Below are positions 1-64,000 of a stretch of 64,000 bases of DNA, piece after piece (position 1 is the first letter of the stretch; each line of letters opens with the position of its first letter). The stretch spans positions 496,001 through 560,000 of the forward strand of contig OZ004610.1 of the NCBI GenBank assembly GCA_963924565.1, written 5' to 3'. The stretch is from Ascidiella aspersa (lineage: Eukaryota). The translations under genes and the position numbers were made by a program. The notes beneath the pieces were generated by a model. That model saw only the letters and a list, made by a program, of their open reading frames with translations, did no database searches and had not been told where the DNA came from.

Positions 1-410
1 TTGCCTTGTAAAATGCTTTACAAAAATCGTTCAACTATCAAATTTTAAATACTGGTTTAAATAAATGGGAAAGAAATATCTTGACTAAAATCCTTTTTAA
101 TAATATTAGATGTATTAAGAATAAATACAGAACGAGCAAACATGGGCTTTGATAAACTTTAACCTCCAACCATTATGCTCTGAATTATTTTTTTATTAAA
201 ATTGCATTTTGCTGGTGGTTCAATCTTGAAACCATCTATGTACACAAAAGTTGGGATCGGCGAGTTTTAAAGTCACACTTAACAAAAATATTCGTAAATA
301 ACAAAAAACAATATCTAACAATGGCAATAGCAAACAAAAATAAGCCAGCCTTTAATAATACTGCAACCAAGGTTATATGTTGTTAATTATTTTACCAAAT
401 ATTCACTCAC

Positions 411-2110
411 TTGAGTTAGGGTTGCTTGGTGTGGGTTCAAAGTTTTGTAATGTTTCTATGCTGGAGGCGGAATGGATCCGCTTTCGACAACTTCTTTGGC
501 GAGGTGATGCTGGGAAGTAATAACAAGATGAAAATTCTATAAAAATGCTGAAAGTTGTTCCAACAATGTTTGTTTCTTACCTGTTTTGGTCGAACTTCCA
601 ACATGCTTATGATTCTTTTGGCTTATAAGTGCCTAGAAAACAAATCAGTTAAACTAAAAATAAGTTCTTGTGCTATATATTCGTTTGTCACACGTTTACT
701 GAAAACCTTCATCAGGGAATGAAACACATGGCCAACAAGTTAAATGACACGCACAAAATAAAATGAAATCAATTATATAAACTTTTTTTTTTCTTTTGTT
801 TAAAACATTTAAACAGTTGACAAAAGCCAATTGGGGTTTTAAAATTATATGAATTCGTTCACATGCAATGTGGTAATTTGGGAACCAACTAAGTTTGAAA
901 TATATAAATATTAAATCTAAAGTATAGATAACAGACTAACCTAGGGTAATTGAAATGTTTCCTAATTAATGCACTAGACTTCAATTCATAATTTTCTAAT
1001 CCAAAAACAGTCAAATATTCTGCAATGTTTAACATGATGTCATGTGCTTTTTATTCCTATTAATATATACCCTCTTAAGTTCTTGGGGACTTTAAATAGG
1101 CCAAATACTGCAAGTTTAGACAATGTGGCTTTTGAGATATAGTATCTCAAGTACTGAGATAGAAAAAAGTTAACCATAAATTACTTTAAGTGAATCAAGA
1201 AAGCATAGACTTCATGGCTTTTGATTTGCTTCCAAGACACAGATTGAAACATGAGCAAGTTTTCCAACTCTTAAACTCAGGGATTTAAACATTTTCCTAA
1301 TCCTTGGTTTAACTGGCCTCTGCGAGTTTTAAGTGGGTTGTAATAAATGTTGCCTTAATAACTGTATCAATGTTGTTTATGATAACAGAGCATCTTATCC
1401 ACCAGTACTAGTAAAGTGAGGTGTAAGACAGGGTTCATAATCGTGGTCCTACGCAGCCCTGTGGCCATCAGTCTTTGGAAAGCACTAGTAAATAATAAAT
1501 CAATTATTTGTCAATTGAACTCAAAGTTGTATGACTTCAGGGACTTTTCATATGACGTTCCATTGTACCCAATTTTCTGATTACTTGACCCACACGAACC
1601 CAAACTCACACTCTAACACAAAAAATGTCAGCACCCTGAAGATAATGCTGTATGATTCTGGACCAGTGACAAGCCTTCCCTTATAAATCATGTTTCACAA
1701 ATCGTTGAGAACCCATAGAAAGCTGACAATCATTCCAGATTTTAAGTTTGGCCGGGACTCATCCCAAACCATTAAACAGCAATGTATTTTATATTAAAAA
1801 AGCGGCAAACCTGCTTGAAAAGCGTCATTCCTTCCACTGCATCCAAAACATCTCGCTCAGACTTTTCAACGACAGAGTTAAAGTTACAATGATTGCTCTG
1901 TGCTGCAGCAAGTGGTGACTTTTTACACTCATTGTTATTTATTTCCTCGCCCGAACTACTTCCACAAACCGAAGACATCGTTTCTTCAGAAAGATTTCCA
2001 TTCTTCTTCTCGCTTTGAATAAAACTCAATCTTCGTGATTTGAATAGAATGTCTTTTCTTGAAATGTTAAATGACATTAGTTCTAATATGACACACAAAC
2101 TACAAAGCAC
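411..2110 (-). pseudogene. Degenerate or unidentified spliced coding region, probably continuing beyond the left edge
   Basis: Exon-like blocks with AG/GT ends at 581-632 and 411-509 splice in frame (ALISQKNHKHVGSSTKT/ASPRQRSCRKRIHS...). There is a further block at 1071-1153 and an ORF at 1772-2110. Frames over 1190-1770 contain several stops, and no family is recognised. Confidence 0.3.
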
Positions 2111-2543
2111 ACATCATTCTATGCTGCTCAGATTTTATAAACAAAAATTTTTATATCAAAAATATTTGCAATCTTGTCTGGAATGTAATGTGTACATGAT
2201 ACTTGTTATCTTTTTTTTACATGATACTTGTTAACTTGGTTTAGGCAACAGAGCTGGTACCGTTAGTTGGGTAGCAATGTTAAACAATTATATTTTAAGT
2301 GTTTAGCAAATTTTAGTTGTTTTATTTTAAAACATAATTTTTCCATTAACAGTACAATCGGTCCATCATACCTGATATATAACTATACAAACCAATACAG
2401 CAATCAATCAATAATAATACACGATTTAGATTTGAAATACCATCTCTACTGTAGCTTATTATCGAACTTAGAGAACTTTAATTTTTGTGCTATATACTAA
2501 ATTTCAGCCTGGTTAATGTTAGTACACTTATGCAACAAAACCG

Positions 2544-2746
2544 GGCGCTGGTCTAGAATCCTACCACAACGTTGAAATAATTATTAAGCAATGCATATTA
2601 TGTGGGTTAGGGTGTCGGTTAGTGTTTGGGTGTGGGTAGGTTAAGTAATATTGTTTAACACTGTTACTGGACTCACCCAAACCCAAACGCTAACCGGCAC
2701 CCTAACCCAAATAATGTTCGTTGTGGTAGGATTCTAGACGAGCGCC
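2544..2746. mobile_element. Fold-back MITE, 203 bp, with 8-bp TSD (Merlin-like termini)
   Basis: TIR GGCGCTGGTCTAGAATCCTACCACAACG / CGTTGTGGTAGGATTCTAGACGAGCGCC. The interior is also largely self-complementary. Perfect TSD CAAAACCG at 2536-2543 and 2747-2754. Confidence 0.85.
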
Positions 2747-3544
2747 CAAAACCGTGTATATGAAGAGGAACAAGACTAGCTGCTGAAGTTTGTAAAATAC
2801 ATTTATATCAGGTAACGGCGACTTACACATAAAACTACAATTACTAAAATACGTCACGCAAATCATAGTTATTTTTAGTGTTGTTATAAAACCAGCGGTT
2901 ACGAAATTGGTATTTTGTATAGACGTAATATTATCAGTATAAATTAGTTGGTCAGTTTAAATAAAGTTTGGAAAGTAACTTAGTTTACTTGTATTTTGTG
3001 ATTTAATAATTTCGTTCTTATCCAAAAACTCGTCACGAATTATTGAAGCACTTTAACACCTAAATTACCGCAGGTGCGCCGCGCTCTGATTGGTCAATTT
3101 CAAGTTCGCCTCGATCAAATTTCTATTAATTCGAACCTTTTTAGATTTTTCTTTGATATAAATTTCCTGACTGATAACAACTCAAATATATGCGACTTAC
3201 ATTTGTCTTGAATGGCAGAAAACGACATTTTGGCGATGTACATTTATTAGAAATATGCTAAGTTACAATACAAGTACAGATATGTTTTTATTTTTTACAG
3301 CGCTGTTTTTATTATTGAAATCACGGATTTCTTTTAAACAAATTAAAAATAGAAAACAACGTAAAACATTGGTTTATTCCAAAGCATATAGTTCATAACA
3401 ATAACATTTTATTCTTAGATTTCACGAAATTGATTTTCAAAACAAAAGAGGAGTAGCTCATTTTCCCAAACTCTTTTCGTCCACAGTTCAACTTTCTCGA
3501 CGCCACACTCAGCAATCAGGATATTTTTAAAAAATGTTGAAATG

Positions 3545-5136
3545 CTAAGGACCGGCGGCATCAGCAATTGGGTTGGCGTGTATCGTGACTCTTTGTAGAT
3601 GGACGTCATTTAGTGGTCGGTAATTCTTCTCATTTACAGGAAGTTTTTCTAATTCATCCAGGATATCTAAACCATCTATCACCCTGTTTAAAAAATGCAA
3701 AAATTCAATTTTTTGTCACACCAAAAAAAATTTTTGTCAATATTAACAAGAAAGTGGAATTGAAAATCAGATGTATTTTTTAAATATATTTTTAGATTCA
3801 AAGTGTATACTATTTAATATCAGTGCGAAAGTTAATTTGCAATTGCCAATTTTACAATGTCCACTAAGGTTTTGTAATATTTATATTTTTTTTGTACGAT
3901 ACAACTTTATCTTGTAAACAAAATACAAACCTTCCAAATATGGTGTACTTCATATCAATGTGGGGTTGTTTCGCGTAAGTTATGAAGAACTGCGATGCAT
4001 TTGTGTTAGGTCCACTGTTAGCCATTGAAACAACTCCTCTGGCATTATGCTGTGAATTAAATATTTTTCGAATTTTTAAAGTCATAAATTAGCTCAACAT
4101 AACACTAAAATGCGGCTTCTAAATAATCTTATTTTTATCAAATTGCAACACTGTTAGCCTTCGCTATGGTTGAATGGTAGCGTTATTGTTGGTCACAATG
4201 GCCAGTATGACTTTCAAAGGGTTATATCGCAGCTGTACAACTTGCGTATAAATGTATTAAACGAAAAAACTTGTTAAATAGAGTCAGCATCAAATTACTA
4301 AATTTTTCAAACTGAAACCTATTACCATGTATGTTAGAGATATTTTTTAGTTTGGTTAGATAAGCTAAATAAAAAAGTGTAAAACAGTAACTGCAAAAAT
4401 ATGTTGTAATTAAACTAAAAATAAAACTTTTATAACCTAGCACATTAAAGTGTTGGGATAAGTACAAAAGGGTAAATTAAACTTTAACTTACTTTAAGCG
4501 AACTAAGCAAGCATATTAAAAATATTAAACATCATTAAATATAAGAATATCTGCAATATACACAAATAAATAAAGCTTACTTTAAGTGAATCAACAATTT
4601 CATCATCGAATGGTTTCCCCCAAATACTTTTTCCTTGCTTTCCAGTACCTGAAGGATCCCCAGTTTGAACCATAAAGCCTTTGATGTTTCTGTAAATTAA
4701 ATGCAAATTCCTTAAAGCATACTTGAAGATAACACAACAAAGAATGGACATTGTTTTCACTTGTGAAATAAACAAAATTTGACATCCATAAAATTACTAT
4801 TAATTTTAACAACTTTTTTCAATTCAAACCTAATAAATGAGGTACTTCAATTGCGTGCGTTTGGTATTTGGGGTTTGCTAGAAATTTGCCACGCCAAATA
4901 CATTTTTCCAACTCGTAATTTGAGGCAGTTTTGTCAAAAATAACAATAATACATTTTCAGTTAACCTGTATTGAGCTTATTTGTAGAGCAGCAAAATGTT
5001 TATACCTGTGAAATATATTGTTGTTGTAATATCCACTTGCACAGAGTGCCAGAAAGTTTTCAGCAGTTTTTGGAGTCAGTTCGCAATGAAGTTCAATCTT
5101 AATATCACCAACATCAGTGTGAAGTGTTACAGCCAT
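3545..5136 (-). CDS. PPIL3: Peptidyl-prolyl cis-trans isomerase-like 3 (cyclophilin), 4 exons, about 165 aa
   Basis: Exons 5136-5006, 4689-4581, 4049-3931 and 3683-3545, all GT-AG and phase-consistent. Protein: [37 protein letters not shown]...[19 protein letters not shown]...[18 protein letters not shown]...[13 protein letters not shown]. Confidence 0.95.
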
Positions 5137-5967
5137 GGAATGTTTTCAGTAATCAAAGTAAATTGCAAACTAAACAAACTATTATAAACAAGTGGGTTGT
5201 AAATTGAACTGGTCTAATTAGTTCAAGTTGTATGAAACAACCCGACTATCATACAAAAACAAAAGGAATGTATTTTAACAGATTAAAAAGTTTGGCCTAC
5301 ACATCCCATACTCCATTTAGATGCAAATTTTCGAAACAAAGGTATTCATAAAAAAGGTTGCCTATTCAATTATTATAGCTATATAATATAATCCATAGAC
5401 AACATTCCACATGGTAAAGTCCTAACCTGAGCGATTCATACACATGTCACTATCAGTTGCCAAGGAAAATAGAACAACCCGGGTTTAGTGGTCGGTAAAA
5501 ATAAGTTTAAATTTTATAGATACCTGTTTAAAAAAGGAATCATCTAGAAGCTGAAAACTTGCTGGTTTTATGTGATTAACCCAAGTTATTTTTTACGTAT
5601 TGAAAATAAGGAACGGTAAACACAGAATATACAAAATTAACAACGAATAACAGAATCAATGCAAATGTTGATTTCAGTGTATGTTTCATAATTAACCGGC
5701 AAGTAAGTCAGATTTCGCGCCAAATGAGTTTACAACAAAATATATTATGACGAAATAAAGGTTTTAGTTTTCTTATAGAGACTTGTTACTGTAGTTCTTT
5801 ATTTTTCAAGTCTAACGTTTGGACCGTTTAGGATAGTATTAAGAAAAACAAATCCGCCGAATTGGATTCCTTTTTGCAAGGTGAAAGGATTAGAAACAGC
5901 TGATTAGTTTGATTTTTGCTTGGAAGTCAATCTGCTGGATTTTCACCGACCTAAATCTAGAATCAAG

Positions 5968-8900
5968 ATGGATATAAGTAAAAACAACACAAGGTATGTA
6001 AGTTGCATGTGTTTGCTGTCACTTTGGTTAATATCCTATCCCACTTCAAATTAAAAAAGCCTTACAAAAATATAATCTATATTAATGTGATGCTAAAACC
6101 GCAATTTTGTTGACGATCTGTGCCACATTAAACCTGCCATCTTTAAAAATTACTAAATGTGCACATTTTTGTAAAACTTTAGTATTTAAACCGCTGTTTG
6201 TCATTGTTTCTTTCAAAAGTATTGGGTATTTATTTGAGGGGAAGCATTAATATTTTTTAGATATGACAAGTTATGGCTTAATTTTTCGCCACAGTTAATA
6301 TATCTTGGAAATATATTAGTATTTAAGAACAGTAAAGCTACGAGTGTTAACACATTGACAACGTTAAATAATTACATAGCGCATTTAGGATAATAAAGAT
6401 TCCGTAAACATGGGCAACAGTTATAAAAATTGAAAAAAAAATCGCACCAAGTGTTTAGAACTTCGATAGTTAAACTTAGTAAAAAATGTCTTGGAGTGAC
6501 GAAGTCGGTTAATTGGCCAAGTCGGACTCGGGACTCGAGTACAAAACGACTGTAAAAATTCCCAAGTTCGACGTGCACATGCGCAGTAGCACATTCGGTG
6601 AGGCCGCAAACTAAATCGTATATTTTCCAACAATCTATTGAGGATGGGTGAGTTGTATGATAACCCTATAAGTGGAAACGTAATGTTAATTCGGGACCGG
6701 ACTTGAGTCATTATTTAGAGCGGAGTCGAACTTGAGCTATTGAGTTGTGGTTCAGGATTTAGGTTTAAGAACATAACTATATTTCGTTAGGATGGCCGCC
6801 CATGACTCTATGCACGTTCGCTTTATCTGACAAACCAATTCATCTTTTATTCCCCTCTTTTTGTGCCTATTTCTTGGGTACTCTCTTCGATAGAGACCGC
6901 CCTGTTTATCAGCCAGGCCATGACAAAGTCCTCTAGTATTTTCGCTTCCCTTATATTCTGCGACCTTCTGTGATTGAATAAACTAAATAAGCGAACCGTA
7001 TAGAAAGTAGTCGGCGTAACCTTCATATGACCTTCATCCGTCTCACTGCTGATATTCAAGCGAGCGCGAATTCCAAGAAGCCGTCAGTGTTTGTCTCTTA
7101 GCGATATCTGTGGTTAACCCCGACGCGTATTGTGTGAGTCGCGTGATAAACTAACTTTGCCACCACACTTTTGTTTCGAGCATTGACTTAATTGGTTGCT
7201 GTGTTCGAATGTATGCAGTTACGAACGTGTTGTAATATTATGTGCTGTCCAAAACTAAATTGTATTGAATAGGTTATTATTAAAACCTAAAGCTGTAACG
7301 CGCAAGGTGTTTTTGGTTGACCAAGAAAGTTTTGTGAGACTTTGTTTAATCGTACCCTCACTTGTATGTGTTTATTAGCCAACGATAAGGCACTACAAAA
7401 GATGTAGATGAAGGTTTTCGCATGCTTTGCCGCAACAGCCTTGCTCCAAAAACGACCTTAAATCCATACAAGACGAGCCATACTTAAAGCCATACAAGAC
7501 GACCTTAAACACGAATAAAGAGAGATATCATACGGAAACAACAGTAATAGTCAGCAGCGTTTAAATAGGGTTGGTTTAGCGACGATATTTGAAGTTTGAA
7601 AATCAGTAAAACAACTCAAAGGTTGCTTGATCGATTCGTTCCGCACGACCGCACACGCACACTGCATTGTTTTTGCGACAAACCGAAATACGCAGGAAAG
7701 ACGCTTTATTCAGTAGGAACTGCGCTTGAGTGAGACGCCATTAAGTGGGAGGTGCTTTGCAAAGCAGAAGCTCTTATTGTTTGTGGGTAGCTTTGCAAAC
7801 ACAGCACTTATTCAACTGGGGGCTTAGGTTAAGTTGATTCACATTGCGATATTTTTAAAAGTGTAAAACTATGAACGTGTTAATCTTAAGTGATTTATAA
7901 GTAAATTTGCAAACTGGAGATAAAGTTGGGCTTAGAAAGAAAAATATTTTTTACTGTTTACAGGTCTGTATATGTTAATGTTTAATTATGAAGTATCAGT
8001 GTTTTTCTTTGTTTAATGTTATATTTGTTAAAAACAAACTTTAATTTAGTGATACAGTTTAGTGCTTATTTTTAAAAGAAATATATCTATGGAAACTGTA
8101 AAACTAGTTGTGAAGATATTCCATCGTAATTCGCCTTCAGCTTGCAGCCAGAGTGGAAGAATCTCACACTTTTTAAAGAACTCGTCGACAGTCGAGTTGA
8201 ACCTTCCCTCTTCTGACACATTCGACAGCGTGCTACTTGCCACTGTCAAAGCGTGTAACATCCTTCCTCTATACCTGCCTTTGTTTGCACTAAAAGATTG
8301 CCGGAACAACCACTGGGTGAGGCTAAGCGCAAGGGTTGGCTCGTACCAGTTTTCACCGGACAACCAAGAGTCAAACTCCGCTTCCAATAACAACTCTCCT
8401 CCACCACATTTAGAGCTTAGAATCCGTTACACAATCCAGCTTGAATGTCAACTCCATGGCGTGGTTCAACAAGCCAGAAGATACTCATTGACTGAGAATG
8501 GCTTCAAGGATGTGATTAATGGCACTGTGCTTCAATATTTGTTTCTGCAGCGACGGGAGGATTTTCTTCTCGATAAACTCCCAGTTGACAAATCTATAAC
8601 CGATCCTTTAAGTTCAACACTTGGCGTTGCAGTGTTGGACATGTTAAGGTTGGCTTGCGAGTTGGATGTTGATGTCAATGAAATTCGCAACTCAGTCAAC
8701 TATAAAAAGTTGCTGCCTCCTTTAAGCCAAAGCGAAATATGTGAAATGCATTTTTTCAATCGAATGAGAACAACCATCATGTTTGGAAGGTACCTGAGGC
8801 ATTTTAGAACCAGGTGTTCTGGTTATGTGGTCTCATTTTTCCATTCAAAGTATTTGCAGAACCTTGAACTGGTTGTCGGATATAAGAACCAGGAAAGTTA

Positions 8901-11900
8901 CCCACTTCTTTATAATGATGACTTTCCTGATGATTGCAGAAAGATCACAGTTGATTCTGAGTTGGGAATTATAAAGCACACACGTGAGGATCCAGCCGGG
9001 GAAGTTTGGTGCGATTTCCAACAAATCACAGACCTCAGTCTGCAAGTTCGTAATGATGCAAAATCAGAATCGACCATGTACATTGTCAGTATAAGCCAAT
9101 TGGACGGGAAGTGCTTAAGTCTTTTTCTACCTTCAATCCACGAGGCAGAAAACCTAACGTCTTGCATTGATGGATACTACCGCCTACTCGCTGATGCCCA
9201 CCATTATTTGTGCAAGGAAATAGCATCACCCACTCTAGTTGAGCAGCTATCTCTGTTGTGCCATGGTCCAGTCTCTTGTTTATTCGCTGAGCATATTTTA
9301 AAGTCTATTCCGCACCCGAATATAGGTGATTGCTTGTTGCGATGTAGTCTGGATTCATACGACGAATACTTCATCAACACAATACAAAGTGTTCATCCGG
9401 AAATTATAACCAAGAACTACAAGATCGATAAAATCGGTGGACTGCTTGGGATGTACGGAGACGAAGCTTCTCACGTCCACCAAAGCCTTCGTTCTTTGTT
9501 GGAGGGATGTGTAGGTGGATTGCACCAAGGAAGGCCCATACCTTTCAACATTAACCATCTTGTGAGCCCAAAGATTAACCAGAAATGCAACCTCTTAATC
9601 AGGAGATGCTCAGATGCCGATTATCAAATACAGGGGAATGCTCTCGGATCCAGCTCAAGAATTGTGCTTTTAAAGCAGCAGGAATATCAGTTGGTTCAGA
9701 ACTTGGGTGGCGGCCGATTCACAAAGGCATTTCTGTATGCAAAAAAAGACAAGCCGGAATACCAGATTGTTGCAAAGAAAGTTCACGAACTGGAGCAACG
9801 ACATGATTTAGGACAGAAGCAGCATATTGATCAATCTTTTCAAGAATCAATAATGAGCTTTAACTGCTTGAAAACAGACCACATTGTATCTATTTTGGGC
9901 ACAATGCAGAACATGTTGGTCCTAGAATACGTTCCTTTGGGTTCTATCACATCATTTTTAAGCTCGAGGGAGGAGCAGCCAACAACTGAGTGGTTTTTGC
10001 ATGTTTTGTGGCAATTAACTCATGCTTGTACCTACTTAGAGGAAATGGATTGTCCTCATGGAAATATAAACGGCAAAAATGTGCTTTTGTGGCACGATCA
10101 ACCGAAACCAATGATTAAGCTGAGTGATCCTGGTGTTCGTACTTGTAGAAAGACCGAGAGGCAACGAATAATCACCGAACCTGTGTTGGGAGCTCCGTGG
10201 CTTGCATACGAGTTTTGTTCCATCATTCCTTCAGTGTCTCCCTGTGCTACAAAACCCACTGTTAACGGTGATAAGTGGAGTTTTGCTACGACAGTTTGTG
10301 AAATTTGCGACGGTGCTATCTACGGATCCTGGAACGCTTACAGTTTATCTGACGAACTTAAAATCGCTTATAGAAACGGCTCGGTTGTTCCGATACCAGA
10401 AATGCTAAATGCGCTCGGAGTTGGTGAAGTATGCACCTTGATAAGACAATGCTGGAGTACCTTTCCGCTAAAACGTCCGGCATTTAGACATGTTTTACGT
10501 GAGCTTCAAACAGTTTTGTCGAGTGACTACGTACTTCCACCAACGAGGCCAGCGAGGAGAATCAACCAAAGCGTTGAAGTACAAGAAACAAGCAGCCCAC
10601 AACTTAAGATTTACAAATGGGAGCATCTCACAAGAAGATGGCAGCTTGGGGAAGGACACTTTGGCCAAGTTGTCCTTTATCAATACGACCCTGATAAAAA
10701 TGGTCGCAGTGAACCTGTGGCTGTTAAAAGGCTGCGGCAAGATCACTCTCAAAATCTGGACGATATTAAAAAGGAGATTAAGGCCATGAGTCGCATTAAC
10801 GACAAGTATGTTGTGAAATTAAAAGGGATGACGTCGTGTAGAACCGGGATCGTCATGGAATACTTACCGTACCCCGGACTTGCCAAGTATTTGCAGAACA
10901 AGAAGCTTGAAGAGGTTCCAATCGTACAGCTGATCCCCTCGCTCCTTGTAATGTCGAGCCAGATTGCTCAAGGGATGATGGTTTTGCAGGAGCACCGACT
11001 AATACATCGAGACCTTGCCCTTCGCAACATCCTGCTTCACCAGAGAAGCGCAAATTCACCTCCTTTCATTAAAATATCTGACTTTGGCCTCTCACGGGTT
11101 TTGCAAGAGGAGCGTAGTTACTACGCAGGTGAGACATTGAATGTAAAATTTTGTTAAATTTAAGGATGTTGTCCCGAACCGTTTAGACTTGTTTAAGAAA
11201 AACAATTGTTTCTGCACCATTTTTTTTATTGGTTTCACATGCAGAAAATTATTTTTGTGTAAATAGAGCAAAGATAGAATCTTTAGTAATTCTAAATATT
11301 ATTTACAGCTTCGTGTACACCTTGTTGAAAAAACCATTGTAGTAGCAAAACAAATATATAGTACAAATAAAATGTAACTAAGTCATTCGCAGGTAGTTGA
11401 GTTATTAGAGCTATATTGTTAGGTAATTATAAAGAAATAACTACACAATTAAATAGTTTTATAATATAAAGTATGGAAAATAATAAAAATGATTTTCATA
11501 ATAACAAATAAGATAATTTCACCATTTATAACTTTGCATTTTTTTATTAATCAAAGTTCTAATAATCGTCTTTCTTTTAGTCAACTATTGTTGTATACCT
11601 TCTGTGTTTTTAAAAAAAAAGAAATATATAATGTTGTTTTTTAGGAAACCCTGAAAAGTTTCCAGCCCAATGGTACGCTCCTGAGAGCTTACGAGCAGGT
11701 AGGAGTGGCTCATTCTACTTCGAGTCGGATGTTTGGTCGTATGGAGTCACCATCTGGGAGATGTTTTCCTACGGAGCAAATCCCAAGTACGAGGCTCTTC
11801 CCAACATCACGATCGACGACCTACCCAGGTTTGTGAGGTTACTTCATGACGGTGAACGTCTGAAACAACCCACGCACTGCCCCAGCGATGTTTATGCTTT

Positions 11901-12006
11901 GATGGAACGCTGCTGGCAATTTGATCACCGACACAGAATAACCTTCCAGGATTTAAGGCGATGCTTTGATGGTTTAAGTGCTGATTGCGGCAGTGTAAAT
12001 CCATAA
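5968..12006 (+). CDS. JAK: Janus kinase (FERM, SH2-like, JH2 pseudokinase, JH1 tyrosine kinase)
   Basis: The main exon 8079-11128 (ATG also at 8089) is spliced via GT 11129 / AG 11644 to 11645-12006, giving ...RSYYAG-NPEKFPAQWYAPE...SDVWSYGVTIWEMFSYG. JH2 motifs HGNINGKN and KLSDPG; JH1 motifs GEGHFG, VAVK, HRDLALRN, DFG and the YY activation loop; FERM motif CIDGYYRL. A phase-compatible upstream micro-exon at 5968-5993 (MDISKNNT-R) is less certain. Confidence 0.93.
6521..6740 (+). mobile_element. Degenerate copy of the GAGTCGGACTCGGG MITE family
   Basis: GTCGGACTCGGGACTCGAGTA...CGACGTGCACATGCGCAGTA matches the intact element at 60311-60728. Termini are eroded. Confidence 0.65.
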
Positions 12007-13993
12007 GTTGTAACCAAGTTTTCAAAGGTAGTTAATATTTTTTACGATTACAAAATGTGCCTGCTCATTGGCTGGAAAGTCCGTTTTAATAGGTTTGTTT
12101 ATTGCTAAACAAAAACACATTTTATATATTTATGTGTTTTAAGTTTCTAAAAGTCGCTTTTTTGATAAATACATTCCTACTTGTTCAAAGTTCATTATAT
12201 GTTTTTATTAAAAGCATTATAGCAATTACATTTGGTACGAACTAAAATATTATAGGCTATTGTCGTACTCTTATTGTTTTTCTTGTGTGGAACTTAATTA
12301 GGAGACAATCTAATCACACATGACAACTCAATGTAACTGCCATAATATAAAAACTAAAGAGTTCAATTGTTGCCAATTGTTAGAGGCTGCAGTGTGTTAT
12401 TATTGTTTATTTGTTTTTTAAGTATATTGGCCCATACGCTTGGCAATAGTCAAATCCTATTGCAATTATATTTTTTTGTGTAGTATGTTGGTGCAATGTT
12501 GTCACACTGGGGTAAAAAATATTGTATACATTCAGGCCCTGGTTTGTTTATAATAATAGTGATATGATGTGAATTTAACATATTTGTTGAAAGACTGATT
12601 ACATTTTAAAGCATAAATTTGCTAAATTAGGAAATTAGTTTACAAAAAATTTTTGATATAGCTTTAGAATGTAGTGCTATTTAATAAGATAAAATCAAAA
12701 TGAAATTTGAAATGCCTTCAGGTACACTAAAATCACTGTTAAGGGTATCATGCTTTTGAATAGTGTTTTAAGATTACTTGATGTGTGATATGACTTTAAA
12801 ACTTGAGTATTGTCATTTATTTTTCTGTGTATTCCTGTATTCAGTTGCCATTGCATAGTGTTCAAACCATCATTTTTAACCGCGGCATGGAGTATTTTTG
12901 AGGGCTGCCAGCATATGAAATTTAAATTATATCCAGTTAAAGCTCAAATTTCTAGTTTTCATTATGACTTGAAAGATCTTCCTTTGAGATGCTTTGTAGT
13001 TTATTTTTCTGAAACATTAATTGGTGGGCCACAAATTGTTAAGAGCTTATTAAAGGGGGTCCTTAGCCATTAAAGGTAGAGAACCACTGGTTTAAAATTA
13101 AACGAATGGTGGTAGCTTTATGCTAAATAAGTGTGTATCTTTATGTAATCAAATGCTTTATAGAAGGTTTTGGTCTGCTTATGGTTTGCCGAAAGCAATA
13201 AGAAAGCAATGCAAATAAATTATCTAGGAGTTGCTTTTCTGTTTTCCATTCTTTAAGTTATAATTTTGTTATGCTACTATAACAAAATCATAATTTTGTT
13301 ATGCTACTATAACAAAAAATGGGTTCGTCCAGCTTTTTATCTCCCAACATATTTCACAGCATAAAGCTTACTTCTGCATTGATTTAACACTAACCACTCA
13401 CCCCTTGTATAAGGTTTAATGTTTAAGTAAATCTTTCCACTGTTATCTTCTATCTTCATTTCTTCTTTGAGATTAAACCATTTCGTATTTAATGCACTAT
13501 TGTATTTGCTTTACTTTGTTGATTGAGATTTGCATTTTTGCCAATATTTTTATTGTGGACATTGTTTGTGGAAATACATAAGTTTGTTCATATGATTTTT
13601 TGCATTTTTTCTTAGTCCAATATAATTAAAAAGGAAAAAAGTTTGTTGATTCCTGCTCCAGCCCAGGGGCTGTTAAACCTTTCTTTACGCAGGCTCCCAA
13701 AAAACTTTTTGGTTCGCTTGGACCATGGTGGGTAAGACGACGTTGTAAATTAAGGCATTAAACAAGCTAACCTAGAAACCTAAACAAACGTGAAAATTAA
13801 AATGAGTCTAAGAACACATTCAAGGAGAAAACGCCAAAGTATTTTTTTTAATTAACGTCCTATGGCTTTAAAAACTTCTTTCATTGTATAAAACCACACA
13901 AACATTTTGATTCGGCTTCCATGGACCCCTAAACTAGTCCACCTTACCGCAAAAAGACTCACGGAATCCAGTTTAAGGACCCTTACTCTAGCC

Positions 13994-14323
13994 CAGCGGT
14001 TCCCAAACTGGGGTCCATACAGCAATTTCAGAGGGTCCACAATGAGAATTATTCTTTAAAGCTTTAAAGCAGTTTCAGAGGGTTTGCAATATACAGCAAC
14101 AAAAGTGATTCGATTCTAAATCTTTCTCGTGTACATTTGATGAGTTAATTGCAGCAAAACAAGTGCACCCATCCTATTAAACGCTTGTCGTATTTGATAG
14201 TTTTTGCTTTTTCGTTCTTCGGTGAGGTTTTTGCATTTTTCTTCTAGCATTCTTTGATTTTCATAGGGCCACGAAATATCAAGACAATTTCACAAATTTT
14301 TTAGAATAGTTTGAAAACCGCTG
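13994..14323. mobile_element. hAT-type MITE
   Basis: TIR CAGCGGTTCCCAAACT / AGTTTGAAAACCGCTG; TSD CTCTAGCC / CTCTAGCG (7 of 8 match). Confidence 0.8.
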
Positions 14324-14893
14324 CTCTAGCGCAGCCTCTGGCATTTGATAATTATTGTAAACTATTCCGGTAGATAGCGTTACGAGTCACTTGAATTACC
14401 TCGTTAAAAGCGTTTAGTGCAAAACGTATTTTTGTACAAATAACGAAAATGAAAAAGCGTTTCAAAAACACAGGAAAAGTGAACTTTTTAAGTAACTCGG
14501 TAATTTAGTTTTTCTATTTGTACTTTATACACAATGTACCTTCGTGTATCGAGTGAAAATAAATTGTCATTGTTAATCGTAACGAAAGAACTTTAGGCTT
14601 TCAATTTCAGAACTTTTCACAAACTATTTTTCTTTGATTATAAGCTTTTACCGACTTAATGCATTTTAAATACAATATCGACTAAAACCGGCGTTCAAGG
14701 AAAATATTTAAGAAATGGTTGTTGTAATTAAGATCTGTGTTAAGTACGGGTTGATTTCTGGTAGAAATTCGCACGAAGCATTTCCAAAACAACATTTTGA
14801 ACCTTACGCATATCTACAAAAAACAACATTGTGAAAAATCTCAGGCCTGCAAAAACGTTAACAAAGTATAACAGAAGCTTTTTGGATGAACTT

Positions 14894-17800
14894 CTACTCG
14901 TCGCCATCTTCTTCAACTTCAACGTAAGGAGGAGAGAAAGGATCAGTGATGTTCTTGCTCTTCAAACCTCCACCTCCAGAAACTTGGCACAAGATCGACG
15001 TGACTCCTTCCACTTTCTTGTCTCCCATGACGCCCCGTATCCAGGTGGTGTAAGGGAAGACAGCCGTGAAGACTGCTGGTTGCTTGGGAGTTCCACAAGT
15101 CGCTCCTCCTGAACTTGTGATCCCGGTCAAGTAGAACCCGGAGCTGCAGGTAGGGCCTGGTCTTCTGTATTTTTGGGAACAGAGGAGAGGTCCTCCCATA
15201 TCTCCCTGGAACAATAATTGTTTTCGTTGTATTCTCTCAATTTCACAGAACGTTTTTTAATGCATTTTACTCCGAAATTTACTTTATTAAAATTTACCTT
15301 CACAGAAATCTTAACTGGTTTATCTGGAAATATGAAAATTTATTTTATTTGATCAGTTTTTACTGTTTTGCTTATCTAGACATTAGTTTTATTTCATTAA
15401 TCTTCACACATTTTTAGTCTGCAAAATACCGTAAAATTTGGTTTTTTTTAACTCGCAGCATTTGATGCAAAAACTCATACAATACTAATTGTTTTTTACA
15501 AACTTACATAGCAGGTGTCTGTCTCTTTGTTGGGTCCGTGCCCGCATATCTTGTCGCTAGCAACCCGGTCCCTGAAGTGGCCGGCACAAGCGGTTTTTGA
15601 AATTCCTGTGAATACTGCTTCCTGTAGCAACGTGGCTGGCTTGAGTCTGTTCGAGTCTGAACAGAAAATACGCCGCCAAATCGCCATTTGTTTCTCAATG
15701 TGGCAAGTTTTTGTTTAAAATACAAAACACACGAAAGAAATTAATTTACTTTTGTCAACATAAAGAGAAAAAAAACTTGTCGTTAACTAAGAAAAACAAA
15801 GGTTTAAGAGAGTTTATGCTCATGTTACACAATTTATAATAGCGATTAAATGTTTGCGAATCGTCTTTTAAGTTATTGCAATGTAATTTTTACGCATACA
15901 TGCCAGATGCTGACTCGCAGGCATTTAGATTCGCGACAAATGGAGGATATTCAGTATTTTAATGTTTTTAAACGTAATTGCTGTAGGTTTTACTGAGATC
16001 AAGTTTAAAGCTTGTGCTTGTAACGCGTCAAGTTATCATAATTGTGATTATCGGTGTACCGATACTTGATATTTCGGACAAAACACATGGCCGCCTAATT
16101 AAAACCATGTGATGAATATATATGCCCAAAAAAGCAAAATTTATTCAATTAAAAAGCGTATATTTTTTAGGGTACTTTTTGAACAATTTCTTAAGTATTT
16201 GGCTTAAATTTTGAGTAAGATCTTTAATTTTTAAATAACGTTTTCCTAGAAATTTACTTTTCTTATTAGAAAGCTTAACGTTAGAAAATTGGCAAAATAC
16301 AAAATTATTTATTATACGACTAAAACCGATACTAACACTTGTCATCGGCTTCGATTTGAATTATCGGACACCCCTATTCATGACGTCATAAAGGACACGC
16401 AAGCAATGCCGACGTCATATGTCGATAATGACGTCACGTCCCAAATACAGAAGTGACGTTTCTTTGACGTCACTTGCGAAAATAAGAGTTTGTTATTGCA
16501 GAGATACGGTTGTTTGCCGAGCTATTTGTTCATAACTTTGTTGAATATTAACAAATCGTTGAGTATTTTTCGCAAGACTAAATTTAATAAAATTCTCAGC
16601 CTTAAGTCGGTTGTTTTTTTAAATTTAATTGAGATTATCCATTTTTCAGCCTGTCAGCAGCATTAAAATATACACTTTTGAAAAACCAAATGTCTTGCGA
16701 AACTAATGTAGATAGTAATATTTTTGGTTTATACGACCAAGTGAAACGCCAAATTATTTTTGTACACCATTTTGTTCGGCCTTATCAAAGCTTTGTTTGA
16801 ATTTGCGCACTTGATTCAGCGGAGGTTGTTTTTCCCGCTCACAAAGTGTTAAATATGCAATCAGTTTTGATCCGGACGCCAAACCTTCAAGGTGGGATTT
16901 AAGCCGCTCAGTTTTAATGAAGTTTGGACCCTCACGTTGCCACAAGCCGCAGTAAATCAAACAGAGGAGTAATGCAATAAGCGAGGACACTTTACATGAA
17001 CTTTTAAGCGCGGATAATCCACTACATAAGGTCGCTGAAATTCTGTTGATTCGATGAGGTTTTAGGTCGGGCGTGGTTCGCCATTTCTGTGTTTTTCAAC
17101 CAAACAGGATCAGCAAATTTTACAAACAGGGGCGACTTAAATGTATCAAAGCCGTTTTATTCCCCAACTCTAAGTGCTACCTTGTTTAAAATCACGCGTG
17201 TTTGAATTGTTTTCTAAGTCATTAAACAGATGCTAGCAAAAGGCGATTTTTCCTCATATAAAATAATCTGCCTGAATGCGAATGGGTATAAACAAAATAT
17301 TCTGGCTGTACATCATTTGTTATAAAATATTAAACCAGTGGTTCTCAACCTTTTTTCTTTCGTGGCCCATTTAGGTTGCAAAAAAATACTGTGGCCCAAT
17401 ACATTTTTATTAAAGAAAAAAACTGTAAAATAGGTTTAGAACACAACACAACAGCAGAACGTATTTCAAAACAGATTATTTATTCAACCGTGCATTAGTG
17501 AGATACTTGCGGCTAAACAATAAATTTACATTCCTTTTTAATTCTTCCCCAAGCCATTATTCGTGTAAAATTAAATATAGTGACACAAATAAAACTAAAT
17601 CTAGCTTTTTTAAATTTTAAATTGGTCCTCAAATGTTCTTATGTCCTACCAATGGGCCATGGCCCATTGGTTGAGAACCGCTGTATTAAACTGAGCACGA
17701 AAAACAAGTTTCTATCGTGCTTTTTTAGAAAACGTAACCCAGTAAATTATTATTTATAAATCGTTGGTCAGGTGAAAAGGTGCCTCATAAAATTGGATTT

Positions 17801-20800
17801 TACATCTTTCGACTTGTGATTGTTTTTTTATTGACTTTTTTTCGCTAATTTTCCGTAATGTTTTGCCGCAAAACGGGAGACAACAAGTTATCTGATCGCG
17901 TCAGCCTACTTCGCATTCCTACAAACCTCAAAAAGCTTTAAATATTCAGGAGAATGTCGTTAAAAATATCCACACCGGCCAAATAAAGTGCTTTGATGAA
18001 TATCGCAAGTCTGTTTCAGCCAGGGAAGTACCAAGTGTCTCTTTGTGGTTTTCGAAATCCAAGTAATTTCCTCGTTTATTCAGCTTGTGGTCGCCAGTTA
18101 GAGCAACTGGGAACCTTTTCACAGCGCAAAGTCATGGAGGAATCCAAAGAATCTCGTTTTTAATCGGCTTTGTGCAAACCATTTTTCTCAAGCCAGGTTC
18201 CTCACAACAAATCCTATTGACACTTGCGTCGATAATTCCAAACAAAGGTCGCGCGTCAACAGACAATTAGTGCGCGCTTTGCATTGTTTACGTAACAAAG
18301 CGTGTCATGAGGACGCAAATTTTCGTCATCGGCTTGAAATAGCGTCTTAGCTCGCCTTCAACATTCGATTCGCGCTACTCAACTGTTACATCACTAACCT
18401 TCCTCAATACTAGTATGACGTCACAGTAAAACCGCTCATTTAAACTTAAATAACCCATTTTTTGGCACGCAAAGTTCGAACAGCCTTAGGTTTGTTTCCA
18501 GCGTGCGTTTTATAGTTTACAGTTCATTGCAGCAAAACCCGAAAAACTTTGAGTCAAACTTTGAAAATTTAAATGAAAAGATGTTGGTACTGTATTGGTT
18601 CTGCACTTTGCACTGTTTAAATTAAACCGAATATAGGCTGCCCTTGTTTTAGAAAAATATTTCTCATAATATTCGTTTTTCATCGTTTATAAAACCATCA
18701 TGTAATTTCCTGTTGTGTTGTCCCTGTGCGGCGAAATGGACAGAATTTAGCGAGCCACTAAATGTTTCAGGCTTTGTGCCAATTTTGTTACGATTCACCT
18801 TTTATTGATTATATTTGCCATTTAAAAATAATGTCATGCCGACCCTTGTCCACGCGAATTCAAAAAATACTTTTAGGAATCCACGATGAAAAACAGTTTC
18901 CCTGTGCTATAGGACTATAGGTATGAAATCCTGATTAAGTTGAAAAGCATAACTTCGTCCTTTTTTGAAAAATCGGCGAGTACTTTTCAATATCGTACGA
19001 ATATTCAAGCCCATATGGAAGTAGAAACATTTGAAATGTTTTGAATGTCTCGTTATTCACTTTCAACATCTGATGTTGAAAAATAAAAACAGATATTCGA
19101 CGTTCAGAATGCAACCTACTTCTAAATTAGCTTTCATATCGCTACTCAACATCTAACTAAATCCTCCAAACACTGTGTCCCAAAACTAGATCTTTTTTAT
19201 GGTCTTATTCCGACGATTATATTATTCTAACTTTGTTTATCGCTTGAAAAGTATGATTTTACTCACCAACGGCTCCATACCCAGTCGCAATGCAGTCGTT
19301 AAGTTGAACTCCCATCTCCATCTCCCTCCAGTCCCTGTCAGGATGCTGGGGCAAGCAAACCACGTTACGCCTCGGTTCCCGTCCTTTTAGCTTGATCATT
19401 GCGAGGTTGGCGCCAGAGAAGACCGCTGGAGAGAAAACATGACTAAATATGGACTTTAAAAGTTGTTTAGGAGTTTTTTGAGGTTATTGGTGATAAATGA
19501 CATTACTATATGTGGACGTAGTTTTTAATTGTTAGGAAAATATTGGTAAATTACTTATGTGAACTGATTAAATGATTGTTTTTAGAAAAAAGTAAAAAAA
19601 GTAAGAATGGCATTGACATGTGAGGACACATAATATGTCTAGTTAAAAACGGTATCTTTTAAAACTGGTTATTTGGTTCAGATTAAGGTTTGTGTTAGAG
19701 CTTTATTTCTCACATGAATCTGCGCACGGGTTCTCTACAACCGACGAAGCGCCGTGACTTCTTCGATTCTTCTCTTTAATATTTGTTGTGTTCCAAACAC
19801 CGAACAACACGGTCACTTTGCGGTAGTTCCTGAAAGTAATAACAGAAATCTTAAATTCATTACTCTAGAGCAGTGCTTCTCAAACTTTGTGCCTCGAAAG
19901 AATTAATTTCTTGTCCTGATTTGTGCCGCGAATTTTTTTTTAATTTTGCAAAATAACCTATTTCCATACCAAATGTGCAAGTTAAGTAATAATTGGAATG
20001 TTACACTCACGACTAAGGGTACGCAATTATTTTTGACAGGGCCACATGAACTAAAATTGTCCTGTAAGGCAAAAGAAGATGTGAAATACACATAAAATAA
20101 TGTATGATGCCTTCTAAAGTAAAAGAAAGCTGTCAATATCCAAAGTGGAATTTGTTGAATAACAAATGCTAAAATCAGACAAAATCGTAAAGTCCTACAT
20201 TTGTTACGTATTTGTTACATTGTTACATTAATGTTACGTAATAATCTCCCGAGTTAATAGAAAACTGTAACATTAAGAAATACTTTGCGACCCACTGGTT
20301 GGGAAGCACTTCATTTATACGATAGCTTGAGTAACTTACTTAATGCATTGAGTGGCGGTAAGAACCCACTTCGGGTGCACCAGCACTCCCCCACACAGAA
20401 AGTACTGTCTTGGGTTGTCGATTTTTTGGGTCACGATCAGCGCCTGCCATGGATAGCGGTTTGGTACCGTGGCCTTGCCTCCGTAGATTTCTTGAAACAA
20501 ACAAAATTTAAAATGAATTAATCTTTCAATTCACAGTTAAATTTGTTGGCAGAACTGTAAGGAACAACCAACATGTTGTTGTTTTTGTGTTTTTGCCTTT
20601 AAAGATTTTTTGAAATATGCTGAAAAAATAAATTTAAAGTTAAATTAATCGTTTAATCACGAAGGGAAAGTAAAAAAGGCCCCCAAAAAATTGTAATGGA
20701 CAAACGTTATGTTTTTTTTTGCGTTATGCCCCCAAAGATGTCTTAAAATATGTTGAAAAAATATTTAAATTGAACTTTAGTCTTTTAATTGCCAGTGAAA

Positions 20801-23800
20801 TTTGTTAGCAGAACTGTAAATCAAATGCTATGTTTTTTGCATTTTTGTAAAAAAGTTAAAGTACCTACAACTGGGTTTTTTAATTTAGGTAATTACCACG
20901 AAAGATATAGTATCCTCTTGTCTTGCATTATAACAGCAGATTTTAGGGTAACTCTCAAATTATATAAAATTGTAATTTTATTTAAATGCATTTTTAGGCG
21001 AATATTGTGTTCTGGTAATTGTACATTCATCTAAATTGAAAATTAAGAAAAAAAGCTCGCATGGTTATGAGAAAATAGTTGTTTTTTTTTTGTTCGATTC
21101 GAAGGCTGGATATTTTCTTGGGCCTTCAGACCAAGTATCGGAAATACTGTATTACTGATTATATTTTTATGGAATCCAAATCATTGGCAGCAGGTTTCTG
21201 CTTGTCGATCACTGTTCCGCTGAAACGTATATTAACAATGAAACTTACAAAAACGAGTAAAACCAGGATTCTGTGTTTCACTCGGGTTTTTAAACTTTGA
21301 GTTTTATTGTTTGTATTTTTGATCATTACGCCAATGTCTTTAATATTGCCTAGTATGTATGTTACGTTTGTAGTGTTATTTATAGCTAACAGTGCATTGT
21401 GTGTAGAGTGGTTGGCAAGTAAGCTGTAAGTGTTTCAGATGGGAATATAAAATGGCTGCACTGAACTCTTCAGCAGCGTAGTTGGGCGGTTATGGCTCTG
21501 ATTTGATGTGCGTCGATTGATTTGTTGCTTTGTTGATCTTGTGAGGTCCAAAGCATTTGCAGGTTACAACTTTCCAATATAAACCACCAAACTTCAGCTT
21601 AAGTGACAACACCAAGCTGATCCGATCGCGCTTAGGGTTATTTAGTGAACTGTAATCTTAAACATCAAAATATTAAGTCGGCTCTAGACAGCTGTGGTCC
21701 TGGTGATTTTGACAACCATAATCAGTATAAAATTCAATTTGATCTCCATAAACCTGGGAAGTGTGTTTGTGCTCTTAGTTTTCTTGTAGCTTTAAGATAC
21801 ACTTTTATTTTCTGTAAAATTTTGTTTTTAGCATTTTATCCAAAGTTTACTTGAGTTTGCAGACTTTAAAATACTTCTTTTGCTTTAACTCTTATAAATA
21901 AATTTAGGTGCAGTTTGAGCGGATCTGTAATGTAGCTTGATAATGAATCTCAAAGCCACATCACATTGATAAAAATGTTTCGATACACATTTGTATCATC
22001 AACTGTTAATGTTTAACTCATCATTACATCAACTGATGATGATACAAGTGCGCATCGATTCGTCTTTTTTTAACATAATAGAGATTTACATTTTGCTTTG
22101 ACTTTTATTTTCATGTTAGAAATATCTTAAGGCATTATAAAATTGTTTTTTTAAGGATTATTTTTGTTTCTTGCTGGGTAAAATTTTGTATGTTTTGAAG
22201 TATCTTGCTTTGCATGTTTTAGCGTTTATCGCAGCTTTTCGAGGTATTTTTTATGTTTCTAGTCTCATTTTGATTACAATTTTAGAAGATCTGTGAAAAA
22301 ATGGTCATATTTTTTAACATTTGACATTTTACCATCATAGTAGATACGTGTTGCTACTTTCTGGACTTTCTTATTGTTGTCAATTACCTCTGTTTAAGTT
22401 TTTGGAAATTAATTTAATTTGGAAAAAATGTCTATAGACTCTAGACGTTCTTACAACCGCGGAAAAACCTTTAGCTTTCGGAGATGTCTACTTTTTGCTC
22501 GAATCTTTCTAAACTTCGTAGTTTTAGAATATTATGTTTTTCTTAAACATATCAATTAGTTTAAACATTTCCTTGTTTGTAAAACATTTCTAATCTTCTT
22601 GTGGCCTAAAATCTTTCTTTCTCGTAGAACAAATTACACAGAACCACGGAATATCGATTATCGCAATTTAATCTTAATTTTGCAGCAATTGTAAAACTTG
22701 TTCTGGTGCAAGTCGAAAATATCCCGTTAATTGCCACCTTTCATTGCTTGCCAATCTAACTTCACGCTTCCACTGCACAAAGTGCGTAATTGAAGCCTTG
22801 TCAAATATACGGTTGGTTATTGACAGGTTTAAGTCGCTTTGATCGGATATATATAAATGCTCATGTAACTTGGCACTGTAACGAGTTTTGATGCGGTTAA
22901 GGTTTCTGGAACTTTTTGCCGGCGTACGAGTAACAAGCTAAGTATAAAAGCGTTATTTAATCCTCAACGCTTTCGGCTTGATTCTGTCTTTAGCTCATCG
23001 TACAACTGACGAGATTAAATGTTTCGCGACAGCATCGTGCCTTGAATTAGGTCACGTTGTTCATGTTAAGTAAACCTGATCATCAAACGGCAGAATGTTA
23101 CTAAATCAGCTTTAAGTGGAAAATCCTAAAGTTTGGAAAACATGTTTCTCGACATTTTTCCATCAAAGCAGACGAAAGTTAAAGAGAATTTACTTTGGCA
23201 GAATAAAGTTATTTAAAACTTTAAAAACAGATTTTGTAAAAAGTAAAGTATTGTTTGTTTAATTATTATCGTTATTTTTGCAAGTTAAAAAAACAAATAG
23301 CACGAAACAAACCACACAGCATGCAAATAGTAAAAGTTGTATCTTCGTGTATCTTAATTGTAGCAGCAGTACTCAGAATAAAACTTTACGAAAAACAAAC
23401 CGGTTCAGAATACGTCAGAAAGTTTAATCAGAAGAATTTTTGAACCTTTTTTCCACATTAAAACAAACGCGCGTTTTATAATGGAAAAATCTACATTTTA
23501 AGCAATCAAAAAAACACTTAGGTACACTATGCACGGATCTGTAATGTAGCTTGATAATGAATTGCAAGTCAAATAGGTCAAATCGACAACATCTAATCAA
23601 CGACGTTTCGATACCTACTTGTATTATCATCACTGTATTCGGCTGAAACATATCCCAACCTCACTCATAAAGGTGTAATGCAATTATAAAAAATATATCT
23701 GTTTTTAGTTTTACATTAATAAAACAAATAATTTGTGTTCAAGTTTCGTTTAGTACATAGTGAAAGTAAAAATAAAACATTAAAACTTTTTTTAGCCCTT

Positions 23801-23976
23801 TCACTAATATCAGTTTTTATTACCGCCGTAACTAACCGTATTCAGAACATCAAACTGTAACCTTTAAAAGTTGACATGTAAAAACAAAAGTACGACTTAC
23901 TTAGATTAATTGGTGAGGAGGTTGACAGAGAAAAGAAGGCAGCCAACAAAACGCAGACAACAAACATTCTTAACAT
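14894..23976 (-). CDS. Secreted trypsin-fold (S1A) serine protease homologue, catalytically dead, 6 coding exons, about 320 aa
   Basis: Exons 23976-23901 (signal MLRMFVVCVLLAAFFSLSTS), 20490-20340 (K-IYGG...YPWQA...CGGVLVHPKWVLTATQC), 19829-19714, 19425-19267 (NLAMIKL...VCLP...CIATGYG), 15656-15508 (...ICG...DTCY) and 15205-14894 (GDMGGPLLC...LTGITSSG...PAVFTAV...WI). All junction phases are consistent and there are no internal stops. Confidence 0.9.
17336..17683. mobile_element. hAT (Charlie-like) MITE in protease intron
   Basis: TIR CAGTGGTTCTCAACC / GGTTGAGAACCGCTG; perfect 8-bp TSD TATTAAAC at 17328-17335 and 17684-17691. Confidence 0.9.
19871..20310. mobile_element. Older hAT-type MITE filling most of a protease intron
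   Basis: Left end CAGTGCTTCTCAAAC, right end GGTTGGGAAGCACT; TSD not preserved. Confidence 0.6.
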
Positions 23977-26900
23977 GGCTACTTTTAACGCACCTGGAAA
24001 GAAAAAACAACGTTAGTGAATATTAATATCCCGATGTCAAACCGGGTAGTGGCAAGTGCTGGAAAAATGTATTGTAATGCACGTTGATACATTAACAAAC
24101 TGAAATAAACTCCATAGTATTTAAGCTATAAAGGGCGTATTTTAAAGCTGGTTGGACTCTTTTTAAACAAACCCACTAACAGCGCTACTTTTTCACGGTG
24201 TTCATTTAGAAACGTGGACAAAATGCTTTCTACTTCTGTATAGGCTTGATATTCATTCTACGTCTAACTACAGCCATTAGCTTAGATTTATTCGAAACGT
24301 TCAAAATGCTACTTCTGTATGGGCTTCTTGCCACCAAGGCTGTTCCTTCTCCTAATATAACAAGCACTTGATCGTCAACTTATTGCGTTGGACAATGCAG
24401 AAGAAAATATTAGAGCTAAATTTATATTCGACTATTGCTACAACGGCATCAGTTTGTTTACGATGAATTTAGTTTTCTTGGAAATAATTTAATGAAAAAT
24501 TTGCTTGGTCACGCCAGTACGATAACTGTTCTTTTATAATTCATCTTGGACTTTCCAGTTTAAACGTTTTTCTTTTTCGCGAAATTAAAATTTTAACTGA
24601 AGTTTATTGGTTGGCGCGACCCTCGACTTTTTCCGAAGGTTTTTTTAGAAATCCGAAAACATTATTAAGCAAGAATACAATTGTAAGTATAACGTAAAAT
24701 ATTCCGCACGCCGGATTTCGCAGCAACACGAGCGTGATGATTTGTGCTAAACCAAAGAACAAGTAATATAATTTAGACTTTCTCCACTTTTCACTTTTGT
24801 TCGCATACCTACGCAATAAGATCCCAAAACATATAAAAATGGTCACATTTTAACGTAAACACACAACCAGGGCAATAAAACAACTATATTTTAAGTGGAA
24901 TCCTCCTAAATATCGTAGTATTACGACCAATGACATAATGGAGCCAAATACGCAGTATCTTCCAACTCTTTACTACTTACCCTACATTCTTATTGCGAGC
25001 TGTTCTTGTTTCGATTTAGATGTTATTTTACCTCGGTCTTATTGCAGGGGTCTAATTGAATGCACACATAATACAAGTTACGTTTTTACTTTAAAAGTTT
25101 TGATAGTTGTTTAATTTTTTTTCGATGCCTTAAGCCATTTCTACAAAATGTGTCTCAAACAAAAATTATCTCAATAACATTTCAACATTCACCGTCGTCT
25201 GCAAAACTTTTTAGAAGTGCGCTAGAACATTTAGTGCGAAAACAATTTGTTAGCTCGAACAAAAACGTATTTCCAACTTTACTGATACCATATTTTTTGG
25301 AAAGTTTTTGTTTTCACTAACAGTTTAAATAATAGTATAAAATAAAGCGAAAACAAAACAAAACATATCTAATATTAATCCAGAAACCTCCCATAGGGCT
25401 GAAAACATTTCTTCAACAGATTATCATTGCTTGCCACAAGCTTTAACAACTACAAGCCTTAAAAGTTTGCCAAATTGCAAGATATGCACCTATAATGACA
25501 TTTCACGTCGTTTACGTGCGTTGTGAAAGTACTGGGCTCACTTGTCACGATTCGCCAGTTCCAACCGCTCGCGTGTCTGCGGACACTAATTACACCAGGA
25601 TTCGTTGAAACGGTGACGTTCGGTGCCACTAGCACTTGGAACCCAGCAATTAATGAACTCCGCTGCTAAAATTAGAACTGCGCTGCTTAATAAGGAACTG
25701 GCCGTTTTTTACTTGGCATTTTTATAGTTCAATGGTTCTTAACGTTTTTTCTACCGCGTCCTGTGCCTTGCGCAGATTTTTAATCATTATAATACCAAAA
25801 GCAATTCAGTATTTTTCCATTACATATCTGTGAAACAACATGAAAAAAACAGAAAGTTGGCTGTTAATCGTCTTTATTTGGTTTGAATCGGGCAAACTTT
25901 AATATATATGAGACCTGACGCATTGGGCGCACAAAAAATAGCTCGTGCGCGATATATTGGTTTTCATCGAGCTGATTTTGACAATCATGTTGTGAGGGCA
26001 TTGACTTCACAGTTGTAAGGCTGCATAGAAACCACGTAAAATGTCGCCTGTAGCGCAAAAATTGAACATTACTTCAGGCGTGTTTCAAATGGTGTGATGA
26101 CACACAATGCCATGACAAAATAACATTAAAAATTCGCGCAAAAAGCCGTTCCCGGCGCTTATTGTAATGAACGAATCACAGTTCCGCGCGATGCGCAAAT
26201 ATTTGTCGCAGTCTTGTTGTAGGCAAAAACACACTTTGTGGAGAGGGTGACATGATGTTCAACCCCTGTGCACAACTTAGATCTCGTTCAACCTTATCAT
26301 ACTGTTCTGACTGAACACAGCTCAAACCGGCCTACAGATAACCACATTTGTGGTCAAAAATTGCGGGCCGCCGAGTGACCTAAGAACCTTTGATTTTACA
26401 TTCCAGCATTTGAAACCGGACTTGTCAAAAAATCAACCAAGCTTCTTAGTATTTTCTAAAATATATTTTATTTGGTTTAGAGTCAGTCTTTTTTTATAAG
26501 TTGTTAAAATAAATTGATTTATCTAGAAATAGTTTGTTAATTTCAAGAGTCTATAGGGATGCATTTTTAGAAAAACTATTTTTTCCTACTATCTTATAAA
26601 TTGGCTGACTATGATTACAACACAAAGGCTGAAGAATATATTTTGAAAAGCTTTATACTTTGCTAAATACCAAGTTTCTTTTTATTCGAACATTGTTCTA
26701 AGCCTTATATTCTTTGACTCTCGCATTAACTTGTCTGGCTTTCTTAAATGCAAGGACTTCACCGCGTGGTAATCTGCAAGAAAAAGGTTCAACTCTTATT
26801 TATGAGAGATTCCAAAATGTTGATCGTGAGTCCACTTATGAAAGGAACTTATCTCGCCTCTGGCTGGAAGAATACCTTCTTTGTACTTCAAGGCGAAAAG

Positions 26901-29900
26901 CTCGGAGACCATAAGGAGTGTCGGGGTTTCTATTTGCGGATTTAAAATCGCAAAAGATTGCAAATCTCACGGTTCTTGTAAACGCAGGGGATTTGTGGCA
27001 AAAGTCTTACATAATCCGCACAAGAATTAAATCAAAGCTGTCTTTACATATACCTTCAACATGCCTGATTTTGCTACTTTTATCAAATTTGAAGGTAATC
27101 TCACAATTACGAGCAAAATAAAAGTAACCATTTGATTCTACTTTCCATAACCGCTTGAGTTCTATAATTCTTTCTATTTAGTTGGAAGTTAATGGACCTT
27201 AATATATAAAATGTGCCGAAATCAACAATGTAACCAGGAATTTCTCTTTTGTTTGTGCTTTCCACAGGTAGTCTAATTAATGTTAGAACACAAAGGTATA
27301 GTTATAACTGTATATTATATACAATAATGGCATGTAAACCAAACAAACACATTTTATTTAATGGTGAAATTCTCGTGCATAATAGAGGAAGTTATGAGCA
27401 CAGCGCCCTTCCAAAATCCAAGCAGTGCATGTGTTTTTTGCAAGCGAGACAAAGCTTACGAGTGTACAGTTGAGTTTAATTATCGGTTTACTGGGCCCAC
27501 GGGACGAAAAAGGTCGACAACCACTGCCTTAGGTATATCTGTTGTGATAATTTTTTTATGTTTATTGCCTATTAAAGTATTTTAACGAAGCCTCTAGGAA
27601 TGGTTGCCTCATATATAAATCAACATCAAAGCGTTGAAAATAAATTAAATCCACTCAAATGGACTTTTCCACGAACGTTATTCCCTGTTGTTTTTGTGGC
27701 ACATTTTATCAAAACACATGCTTTTAGTGCATTCGGTGCTTGGTAGTGCGAGTTGTTCATGTAGTTTGTGGTCTGCGACATCTCCCTATCGCCTTGTTTC
27801 ATCAAAACTTAGCTCCAAACAAACTGACTGTAATTGACCTCGGAATGACAAGGGCGCATTTCAAACGCGGGGCAAAGACCAACTTATTTGCAAATTCCAG
27901 AACTTGAACTAATTTGAAACGACATCGATCTTGATATATTCAGAGAATCAATCATAACAAAACGAAAAACTTGTGTTTTAAAAGTTTTAAAAGGACTCCT
28001 ATGAACTGTGCGCCAATAAATATTCCATTGCGGGTTTCCCCTGAAACCTTGCAATTAAACTTATATAAAGATCGGTAACTAACGAGGCTTATTTGTTTCC
28101 AATATAAACAGAGCATTGAATCAAGGACAAACTTCGTAGTCATTGAAATAAGCCAACCACGCCCAACAAGATTTTATCACCTTGTAATTTTGTTATTCTG
28201 TTTTGAAAACAGAAATAACCCTCCAAATGTTAAGTGTGTCTGAACAGTCTAGACGCCACCTTTGTGAGGCAAAAGACTCAGGTGAAATAACAAATATGTC
28301 TGACAACTTTAATATTTTTAACAGCATCCTGCGTTCGACTTTTATATGGTTACTCTTACTTATCTTAAATAATTTTGATTATTTTATTCCCAATCACATT
28401 TTGAGTAAGTTGTTGGCAACCTAATAACTGATCTTTACAGAACAAAACTATCAAAGTCCATATTGAAGTAGGAAGCATTTAAACGTTTTAAATATCTCTT
28501 TATCATTGTTTAAAATATATAAAGATTTATTCAAACCGTTCTCAAAACCTGCTTCTATATGAGCTTTGATATTCGTTCTACGTCTTACTACAACCTCCGA
28601 CCATTACGATATTTACACAATTGGCGTTTTTCGCAGAAAACCTAGTCTGTATATTTTGGTAAATGCTTACTTACGTAGTGGTTATAACAGTTAGCTTTTG
28701 GCTGCCTATTCTTTCTAAGCTTATTGCAACAATTCTGACTGGCAGAAAATTAATTCTTAAAATCTCTTCCTGCAACATTATATCAAAATATTATATATTC
28801 TAATCAAAAACATAACGTAAAGGAGCGAAGCCTTAAAAATGTTAACTTATTACTCAAACAATGTCCTTTGACTTCATTCATGACTAACTTTTATTCCACT
28901 TGCAAAAGCTTTAACATTTCGCTTTAGGCAAACAGTTGTGCCTCGTCTAGCGGTCATATATTTGACCTTGACGTGTTTTGCGCAGATGCGCACAAGTGCG
29001 CTTAATGACCTTGAGTTGACCGCTACTTGATTTGTGACGGATTTAAAGGCTTCTCGGTCGAAAACAGCTTGTTTACGACTTTGCCGATAAAAGCGTGAAT
29101 TTACATTTGTATGAGTTTAAATTTTAAACTAAACACAAAGCAAAAACAATGTTTAAAATTTATCAACAAAAACTTTTGCCTTGCGATCGGTGATTAACGT
29201 TTTAATAGATTCGCGAATACAAATGACAGTTGCTGTAATTTAGGCGGCGCAACCTTTAAGTGCTACCCGAAATGTAATAATATTTTCGGTTTATTTTGCT
29301 TTTAATCTCCACAATAAAGTTAGAAAGTTGGTTTCATTTTCTTCCATACAAATCCTCTTATTCTACAATGTCGCTTTGTATATACGTTGCAATGGTAACT
29401 TCAAGTATAAAAAAGTTTTTTTTGTTGCGGCCCCTCACCCTTTATTTGTTCAGTTTGTGTCTACAGCAATCACAAAGTGTTTAGCGCAATAATTCAATCA
29501 TTCACTGAACTAAATGACATCTATACTTTAATGAAGAAATGTCTAACGCAGAGGTTTAGTAAAGTTAACTTAAGCTGACAATTATTGCAAAGTAAACTTT
29601 CAAAATGTTTTCCTAAACTGTCTTCATTGCTTGTTAATCCAGCAACTCTGTGAAACTTTACTTTCACAGAAAGTATACGAAACTTTGAAAGTTTTAATTT
29701 CGTCTCTTTTACTAGTTTAAAAATAGTATAGACGTCATTGATTTTGGATCGCATTGTGATATTGTTTTGCACAAAATATCGTGTTTTGATATCTCAATAC
29801 AATGAACAAAATGCTAAGTTATGGACTTCCCTGATCTAAACTTGGATCCAAAAACAGATTTATCCTCAATTCTTACTAAAAATAGACGAGCGAATATGAA

Positions 29901-32900
29901 GCTTTTTATGAAAATACTTCGATGTTTGGTTGTCAAAACTTGTGCAAATAAACTTTGACACCTATGGTTTTCGAAACTATTCATTCTGTTAAAAATATTA
30001 CTGACAACTAAGTTAATTAAACCATTTACTTAATAATTTTTAGAAGCAACGTAATGAATTAGTTGACGTGTAGCTTCCTGATTAGAAGGTTTAGTGTTGT
30101 CATCACAAAAACCACACCTGAAAGAAGTCACACCAACACACACAACAGATGCATATATTATTACTATGTAAGCAAACCTTATGCTGTAACCTCATTGAAC
30201 CAGATACTGACTATTTCAATTGTGGCTCAGCTTAGCGTTAGTACCTCAGGTTGGTTGGAGTGTGATTGACAGCTAATCTGTGTCGCCTTGAAACACCAGG
30301 AGCGTCGCTTAATCACGAGAAAAGCGAGACTTACGACGACGGATTAAGATTTATTCGCCAGATCCAAAGCCGCCTTTTTCCAACTTTGCGCGTCATCTTA
30401 AAACAACCAAAAATAACACTTAAAACCCCTGAATATTGATTAAGTTATTTTTGGTGTCTGCTCATGTTTTTAACAAACAGCAATTGTTGCGATGAACAAA
30501 ATATTGTTAATCACTTAATCTTTGGATTGTATAATACTAGCGACGGGCTGAAAGTTAGTTGAATATAGGAAAAATAGTTTTCTTATAATTCCGTATTATT
30601 TATTCCAAATTTATAACATTTACTTTGATTTCTTTTTCTTTTTCGTTATTTGCAGAACTTATTGTAAAACGTTATTAGTTAACTTTAAACACAGTTATAT
30701 GTAAGTTTAGCTCCGTACGTGTGTTTTGCGATGATATATTTGTTTTGGGCGTTGGCAAAGAAACATTCTTGAAAAAGATTAAAGTTGTTCAAACGGGGCT
30801 GCGTTGTGTGCAAAAAAGCCACAAAAGAATGATAAAAAAGTGAAGTAATCTTTTTTAGGTTGCTACTATTGCAAACATCTGTCATTTGTAACTTTTAGTT
30901 TTAACGCTATTATCGTACGCGGGTTAAAACACATTTAACAAATATACAAACTTTAATCGTACAGCCAGAATTGCTTATATGTTTAGCAAACTTACTTTCT
31001 TAAACTGCAAGTTTCAATCAAATTTTTTTTGCACCAAATTGCCTAAAATTCAGGCAAAAATCAGTTTGAGCAAAAACAAATTTATTATACAGGAATAAAG
31101 ATTAAAGTTATCCCGTTACACATTAAGGCAGCATGATGCATACAATAAAAGATGAATTAACAATTAGTACCACTGGTTTAATAATAAAAAAACATTGACA
31201 CAGTTTAAAATACAATACAAAAATTAAAAAATATTCAACACAATAATTACCCAACCATGATATGAGGCACTGTTGGTTTACTTTTAAACTGGTATTTTCG
31301 TGCAACACTTTCATTAAGATTTCACTTTCTTTCTTAAAGTATAAATATAAACGTGAATATCGTATTTTTTTAACAACTATATATCTGGGCGTTGATGGCA
31401 TAATGTCGTATTTTTAATCAATTCTGGTGAGAAATATCACAGCGTTTTAGCCCGTCAGCTTTATTTGTAAATAGAATAACAAAACCACAGCGACATTGTT
31501 CAATTTTCGAAATGGAATTAGGATTTCGTTTTGTAATCAAATATAGTTTTAAAGAGCTTTCCAACTGAAATTGTCTACAAATCTAAATTATATTTTTTTG
31601 GTTGTTTTTAAAAAACTCTCTGTTTGATAATTTGCTTGTAACGCATTTCCAAAATTGAATAGTAGTATTTCAGTTGTCAGTTTTTATTTTTTTATTGACA
31701 GGCGCAAGCACACTAGCTCAGTTTAAAGTGGGGATAAAAGCAATTAAAATGCGATAATAACTCCCTTGTCGTTTTTTAATTTAAATTGCATTTATTCGTA
31801 GATCAAGGTTTACGGTGTAGTATTAAATTGTGTATTATACTGACAGAGCCAGTGTTGCCTACCCAGGGTATTTTAAAGATTACAATTAAAGTGCTGCAAC
31901 AAATTCCTTCTGTTGAGATTATAAAACCAACTCGTGGCAAAATGTGAAAACATTTCCAGGAAACTGACAATGCATAATGGCGGCCCTAAGCCCTTCTCCT
32001 TTGCACAGCGGGCTACGCCCAATATAATGAATCCTGGCTTCGAAACGCTGACTGCTGAAAGATTTTCATTTTTCACCGTGGGAAAACTTTTAAAAGCTTT
32101 TTACATAAACACAATTTCCTGGTAAAAAAACTAGTTGCATTTAGTAACTTTCTAATACATAATTCACATAAACGCTTTCTGGATACCTCCACAACTAAAT
32201 GACTAACCTTCGCTGCCGAAAGGAACTATTAAAAAAGCTAAAATGTACACCTATATCAGTGTTTCCCAACATGTGTGTGGCTATTTAACTTAGTTGTGTC
32301 GCTAACTGAATAAGTTCACGGAATCACTTAATTCAATAGTTTTTCGTTGACAACCTCCACCTGTTACTTACTAGGGACGGTCCAGTATAATTGTTTAGTG
32401 TTGGGCGGGTCAAAAAAACATTTTTGAGGATGCTCTCTCTAATAAACTGTTTTTGCCGTTTTTCAAAATGCACATATAGACAAAAGATAAATTTCAGGAA
32501 TATCTTTAAGGTTTTCTCTTTTTGGTTTACGAACATAAATTGTTTGGAATTGGTCGCATATTTTTTCACGAGTCCGTTGTAACGTTCACTAATATTTTCC
32601 TTGCAAGATAATCTTGGGAAAACGGTTAAATTTTTACCTCTGTTGCAATATTAGATATTTGCAAAAAGACTAAAAAACAACAAAGACATTTGCTGAAATA
32701 TCTTTTCTTTTATTATAATCTGCATTTGTTGTTTTCATTTTTGTTTTTTTGTAAAAGTTAATTATGTAAATGCACCCATCCTAATATTAATAATAAATAT
32801 CTCCATTGATTCAAATCCCCGGAAAAAGTTTATTTTTTTTCACATGTTACTGGGGAACAAATAGTTACAAATGTGTGGTTTTAAACGGCTGTTGTGTTAT

Positions 32901-33984
32901 GCTAGCTTCGCCATCGCTGCACACTTCAACGTATCGCTTAAAACTTGCAATATTTATCGCACTTGCTGATCTTTTATCTCCATATTTGACATTTATATTT
33001 CGCGTTTTATTTGCTTTGACTGGATAACAGAACAGTTTGCAATGTTTACTTGGTTGTCGGCATAGAAAGGTCAGTTTGTAAATAAAATACGTTTCATAAA
33101 AATGCTAAAAACTTTCCACGGAACTATTGTACTTTCCATGAATATTCTTCAATAACAATTTTTTTTGTAAACAGTTTAGATAAAAATCGTTTTTTATAAA
33201 CCGCATTGAACGATAATGTTTAGTGATTAAAATTATTCTAGATGTTAAATAACATTCTAGTGTATTACCACAGTTTTGTGTGCATTCTGTTTAAGTTTCT
33301 TTTTATCGAAAATAATGTGTTGTTTAAATATTTAAATGCGAAAAATCTCTGCCAAAATTAGCAAAACGTAATTCAAGTTTAAAAATTCCTGGTCGAACAG
33401 AATCAAGTTTAATTTTTTTTAACAAAATAAAACATCTTCCCATAGGTGTCGCACTGGCGCCATTTTGTTTAACTTTTCATTAAGTTTTGAAAAAATAACT
33501 TTTTTTAAGTACTATGTCCGGATAAAACATAAAAACTTATAAAATAAGACATCGATGCTTTTGTCTGAGCTCTGATTTTATTCCTGCATTCTGTATCCAA
33601 CTTCAAAACCGTAAGCTATTTTTCTAACATGTGTGTGATGACACCAAACATTTTATTTGACAATTTTAAGGGCGTAATTTTTAAAATGATGTGAGCCGCC
33701 ATTTTTATGCTTAACGCTAAAAATGTAATTGTACTTAAATATTTTTTAGTATTTAAGATCAGATTGTGACGTCATTCTAGTGTTGCTTGTTCAACATTTT
33801 GCTGCAAGTTTATCACCGTTATTTATAATTTTTTTGCAGAGTTTGCAACACGTAATACGAAATATGCAGAAGCACATTTGTACTTGACATTTCCACTATT
33901 AACAAAAACAAACCAAATCTCGCATCCTTAGTTGGTTTGCACGCAAATTTGTAATACAAATAGGTTATTTAACACAGTGAGGAT

Positions 33985-34822
33985 ACCGATGCTACCACTT
34001 GGCATCGGGTATCGGCTCCGATCCGATATTATCGGACGACTACCGATACTAACACTTTGCATCGGGTATCGGCTCCGATCCGATATTATCGGACGACTAC
34101 CGATACTACCACTTGGCATCGGGTATCGGCTCCGATCCGATATTATCGGACGACTACCGATACTAACACTTTGCATCGGGTATCGGCTCCGATCCGATAT
34201 TATCGGACGACTACCGATACTAACACTTTGCATCGGGTATCGGCTCCGATCCGATATTATCGGACGACTACCGATACTAACACTTTGCATCGGGTATCGG
34301 CTCCGATCCGATATTATCGGACGACTACCGATACTAACACTTGGCATCGGGTATCGGCTCCGATCCGATATTATCGGACGACTACCGATACTAACACTTT
34401 GCATCGAGTATCGGCTCCGATCCGATATTATCGGACGACTACCGATACTACCACTTGGCATCGGGTATCGGCTCCGATCCGATATTATCGGACGACTACC
34501 GATACTAACACTTTGCATCGAGTATCGGCTCCGATCCGATATTATCGGACGAGTACCGATACTACCACTTGGCATCGGGTATCGGCTCCGATCCGATATT
34601 ATCGGACGAGTACCGATACTAACACTTGGCATCGGGTATCGGCTCCGATCCCATATTATCGGACGAGTACCGATACTACCACTTGGCATCGGGTATCGGC
34701 TCCGATCCCATATTATCGGACGAGTACCGATAATACCACTTGATATCGGGTATCGGCTCCGATCCGATATTATCGGACGAGTACCGATACTACCACTTGG
34801 TATCGGATATCGGCTCCGATCC
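33985..34822. repeat. 57-bp tandem minisatellite, about 15 copies, internally palindromic
   Basis: Unit CCGATACTA(A/C)CACTT(T/G)GCATCGGGTATCGGCTCCGATCCGATATTATCGGACGA(C/G)TA, seen as 19-aa periodicity in three ORFs. Confidence 0.97.
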
Positions 34823-36488
34823 AAAATTAGCCGATTTATAACTTTCTAAAAGATTATTGCAATGAAACCATTTGAGAAAGTGCGACATTCGCTGCGCTAA
34901 AGCAAAGAAATCTAATTTTGTGAAATGTCACTTTAGCTGATTTAGCAGCTTTTAAGCGATAAAACAGCAATTTTATGTAGAAGATCCACTCAGTCACGAT
35001 TATGTACGTCATTGTAAACAAGGCGGAATACATAAATCGTACTAAAGCAGCAAGAATATCATAAGCTATGGCGACGCCACTCGGGTTGCGACCCACAGGC
35101 TGGAGACCACTGAAATAGAGTATTTACCAGTTTAATTTAAAGTCGTAAAAAAATAATTACACCCACAATAACCACGATAATGTACGAAGTCCGCCTGATG
35201 TTTTGTCCAAATAAATGTGACAATATAAATATTGGGAAAATATGTTTTTAATAGCATAACATTTTACTAATGCCAAAACGTTTGCACTACGTGTCACTAA
35301 ATAGAAATTTAAAATCATGTGATGTGTTTTTAAGCTTCACGCGGTTTTAATCACTGTTGTTTTCCCCAGGTATTGATTCGTCCACATCTTGATTTGTTTT
35401 TGTAAAATGCATCAATATGAATACAGAGCCAATATAATTGACACTTCCTATATACGGAGCATAGCTATACGTTTAAAGACAGGAAGCTTTGATGAAAACG
35501 TACTCAGGATCCTCTATAGTAGCGTTAATCAACGCGGCGCACTGGTGTGCCATGGAAGGCTGCCAGGTGCGCCGCGAGCAAAAGGAAAAAATAATGTATA
35601 GGTCTTATTATATAAAACATATATTTTTGTACTTTCCTATTAAGCTTAGCTCATTGATTCCACAAGCCTTTCAAGTAGAAAGCGCAATAAGACCTACTAA
35701 GCAACAATACTAAATCATATAATTAATCTATAATAGTATAAGTGGGCCTATTAAGACCACCGACATTATACCGCCAAATTCGTAGTAATAATCACGACAG
35801 AATAAGATCTAAAATAGTCCAGATAAGACCTAAACATGTCGAAATAAGTTATTAATCGGAATAAGACTTAAATGACACAATAAAATTTTAATTTATAAAG
35901 GCTGAAGTCCCTTAATAAAATTGCAATCAATTTAAGAGAAATACCGCTACACCTCAAAAAATTCGCCCTCGCTTCGCTCCCAAGGTGCGCCCCTAACTAA
36001 AAAAGGTTAAGAAACGTTGCTCTGTAGGCTCGCGTTATTTCTTTGCGCGCCTTACACACATTTACATACAGACACACAAACATGTAAATGCGGTTCGGAA
36101 GCTAATTAGCTCAATTTGTTTTGTTTCCATCAAATTTTGGTGTTTTTCGACCCTACAAAAATCAGTTTTGGGATTTATACGGGCCATGTGTCGGGTATAA
36201 GAAGCAAAAGCGTTTACAGAGTCTTTAACACAAGAGCGAAAGTAAGTAGAATAATATGTTTATCAAAGCGGTGACAAATTTTCAGTGTTGGCTTCACAAA
36301 GTTACGTAATAACTGGACCTATAAAAGAAGTAACTCTAGGAAACCTGAGGTTATCGTTCGGCGTCGTGCAAAAATGTGCAACTGAAATCCTACTTTAAAT
36401 AGACTCGGGAGATGATGAGATAGCCTGGTGGAAAAGGGAAATAAAAAAGCAATTTTTTACCGGAACCACTGCTTTAATTATATTTTTC

Positions 36489-36520
36489 ACTACACGAAAT
36501 GCCCGGCGTTGCCCAGGTTA
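36489..36520 (-). mobile_element. Possible Helitron-type 3' terminus
   Basis: ACTACACGAAATGCCCGGCGTTGCCCAGG: an imperfect GC hairpin about 10 nt from a degenerate CTAG-like end. The other end was not found. Confidence 0.3.
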
Positions 36521-38627
36521 AATAGAAAATACTTGTAACAATAACTAAATATGCAGCCTTTTGCAATAGGCGCGATATATTACGTGCATTCGCGCAATGC
36601 CCCGCCCGATTTTGCGTGGTTAAAAATGTATGGAGCCATCAAGCTGTTGAATGTTGATCACAACCGCATACTATGGTGCACCATTTCCTTGTAAGTTTAA
36701 ATGAATGTGTAATTTGAAATGTAGCCGAAGTAATATTACGTATTGTGTAGAAAATTTGTCGGGTAAATACTTTCTCACAATTAAAGTAGGATGCAACACT
36801 CGTGAAAGCAGCAACAATATTAGGCCTTACATGTTGGCAAAGGCGCTGTGTCCATAACGAATGCGTATTCCCCAGGTCAAATCACTGTCGAGCATATGTT
36901 AAACAAAATGCAAGATTCCATCAAACTGTGGCCTCTTAATATTATATTTTATCACATATTATTTTGTACTTTGCGTCATTTGCTTGAGCCGCGTGTTATT
37001 GCCGATGATTTAAAAAGACAATTCACCATTTTACCAAAAAGTAATGTTACGGATAGCGTAATATCCTGGCTTGAGTGCTAAATAGTGTGCAAAGTCGTAA
37101 GCATTTTAATTTTCCTTAAATAAAACAATTTAATGTTTCTAATTATAATTTTTATACAGCATATGTATTGGTCGTCCCTTGACTATTTTTTTGTTGATTG
37201 CGCTTGAAATGGGTTTACGAAATGCTTCGCCACAATTGGGAGTTACACCTTTTAGCCTGTGTGGAAGGGACATCTAATCGGATGGCGTGTTATAAGTTAA
37301 CGCACTTATCTGCATGACCAGGAAACAGCTAATTGCTTGTCTCCGTAAACTAAAATTTTACATTTTGTAAAAACAGTAATATGCAGCCAAATTGCAATAT
37401 TGTGTGCTTATTTGAAATGACTGACTAAATACCGGCTAAGCACTTCAAACATATTTCACGTAACGAAAACCCGTGACTCATAGCGATAGGAAACCACTCA
37501 CTAACGTAAAACCTTAAGTTGTAGCAGATTGTTCGCATTGCGTGGCATTCAAGCAGATGAGTAATACCGGTGCCATATGCGTCCAACGTAAGTAAAATCT
37601 CGTTTGAAAATTGGTTACGATTAAAACCGCCGCATGCAATGCGAAATTTTGCGAACTTTACCTAAATTTTGCATGGTAACATACAAGAAGTTCTTAAACA
37701 TAAAAGTCTTAAGTTGGAAACATTAAAATATATTTTTTTATTAGGGCAATATACCTAATTTGAATTTGATTTTTAGGAGTTTAACGATATGTACCGCGCC
37801 CGTGGAGAATCGAGCACATTGTGACGTCGCAGCTCCTTTTGCTGGGGACGACGACGTTAATTTCTCTGCCTCTTCAAGATCACATGCCAGCGACAAACCG
37901 GGCGAACGTTATTTCCCCATTTCCTTATTATTTTTACCATAATTTTTCAGCATTTTTCATCCAAAGCTTGTAAAGTTGTAAGTAGATGCTTCAAAAACGT
38001 GTTATAACCACTGTAAAAAAACGATCTAATTTTTGGTCTAAGTGTTCTAATAATCGCATCAGTAAAGAAATGACTCTTATATTTAAAGCAAAAATATTGA
38101 AAAAAACACTTCTCCGTGTATAAGGAACGTCGCTATGCGCTTAAAGACAGGGAGCTTTGATGAAAAACGTAATCAGCAGTCTCTATAGGTTCGCGTTGTA
38201 AACAATGGATTACACTAAGGTAGATTTTCCAATTCCTAACACAAGGCATGCTAGCCATTGAATGAAATGGTTAATTTTGTGAATCCTAATGCTTTCACCT
38301 TATATTTTTCTATTGGCTTGTGTGAAAAGAAGCACAAGATTTTAAAATGTTATATGGTTATATTGTTAAAATGCACACATCACACATATTGAATATAAAG
38401 GCTACAACTTGATACAATTAAAACGACAATATTTACAACAAGCTCACTAATAAACAGAAACATAAAGCGATGGTGATTATATATGCCATAAATTTGCATG
38501 AAGATTTTCCAGTATTTGAATGTATGAGAGGGGTAATTCAGTCGGCATTTGTGCATTCATATGTTTTCCCTTAATTTAAATGGTATTTAAATGACCGATA
38601 ATTACTATATCTTTAGTATTTCTGGAC

Positions 38628-39819
38628 TTAAAGTTGACTTTCTGCCATGACATTCCCTTCTTTATTTCTAAATAAGGCAGGAATCGTCCATTTTTTTAGT
38701 TTCTTCAATCGAACAGTGCACCTGTCTATCAATGTGGAGTAAAGCAAGGGGTTCAATGCATTGTTAATGGGAAGCAAAATACCAGCACTAATGAGATAAA
38801 CATCATTGGGGAGTGGGACACCAGAAACAGCCAAGTAAGCAAGCACACACATTGGGATCCAGCAACAGAAGTCAGTAATAAGCAAACGAGAAATACGTTT
38901 TTTTCGTTTTTTTTTTTTTGCTGTTGGGTTGCTTGTTTCTAGATTTAGCCATTTTGTTACTTCGTATGTAAATGAGTATGTAAGCCACAAGCATGAAAAT
39001 GAACAGCAGAAAGTTGAGTGTGATAAGAAACACAGAATATTGCCAAGAAGCGTCATTCGCAGAGGCGAACAGTCTGGGCATGCAAACACTAGTTTCGCCA
39101 TAATAACCAAATATTCCTTTTATCGGTTGATTATGGATTTTGCTTATTAGCTGAGTGACGTCATGCCAATGAAGTGACGTCATGGTATGTGGTTTTATCT
39201 TATTGGCTAAATCAACTATCTTTTGCTTAGGGACTTGAATCGTTTTGAAAAATCTACTTGAAAACCAAACATAAGAAACAAAATATCCTGAACTGTAATC
39301 AAACAAAGGCAGAAGTGAAAACAAAAATGCAAACAGCCAAACACATGCACATGAAATGTAAATCCTCTTTAACTCCTTTGTTGTGGTGATAAATATTTTG
39401 TACACTGTTGCTAATCTAAACGCTGTCATGACAGCCATAGTACCCGAAGAGGCCATGGTAGCTACAACTCAAAACGAGCAATGAGTTTAACTAACTTATC
39501 TCCGACCCACATAAGCCGATCATCGCAAGGCTCCTTTCGTCCGACGCACTTGATCCTACCGTCAGCCACTTTCGCACCAGGAACCTGCGCGAACACACCT
39601 CTTCGAACCATCGCACATCTTCGCTCCTGGTTTGCAAGTTGTGCAGTTCAATTCATCATTACTCAACTCACAATCCATCCGCACATCACAGACTTAAGTT
39701 TGATTGATGCACTTTCCATCTGGCTTGCTGCATTCGAACTGATCTTGGTCGCATCTTGCTTTAGCTTCAACGCACAAGGCGAGCAACGCACAAACAAAAG
39801 TTAACATTCCCAACAGCAT
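38628..39819 (-). pseudogene. LDLa-containing GRL101/RXFP-like rhodopsin-class GPCR pseudogene
   Basis: Signal peptide MLLGMLTFVCALLALCVEAKA. LDLa repeat CDQDQFECSKPDGKCINQT*VCDVRMDCELSNDELNC with TAA at 39694-39696. A partial second repeat follows, then a jump to TM3-TM7 (YYGETSVCMP, ITDFCCWIP, LLPINNALNPLLYS). Frameshift in the T13 run at 38907-38919. Confidence 0.85.
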
Positions 39820-42800
39820 TTTACCAACTTATAGTGTGCAATATCTTGTTAAACTACGCATGTGTAAATATAACGGTTTAATCGACCTATAATATTAAGG
39901 AATGTCCCATAACCGAAAGTCAACAACGTGTTACATCAAGGCGAGAATATCTCTTAATTTTGTGTCGCGTAACGTATCTTTCTCTTTAAAACGTAAAGAA
40001 ATAAAATATTTGTTAGTTTCAACCTACGCAATTAAAACTTCCCTAAAATTGCTGCACTAATGTGACAAAGGTTAAATATCCTTTCAACACAAAACCATAG
40101 CTAACATCATGTTCAAAACCATAGCAATAACAATATAACTATGTATATATATTTATTCCAATTTTGTTTGTTTCTTTATTATTCACTTCTGACTGCATGG
40201 GCGTAGCCAGCCGAAAACTTTTAAAGGGTGGCCAAAAGTTTGAACTTTTTTGTTCAGTTTTTATCATCGTATTAACTGCCGTAACAAACACAAATAACAA
40301 TGCTAGCAACTAAGTGTTAACGCAATACTCAAAAACCATTCAAAGAGCAAAAACTGTCTAAAAGTAGTGAAACTACATTAATGTATTGCAATGACAATTG
40401 AAGGTACGGCATGCCTGTGATCGACTGTTGTAGCATTGCTCATAAATGCTACAAAACAAATTATTAAGGGTACAATATTTATAAATTTTAAGGGTGGATG
40501 GCGAATTCAGCCTTCTGCTTTACACAATTTAAAAAACCTAGCCTAACCCTAAAATTAAACCCAAGTCTTAATGGTTTTTATAGCAAACAGTAATGCTAAA
40601 CAACTTATTATTTACGTTCTGCAGCATTTTCATAATTATAATCTTAATTTAACTAGAACTAGCTTAGCGCTAGCAATCTGTCAGACAGCAATCGCTCCCG
40701 TGGATGCGGCACACACCACGTTTTCCTCGACGGGCCGATCAGAGCGGGTAACTTAATCACGTGATTATTGCCTTAAGAAAAGTTTTTGTGGAATCATCTC
40801 GTCACAAAACGAAAATACTAACCTTAAACTGCCCACATGTTTAAAGCAACTTGATGTTGTTGCCTAAAAATCCACATGAATGTTCTAACGGTACAACTAA
40901 TGTGTGATAACTCGATTCTGTCCATTTAAATATCACTTCGAGTTCTCCTTAATGTTTAGTCATAATTCATACAGAGTTAGTCAATTTTTGCGCCCCCCTT
41001 GTAAACTTCACACGCCCCCCCGGTTTAAGAACCACTGGACTAGAGTCTGCAGCCAACGTTTCCTCCCATTATATTATTGCTCACGTTCGACCTTATCCAA
41101 CTATTATGTGACTCGCGCACCAATCTATATGGTTTCAAGGTCAGAAAAGGTCTTTTATCAACGTTTTTTGTAATTAATGAGTTGATTTCCAGATGTAAAA
41201 ACAGCTTCCAAGCTGACTATAAATGTTATTTAAACAAGTACTCCGTACACTAACAGCAGAAAAAATCAAAATAAATTATTCTATGTTCTTTCAACGGGTC
41301 TAATTTGTCAGTATCCATATACTTCCAATGTTGTGTTATAGGTTTAGGTGCTTTAGCAGGCAAAAGCGGATGTGGCCCGAAATTGTTATTAGTTGGACAT
41401 GGTGCACTTTTACAAGATAGGTTGCCAGTGGTCTTTGTCGAAATTTTGCTGCAAGGCAAACCTATAACTTGTCTTTATAATTAAAAAATATTCAACATTT
41501 TTTTTACAGCTATCTACTACTTTCTAGCGGCAGAAAAACTTCAATACAGAGTTCGTTCATATTCGGTTGCTTCATTCAGCTCACGAAGCGACTGCATCCT
41601 GCTGCGCTTTACTGCCCCGCGCGTTCAACATTCGTTGTGCGAAGTGGCTCTCTAGCAAAAGTGGGCGCGTGCGACTAGCCCTTTGAAAGGAGGCTTGACT
41701 TAGTAAAATAACTTATTGCTCCTACGAAACCACATATTTTACCGCCGCAAAATTAAATGCAAGATCTGGAGGCAGGGAACGCCTCTGCTTGCAATCATAT
41801 TCTATCAATAAAATCACTTCAAATTTTAAATTTTTTGTTAATTATTATGAGTTGGAAGTCTAAATTTTGCTGTGAAATTTTATATGAGAAACAACTTTGG
41901 TCTCTTTAACAGCCGTAAATATTTCACGTTCCAACTCGTTTTTTATCCTTGTCAAAAGTGATCCACAAAAGAATTGACTGGAGAAAAAAAAATAATTCAG
42001 ACAAAAACAACGCGAGTCCCCCCCAAAATTTGGTTTAGCTGTTAGGTTTAGCAAGGAGACCTGTACAACATAATGCCCCAATGCGTGTTTCACATCCTCC
42101 TCCAGCATTTTGTATCTAAATCGCTAGTTTTGTCAGGAAGAAGTAAATTAACAATCGAAGGTACATAAAAGCTTTCCAGCGCTGAAAAAAATTGCCCTGA
42201 TACCCTGAAAAACATTTCAGTTTTATCAATATTGACTTTTCAACTAATTAATAATGTCATTCGGTATCAGATCGAACGACCTCAGCATAAAATATCGAAA
42301 GCGGAATAAATTACGGAGTATGGAACACCCCTAAAACGCGACACTCTATTTCAAATGTCGGAATGATACGTAAAAAAAATATTGGTAGCGATTTTTCCTG
42401 GAAACTCTTTGCTACTTTGGAAACTGTGAGACTACCAATAACATTTGCAAAGGCAATTTTCTGTATTTGCACGACGGTGATATGCGAAATATTCCTCGTT
42501 GTTTAAAGTCGTGAATTCTCCATGATAAAGTTGAAGATGTTGGTGAATTAAGTTAATAGAACAAAACTAAAATTCAAAACCAGTTCTGTTTCCCAGACAG
42601 TTTTAAACAGCCTTACTAGAGATGTGACCTGACTTGACTTGGACAAATAATGACTAGACTGGGACTTTAGTCATTTCAAAATGACCTGTTTGCAAAACTG
42701 CTAAATAATTGCTTGGTTTATCGCGACCAACCTGGCTTATTATGAGGGACTTCCTTCTAGAATGGCATAAATAATAAAAAACATTGTAATTTTAAACTAG

Positions 42801-43740
42801 GGCCATTTTTAATTTGACCTAACGAAATTGCTTATTTGTAGAGGCCACAGTTCTTCCTTGAATTGATGCCAGTTACCCAAACATAATATTTTGTCGATTT
42901 CAGAACCAAACGTAACATTTTGTCGAAAAGTCAAGGTGTTTTTTGGCGATAGATTTAGCTTGCTTAGGCATTTTTGTATCATAGAATGTCAGTAGGCTAT
43001 TCCTAAAATCCAAATTGTTGATCTTCGAAAAGACCACGTTTAAGAAGATAAAGTGTTTTATAAGAATTATTCAAATGCGTAACTATGAATAAAAAAATGG
43101 ACAATTTGTGATAAAAGTTACTGCTGATCCAAGTGGGCATTGTGATATTTTTTCTGCTTTTATGGGTTAATATGGTTTAATTGTGTCACAGTTCCTGATT
43201 TACAATGCTTTCACGACGATTTTTACAAAAATTACTCTCAAGAAACATTAAAAACTTTGTCAAAAGCCATAATTTGGCAAATTTTGACTTTATTAAAAAA
43301 TGTTAACTTTATTGTAAATTTTAACTTTATTTTGGCCTATAAACTTCTTATAAACAGTCCCCTAGGTGCTGAAAACAACTTAATTCTTTGATTCGTGGAC
43401 AGACGAGCTCCTTAAAAAAAAAAAATTTTGACTTTATTGACTTTTGCGGGCCCTACTGATAATAACACAATACCAAAATGTGAGTTAGTTTTACATTTAA
43501 CTGAGCAAAGAAATAAATTACAGTAATACATTTTCTCCGTCTTATTTAGGTTCCCGCATCAGACAAACTTCATGGTTATATTAATGTTTGTCAGTCACAG
43601 AGGATTAGTGTAGCTAAGCATCAACGACAATATCAACATGACTTTATATTTCAACGCGTATAAAAAGTGTTGACATTGGCAATTATAATTAAGTAACAAT
43701 TGTCATATTGTGGATTCTCACAAACTGGACGACTTCATAG

Positions 43741-44137
43741 CAGGGCTGCGGAATCGGTTAAAAATAAACCCGAGTCCGACTCCGGCCAAAAAAATAAACC
43801 CGAGTCCGACTCCGGCCAAAAAAATAAACCCGAGTCCGACTCCGGTCAAATGTGCGATTTCGTCGAGTCCCAAGTCCGGCCCGGACTCTACAGCCTGTAT
43901 ACCGCCAATTCACGTGACTAAAATAACGTGGATAATCAGCAATCTACTTAAAGGGGTGTAGCATAATTCATTCACTCACAATACATGTTTGGAAAATATT
44001 CCACCATATGCTATTCCACCTTCAAACTTTACAGTAGGCAGGCATATCAGTTTTAAAATTTGATACTGCGCACGTCCGACTCGGGACTCGGGTAGTTTTA
44101 CGTGGTCTTACTCGAGTCCCGAGTCTGACTCCGCAGT
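43741..44137 (-). mobile_element. GAGTCGGACTCGGG-family MITE, inverted relative to the 60311 copy, with an internal 30-bp triplication
   Basis: Begins CAGGGCTGCGGAATCGG, has three copies of AAAAATAAACCCGAGTCCGACTCCGG, and its interior is the reverse complement of 60311-60728. Ends ...GACTCCGCAG. Confidence 0.85.
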
Positions 44138-46079
44138 TACACATTAAACTTGTTGCAAGGGATGACTGCTGTAGTTTGCGGGATCAATGTAGTTGTTAAG
44201 GTTTATGTCTCTGTGTTTTGTTTCAGCGCATCATCCGAGATCTAAGCTATAGTAACTTGGTCAACACCTAAAACCCGAATTTACAATCACATGGAGCTAC
44301 ACAAATTATAGTCTAACTTCTACTAACTATATTGTAAAGGCGCAGCATAGTACAGTTAAATTACGTTAATTAAGCCCATTCGTGCCTTAATTTCCCAAGA
44401 AATACTTTAACAAGTCAAACATGCATAGCGCACAAAATATGTAAAAACCTACGCATTTTACAATACATGTGTACAGTGCCGTGTTTTTCCATTCTTTGCA
44501 TTAAAACGAAAACATTAGCATTCCGTTATCGTTTAGTGGGTTGAAAAGGTTAGTCGCTTTTATAAATTTTGAAATTGCGTTGATTAATATGCTTATAATG
44601 GTGATTTATTTCCCAAGAAATCATTTAACAAAAATGTAAAGCCCTATGCATTACACAAATGTGCAGTGCTGTGTTTTTCCATTCGTTGGCATTTAGAGTC
44701 ACTTCTCGGTAAAGTAAAGGCCTCACGATCCGACAGGCAGTGACGCAAACACATGGCAGACGCCGAATATGGAAACGCTGAGCTGATACAATGTACAGCG
44801 ATGATTGTGCACACTACATTTTATTTATAACGACCGGCTCAAAATACAAAATCACAAAGTATTACATTTGTGCAATAATCGATTAAATGCGTTGTGGATG
44901 TAATTGAAGATTCGTAATAATTAACTGCAAAATTGCTTTAAAACGGAACGCGATAATGGTTGCATTTTTTTTTAATTTTTCATAAACCATCGTTTATATA
45001 TACACAAACGACATAACTCACAAACGTTAAAAAATTGGTTGTTTGGATTTCAATAAGCTACGTTTATGACGATAAACTTTTACGTTTTAAGCCAGATTTG
45101 CTTAAAATAGGATTATTTAAATGTTATTGGAAGATATTAATATAAAAGCAGAATAAGACAAGAAAAGAAAACGGATTTAACGGTAAAGTAGGTTTTAATA
45201 AAAGTGGTAAAACACAATATTTAAAACATACACAATAATGTAAGTTGAAATACAATAAAACATCTGTTTTAGATTCAAACTGAGGGATAATTGTTTTAGA
45301 TTTAAAGACAATTTTCTGGCAACGGATTAAGGTATTTTAAAGTGTTTGGTTTCTATAAATTTAAAGATTTATTTAACAAAAGTTGTTGCAAGTTTCCTTA
45401 AATAACCCGCCTGTTCATTTCACCTGATAAACAGTTCCTTACTCAAGACTCATTTAAAAATGTAGAATGATTGGTTTAAAACAAGCATCAGACAATAAGA
45501 TGCATTTAAAAAATATTTAAATACTTAAATATGAGGATGATATTATAACTATTAATCGTGAAATCTTTCATATATGGAGCTATATAGTGAATACTTTTTT
45601 TTCCCTTTTTTTTTTTTTTTAAGTTTGTTTTAAAGATTTAGCTTTTTAATATTCAAACGTTTTATTATTAAATATACACGATAAGCATAAATACATAAAA
45701 AACACGCCTATTTTATGTAAAAGTATCGAAGACGAGCAATAGCATTAAAGCATAATGCCACAAGCAATGAAATATGTATTCGTAAAAATACATCAAATGC
45801 GGAAAAATCAAACCATACAGAGCCTGATGAATGAGAATTTGATTTGCACTATAAAATGCCACCCCTGCTGCAAAATATAACTCTGAATATTTGCCTATAA
45901 CAAGGTTTTCGGTTTTGTTAATTCATTTTGATAACACTGGTACGTTTGTGTGGACTAATATTACGATAAAAAACACTATTTTTGTGACTATAACAAACAC
46001 ATAAATTTAAAAATAAAAAACATAAAATTTGGGTATTTTAAAACGAATTTATTTTCATTGTCGGTAAATCTAGAGAGAG

Positions 46080-49000
46080 TTAAGTATTTGTAGACTGGGT
46101 TCTGGCATTTTGTGCCGCGTTGGGACGATTCGGCCCCACAGGAATGGGGGGTTGTGGGTGGTTTTGACAGCACTTCAGTTTCTTGACGATCACGCTGTTT
46201 CGGATGCAATAGACGATGAAGATTGCAATTCCCTGCAGCCCGTTGATTGACGTGTGGATGTACGTCAGCACAAGCGACGTCACTGCATTTCCGAGACCTG
46301 TCGCAACAATAAGGCGGCTGCTTATACAGGATGTTGCATTGTCGTTATGTGGGTGGTTTTTCCATAACACTATAAGCAACACTTATCACATATAAGCATG
46401 CAAAATCACTTACAAAAACAACTTAGGCTTTATTATTGCAATGTTTTAATGTGAAAATTACTTAATACAAACATGAAATAACCCTTTATACAAACATGCA
46501 AAATCACTTTGTAAAAAACGTAAAAATCACTTTTTACAATCGTGCAAAAACACTATGTACCTGTGAAGAATCCAAGACCCCAGCTCGATCCGAGAACCAG
46601 CATGACGAAAAAGAAGGAAGAAATGAACTTCTTTGCATTATCCATCTCTTCTCCTTGTCTCCGCTCCTCCCTTCCCCTGAATGGGAGCGCTGCATAAGCG
46701 GCAATGAGAGATGCCAAGAAGTTCACCAGCAGAACAATACCGAGCGGGGCAGTCACCGAGAGAATGTACACCAATGTACCGGGATCCAACCAGCATCTGG
46801 CGTATTTCAGCATTCCCTGTAAAGTGGAACATTATAAGTTTAAAGGCATAAAAATTGAACACCAGTTTATATTAATTCTGTGGTAAAATGTGGTAAATAC
46901 AGCTTCTGTTTTTGTACTCTCTCTTCCATTGTTTTTACCTGTTGATATTGGTGGCATTTTTCGTAGTGGGTGCTGGGCTTTATGTAGTCTCCCGAATACA
47001 GCAGACCGACGGCGAGCGACGAGCCAACTATCAGGGCTGGAACGAACCATCCAAGCGCCAAGAACGTTCTGTTTCTCTTCTCGGGGTCTTGGGTGCGAAA
47101 GCTTGCTGGAAACTTGAAGGCCATTATCATCCGGATTCCATCGAACATGAACCAGTTGCCTAGGAATATAAAGCGTTTTTGTGGATGTTTGATTTATAGG
47201 CTTTTTTTCAGAGAATATTTTTATACTTCATGCACATGACCAAACAGCAATTTAATTAAATCACGTTATTCTGTCACCGTAGATTATTCCGGGATTGGGA
47301 TTTTCACACAAGCATTAATTACCTGTAGCAAGAAGGAAGTAGTGAATGGCGGCCGTTAGAATGAGGCACATGGTGTCGTTGTTTACAGCGGCATCATGAA
47401 CCAGATTGGCCACATGCAACAATGTAAGGGCGATGGCGACGTTAAGCTGGATGAGAGTACGGTCGCTGTTGATCTCGCGTTTGTGAATGTTCAGGAGTAT
47501 GATGGTGGCGACGAGGAACGCGACCGAAATCGATTCGCAAACGTACGAGAAAATCTAGGCAAAGAAATTTTAAGAACATTTAATTAAACCAACCAAATAG
47601 TTATGTTTTTTATTGCCGACTTATCAATATAAGTTTTGAAGTTCACACACAACAACATATAAATGGCACCCTTTTACCTTGACGTCCTGTGTCGAATCGA
47701 CCATCTTTACGGAGAGAAGCACAGCAAACACGGTGTGGTGATCACATTCGCACAAGACCTGGCTCCCGTCCACTCTAGTGCGACAACCAGCGGTGGAGTA
47801 GGCTCCAGATGACTGCTCGATGAAAACACATGTGAGTTGAACCTTGTCCAGCGTGAGACCTGTCGAGGAAGTGTTGGAGGTTTCTCTGGAAACCTTCTCA
47901 CAAACCCTCTTGTCGCTCTCTTTATCTTGAGCGACGTTCCTCGACAGAGAGATGGAACCATTTAGTGTGGAGTTTGCTGTGACGTCGTAGCCCGAGACAC
48001 CGGTGAAAATCATTGGAGAAAGATCCACGAAGTGAGTTGTCGGGTCCTTGAGACTGCTGGAAGCGTTTTGTTGAAACCTGGATGTTGAAGTGTTGTAAAC
48101 ACTCACCTCAAATGCCACCACGACAACATTGGAGCCGTTTTCAGCCGGGAACGTGGAGTTGAAGGAAGTGGCGTTGGTCAACTGGATTAAACCGGTTTCA
48201 GCTTGACCACCGGTTGTATCCAAGGAGTTGATGAGAACCACGATTTTGTCGATGGTTTTGTGAATGGAAATATTGCCAGCCTCGGCCGCCACATTTACGA
48301 GATCGCTTTCCAACGACAGCAACTTGCCCGAACTCACTGAACCGTTGATTAAACCGTCAACCACGTGCTCAATCTTATCCTCAGTCGATGGTAAGCTTTC
48401 TGGAAATTCTGCGAAAAAAATACTTCTATAGAAAACTAACGCCGTTAAAATAGTAGGAATATTAATGTAGCGAAGCATTTTGTCTGTGAAATATAAATTC
48501 CACCCGTGAGTAGGAAAAGTGTTTTTTTTGATAAATGAGCCTATTTTGTAATTAATATGATAAAAATAAGTCTTAAGTTTCATTAAAACGCGGTGACGCA
48601 ACCAAAGCGGTGATATGTTTTTGCGGGGGAGTTGACATGTTGCTGTGAGTTATTGTTGTTGTTTTACCTGCAGCTGCAGAGTTGATGTAACAGGCCGCTT
48701 GTCTAACTTCTGATGGAAAATCATTGTGAAAGTTGGATATATAGACGATGGCGCAAGTGGCTGACTTTGTGGCACCAGCCGGTTCTTCCCGGTCCACTTG
48801 CCACGGCACGTCAGGATTGACCGATGACCCATCTGGCCACTTCAACAAACTCCTGTTGTAAGTCTAATCGCCGCCTTGGTAGGTTAGACCTGTTTAAATA
48901 CAAACAGCGTTGTTTGGTTTTATATATAATCTGTATGGGCTTTTGGTATTCTACCTTTAGTATTTTCTTTTTCTTTTTAGCTTTTATTTAGGTTTTGTCT

Positions 49001-50900
49001 TACTAATTTTATTGTCACTGCGTTCCACTCTAATAATGGCCTACTAACAATTTTCATGGCGTTGTAACTAATTGTTAGTTTGGTATTAATAACATTTTGA
49101 TCCTTTCGAGTTCATTTTCTACGTGGTCAGAAAACACTGAAAAACAATGAAACTCTCTCTGTATTCTAAACGTTCAAAGTGCTACCTACGTATAGGCTTG
49201 ATATACTTTTTATTGATTATAGCTTGGAATATAGAAGGAGACTCACCAATCCATACGTTACCTCCAAAGCACATGATCAAATTCACTTCATCTAATGTGT
49301 CAACCTTTGCCAGTTCAGCTTGTGAACCAAATCCCCTGCAGTTAGCTAGGCCAGCCGAATGGTTCGTGTGTTCATCTGTCTTCCAATAGAACTTCCTGGT
49401 GTCAGCTGGAACACCTGCAATATGAGATCAACATGTGGTAAATAACTTATCTTTCTCTGTAAGCTCCCAAAGTATTGACTTTCTGTCACGCAGAAGAGAA
49501 GTTTATAAGTAAAATAGCTTTTATTATTATCAGTTTCAGTACAGGACGTCATTTTACCTTTAAAATTTATTGAAAAAGTCGCGGTTTACTTTGCATACAT
49601 TTCATCACTAGCATTGCATGTTAATAAAGTGCTTCAATGATGGTAGTTACGGCAATGTATTGAAAGGTTTACTTCGGTTGTTACTCAAGATAACAAAGTA
49701 TTGGAAGGAGCAATCGTTCAGTAATATAAACAAACTAAGGTTTCTTTTATTACGATTATGATGCTTTTGCACACTGTACTAGGTTAATAACAAAAACGTA
49801 TATAGTGTTTCATCGCATGGGTTCTGTGCTATACGCACTTATTAATATAACGCTGCTTGTTTCAACGCTTTGAAATTTAAAATCTGAAACAAAAGCTACA
49901 TTTTGTCCATTGGACTAATGACGTCATTTGGTACTTGAAACGTTAAACAAAATAAACGAAATGTGCGGTTTTCGTGAAATGTTTAAACGATGTTTTATGT
50001 TTAACTTTATGACAACTGTGCGATAAATAGAAGTTAACCAACTCACCTGATTTGTTTAGTGCGTTGTGAAGATCTTCGTTGGAGAAGAGATTGAAGCAAT
50101 CTTGGACAAGCCCACTCTCACTTTCTGAACAAGAATTTGTCGCAGTTATTAGAGTAAGTAAAACCAAACAAACCACTGTTGAACGATAAAAACGCTCTTT
50201 AAAGCAGAAAGTTGATCTATATTTAGTCAAGAAACTGTTTTTAGGCTGTCAATTTTAGCATTTCACAACTATCATAAAAGGGTTTTTTTCTAAATTAACC
50301 CCTGGGTCTTTTTATCTGAGTCAGCCAAGAGTGAAGGGTTGATTTGCCAGATATACTTAACGCATTACATTTCTTGTTTAATTTTTTCATGTTTGGCCGG
50401 ATACACTTTTCTTGGTAAATATATTGTTTGGCGCCTTTGAAGCAAACATAGTTTGAACAACGAATAACTTTTGCAATTGGAGTGCCAAAATCTTTGTAAA
50501 AAATGTGTTGGTCGCGTCTTTTGCCAAAACAACTCTTAAAACTTACGATTGGTTTTGCATGTTTTCTTGTCGCGGAATTCCTTCACAATCGAAGTAAACC
50601 CCGCTTTTTTGACATTACTAAGCACCGCAGTCGAACATCTGATGTATTCATCGCACACCTTTCCACCACATGCATCTGCAAAGACCACATATAAGTTGTA
50701 TATTTAATATAGACTACTTATTGACCACTGTATACACTGTATAAAGCAGCATGTAACTGTAACCAACAAATATAAGTTGTATATTTAGTACCGTATTAAC
50801 AACTTATTAACTACTAAGTTATCTCACCTGCATTAACAGTGTAGCTCCCATAACAAAGAAACAGCGACAAACAAAATGCCAGTTTCCAAACCAGCTGCAT
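46080..50900 (-). CDS. Adhesion GPCR (signal peptide, C-type lectin domain, GAIN/GPS, secretin-like 7TM), 9 exons, one in-frame stop
   Basis: Exons 50900-50828 (signal MQLVWKLAFCLSLFLCYGSYTVNA), 50124-50047, 49414-49247 (...NVWIG), 48889-48668 (KWPDGS...W...EP...CAIV; TAG at 48864-48866), 48408-47678 (CVFIEQSSGAYSTAGC...CECDHHTVFAVLL), 47554-47323, 47159-46939 (LGWFVPAL), 46816-46561 (CWL...LGSSWGLG) and 46297-46080 (INGLQGIAIFIVYC). Phases are all consistent. Confidence 0.85.
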
Positions 50901-51291
50901 TTTTACGAATGCGCCTTATCTCTAAACACCAACTAGTTGCTATTTTTTCATCATAGAAAAAATAAATTTAAAATATAAAAAAATATTCCCTACTACTACA
51001 ATGTATGTACTGATAATACTGAGTTAAATGAATGTATGAAAGACACACACAAACATATGTGTTTAATAACATCTGTGATCTAGCCCCTCGGAAGTTGCTT
51101 TATGACCAACGATTACGGCTTCCGTATCAATAGTACACCGAAAAGCCATCGCAGACTCGCCGAATCTGTCGATCTATGATGCAAGCAGAGCAAGCCAGAA
51201 AAACAACTGGCCTGCAGTGAGGTTCGAACTCACGACCTCCGGTATGTGCAAGTATTGGCGCATGGTTGTTTCTCGACTCGCTCCTCTCTGA

Positions 51292-51366
51292 GCCTGCATA
51301 GCTCAGTTGGTAGAGCGACGGTCCCGGCTTGTCCGGAGGTCGTGAGTTCGAACCTCACTGCAGGCC
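51292..51366 (+). tRNA. tRNA-like gene (SINE head or pseudo-tRNA), non-canonical anticodon arm, copy 1
   Basis: Acceptor stem GCCTGCA/TGCAGGC, D arm GCTC-AGTTGGTA-GAGC (A box), T arm GTGAG-TTCGAAC-CTCAC (B box), and TTTTT a few nt downstream. The anticodon arm is 2 nt too long. Confidence 0.7.
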
Positions 51367-51639
51367 AGTTGTTTTTCTGGCTTGCTCTGCTTGCATCATA
51401 GATCGACAGATTCGGCGAGTCTGCGATGGCTTTTCGGTGTACTATTGATACGGAAGCCGTAATCGTTGGTCATAAAGCAACTTCCGAGGGGCTAGATCAC
51501 AGATGTTATTAAACACATATGTTTGTGTGTGTCTTTCATTGATTGATACGGACTGATGATCCCCCAGTGTGAAGTTGCTTGTACTAACAAAATGTGCAAG
51601 TATTGGCGCATGGTTGTTTCTCGACTCGCTCCTCTCTGA

Positions 51640-51714
51640 GCCTGCATAGCTCAGTTGGTAGAGCGACGGTCCCGGCTTGACCGGAGGTCGTGAGTTCGAA
51701 CCTCACTGCAGGCC
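51640..51714 (+). tRNA. tRNA-like gene, copy 2 (stem CGGT/ACCG closing the 9-nt loop CCCGGCTTG)
   Basis: Identical to copy 1 except for one base in the anticodon stem. Confidence 0.7.
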
Positions 51715-52908
51715 AGTTGTTTTTCTGGCTTGCTCTGCTTGCATCATAGATCGACAGATTCGGCGAGTCTGCGATGGCTTTTCGGTGTAGTATTAAATGA
51801 ATGTAGTTTTATATATAATCGGTAATGCTTTGTTTTATTTACGAAACATTTTTTATATTTAAACCTAATTACAATTCAATTTATTATTTATCTCAGCTGT
51901 ACGACAGGGATTCACATCTGCTTGTGATCTGTACGGAGGATAACCTTATCCTACAAATTAGGCTTAGGCTACAATCCAATAACTGACCTAAATATAAAAT
52001 CATGTTCCGAACGTCTAATGTGCGTCCGCACAGAAACACGGCGCTAATTTATCAAGAATAAATCGACAAATACACCGCAATCCAAACGTTGCGTCACGAC
52101 ATTTCTTGTAAAGGCTTAACCTGATAAAAACAACAGTAATTCGTTCGCTCACTGAAAATGTGTTTTAATATAGAGTGAGATAAATTGAATAGCTGAAACT
52201 AAAATTAATGAAAAACATGACGGCTGCAATTGAAACTTCTCTTGCAATTGTCATTGCAAACCCGAGTCCGACTTCAGATAATAAATCGACTTCGTTGGTG
52301 CCAGAGTCAGGCTCCATTACAGCTTGCAAGGACATCATTTCACTTGTAATAACTTTGTTGCTAGAAATTTGTCTTGCTTCAACTAAGAAATTATTTTTTA
52401 CATTAGAAGAAAATGAATTGTACCCAAGTATCTAAATACCCGTAAAAGCTTATTAGAATAAAATGATTTTGTCAAGCTAACTGCAAAACTAAATCCATGT
52501 GATATTTGTCTTTTTTATTAATTGCAAATTCGCCTCGAATTGATAATTACACATTGACAAGAAAGTTTATTTAAAAAAAAAAACTGTCAAAATTCTACAC
52601 GTTTTGTATTTACTGATTGGTGATTACCAAAAAAACGTTGATATTTGTCAAATCCATAAATGTATTTAGAAAAAAATATAAGTATAGATATATTTCAAAG
52701 TATAAATATGTTTCAAAACAAGTGCGGTTACCAGCGTTAATTAAGACGCGGCGCGAAATTCCATGTTGATTGCGATCAGCTGATCGAGGAAAGCGCCGCT
52801 GACTTTCTGGAAACGCCTTCACAAGGAAACTGGAGAGCTTCAAGTTGGACGTGGCGAGCAAGTTGTTGGTTTGGAGCAACTTTGTACGTTTTGTTTGTAT
52901 GATCTCGT

Positions 52909-53119
52909 TTATACGTCACTGGGGCGTACAACTATTACTAGTTAACAACTAGTGGCTGTCACGCGCGTCAATCTCGGCTGTGCGAGATAGGCTTTAGTTT
53001 TAACCTCTTTTGACGCAGGGAAACCGCTTGGGTCAAAGCAAGGTTCGGGCAGGGAACCTTGCTTGAACTTGGCGGTGCGACGTAGTTCTGGTGCCACGAG
53101 AAGGTTAGGGTGCGTTGTA
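52909..53119. repeat. Dispersed hairpin-rich repeat, copy 1 (possible non-autonomous Helitron end)
   Basis: Near-identical to 55541-55759. Contains ACTAGTGGCTGTCACGCGCGTCA and the stem AAGCAAGGTTC-N7-GAACCTTGCTT. Confidence 0.75.
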
Positions 53120-55154
53120 GGTGGCCCATAGAAGAGCTCGTGGCACCATTTTCAATAAATAGGTTGCTTTTAGCTTCGCGTTTAAATAGTGGGAAACGCC
53201 GCCACCTTAAATGTAGGCATCGTTATCGTGTGGCGATTACTAATTTAAAGTTTTGCGTCCAAGATTCCGACGGTTGTGTTCACGGGTTTGTCTTGGATTA
53301 AACAGGAACAGTAGGGCAGCTTTTTCAGTTATTCGACGCAATCTAACCGCTTTATTTTTTAGTTTTATCGCCATTTTTTCAGGCCCCAGCATTCTTGTTT
53401 TCCAACTCTACTTTTTTCAACATTATGGACGCGCATAAATAGTTTTGCTTGCTTGGGTCGACCATCAAAACAGCCACAGCATCAACGGCACCTCCAGAAT
53501 ATTTCTTCCAACGTGGTATATGGGTTTGTATTAAGGCGTAGGGCTTTAGGGTTAGCGCCTAGGGATTGAGGGTAGGCTTCAAAAAGTAAATAAACTACTT
53601 TATTTTGCTAACCTCAAATTTGTTTTCCTTGGACTCCCCTGAACGAGCATCACGTGACCAACTGCCCAAGGATGACGTCACACATCTGTGCAGTCAACGT
53701 GATATTAGGACGTCATCAAACTGCCCCTAAACGAGCATCACGTGATCAACTGATTAAGGAGGACGTCATATTTTCTAGTGAACGCTTCATGACGTCATCT
53801 AATGACGAAATACGATGTCTTTGTTTCGGCCTCCCCTTAACGAAGATATAACGCAAGACTTGGTCATCACTGATCACTTCGTTCTGTTTTTTTGGATCGT
53901 GTTTTACCCTGTTTGTGCTGTGCCCTCATTCTCGTGTCCATTGTAAATCACTGTCAATTTTTCAATATATTTAAAAACATTTGGAAACTAACTACAGCTT
54001 TCAAGTCCCCTCGTCGTTAATAGCAAAGTAGGCTAACCCAGTTTTATACAATTTCCTAATGAAAAAGTCACTTGAGAGTTGGTATTACTTGTCTAACTGA
54101 TGATTTGAAATATTCCTATGTGGGCCAGTTTTGAAAAGTACAATGAAATCCAAACAAAAAATCAAATTTGATGTTGGTAAACTGTTTGATAACGCTTATT
54201 TGGTCCCTGATTTAGAAGGCCCCTAATGTGGGTAGACTTCTAAACCTAAACTGCGTCTACAGTTTTACATACCACGTTATTTCTAAAAGTTTGAAAGTTA
54301 TTTGTGTAGAACTTTGGGACAAGAATCGTTCTTAAACTTTCTAACCAAACCCAACTAAAAAAAGATTCTGGCTGAAACAAATTATGGCCGAAAATAAATT
54401 TTTGGACCATAATAATAGTCAAAAATATTGTTCGCGACAAGGGTCACTTATGTCGCTTTTTAAATCATAACATTTTGTAAATAAATAAATAGAAACTTAC
54501 TAAAGTAATTTGTTTAAGTAAAAGTATCTGAGAAAGCCTTTAAACAAAAATTGCTAGTAAAAGACGGGCCTAATTCAAGGTTTGTCAAATACGAATTGTA
54601 GGATGCTTTAATCAGTTTTAAAATGATTGTTTACACACCCGATAAAAATCAATGCATTGCAAACTCTGAAGTAAATATCATTAGCTGATTCGGAGTTAAT
54701 GGACAGCCTTGAACCACAATAAGTGGTTATGCAAAGAGACTGACCATACTATTTTCAAATAGAAGGCAATAAAAATGTCTTAACTCGAGTATTTGCAATT
54801 TTGGCGCTGCTCTAGTTTTGAATTATTGTGACACAATCTGCTTTAACGTGAAAAAGTTTAAGTAACCCCGTTGTTACCCTACTATGTTTTGATAAATTTA
54901 AATTTCAAGGTAAAGAACTGGAGTTGCAAAAGTGGGAATATTTTCGGCGTTTGAAATCGATCAGCTTTAATGTTATATATATCTCAGATCACTTTTTTGA
55001 ACATATCCGCCAGGACATTTTCTGTTTCTCATACGACCCTCTGCTCAAAATAATTGCCAACCCATAACCTTTTTCTAGCGATCTCCTTTTATAATTGGTC
55101 TGCACCCTGCGACTCCCTCAGGTAGTGAAAAAGCAAAAACAATTATGTGTTCGC

Positions 55155-56490
55155 GTAAGCACAAATGTAAACATTATCACAAGTTCATGTTTCTGGTTGT
55201 TTTTATTGATGATCACACGAATAAACAACGGATCCATGAAGATACTTCGTTGTTACTTCTCGCTGAAAATAAATTACGATTGTCGTGATGACAATACAAT
55301 TATTAGTTAGGTTTAAAAATGAGTAAAATAAATTTTCTATAAATAGGCTCACGGCGAGTTTATTTCTTACCTTTTTTAATTTCTACTCATCTTAATCGAA
55401 ATCGAAGCCTTCAGCTGAAAAGTAATTCATACAGGGTCAAGGGCGTATGTTAAAAAGTGATTTTTTTAATTACGCAAAATACTTGAATTGTTGATTAGAT
55501 AGAGCGTTTTAATCACCAACACATCTTAATTACTGACACTTTATACGCCACTCTGGGCGTACAACTATTACAAAGTGCTGTAACAACTAGTGGCTGTCAC
55601 GCGCGTCAATCTCGACTGTGGTGTTTATAGGCTTTAGTATTAACCACTTATGACGCAGGGAAACCGCTTGGGTCAAAGCAAGGTTCGGGCAGGGAACCTT
55701 GCTTGATCTTGGCGGTGCAACGTAGTTCTGGTGCCACGGGAAGGTTAGGGTGTGTTGTAAAAAATACTTAAATTGTTGATTAGAAGGGTTTAACAACCAG
55801 CACATGTTTTTAGTGACACTTGGCCTTGTTTTTAAACTTATCACGTGTCATACAGACAGGACTTAGGCAAATAACATAAACCAGCCCTGTTTACCTGGGA
55901 TAAATGTACCCCAGGGGTAAATTTAATTGTTTTAGGGGGTAAATCCAAGGATAGGTATTTAAGCTCTGGATATTCTGGTGCCATTTCTTTAACTAACATA
56001 TGCAAAGCGACTTTTCTGCATTGCTTACTATAAAATCTAAAGCACTGTACCAACTTGAATGTGATATTCGTTGTGCATTACCTACTATACTTCCAACTCG
56101 TTTCCAAAAAGCAAGTGCAGCCGTTGCACTGAATATAACTGATGTAATTTGTCATTCGGTGTTTATTAAATAAGCACCACTTTATATATTGGGGGTAGAT
56201 CGGATGTTTATCTTTGTTAAAGCAGTAAAACATACAAAAAACTTTAAAAACCCTGATATAAACGATAGATTAAAGAGGTTTTACCAGAGACACCTTCTAT
56301 TTAATTTTCAAAAGCATAATTTTACATGATACACTATTAACAGTTGGTATATCCTAATACAAATTCATTAGTTATAAAGTTAACACAAATAATTCCACTA
56401 ACACTTAACTTGTTGTCTAAACTTGTCAGTTGTGTCAGTTTAAAATAAAACTGTGTGTCAATTGATAGATTTTAGTTCAATTTATAAGGT
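55155..56490 (-). pseudogene. Inverted paralogue of the 59173 peptide gene lacking a recognisable main coding exon
   Basis: 55155-55262 is the reverse complement of the last exon (59683-59797). 55371-55414 is the exon 3 homologue (AEGFDFD*) with intact AG/GT. 56409-56490 is the promoter/exon 1 homologue, with donor GTAAGT changed to TTAAGT. No signal-peptide exon is seen in between. Confidence 0.75.
55541..55759. repeat. Dispersed hairpin-rich repeat, copy 2, inside the degenerate peptide paralogue
   Basis: Direct-orientation match to 52909-53119. Confidence 0.75.
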
Positions 56491-57110
56491 TTAAACAATG
56501 AACTAGATTTAATTTCGCCTAAAATATGCGACAAGTGTGGGGCGCAACCACAATGGAGTAATAATTATCCCAAATAAACAAACGACAACCAGTACTTACA
56601 GGTACAACGATACATACAATAAATTACCTCTGTAACTGTAGGCAATCTGACTCACGAAGTGAACAGTCAACACTGCTAGTTTTGGCTTCAAACGCCAGCG
56701 CTTAAATAACGCATTCCAGCTGGCGGCAATTAATTTTAGCAGCAATGCGGTTCGGCGACGCTGCGAAAAACAGGAAATTCGGACAATTCACGAAACACGA
56801 TCAGCCAATATGCTGCCAATTTGACGAAAACACACAGGCTGGTGTGACGATTTCAAAATCCACCAGAATATTTCAATTGAATTACCACGGTTTCAACCCG
56901 GTAACAATATGGAGCAAAATGCTACACGAAAAACATTATTTTATTGAAAAAGATTTTGACTTTGAATAAAAACAAATCCGCAATGTTTCTAGAAAATTAT
57001 CTGCTTATATTATTGTTCAGATTTTAAATAAAGAATATAATATAAAATAATTCAGCTATTCAAAGTTGATTTTATCAGCAAATGATTTACTAGAAAATGA
57101 TTTACTTGGG

Positions 57111-58650
57111 GATTTGTTTTTATTCAAAGTCAACTTTGAATTGTTGCATTATTTTATTTTATTTTCTTTATTTGAAATCTGAACAATAATATCAGCAGAT
57201 AATTTACTAGAAAGTTTGGGGATTTGTTTTTATTCAAAGTCAACTTTGAATTGTTGCATTATTTTATTTTATTTTCTTTATTTGAAATCTGAACAATAAT
57301 ATCAGCAGATAATTTACTAGAAAGTTTGAGGATTTGTTTTTATTCAAAGTCAACTTTGAATTGTTGCATTATTTTATTTTATTTTATTTATTTGAAATCT
57401 GAACAATAATATCAGCAGATTATTTCTTGGAAACATTGCGGATTTGTTTTTATTCAAAGTCAACTTTGAATTGTTGCATTATTTTATTTTATTTTCTTTA
57501 TTTGAAATCTGAACAATAATATCAGCAGATAATTTACTAGAAAGTTTGAGGATTTGTTTTTATTCAAAGTCAACTTTGAATTGTTGCATTATTTTATTTT
57601 ATTTTATTTATTTGAAATCTAAACGATAATATCAGCAGATAATTTACTAGAAAGTTTGAGGATTTGTTTTTATTCAAAGTCAACTTTGAATTGTTGCATT
57701 ATTTTATTTTATTTTCTTTATTTGAAATCTGAACAATAATATCAGCAGATAATTTACTAGAAAGTTTGAGGATTTGTTTTTATTCAAAGTCAACTTTGAA
57801 TTGTTGCATTATTTTATTTTATTTTATTTATTTGAAATCTGAACAATAATATCAGCAGATTATTTCTTGGAAACATTGCGGATTTGTTTTTATTCAAAGT
57901 CAACTTTGAATTGTTGCATTATTTTATTTTATTTTCTTTATTTGAAATCTGAACAATAATATCAGCAGATAATTTACTAGAAAGTTTGAGGATTTGTTTT
58001 TATTCAAAGTCAACTTTGAATTGTTGCATTATTTTATTTTATTTTATTTATTTGAAATCTAAACGATAATATCAGCAGATAATTTACTAGAAAGTTTGAG
58101 GATTTGTTTTTATTCAAAGTCAACTTTGAATTGTTGCATTATTTTATTTTATTTTCTTTATTTGAAATCTGAACAATAATATCAGCAGATAATTTACTAG
58201 AAAGTTTGAGGATTTGTTTTTATTCAAAGTCAACTTTAAATTGTTGCATTATTTTATTTTATTTTATTTATTTGAAATCTGAACAATAATATCAGCAGAT
58301 AATTTACTAGAAAGTTTGAGGATTTGTTTTTATTCAAAGTCAACTTTAAATTGTTGCATTATTTTATTTTATTTTCTTTATTTGAAATCTAAACGATAAT
58401 ATCAGCAGATAATTTACTAGAAAGTTTGAGGATTTGTTTTTATTCAAAGTCAACTTTGAATTGTTGCATTATTTTATTTTATTTTATTTATTTGAAATCT
58501 AAACGATAATATCAGCAGATAATTTACTAGAAAGTTTGAGGATTTGTTTTTATTCAAAGTCAACTTTGAATTGTTGCATTATTTTATTTTATTTTCTTTA
58601 TTTGAAATTTGAACAATAATATCAGCAAATAATTTACTAGAAGGTTTGCG
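57111..58650. repeat. 110-bp AT-rich tandem satellite, 14 copies, flanked by degenerate inverted units
   Basis: GATTTGTTTTTATTCAAAGTCAACTTTGAATTG... recurs every 110 bp from 57111 to 58541. Reverse-orientation diverged units lie at about 56958-57070 and 58655-58890. Confidence 0.97.
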
Positions 58651-59172
58651 GATTTGTATCTAGTAAATTTTCTGATGATATTAATGTTCAGTATGAAAAA
58701 ATAAAATAATAAAAAATATTGCAACTACTTGAATTTGACTTTGAACAAAATCAAATGCGCAAAGTTTCCCAGTAATTATTTACTGAAATACTATTTAGAT
58801 TTAAATAAAGGAATTATATCAAATATTTCAACTATTCAAAGTTAATTTTATATAAAAAAACAAATCCTCAACGTTTCTAGTTAATTTTCTGCTTTTAATC
58901 AAACAATTACTGCCATTCATTACATATTTCCACGAACCAAAGTCATATGTTCAACAAACTGAAAAAAATATTATTGTTTGAAACCTTTAAATTGAGCTGA
59001 AATATCTCAGTTGGCACACAGTTTTATTCTGGATTGACACAACTGACAAGTTGAAATAACAAGGTAAGTGACAGTAATTAACATGTGTTAGTGGTTAAAC
59101 CGTTTTAACCTTTTAACCAATCAAAAAAAAAAAAAAAAATTTAAATATTTTGTATAATTCCTATGTTTTCAG

Positions 59173-59530
59173 ATGATCAAGTTTGTTATGATGACGCTTC
59201 TACTTGGCCTCCTACTTCTAGTTGATCAGAGCGAGGGTCAATGGAAAAAAGTCAAGGTTCTCAAATCCATTGGATTTCTGTGCAAATGCAAATACGGTTA
59301 TTGCAAATGCTTGTATAACATTCCTTATTATTGCCATCCGCATGGAGTTCATTATGATCAAGAAGGTAAAGTTTGATTGAAGTTCGGCAAGAACCTAACT
59401 TTAAAACATCGATTTTATGAGCGTAGTTTTGCACAATATATACTTTAATTCAATCATAAAAAATTTGTCAAACAATATAACTTTCTTTCTAGCTCAAAAC
59501 TCCGAAAAACAAGAGCTTGATATCAACTAA
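59173..59530 (+). CDS. Secreted cationic Cys/Tyr-rich prepropeptide, putative antimicrobial peptide precursor, 76 aa
   Basis: 5'UTR exon ending at 59063 (AAG|GTAAGT); coding exons 59173-59365 and 59493-59530; 3'UTR exon from 59683 with AATAAA at 59747. Protein: MIKFVMMTLLLGLLLLVDQSEG-QWKKVKVLKSIGFLCKCKYGYCKCLYNIPYYCHPHG-VHYDQEAQNSEKQELDIN*. Confidence 0.8.
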
Positions 59531-60077
59531 GACGAGCAAGAATTAACAAAGGTAAGTTTTAACTAAATAAAAAGTTTTTTTTAATTTTTAATGATTTCAT
59601 CTTGCTTGATAAGCTTGTTGAAACTAAAGGATTTTTTTTAAGGAATCTAGTTATAATTCTCTAAACACTTATATATTTTCAGATGAATCACCGAGAAGTA
59701 ACAACGAAGTATCTTCATGGATCCGTTGTTTATTCGTGTGATCATCAATAAAACAACCAGAAACATAAACTTGTGATAATGTTTACATTTGTGCTTAATC
59801 TTCGGGTAGAGAGGGTAGATTGTGGTTTCTTGTGAGAAGTTATTCACCAATAGGCAAACCGCCATGCTTTAAATAAAAAGCCATTTGCCCTTGCACTCAA
59901 CTTGTCGAGGAAGTTTTTGATGCAGCGAAATTTCAGATAACCCGGCGTAAAACATTTCATTCTACAGGTCTAGGAATTGGTTTTAGTTTTACTCAAAATT
60001 CCGAGTCCCAAAAATGCCAGAAATAGATATTTCCGCCTGACGTTTTAAGAATGTTATTAAACAGATTGTCCTCAGTA

Positions 60078-60859
60078 CAGCGGTTCTTAACCAGGGGTAC
60101 GTGCACCCCTTGGTGGTACGAATCACCAAAGCAGGGGTACGACATGCAGTGCGAAATTATGTGTTATTTAGGCATATTAGTGATGAATGCGTAATTTACG
60201 AAAAGCAACAACGAAAAAGCCATTAGCAAATCGACTGATTGTTCGTTTTAAATATTGTGGAACATACAAGACTGCTTTTAATGCATACATTCAACACGTA
60301 TGTTATAAATCAGGGCTGCGGAGTCGGAGTCGGACTCGGGACTCGGGACTCGACGGAGTCGGTTTGTTTTGCCGGAGTCGGACTCGGGACTCGAGTAAAA
60401 CCGCGTAAAACTACCCGAGTCCCGAGTCCGACGTGCGCATGCGCAGTATCAAATTTTAAAACTGTTAAGGCGGCAAAATGTAAGTTGTAAAAGTGTAATA
60501 GCAAATGTGAAATATTTTTAAAACATGTAATGCGGGTGGATCAATAATGACACCAATATGAGTGGATTGCAGAAAATCCACCTTAATTTAGTTGCGTAAA
60601 TGGGTAAAATACAGGCTGTAGAGTCAGAGCTGGACTCGGGACTCGACAAAATCTTACATTTGACCGGAGTCGGACTCGGGACTCGGAAGTCGGACTCGGG
60701 TGTATTTTTAACCGACTCCGCAGCCCTGTTATAAATATATTGATTTTAATTCCTATAATTAGAATTTTATTTACTTCTGTTGGCCATTGTAGACATGGCT
60801 ACGAGAAAATTTCATAAAACCTTAAAGGGTACGAGCGCTAAAAAGGTTAAGAAACCCTG
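60078..60859. mobile_element. hAT-type MITE hosting a nested insertion
   Basis: TIR CAGCGGTTCTTAACC / GGTTAAGAAACCCTG; TSD CCTCAGTA / CCTTAGTA. Confidence 0.8.
60311..60728 (+). mobile_element. Intact hAT-type MITE (GAGTCGGACTCGGG family), nested
   Basis: Perfect TIR CAGGGCTGCGGAGTCGG / CCGACTCCGCAGCCCTG; perfect 8-bp TSD TTATAAAT at 60303-60310 and 60729-60736. Confidence 0.93.
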
Positions 60860-61222
60860 CCTTAGTATATGCTTCCTCATAAAAAACATGAAATAAACGC
60901 GTTTATTCGCTTCATTGAATTGTATCACAGCTGCTTTTTGTGCGCAACTTTGGTTAGCGACCCAACAAGGTTCGTTCTGGTAAAAACACAAAACATCAGG
61001 CGTGCCAAATCTTAGCAACAATGTTCAGTTGTATTAATCGCTGTTCTAACTGAAATAAAGAAAGGCGACGTGGATGCGAGCCGTTAGCTGGCACAGTCGC
61101 ATGTTCGTCTTTTTTTAACAACTACTTTTACAAATAGAACGTGTTGTATGCAAGAGGGACATCAACGCCCACAGAGAAGCAGTTAACATTTTGAGCGTTT
61201 AGAATAAATCTTTAGGGTTAGG

Positions 61223-61780
61223 GTTATTCGAAACTTTTAAAATGATACCTACTTCTGTATAAACTTATTATTATTTCTTCTTCCTTCGCGATTAGACCAG
61301 ATTGCCAGCTGTGTTACGAAAACAGCGTTTTTTTGTATTAGACATCACGTTATAACCTATCTTTGTAACGCCATTTATGAAAAAAGCATTGCTCTCCGGC
61401 ACAAAATTGATTTCTATCCTACTTATTCCATTCTAATGCGATTTTTTTCAAATAAATCTTAAGATAATAGCTGGAGATATAGTTAAATGTACCGGTATAT
61501 AAATAAATAGATTGATATCTTTAAATTTATTTCGGAACAACAACGGTCGTGCAAGCAAATTAAACAAAAAAAGGAAGCGTCCGTAGTTGCCAGGGGAAAA
61601 TATTGTCAAGACATCTAGTCAGCTTCCCCTGGCTGTGCTTCAATTCGATTTAAGTATTTTTGCAAGAAAAGAAAAGAAACGAAAGGAGAAACAAGATAAA
61701 TAACAAAGAGAATTATTGTATAATGAGTATGGAACCACATACAGAAGTTGGTAGTATTTTGAACGTTTCGAATAAATCTT
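61223..61780. mobile_element. Old MITE-like element with diverged inverted ends
   Basis: Left TTATTCGAAAC...CTACTTCTGTAT versus right ATACAGAAGT...GTTTCGAATAA. The same motif family occurs at 24230-24322 and 28525-28595. Confidence 0.5.
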
Positions 61781-61892
61781 AAAATAATGACTGGAGGCTA
61801 AATTGCTTTTACATCATCACTTGAATCACAAAATGTGTCGATGCTTGAGGCTGCTGTAGTCGTCACGTGACCTCACGAGTAATCAGCGCGGA

Positions 61893-64000
61893 ATGAAATT
61901 CCTTTTTCGGCAGATTGAAGAAAGAAAAAGTAAAACGTGTCAGTGGTGGAATGCTGTCAAGGTGGAAAGGGTCATTCTTGATAAACCGCTGTCAGGTATG
62001 TTTGTTGTATTTTATCCTAGGCTTTTAGCTAATTGTTTATCTGCTTTATACCAGTTTAGGCCTTTGAATATTTCTTTAATAATATCTATCCCGATAACAA
62101 AGTTAACAAAAGTTTTTTTTAAACAAAAGACTGAATTTAAATATGTTTAAAATTTGTAAAGAAGATACAATTGGAACAACGTGATTTAAACGGAATGCCA
62201 AATAGATTATGGAATAACGGCCTCGCGGAAACTATTTTAACTTTAGACTTGTAGCACTTATGAAGTAAGCGGTAAAACAGCGTTATTTAAAACCCTTGCA
62301 AATCACCTTTAGGTGTTTTGTATAGTTTTATATACTTCTAGTTTTCTACGACACAAATCGCTTTATTGCAAAAGCTGATATTCTTCGGGCATTTTATATT
62401 AACAGCACTTTTCAGTTCATCTTGCTAAAAGGCGAGCGTATTTCTGCAACAGGTAGCCGTTCAACTCGGGTGAGTTGTATTCCTGGCAGCCTAAAGCTAT
62501 TTGACACAATACATAACCGGGCCTCAAGGCTTCGTTCAATTCAAACTGAAGAGTACGATTTTTTTGCAAGGCACTTCAACACAAAAAAATAAAAAAAACA
62601 TTAGATTGAAAATGATTTGGTTAAACAAAAATGTCATTCATAAACAAGAAAATCTATTTGTTTGTTAGGATGGCATCAACCACTGATCGGCTCGGGCTCA
62701 AGCTCCTCTAATCAGTGGCTCGACCAATCAACCAGACACCTTGTATATATATTCTAATTCTAGTCTTTTACGACATTCTCTACAGTACAACTATTCTGTC
62801 AAACTATTCAAAGTTCTTTATTCTTACAATACAAGAATGTATATTCGAACTCTGGAGCAAGGTAAGAGTATCGAAATTTTGTATAATTTTTTTCTTAAAC
62901 TAACTTCTATACATTGTTTTTAGGGTACCGGCCTCCAGTGAAGCAATATGGTTGGAGGAAGTTGCGGGAAGCAAGTGAACTGGAAGGTTCGGCACCTCTA
63001 TATTTCCGGCAGCAATGCTCGGAACTTGATAGAGCCCTGCCTCGTAAAACCTTCGCCGAACTTTGCGTTTGATGTGTGCGCCGTCAGTATTCCGGGGGTA
63101 CCACCAGGCATGGTATTACCGAGCTGTCAAACAGCAGGATACTGGATGGTGTTGCTGCCGTCGTTATTGGCCTTGGCACTAACGACGTGGTCAACAGCAG
63201 CCCGAAAGAAGCATCAGCCTATCCTTCAAGGTATTTTTCGATAATGTTTTGTTAGTTTAACCTGTATCCTCAGGAAGTATTTTTTAAAGATGGAGGGCAT
63301 AATTACAAACATGTTGAACAAACCAAACCGTCAACCTCCATTGCTGACGCTGACCAACTTCCCCCATCTTCCCACAACGAAGATAAGTAATATGTATGTC
63401 TAAAATCGATAAACGACCAATCGACCAATATTTGACCGATCATTTGTTTCCCAGGTTTCTCGCTGTTCGGAAGATTGTGGGACACGCACGGTGTAAAAAG
63501 CTTCATTCAAGCCTGTGGTGGGTAAAGCAAATGTTACCCTTCGATAAACCGTTGTATCAAAGTTGGTCTTTGGTTTTCCCGCGAACGTGGTATGTCTGTG
63601 AATATGCTTGTGTATTTAGCAATTTCTAAACACTGCTTTGTGTATTTTCTTGTAGAAGACCGTTGAAGCACGGACATGTGCTCCACCGACCAACGGACCG
63701 AGGAAAGAGGTATCCACCCCTGCGGTAAGTGTTGCAAAACTATTGGTTGTCAAAGTGGGTGTGCTGAATCATCTAACTATATTTTCTTGTAGAAGACCGT
63801 TGGGAGCAAGGGCATCTGCTCCTTCAATTAGCGGGTCAACGAAAAAGGTACCTACCCCTGTGGTGTGTGTGTTCTTTTGCAAAACTTTAATCAATCATCT
63901 GTCAATGCTTAGTTTAAATCACAAATGTATTTACTTTCAGGGGGAGGAAAATGGGTGGATAGTCGATGGTTCAAGAGGTCAAGAAAAGTGACACCCACCC
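61893..64000 (+). other. Putative multi-exon transcript without a long ORF (lncRNA, long 5'UTR or decayed gene)
   Basis: Alternating acceptors and donors bound GC-richer blocks: CAG|GTATGT near 61995, TTAG| near 62668, AAG|GTAAGA near 62861, TTTTAG| near 62923, AAG|GTATTT near 63230, CCCAG| near 63454, TTGTAG| near 63654 and 63790, GCG|GTAAGT near 63724, TTTCAG| near 63940. Confidence 0.4.

Follow-up and report, generated by a model that had tools for sequence, protein, structure and literature searches.

The window, the whole 64-kb stretch of DNA that was analysed, carries at 51024..51805 a composite insertion made of tandem and inverted copies of a 348-bp unit with a tRNA-like gene. The question raised by this locus is what kind of element it represents and how such copies are made.

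Anatomy and age of the insertion

The insertion was divided into the following parts.

51024..51036, + strand: left target-site duplication (TSD), 13 bp, AT-rich, equal to 51793..51805; empty allele in public runs X1 and X2
51037..51243, − strand: inverted arm, 207 bp, reverse complement of unit positions 89-295
51244..51591, + strand: full direct-arm unit, 348 bp
51592..~51792, + strand: partial unit that stops at site A (positions 1-201)
51793..51805, + strand: right TSD, 13 bp, identical to the left TSD; empty allele

Coordinates and sequence comparison agreed on a 207-bp inverted arm, a full unit and a partial unit, all near-identical, as the first-pass annotation had described. Relative to the family majority, the inverted arm had no internal differences, the full unit had one (position 89) and the partial unit had one at its 3' junction (position 199). 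This last base, 51790, creates a 3-nt terminal repeat of a type seen only at insertion ends. No poly(A) was present, as had been stated, and the short junction microhomology reported earlier amounted to two bases at each target junction, with a blunt inversion joint at 51243/51244. The apparent unit start at 51244 is the inversion point of the window copy only, and the unit is circularly permuted across copies. Consequently, the tRNA-like gene that had been called internal to the unit is present, while the word internal depends on the chosen cut point.

Contigs of runs X1 and X2 (one study) joined 51023 to 51793 at flank depth and left out the 769 bases between, with 13 ambiguous bases. Since these contigs lack the insertion, an empty allele exists and the identical flanking repeats, previously proposed as a 13-bp TSD, are a true one. 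The insertion is recent and still polymorphic; the empty allele with its exact 13-bp duplication, a check suggested at first pass, bears out the young age proposed there. The empty allele and the recurrence of the layout at other loci led to the rejection of an assembly artefact. In runs labelled as other organisms or metagenomes, 73-80% of the words of the unit were present. Runs X3 and X20 gave low-depth cover of the unit with the flanks nearly uncovered, which agrees with traces of a high-copy repeat. Of the two, X20 is probably a DNA run, and it contained fragments only. Viral contigs searched with a 38-nt stretch gave 0 matches.

Open, exon-like stretches at 47624-49427 and 52165-52431 of the window (minus strand) were read by eye as an adhesion-GPCR-like gene with a lectin-type domain, and the insertion may be intronic to this gene or upstream of it. 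The window also holds a Janus-kinase-like gene at 8053-11157, with a single 1034-residue open stretch over FERM, SH2 and kinase domains, and a short tandem repeat array at 33928-34849 that is open in several frames.

The repeat family and its two end sites

The unit was searched against the host's 309-Mb animal genome, which turned up in marine runs (2666 first-look candidates, 40 scored, 190 matches). Exact patterns matched 362 and 951 times genome-wide, the latter for one 21-mer; these totals count units and arms, not insertions. A second young subfamily (subfamily B) has a 354-bp unit about 86% identical to that of the window's subfamily, and older lineages of the family are also present. 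Ninety loci were tabulated as a non-random sample comprising the 39 best full-unit matches (window included), 37 first listed matches of one pattern and 14 loci from another pattern. Left out before counting were the segmental duplicates L071, L081 and L108; L284, taken as a duplicate of L283; and 15 of the 30 loci of a later pattern listing, which repeated earlier loci. The first-pass suggestion of an undescribed mobile RNA family is in keeping with this genome-wide dispersal. A search of openly available papers returned no description of the 348-nt family, no tRNA-bearing partner of Penelope-like elements (PLEs) lacking a hammerhead, and no counted rule of one site per end.

Ends were scored at two sites 97 nt apart, site A (unit ~200; range 192-208) and site B (unit ~297; range 293-306). 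The direct arm ended at A in 42 loci and at B in 42, that is, in 84/90, and at neither in the remaining six. An inverted arm was present in 53/90 loci. Both outer ends fell at A or B in 44 of these 53, and in all 44 one end was at A and the other at B (inverted arm at B in 28, at A in 16); there were no A/A or B/B pairs. Independent choice at equal odds would produce this outcome about once in 10^13. The other nine inverted loci had one or both ends outside A/B. For subfamily B, the pairing was read by eye in 7/7 inverted loci among 13 distinct loci. The window copy has the common layout as assembled, with its inverted arm (207 nt) at B and its direct arm (549 nt, 1.6 units) at A; the inverted arm 51037..51243, joining the target at site B, would be the second primed strand. 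Two fixed priming sites, one used per end, are the key feature absent from the first-pass annotation.

The longest junction match had a mode of 13 bp (27/84 loci), and junction matches of at least 9 bp (63 loci) were 77% AT. Among 143 5' stops, 23 lay at site A vs 7 expected (scan P 5e-5), with no enrichment at site B (4 vs 3.7 expected). Six inverted B arms measured 100-107 nt, the span from B to A. A symmetric collision model would predict enrichment at B, and its lack weighs against the mechanism set out below. Searches for an RNA 5' end at the tRNA start, unit 1 or unit 240 gave small stop clusters, none convincing; unit 48 held 3/143 stops, with no enrichment over 44-55. Short repeats without a target origin occurred at 10/77 terminal B sites vs 0/147 internal B sites, and at 3/51 terminal A sites vs 0/166 internal A sites. 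The window difference at 51790 belongs to this class. We infer that the primer realigns after its first 2-3 bases, in a manner that recalls telomerase, a relative of PLE enzymes.

These end statistics bear directly on copying at the DNA level, either by templated repair from a tandem array, as the first-pass annotation had entertained, or by rolling-circle DNA replication from satellite arrays. Such copying would suit the arrays, which reach about 12 units, and the junction microhomology, and either DNA duplication or mixed templates would be needed for nine rare variants found in some pieces only (at L057, for example, in three direct units and not in the inverted arm). It is largely refuted by the fixed 3' ends, the strict A/B pairing, the narrow TSD length (mode 13) and the clean empty allele; a conserved RNA-level cloverleaf with compensatory change (see below) would also be unexpected from repair. 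This explanation is regarded as highly improbable.

An ordinary tRNA-derived SINE moved by a LINE, through L1-type twin priming or L2/CR1-type short-repeat priming with slippage, was likewise judged improbable. The family has a tRNA-derived head with A and B boxes, 5' truncation and short-repeat additions at its termini, which are also known from L2/CR1-type LINEs, and twin priming by L1 is documented in the available literature. L1 twin priming uses variable internal sites, whereas here the second primer was at the other fixed site in 44/44 loci. Monomers with fixed ends, given at first pass as the mark of an ordinary SINE, were not what the 90 loci contained: direct arms spanned 0.2-11.9 units with variable 5' ends, there were two equally frequent 3' ends rather than one, poly(A) and repeat tails were absent, and resident PLEs shared the layout.

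Two side observations concern other copies of the family. A second empty-site case comes from the comparison of L070/L071 with L095, where another repeat contains a family copy that its paralogue lacks, with an overlap of ~10 bases. Older copies at L304, L306, L307, L312, L316-L320, L324 and L325 contain a tandem 136-141-nt mini-unit, consisting of a short leader plus the tRNA module and lacking both end sites, in up to ~eight tandem copies and often 5' of a full-type unit. Its junction motif was seen in 11/20 loci, some of which were picked for short spacing. The mini-unit may represent a promoter head that was multiplied, or else a small circle of its own alongside the main unit.

The tRNA-like module and the predicted RNA fold

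Features of the unit at the RNA level were placed as follows.

51292..51366, + strand: tRNA-like cloverleaf with A-/B-box-like motifs and a non-standard anticodon loop (ARAGORN; Rfam RF00005)
51640..51714, + strand: second tRNA-like cloverleaf, family-majority sequence (ARAGORN; Rfam RF00005)
51364..51381, + strand: predicted small hairpin that overlaps the 3' end of the tRNA; its loop contains the five-T run 51372-51376
51428..51458, + strand: predicted hairpin A, loop ~51441-51446 (unit 198-203), coinciding with end site A (fold and end counts)
51465..51588, + strand: long predicted rod, apical loop ~51534-51540 (unit 291-297), coinciding with site B
51553..51559, + strand: hammerhead-core-like heptamer, predicted base-paired, rejected as a ribozyme

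The Rfam scan proposed at first pass was run, and the two tRNA-like genes matched RF00005 at 51.7 and 54 bits (gathering 29). The cloverleaf at 51292..51366 carries a private change at 51332. The canonical tRNA anticodon loop has U33 and a purine at 37; the young subfamilies have C at 33 and T at 37, unlike a functional tRNA gene. The loop has also changed. Between the two young subfamilies, 0/73 positions of the module differ vs 49/282 elsewhere. Two acceptor-stem pairs are changed on both sides between older and young lineages. Among 69 copies with the older 3' acceptor side, 58 had the matching 5' side and three the mismatching young one (by eye), and wobble intermediates were common; these counts reflect lineages and therefore amount to one compensatory path. 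These sequence patterns indicate that the module is under selection as a shape.

The hairpin at 51364..51381 shows a paired change between subfamilies in the alignment. The five-T run in its loop is a possible Pol III terminator. Conserved as it is just past the tRNA module, it argues against simple Pol III read-through: a Pol III transcript would be expected to end before both priming sites, which counts against the mechanism set out below.

Both end sites coincide with predicted unpaired loops, with a folding z of about -4.4. Covariation between A and B was weak, its score being reached by 91/500 shuffles; pairs changed on both sides numbered 9 vs 5.5 expected (15/500 shuffles). RNAalifold, run on a gappy alignment with fragments, returned almost no structure. 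On the PLE reading set out below, the A-to-B stretch (~97 nt) would be the equivalent of the PLE tail.

A hammerhead ribozyme was considered and rejected. The heptamer occurs only in the window's subfamily, is missing from subfamily B and older copies and is predicted to be paired in the rod, and the plus strand lacks GAAA in either subfamily. Rfam found no ribozyme over 50500-52300, dimer junction included, at E up to 1. Lacking a conserved hammerhead, the element is not a retrozyme by the definition in the available text of bioRxiv 10.64898/2026.07.22.740005, and the retrozyme membership entertained at first pass was dropped after the subfamily comparison and Rfam scan. It works like one, though, and it shares with retrozymes a small non-coding tandem unit that is dispersed with larger TSDs. 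A non-LTR retrozyme of the Sm-alpha type, in which a degenerate but still cleaving hammerhead gives circles, would share the size, the dispersed tandem copies and a tRNA-derived module (available parts of PMC2770079 and PMC6765202). The heptamer and three 5' stops at its would-be cleavage position also point that way, but the stops at 227-240 were marginally enriched (11 vs 5.8 expected, uncorrected P 0.03), and with the distribution and predicted pairing of the heptamer and the Rfam result this origin was considered quite improbable.

Penelope-like elements and the proposed mechanism

GIY-YIG elements gave 133 matches in the same genome. The resident PLEs have reverse transcriptase and GIY-YIG frames and minimal hammerheads. 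Fifteen inverted PLE insertions read by eye had a tail of ~35-100 nt at one end only, and most of them had a 12-15-bp duplication. In one PLE family, with a putatively Neptune-type cysteine-rich linker, 25 tail-selected copies ended ~80 nt past their other end site, and the tail resembled the stretch between A and B, site A being in register. The corresponding feature is given below.

51489..51520, + strand: weak similarity to an autonomous PLE family's tail, suggestive only

The resemblance was clear for subfamily B, whose tail scored 52.5 against this PLE family, in an alignment that runs partly into flank, and was above all 3000 random windows (maximum 46.5). It was marginal for the window's subfamily, which gave p=0.013 against the same family and a best value of p=0.002 against another, both among 28 hammerhead-core variants tried. 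On these tail comparisons, the family is a candidate partner; its two translated copies were both incomplete. L197 was tried as a second PLE family with the tail motif and rejected, as its copies end before the motif.

The element is probably a non-autonomous 348-nt RNA, copied in trans by two-site twin priming with the enzyme of a PLE. This reading rests on the A/B pairing, the AT-rich TSD of mode 13, the variable 5' ends, the lack of poly(A) and the layout of the resident PLEs, and it agrees with the Penelope-type twin priming suggested at first pass. The family shows what is expected of a PLE partner, namely partially tandem copies whose 5' arm is inverted, a tail confined to one end, and AT-rich TSDs as long as those of the resident PLEs.

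The mechanism would proceed in five steps. (1) A multimeric or circular RNA would arise, with the tRNA-like Pol III module as its probable source of transcription or tRNA-processing enzymes as the probable means of its release. (2) A PLE protein carrying reverse transcriptase and GIY-YIG endonuclease, probably as a dimer, would hold loops A and B, one per active site. (3) The enzyme would cut AT-rich DNA with a stagger of ~13 bp. (4) Each of the two A-rich DNA 3' ends would pair over 1-3 nt and prime internally, one end at A and the other at B, with an occasional slip back of 3-4 nt after the first bases. (5) Both cDNAs would extend over variable distances in the direction of the 5' side of the RNA, often halting at loop A, and would then be joined head-to-head. 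At the window copy, the cDNA primed at A would span 549 nt (1.6 units) and that primed at B 207 nt.

The first-pass annotation had proposed a circular or multimeric template. Multimeric or circular copying is supported by the layout; for the circle itself the variant patterns are mixed. Thirteen rare variants, among them a private 2-nt insertion seen in 12/12 pieces of L056, occurred in every covering piece of their locus, and four were found in both orientations. Several direct arms were nearly exactly one or two units long. The nine variants confined to some pieces stand beside these, and later DNA-level expansion could homogenise arrays. As judged from variants and arm lengths, a circular template appears about as probable as a linear multimer. 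A more specific proposal, which we regard as doubtful, is that of a ribozyme-free circular retroposon RNA in which a tRNA mimic replaces the hammerhead as processing signal and a dimeric Penelope enzyme clamps two loops. Host tRNA-processing enzymes would cut the multimers, a host ligase would close the circles, and two-site rolling-circle reverse transcription would run on one circle with telomerase-like realignment at the start.

Comparison with known systems was based on the available portions of the papers cited. PLE insertions combine partially tandem copies with an inverted copy on the 5' side, and a tail of 30-40 bp is confined to one end (PMC8557442, PMC3846280). In vitro, the PLE protein cleaves and extends both strands at ATT, and initiation is internal, at two stem-loop sites bounding the tail, with a predicted dimer (PMC11167929). 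The window element resembles endonuclease-bearing PLEs (Anolis Poseidon, PMC11167929; Adineta Pen2, PMC3846280) in its partial-tandem and inverted layout, one-end tail, TSD of about 8-15 bp, AT-rich targets, two internal loop starts and lack of poly(A). Unlike these, it has no ORF or hammerhead and is a 348-nt unit with a tRNA cloverleaf. Its A-B tail of ~97 nt is longer than their published 30-40 bp, though resident PLEs reach about 100.

With metazoan non-LTR retrozymes, for which PLE mobilisation and a circular template have been proposed, the element shares small non-coding tandem units of similar size, dispersal and larger TSDs (PMC7229834, bioRxiv 10.64898/2026.07.22.740005). In the available accounts, retrozymes are defined by a type I hammerhead per unit and their circles are demonstrated, whereas a circle of the window element is a possibility suggested by DNA patterns; its unit is not a recognisable PLE pseudo-LTR. 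The Schistosoma elements Sm-alpha and Sj-alpha are similarly tRNA-derived, with a Pol III-type promoter in a tandem unit and SINE-like dispersal, but the Sm-alpha hammerhead is active and the window element has none (PMC2770079, PMC6765202). MRC1 and other Chlamys partners of Chlamydomonas are also non-autonomous, multicopy, head-to-tail and PLE-driven, and the PLEs driving them lack canonical hammerheads (PMC8557442). These partners generally resemble the autonomous 3' end, whereas the similarity of the window element is weak, and no tRNA module is mentioned for them in the available text (PMC8557442). The PLE layout, retrozymes as PLE partners, the hammerhead-bearing tRNA-derived Sm-alpha and non-autonomous Chlamys partners are thus already in print.

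The origin of tandem and inverted PLE insertions with a one-sided tail is treated as an open question in the available parts of PMC8557442 and PMC11167929. A single short RNA with hundreds of young copies offers a natural tally, in which both start sites are used per inverted insertion, one per DNA end, cDNA synthesis tends to halt at one of the two, and slippage at the start adds short repeats in the manner of telomerase. Each of these outcomes translates directly into a prediction for the in vitro PLE assay that already exists. The family also suggests that PLE hitchhikers can do without a hammerhead, in which case retrozyme screens keyed to it would miss them. Annotation would mistake this family for hundreds of tRNA genes.

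Further PLE observations were made in the same genome. A young PLE family at L165 (G000:C2 near 30.63 Mb) and L159 has about four tandem 3422-bp units, with a frame beginning inside the tail and a tail motif with 91 exact matches. Several further PLE families have 35-100 nt tails and minimal hammerheads. At L144/L171 and L147, copies of the 348-nt family lie in or adjoin the 3' region of another PLE family.

Follow-up and report, generated by a model that had tools for sequence, protein, structure and literature searches.

An ascidian gene with a CxC-x4-CxC peptide belongs to a new, lineage-specific family with a putative role in host defence

What kind of peptide gene lies beside a satellite array near the end of the window (the whole stretch of DNA that was analysed, 64,000 nucleotides), and could its product act in host defence? 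The initial annotation had proposed an ascidian defence-peptide locus made up of two head-to-head paralogues around a satellite. The plus-strand gene, with four exons at about 59.03-59.80 kb, was borne out by translation, by its introns (GT..AG in three of three) and by an AATAAA signal (Table 1). It encodes a precursor of 76 amino acids; from the ATG at 59173, exon 2 (59173-59365) translates into the signal, QWKKVKVLKSIGFLCKCKYGYCKCLYNIPYYCHPHG and VHYDQE. As had been proposed, the layout is that of a signal (22 aa), a cationic mature part (36 aa, charge +7, with 7 Lys, 5 Cys and 5 Tyr) and an acidic tail (charge -4). The signal has Ser at -3 and Gly at -1 before the putative cleavage site, and the cut would fall after SEG at 22 aa.

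Table 1. Features of the window gene, the satellite and the minus-strand copy (window coordinates)
Feature	Position	Strand	Support
Relic: copy of exon 4 (3'UTR)	about 55152..55266	-	97% to window gene; 98% to L014 exon 4
Relic: exon-3-like piece (AEGFDFD*) including its splice acceptor and donor, L014 type	about 55366..55430	-	82%
Relic: promoter, exon 1 and start of intron 1, L014 type	56381..56499	-	81% to window gene; 82.5% to C4:364964-365081
Single inverted satellite unit, relic side	56956..57073	-	inverted repeats I1-I13, 87-90%
110-bp satellite	57106..58657	+	TRF: period 110, 14.1 copies, 95% matches
Roughly two diverged satellite units in inverted orientation, adjoining the core promoter of the window gene	58665..58878	-	
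TATA-like TTTAAAT, core promoter	58986..58992	+	family-wide conservation, promoter alignment of 14 loci
Exon 1, 5'UTR only, approximate start	59029..59063	+	85-97% identity to A-type paralogues; RNA joint 59063/59173
Exon 2, first part: 22-aa signal MIKFVMMTLLLGLLLLVDQSEG	59173..59238	+	translation; 97% nucleotide identity to paralogues
Exon 2, middle: putative 36-aa mature peptide Q23-G58, C-K-C-x4-C-K-C plus fifth Cys	59239..59346	+	
Exon 2, end: start of acidic tail, VHYDQE plus 1 nt, phase-1 donor GAAG|GTAAAG	59347..59365	+	
Exon 3: remaining acidic tail AQNSEKQELDIN, stop TAA 59528-59530, 3'UTR	59493..59551	+	
Exon 4: 3'UTR, AATAAA at 59747-59752	59683..59797	+	near-identical in 10 other copies

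The ascidian origin of the genome was upheld by two sets of genes. GT2 (C5:19610502-19611038) and GH6 (C5:19613851-19614090) domains lie on one strand, 3 kb apart, which is the CesA architecture, and the best named matches of a JAK open reading frame were from Ciona (48% identity), Clavelina (44%) and Styela (40%), with fish at about 31%. The genome is thus nearer Ciona than Styela.

The window gene is an intact member of the CxC-x4-CxC subgroup of a lineage-specific ascidian multigene family. This family has about 15 loci in the genome (at least 15, the window gene included); searches gave 16 matches to exon 2 and 42 DNA matches, together with 16 matches to the signal exon and 17 to exon 4, the window's own being counted in each. 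A 5'UTR exon, the signal, a phase-1 intron, the acidic tail and a 3'UTR exon are common to the family. Exon 2 ends in phase 1 at 14 of the 15 loci, the exception being L005, a truncated fragment in which no donor was found. A core-promoter block containing TTGTTTRAAACCTTTAAATTGAGCTGAAAT is nearly invariant in the alignment of 14 loci, and ten residues of the signal are invariant (M1, K3, F4, LLLGLL and S20). Ten further copies of exon 4, complete or nearly so, are 97-99% identical to it, and some of them go with unrelated mature peptides. Loci L004, L005 and possibly L008 are damaged, and an exon-1 copy at C4:411641 proved to be a solo promoter relic.

The mature parts are unrelated across the family and fall into CxC-x4-CxC, six-Cys, Pro-rich and His-rich types. 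Between the window gene and its close paralogues, identity was 97% in the signal and 98-99% in exon 4, compared with 88-89% in the mature part and 75-96% in the introns. C15, C17, C22 and C24 are invariant in the A, B and L010 types; the C-x-C-x4-C-x-C spacing is retained in the B type and L010, and L003 has x6. All eight of the A/B-type members have five Cys, so the odd Cys count in the initial annotation holds throughout these types. A charge of +7 is found for the mature parts of both A and B types, and paralogue tails carry -8 or -9. The window tail is 5 aa shorter, at -4 versus -8, because the TAA stop replaces sense codons of L002 (TTA) and L003 (CAA). Pyroglutamate, put forward for the N-terminal Gln, is not a family feature, since the mature parts of the three closest paralogues begin with Q, H or Y; only A-type genes retain the Gly that precedes the tail and would direct the proposed amidation. 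Replacement changes are in excess in some pairs (17 N to 1 S for L006-L009; 7 N to 0 S for L008-L005), and dN/dS in the A-type trio was 0.5-0.9, i.e. not above 1. L011 is extremely His-rich (...HHGHHG...HHHHYHHHH...) and another paralogue is Pro/Gly-rich. The Pro-rich type is not cationic and other members are rich in His, which fits other roles.

The second gene of the proposed pair fared differently. The satellite between the two was found by TRF as described (Table 1), but the minus strand holds only promoter/exon-1, exon-3-like and exon-4 pieces; no exon for a signal or mature peptide was present on that strand in the window searched. These pieces are colinear with a six-Cys member of the L014 type from which the coding exon has gone, and the minus-strand copy is therefore a relic. 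Judged from its sequence, it is a dead, non-coding partner from a different subfamily, and the window pair duplicates, as an inverted segment, the intact L002/L014 pair 190 kb away (C4:362-366 kb). The head-to-head arrangement exists as a duplicated module of the family, with one of its two genes dead, and the locus is one of about 15. Elsewhere in the genome, copies of the 110-bp satellite almost only adjoin genes of this family, upstream of exon 1.

Residues 15-24 of the mature part read CKCKYGYCKC. The initial annotation did not recognise this core, and no characterised family matches it, but its Cys framework, C-x-C-x4-C-x-C, is identical to that of protegrin-1 (RGGRLCYCRRRFCVCVGR) (PMC8583803). 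AlphaFold placed strands at residues 13-18 and 21-26 around a YG turn, with C15 opposite C24 and C17 opposite C22, at low confidence (mean pLDDT 56 and 64, the latter with 74 in its best block); a two-disulfide beta-hairpin is weakly predicted for the core. Foldseek with the 36-aa model returned no match at E <= 0.001 (best E 2.6), and a PDB profile search gave nothing better than E > 2. An amphipathic helix in the 14 N-terminal residues of the mature part was ruled out, as their hydrophobic moment did not exceed that of shuffled sequences. The peptide resembles protegrin-1, tachyplesin, gomesin and arenicin in being strongly cationic and in its weakly predicted antiparallel hairpin with facing CxC strands. 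It differs from the protegrin type in having no sequence homology to it and in being Lys-based rather than Arg-based. At 36 aa it has roughly double the length, with 14 extra residues at the N-terminus, an IP-x-C extension and the conserved fifth Cys. Nor is the precursor a cathelicidin, because it consists of signal, peptide and acidic tail only and has no Pfam domain; at 76 aa it is without a cathelin pro-domain, and its acidic tail is C-terminal. A likeness in mode of action is the most that it could share with cathelicidins.

No relative of the family was found in the protein libraries, which include Styela and Ciona proteins and to which this statement applies. A word search of these libraries with the exon-2 peptide gave no candidate, and a search with the 14-sequence family alignment gave 99 candidates, none at E <= 1. 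Nine A, B and L010 sequences searched with HMMER against 1.84 billion proteins had a sole match, to an internally repetitive protein of 619 aa, which we judged spurious. There was no Pfam match near the cut-offs, no usable match in the ESM Atlas and no Rfam match across 54.8-60.3 kb. In keeping with the initial annotation, no characterised family matches in protein libraries, Pfam or PDB profiles. Four members showed a weak Pfam match to 'Toddler' (E 0.055), with the signal region as its suspected source. In the full-text literature, four peptide words did not occur, and we came across no tunicate example of a disulfide-laddered beta-hairpin type, nor of a large effector family that diversifies in this way. 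We read the family as new and lineage-specific.

Among known ascidian antimicrobial peptides, linear helices from Ciona and a handful of stolidobranch species prevail. The precursors of styelin and clavanin consist of a signal, a cationic peptide and an anionic C-terminal extension, and the window gene matches this layout. The Halocynthia peptides halocidin and dicynthaurin are helical and have a single Cys through which they dimerise; the odd, conserved Cys count here leaves one Cys that could likewise bond intermolecularly. Botryllin is made by haemocytes as a pre-propeptide from which a 23-residue signal is removed to give a cationic mature peptide (PMC9966394). Styelin, clavanin and botryllin are linear, Cys-free and alpha-helical, whereas the window peptide has five Cys and a predicted beta structure, and word, family-profile and 1.84-billion-protein HMMER searches revealed no similarity to styelin or clavanin. 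The hosts of these three peptides are stolidobranchs; the window host is an ascidian too, but nearer Ciona than Styela. A conserved signal and propiece with hypervariable mature peptides are also known from the preprodermaseptins of frogs, the myticins and mytilins of mussels and the conotoxins. The family shares with them near-invariant signal and UTR exons, an acidic propiece, mature regions that cannot be aligned, tandem clusters, pseudogenes and a local excess of replacement changes, but the sequences are unrelated and the family also has the upstream 110-bp satellite at every gene.

The family paralogues are transcribed and spliced. In RNA run X3, 11 reads with 8 different starts crossed the exon 1/exon 2 joint (59063/59173, GT..AG), all from paralogues, and the exon 3/exon 4 joints were present, again paralogue-derived. 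Adapter sequence abutted 59030 in 3 RNA reads, loose read ends spelled the L014 and L003 peptides, and the read direction fits RNA from the plus strand, provided that the library was stranded in the standard way. Spliced transcripts, which the initial annotation had expected, were thus found for the paralogues but not for the window copy: about 6% of one RNA run, from a tissue not known, held no reads specific to it, depth was 0 over 59294-59401, and at 59194 all 14 reads carried the paralogue base. Contigs of two DNA runs carry 59287-59376 unchanged.

Taken together, we see an even chance that the following account holds in full: the window gene belongs to a lineage-specific family of candidate host-defence peptides and sits beside a dead L014-type partner. 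Each family gene comprises a variable array of the 110-bp repeat, a conserved core promoter, a 5'UTR exon, one coding exon for the conserved 22-aa signal and a hypervariable peptide, a short exon for acidic tail and stop, and a near-invariant 3'UTR exon. The prepropeptide would enter the secretory pathway and lose its signal after SEG. The +7 peptide would then fold into a beta-hairpin with cross-strand disulfides C15-C24 and C17-C22 (mature numbering), in protegrin fashion, leaving the fifth conserved Cys unpaired, so that it could form a dimer or some other link. During storage the peptide may be neutralised by its anionic tail, which would be taken off at maturation; the free cationic peptide would then serve in host defence by attacking the membranes of microbes. 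The gene structure, the family with its conservation pattern, and the transcription and splicing of paralogues are shown; the removal of signal and tail, the pairing of the disulfides, the producing cell type, any antimicrobial activity and the defence role are inferred. If the prediction holds, the family would supply some ten natural peptide scaffolds, adapted to salt, for testing, and a chordate case of effector evolution with conserved signals and hypervariable peptides. It would also be a convenient system in which to study how a satellite repeat is linked to the promoters of a single gene family.

A secreted family with a role outside defence, such as binding metals or taking part in redox reactions in blood cells, cross-linking of tunic or adhesive through Tyr/DOPA and Cys, or action as a signalling or pheromone peptide, seems to us rather unlikely. 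Tyr, His and Cys abound in the mature part, and the His-rich L011 and the Pro/Gly-rich paralogue would suit such roles, as would an N-terminus that is not amphipathic. Vanadium accumulation is known from some ascidians of the Ciona side, and the JAK comparison puts this genome nearer Ciona than Styela. However, metallothioneins are cytosolic, have no signal and contain about 30% Cys, and vanabins have 18 Cys; five Cys in 36 residues, a signal peptide and no Pfam match rule out either. Dibasic processing sites of the neuropeptide kind are absent. Families of effectors or antimicrobial peptides typically combine the traits seen here, namely constant signals, tails and UTRs, hypervariable mature parts of conserved charge (+7), tandem expansion and a turnover of pseudogenes.

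The family may be functional while the window copy itself is silent or in decay, as a recent duplicate that is turning into a pseudogene like its partner, which has already lost its coding exon. The lack of copy-specific reads points this way, as do N2I and A8T at signal positions otherwise 90-100% conserved, the stop that removes the final LDEQE-type residues and halves the tail charge, and the damage at L004, L005 and possibly L008. We consider this unlikely: the open reading frame, six splice sites, TATA-like box, poly(A) signal and five Cys are all intact, the two DNA runs agree over the coding segment noted above, and the RNA sample was a small fraction of one run. That the frame is a chance one in repeated or transposon-derived DNA, and not a gene, is extremely improbable, for all that it is multi-copy, satellite-flanked and without a homologue in any library. 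The window gene stands beyond chance because reading frame, phase-1 donor and Cys positions are preserved at 14 other loci, and because the exon 1/exon 2 joint is found in RNA. The signal persists among diverged copies, the paralogue RNA has canonical joints, and the AATAAA signal and promoter are conserved; a chance frame is effectively refuted.

Beyond the host-defence account, it is possible, if somewhat doubtful, that one cassette (110-bp array, promoter, 5'UTR exon, signal, acidic tail and 3'UTR exon) serves as a chassis for at least five unrelated effector types, that it is the source of turgencin-type peptides, and that the satellite acts as enhancer or recombination substrate. The types would be a protegrin-like CxC hairpin, a turgencin-like six-Cys peptide, perhaps with a helical-hairpin fold, and peptides rich in Pro, in His or in Lys. 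If all this were true, the family would hold the first disulfide beta-hairpin antimicrobial peptides of a chordate outside mammals, and the satellite would be a shared enhancer or a recombination substrate driving duplication and inversion. To our knowledge, the precursors of turgencins are unknown. Turgencins A and B of Synoicum turgens are amidated and have six Cys paired C1-C6, C2-C5 and C3-C4, with spacings 3,4,8,2,3 and 3,4,7,2,3 (PMC7024374). By eye only, and not for the window gene, similar spacings occur in L014 (3,4,10,3,3) and L016 (3,3,12,3,3). The turgencins and both these members are Lys-rich, and in L014 a Gly directly follows the last Cys, before the acidic tail.

The four-exon gene proposed on the plus strand in the initial annotation is real and intact: all of its exons, its introns (GT..AG throughout), a precursor of 76 aa and an AATAAA were found. 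Translation likewise reproduced the proposed layout of signal, cationic core and acidic tail, with 7 Lys, 5 Cys and 5 Tyr in the putative mature part (net charge +7) and a charge of -4 on the tail. Codons I2 and T8 of this copy (59177 and 59194) differ from every paralogue. At 59194 the contigs of two DNA runs hold only the family base; because these contigs are collapsed and of high depth, they speak neither for nor against the assembled base.

Features of the window locus and of the related loci (C1-C5, contigs of the genome; the window lies on C4)
Feature	Position	Strand	Description
Window gene, exon 1	~59029-59063	+	5'UTR; start approximate
Window gene, exon 2	59173-59365	+	coding, ATG start; MIKFVMMTLLLGLLLLVDQSEG / QWKKVKVLKSIGFLCKCKYGYCKCLYNIPYYCHPHG / VHYDQE, plus one base
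Window gene, exon 3	59493-59551	+	adds AQNSEKQELDIN; stop TAA 59528-59530
Window gene, exon 4	59683 to ~59797	+	3'UTR; AATAAA 59747-59752
Satellite	57106-58657		unit 110 bp, 14.1 copies, 95% matches
Relic, promoter + exon-1 copy	56381-56499	-	
Relic, exon-3-like piece	55366-55430	-	both splice sites; reads AEGFDFD*
Relic, exon-4 copy	55152-55266	-	
L002 + L014	C4:362-366 kb		head to head
Tandem cluster	C4:406-427 kb		~8 genes, duplication ~11.9 kb
L003 + L011	C4:1237-1245 kb		
Further family loci	C3:3015 kb, C3:7278 kb, C5:33175 kb, C2:7711 kb		
A type			WKKVKVLKSIGF-CKCKYGYCKC-...IP..C; window gene, L002, L003; L004 frameshifted
B type			YKKIPIIFKGL-CKCKSHGCYCKRYIPLC; L006, L007, L009; L008 acceptor doubtful; L005 truncated fragment
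Pro-rich type	L013 C4:413563, L012 C4:425441	+	Pro/Gly-rich, VPNGPPPPQPGPPTGG..., behind family signal
His-rich type, extreme	L011 C4:1243327-1243491	-	YRHHGHHGCYLQCNHCYYKCPHHHHYHHHH..., behind family signal
Six-Cys type, L014	C4:365140-365338	+	
Six-Cys type, L016	C2:7711314-7711373	-	
Lys-rich type			L010; 5 Cys

Instead of the lone head-to-head pair first envisaged, about 15 family loci were found genome-wide. In the 308.6 Mb searched, where the window is C4:496001-560000, exon 2 as query gave 16 matches and the whole gene 42 DNA matches; the signal-coding DNA has 16 copies and exon 4 has 17, the window's own included in each. A signal resembling MNKFVMMALLLGLLLLVDQSEG is common to all loci, exon 2 ends in ...(D/K)E + G|GT with a phase-1 donor in 14 of 15 (the exception being the truncated fragment L005), and exon 3, wherever recognisable, codes for a conserved acidic tail, e.g. 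AENFENPELDVNQDEQE. The peptides between signal and tail fall into mutually unrelated classes. That the loci form a real coding family is, in our view, very probable. Within the duplicated cluster unit, solo copies of the promoter and exon 1 (80%) lie at C4:411641-411755 and C4:423511-423625 (+); neither a donor nor a coding exon follows them.

A-type genes share 97% identity in the signal and 98-99% in exon 4 but only 88-89% in the mature part, which does not exceed the identity of the introns (75-96%). Exon 4 is 97-99% identical even across subfamilies, while the peptides are unalignable. Replacement changes outnumber silent ones 17 to 1 between L006 and L009 and 7 to 0 between L008 and L005, and dN/dS in the A-type trio is 0.5-0.9, all on small counts. 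All A-, B- and L010-type members keep the four hairpin Cys, a fifth Cys occurs in 8/8 A/B members, and both of these types hold a charge of +7 despite 36% identity, offset by tails of -8 or -9. The Gly preceding the tail, on which the suggested amidation would depend, is kept in the three A-type and some B-type genes. The N-terminal Gln is not conserved among relatives (Q, H or Y), which speaks against the suggested pyro-Glu as a family feature.

This family of secreted peptides is new and lineage-restricted. No relative was found by word search of protein libraries with exon 2, by a family alignment search, in Pfam, with a HMMER family profile against 1.84 billion representatives, in the ESM Atlas, by PDB profile search or by searching the full text of papers for four peptide words. 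One HMMER match, to a repeat protein, was rejected as spurious. The libraries contain Ciona, Clavelina and Styela proteins, among which small spliced genes may be missing; since their coverage is limited to proteins, the family is an orphan in protein libraries. The CKC-x4-CKC core had been called unrecognised, and this stands for protein libraries, Pfam and the PDB, but the Cys spacing of the window core, C-K-C-KYGY-C-K-C, is that of protegrin-1, RGGRLCYCRRRFCVCVGR, whose beta-hairpin carries two disulfides (PMC8583803).

AlphaFold with the family alignment placed strands over CKCK and YCKC (pLDDT ~55); with the mature peptide alone, it gave strands 6-10, 13-18 and 21-26 turning at YG (mean pLDDT 64; 74 in the best block), and in this low-confidence model C15 lies opposite C24 and C17 opposite C22. 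The favoured, tentative reading of the window peptide is a cationic beta-hairpin that disulfides would staple. Foldseek with the model of the mature peptide returned no match at E <= 0.001 (best E 2.6). A cathelicidin identity was rejected because the precursor has no cathelin domain. The ascidian styelins and clavanins and mussel AMPs have a signal, a cationic peptide and an anionic C-terminal tail, and the window precursor shares this layout. Botryllin is described as a pre-propeptide of haemocytes whose cleavage yields a cationic mature peptide (PMC9966394). The Cys spacings of the six-Cys members L014 (3,4,10,3,3) and L016 (3,3,12,3,3) are near those of turgencins A and B (3,4,8,2,3 and 3,4,7,2,3), proven antibacterials known in mature form from another ascidian (PMC7024374); this likeness in Cys spacing, compared by eye, is a lead only.

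The satellite described at this locus was borne out. It has inverted units at either edge, and two units of the 110-bp repeat as query gave 78 genome matches, all but two beside family genes and there mostly directly upstream of exon 1. In an alignment of upstream regions, satellite-derived sequence gives way to a core promoter that is conserved and has either TTTAAAT or ATAAAT as its box. These data indicate that the satellite belongs to the family. The two matches that adjoin no recognised family gene (C3:1698808-1699003 and C1:6943670-6943845) may be further relics. Each unit within 56950-58900 carries one AGATAA (GATA-type) word, replaced in variant units at 57424 and 57864 by TTCTTGGAA, a perfect TTCN3GAA STAT-type word; the words being short and the DNA AT-rich, they are no evidence of binding.

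The inverted paralogue said to lie beyond the satellite proved to be a relic: exon-1, exon-3-like and exon-4 pieces are present on the minus strand, together with duplicated scraps of intron 1, but a signal or peptide exon is absent from every frame. The relic and the L014 gene are colinear, with identities of 98% in exon 4, 82% in exon 3, 79% in intron 1 and 82.5% in exon 1, and 331 bp of other sequence replace the 387 bp that bear exon 2 in L014. L014 itself stands head to head with the A-type L002, which is 86% identical to the window gene, around the same satellite. Given this colinearity and shared arrangement, the window locus is an inverted segmental duplicate of the L002/L014 module, its six-Cys partner now dead.

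About 6% of an RNA run of the same species (X3) was read, and 20 reads were found, all 95-99% alike and all partial fits only. The exon 1/exon 2 joint (59063/59173, GT..AG) is spanned by 11 reads with 8 starts, exon 3/exon 4 joints are also present, and adapter sequence abutting 59030 suggests a transcript start nearby. The reads derive from paralogues rather than the window copy: 14/14 carry the family base (Ala8) at 59194, those at 59239 and 59241 have L003's YWKK, and the loose ends match L014 (SAEKAPIGS), L003 (FFCQC) and an exon 3 of the B/C type. L014 RNA is thus among the RNA in X3. The joints in paralogue reads show that family genes are transcribed and spliced in the + sense, the direction being consistent with a library of the common stranded type. 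Spliced transcripts were therefore found for paralogues, but none specific to the window copy. Two other runs (X1, X2) behave as DNA and carry 59287-59376 unchanged, but may come from the sample that was assembled.

The family has the architecture and mode of evolution of host-defence effectors, and we give antimicrobial defence an even chance; some other function of a secreted peptide, for instance metal handling, cross-linking or signalling, is less likely. Compatible with any of these readings, the window copy itself might be silent or decaying: two of its signal residues are unusual, its tail is shortened, its head-to-head partner is dead and read depth is zero over the copy-specific 59294-59401 in the ~6% of X3 read. 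We consider such decay unlikely.

In the genome, a GT2 match and a GH6 match share a strand with 3 kb between them, an arrangement that we take to be the architecture of tunicate cellulose synthase. A JAK ORF (8062-11154) is 54% identical to an unnamed transcript, 48% to Ciona intestinalis, 44% to Clavelina, 40% to Styela clava and ~31% to fish JAK2. Together, these matches identify the genome as that of an ascidian, nearer Ciona than Styela and distinct from all three of the ascidians named. The single 1031-codon open frame (8062-11157, +) holds most of a JAK-type tyrosine kinase. A 57-bp minisatellite at 33984-34829 (14.8 copies, 95% matches) is open in several frames on both strands. Just 3' of the window gene, 60050-60265 is a very high-copy repeat (summed contig depth ~4,000-18,000 vs ~40 nearby in two DNA runs), probably a transposon fragment. 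Long ORFs at 38628-39456 (-) and 47624-48601 (-) resemble membrane-receptor exons, and the latter contains ...CECDHHTVFAVL..., read by eye as a motif like the GPS autoproteolysis site of adhesion GPCRs.
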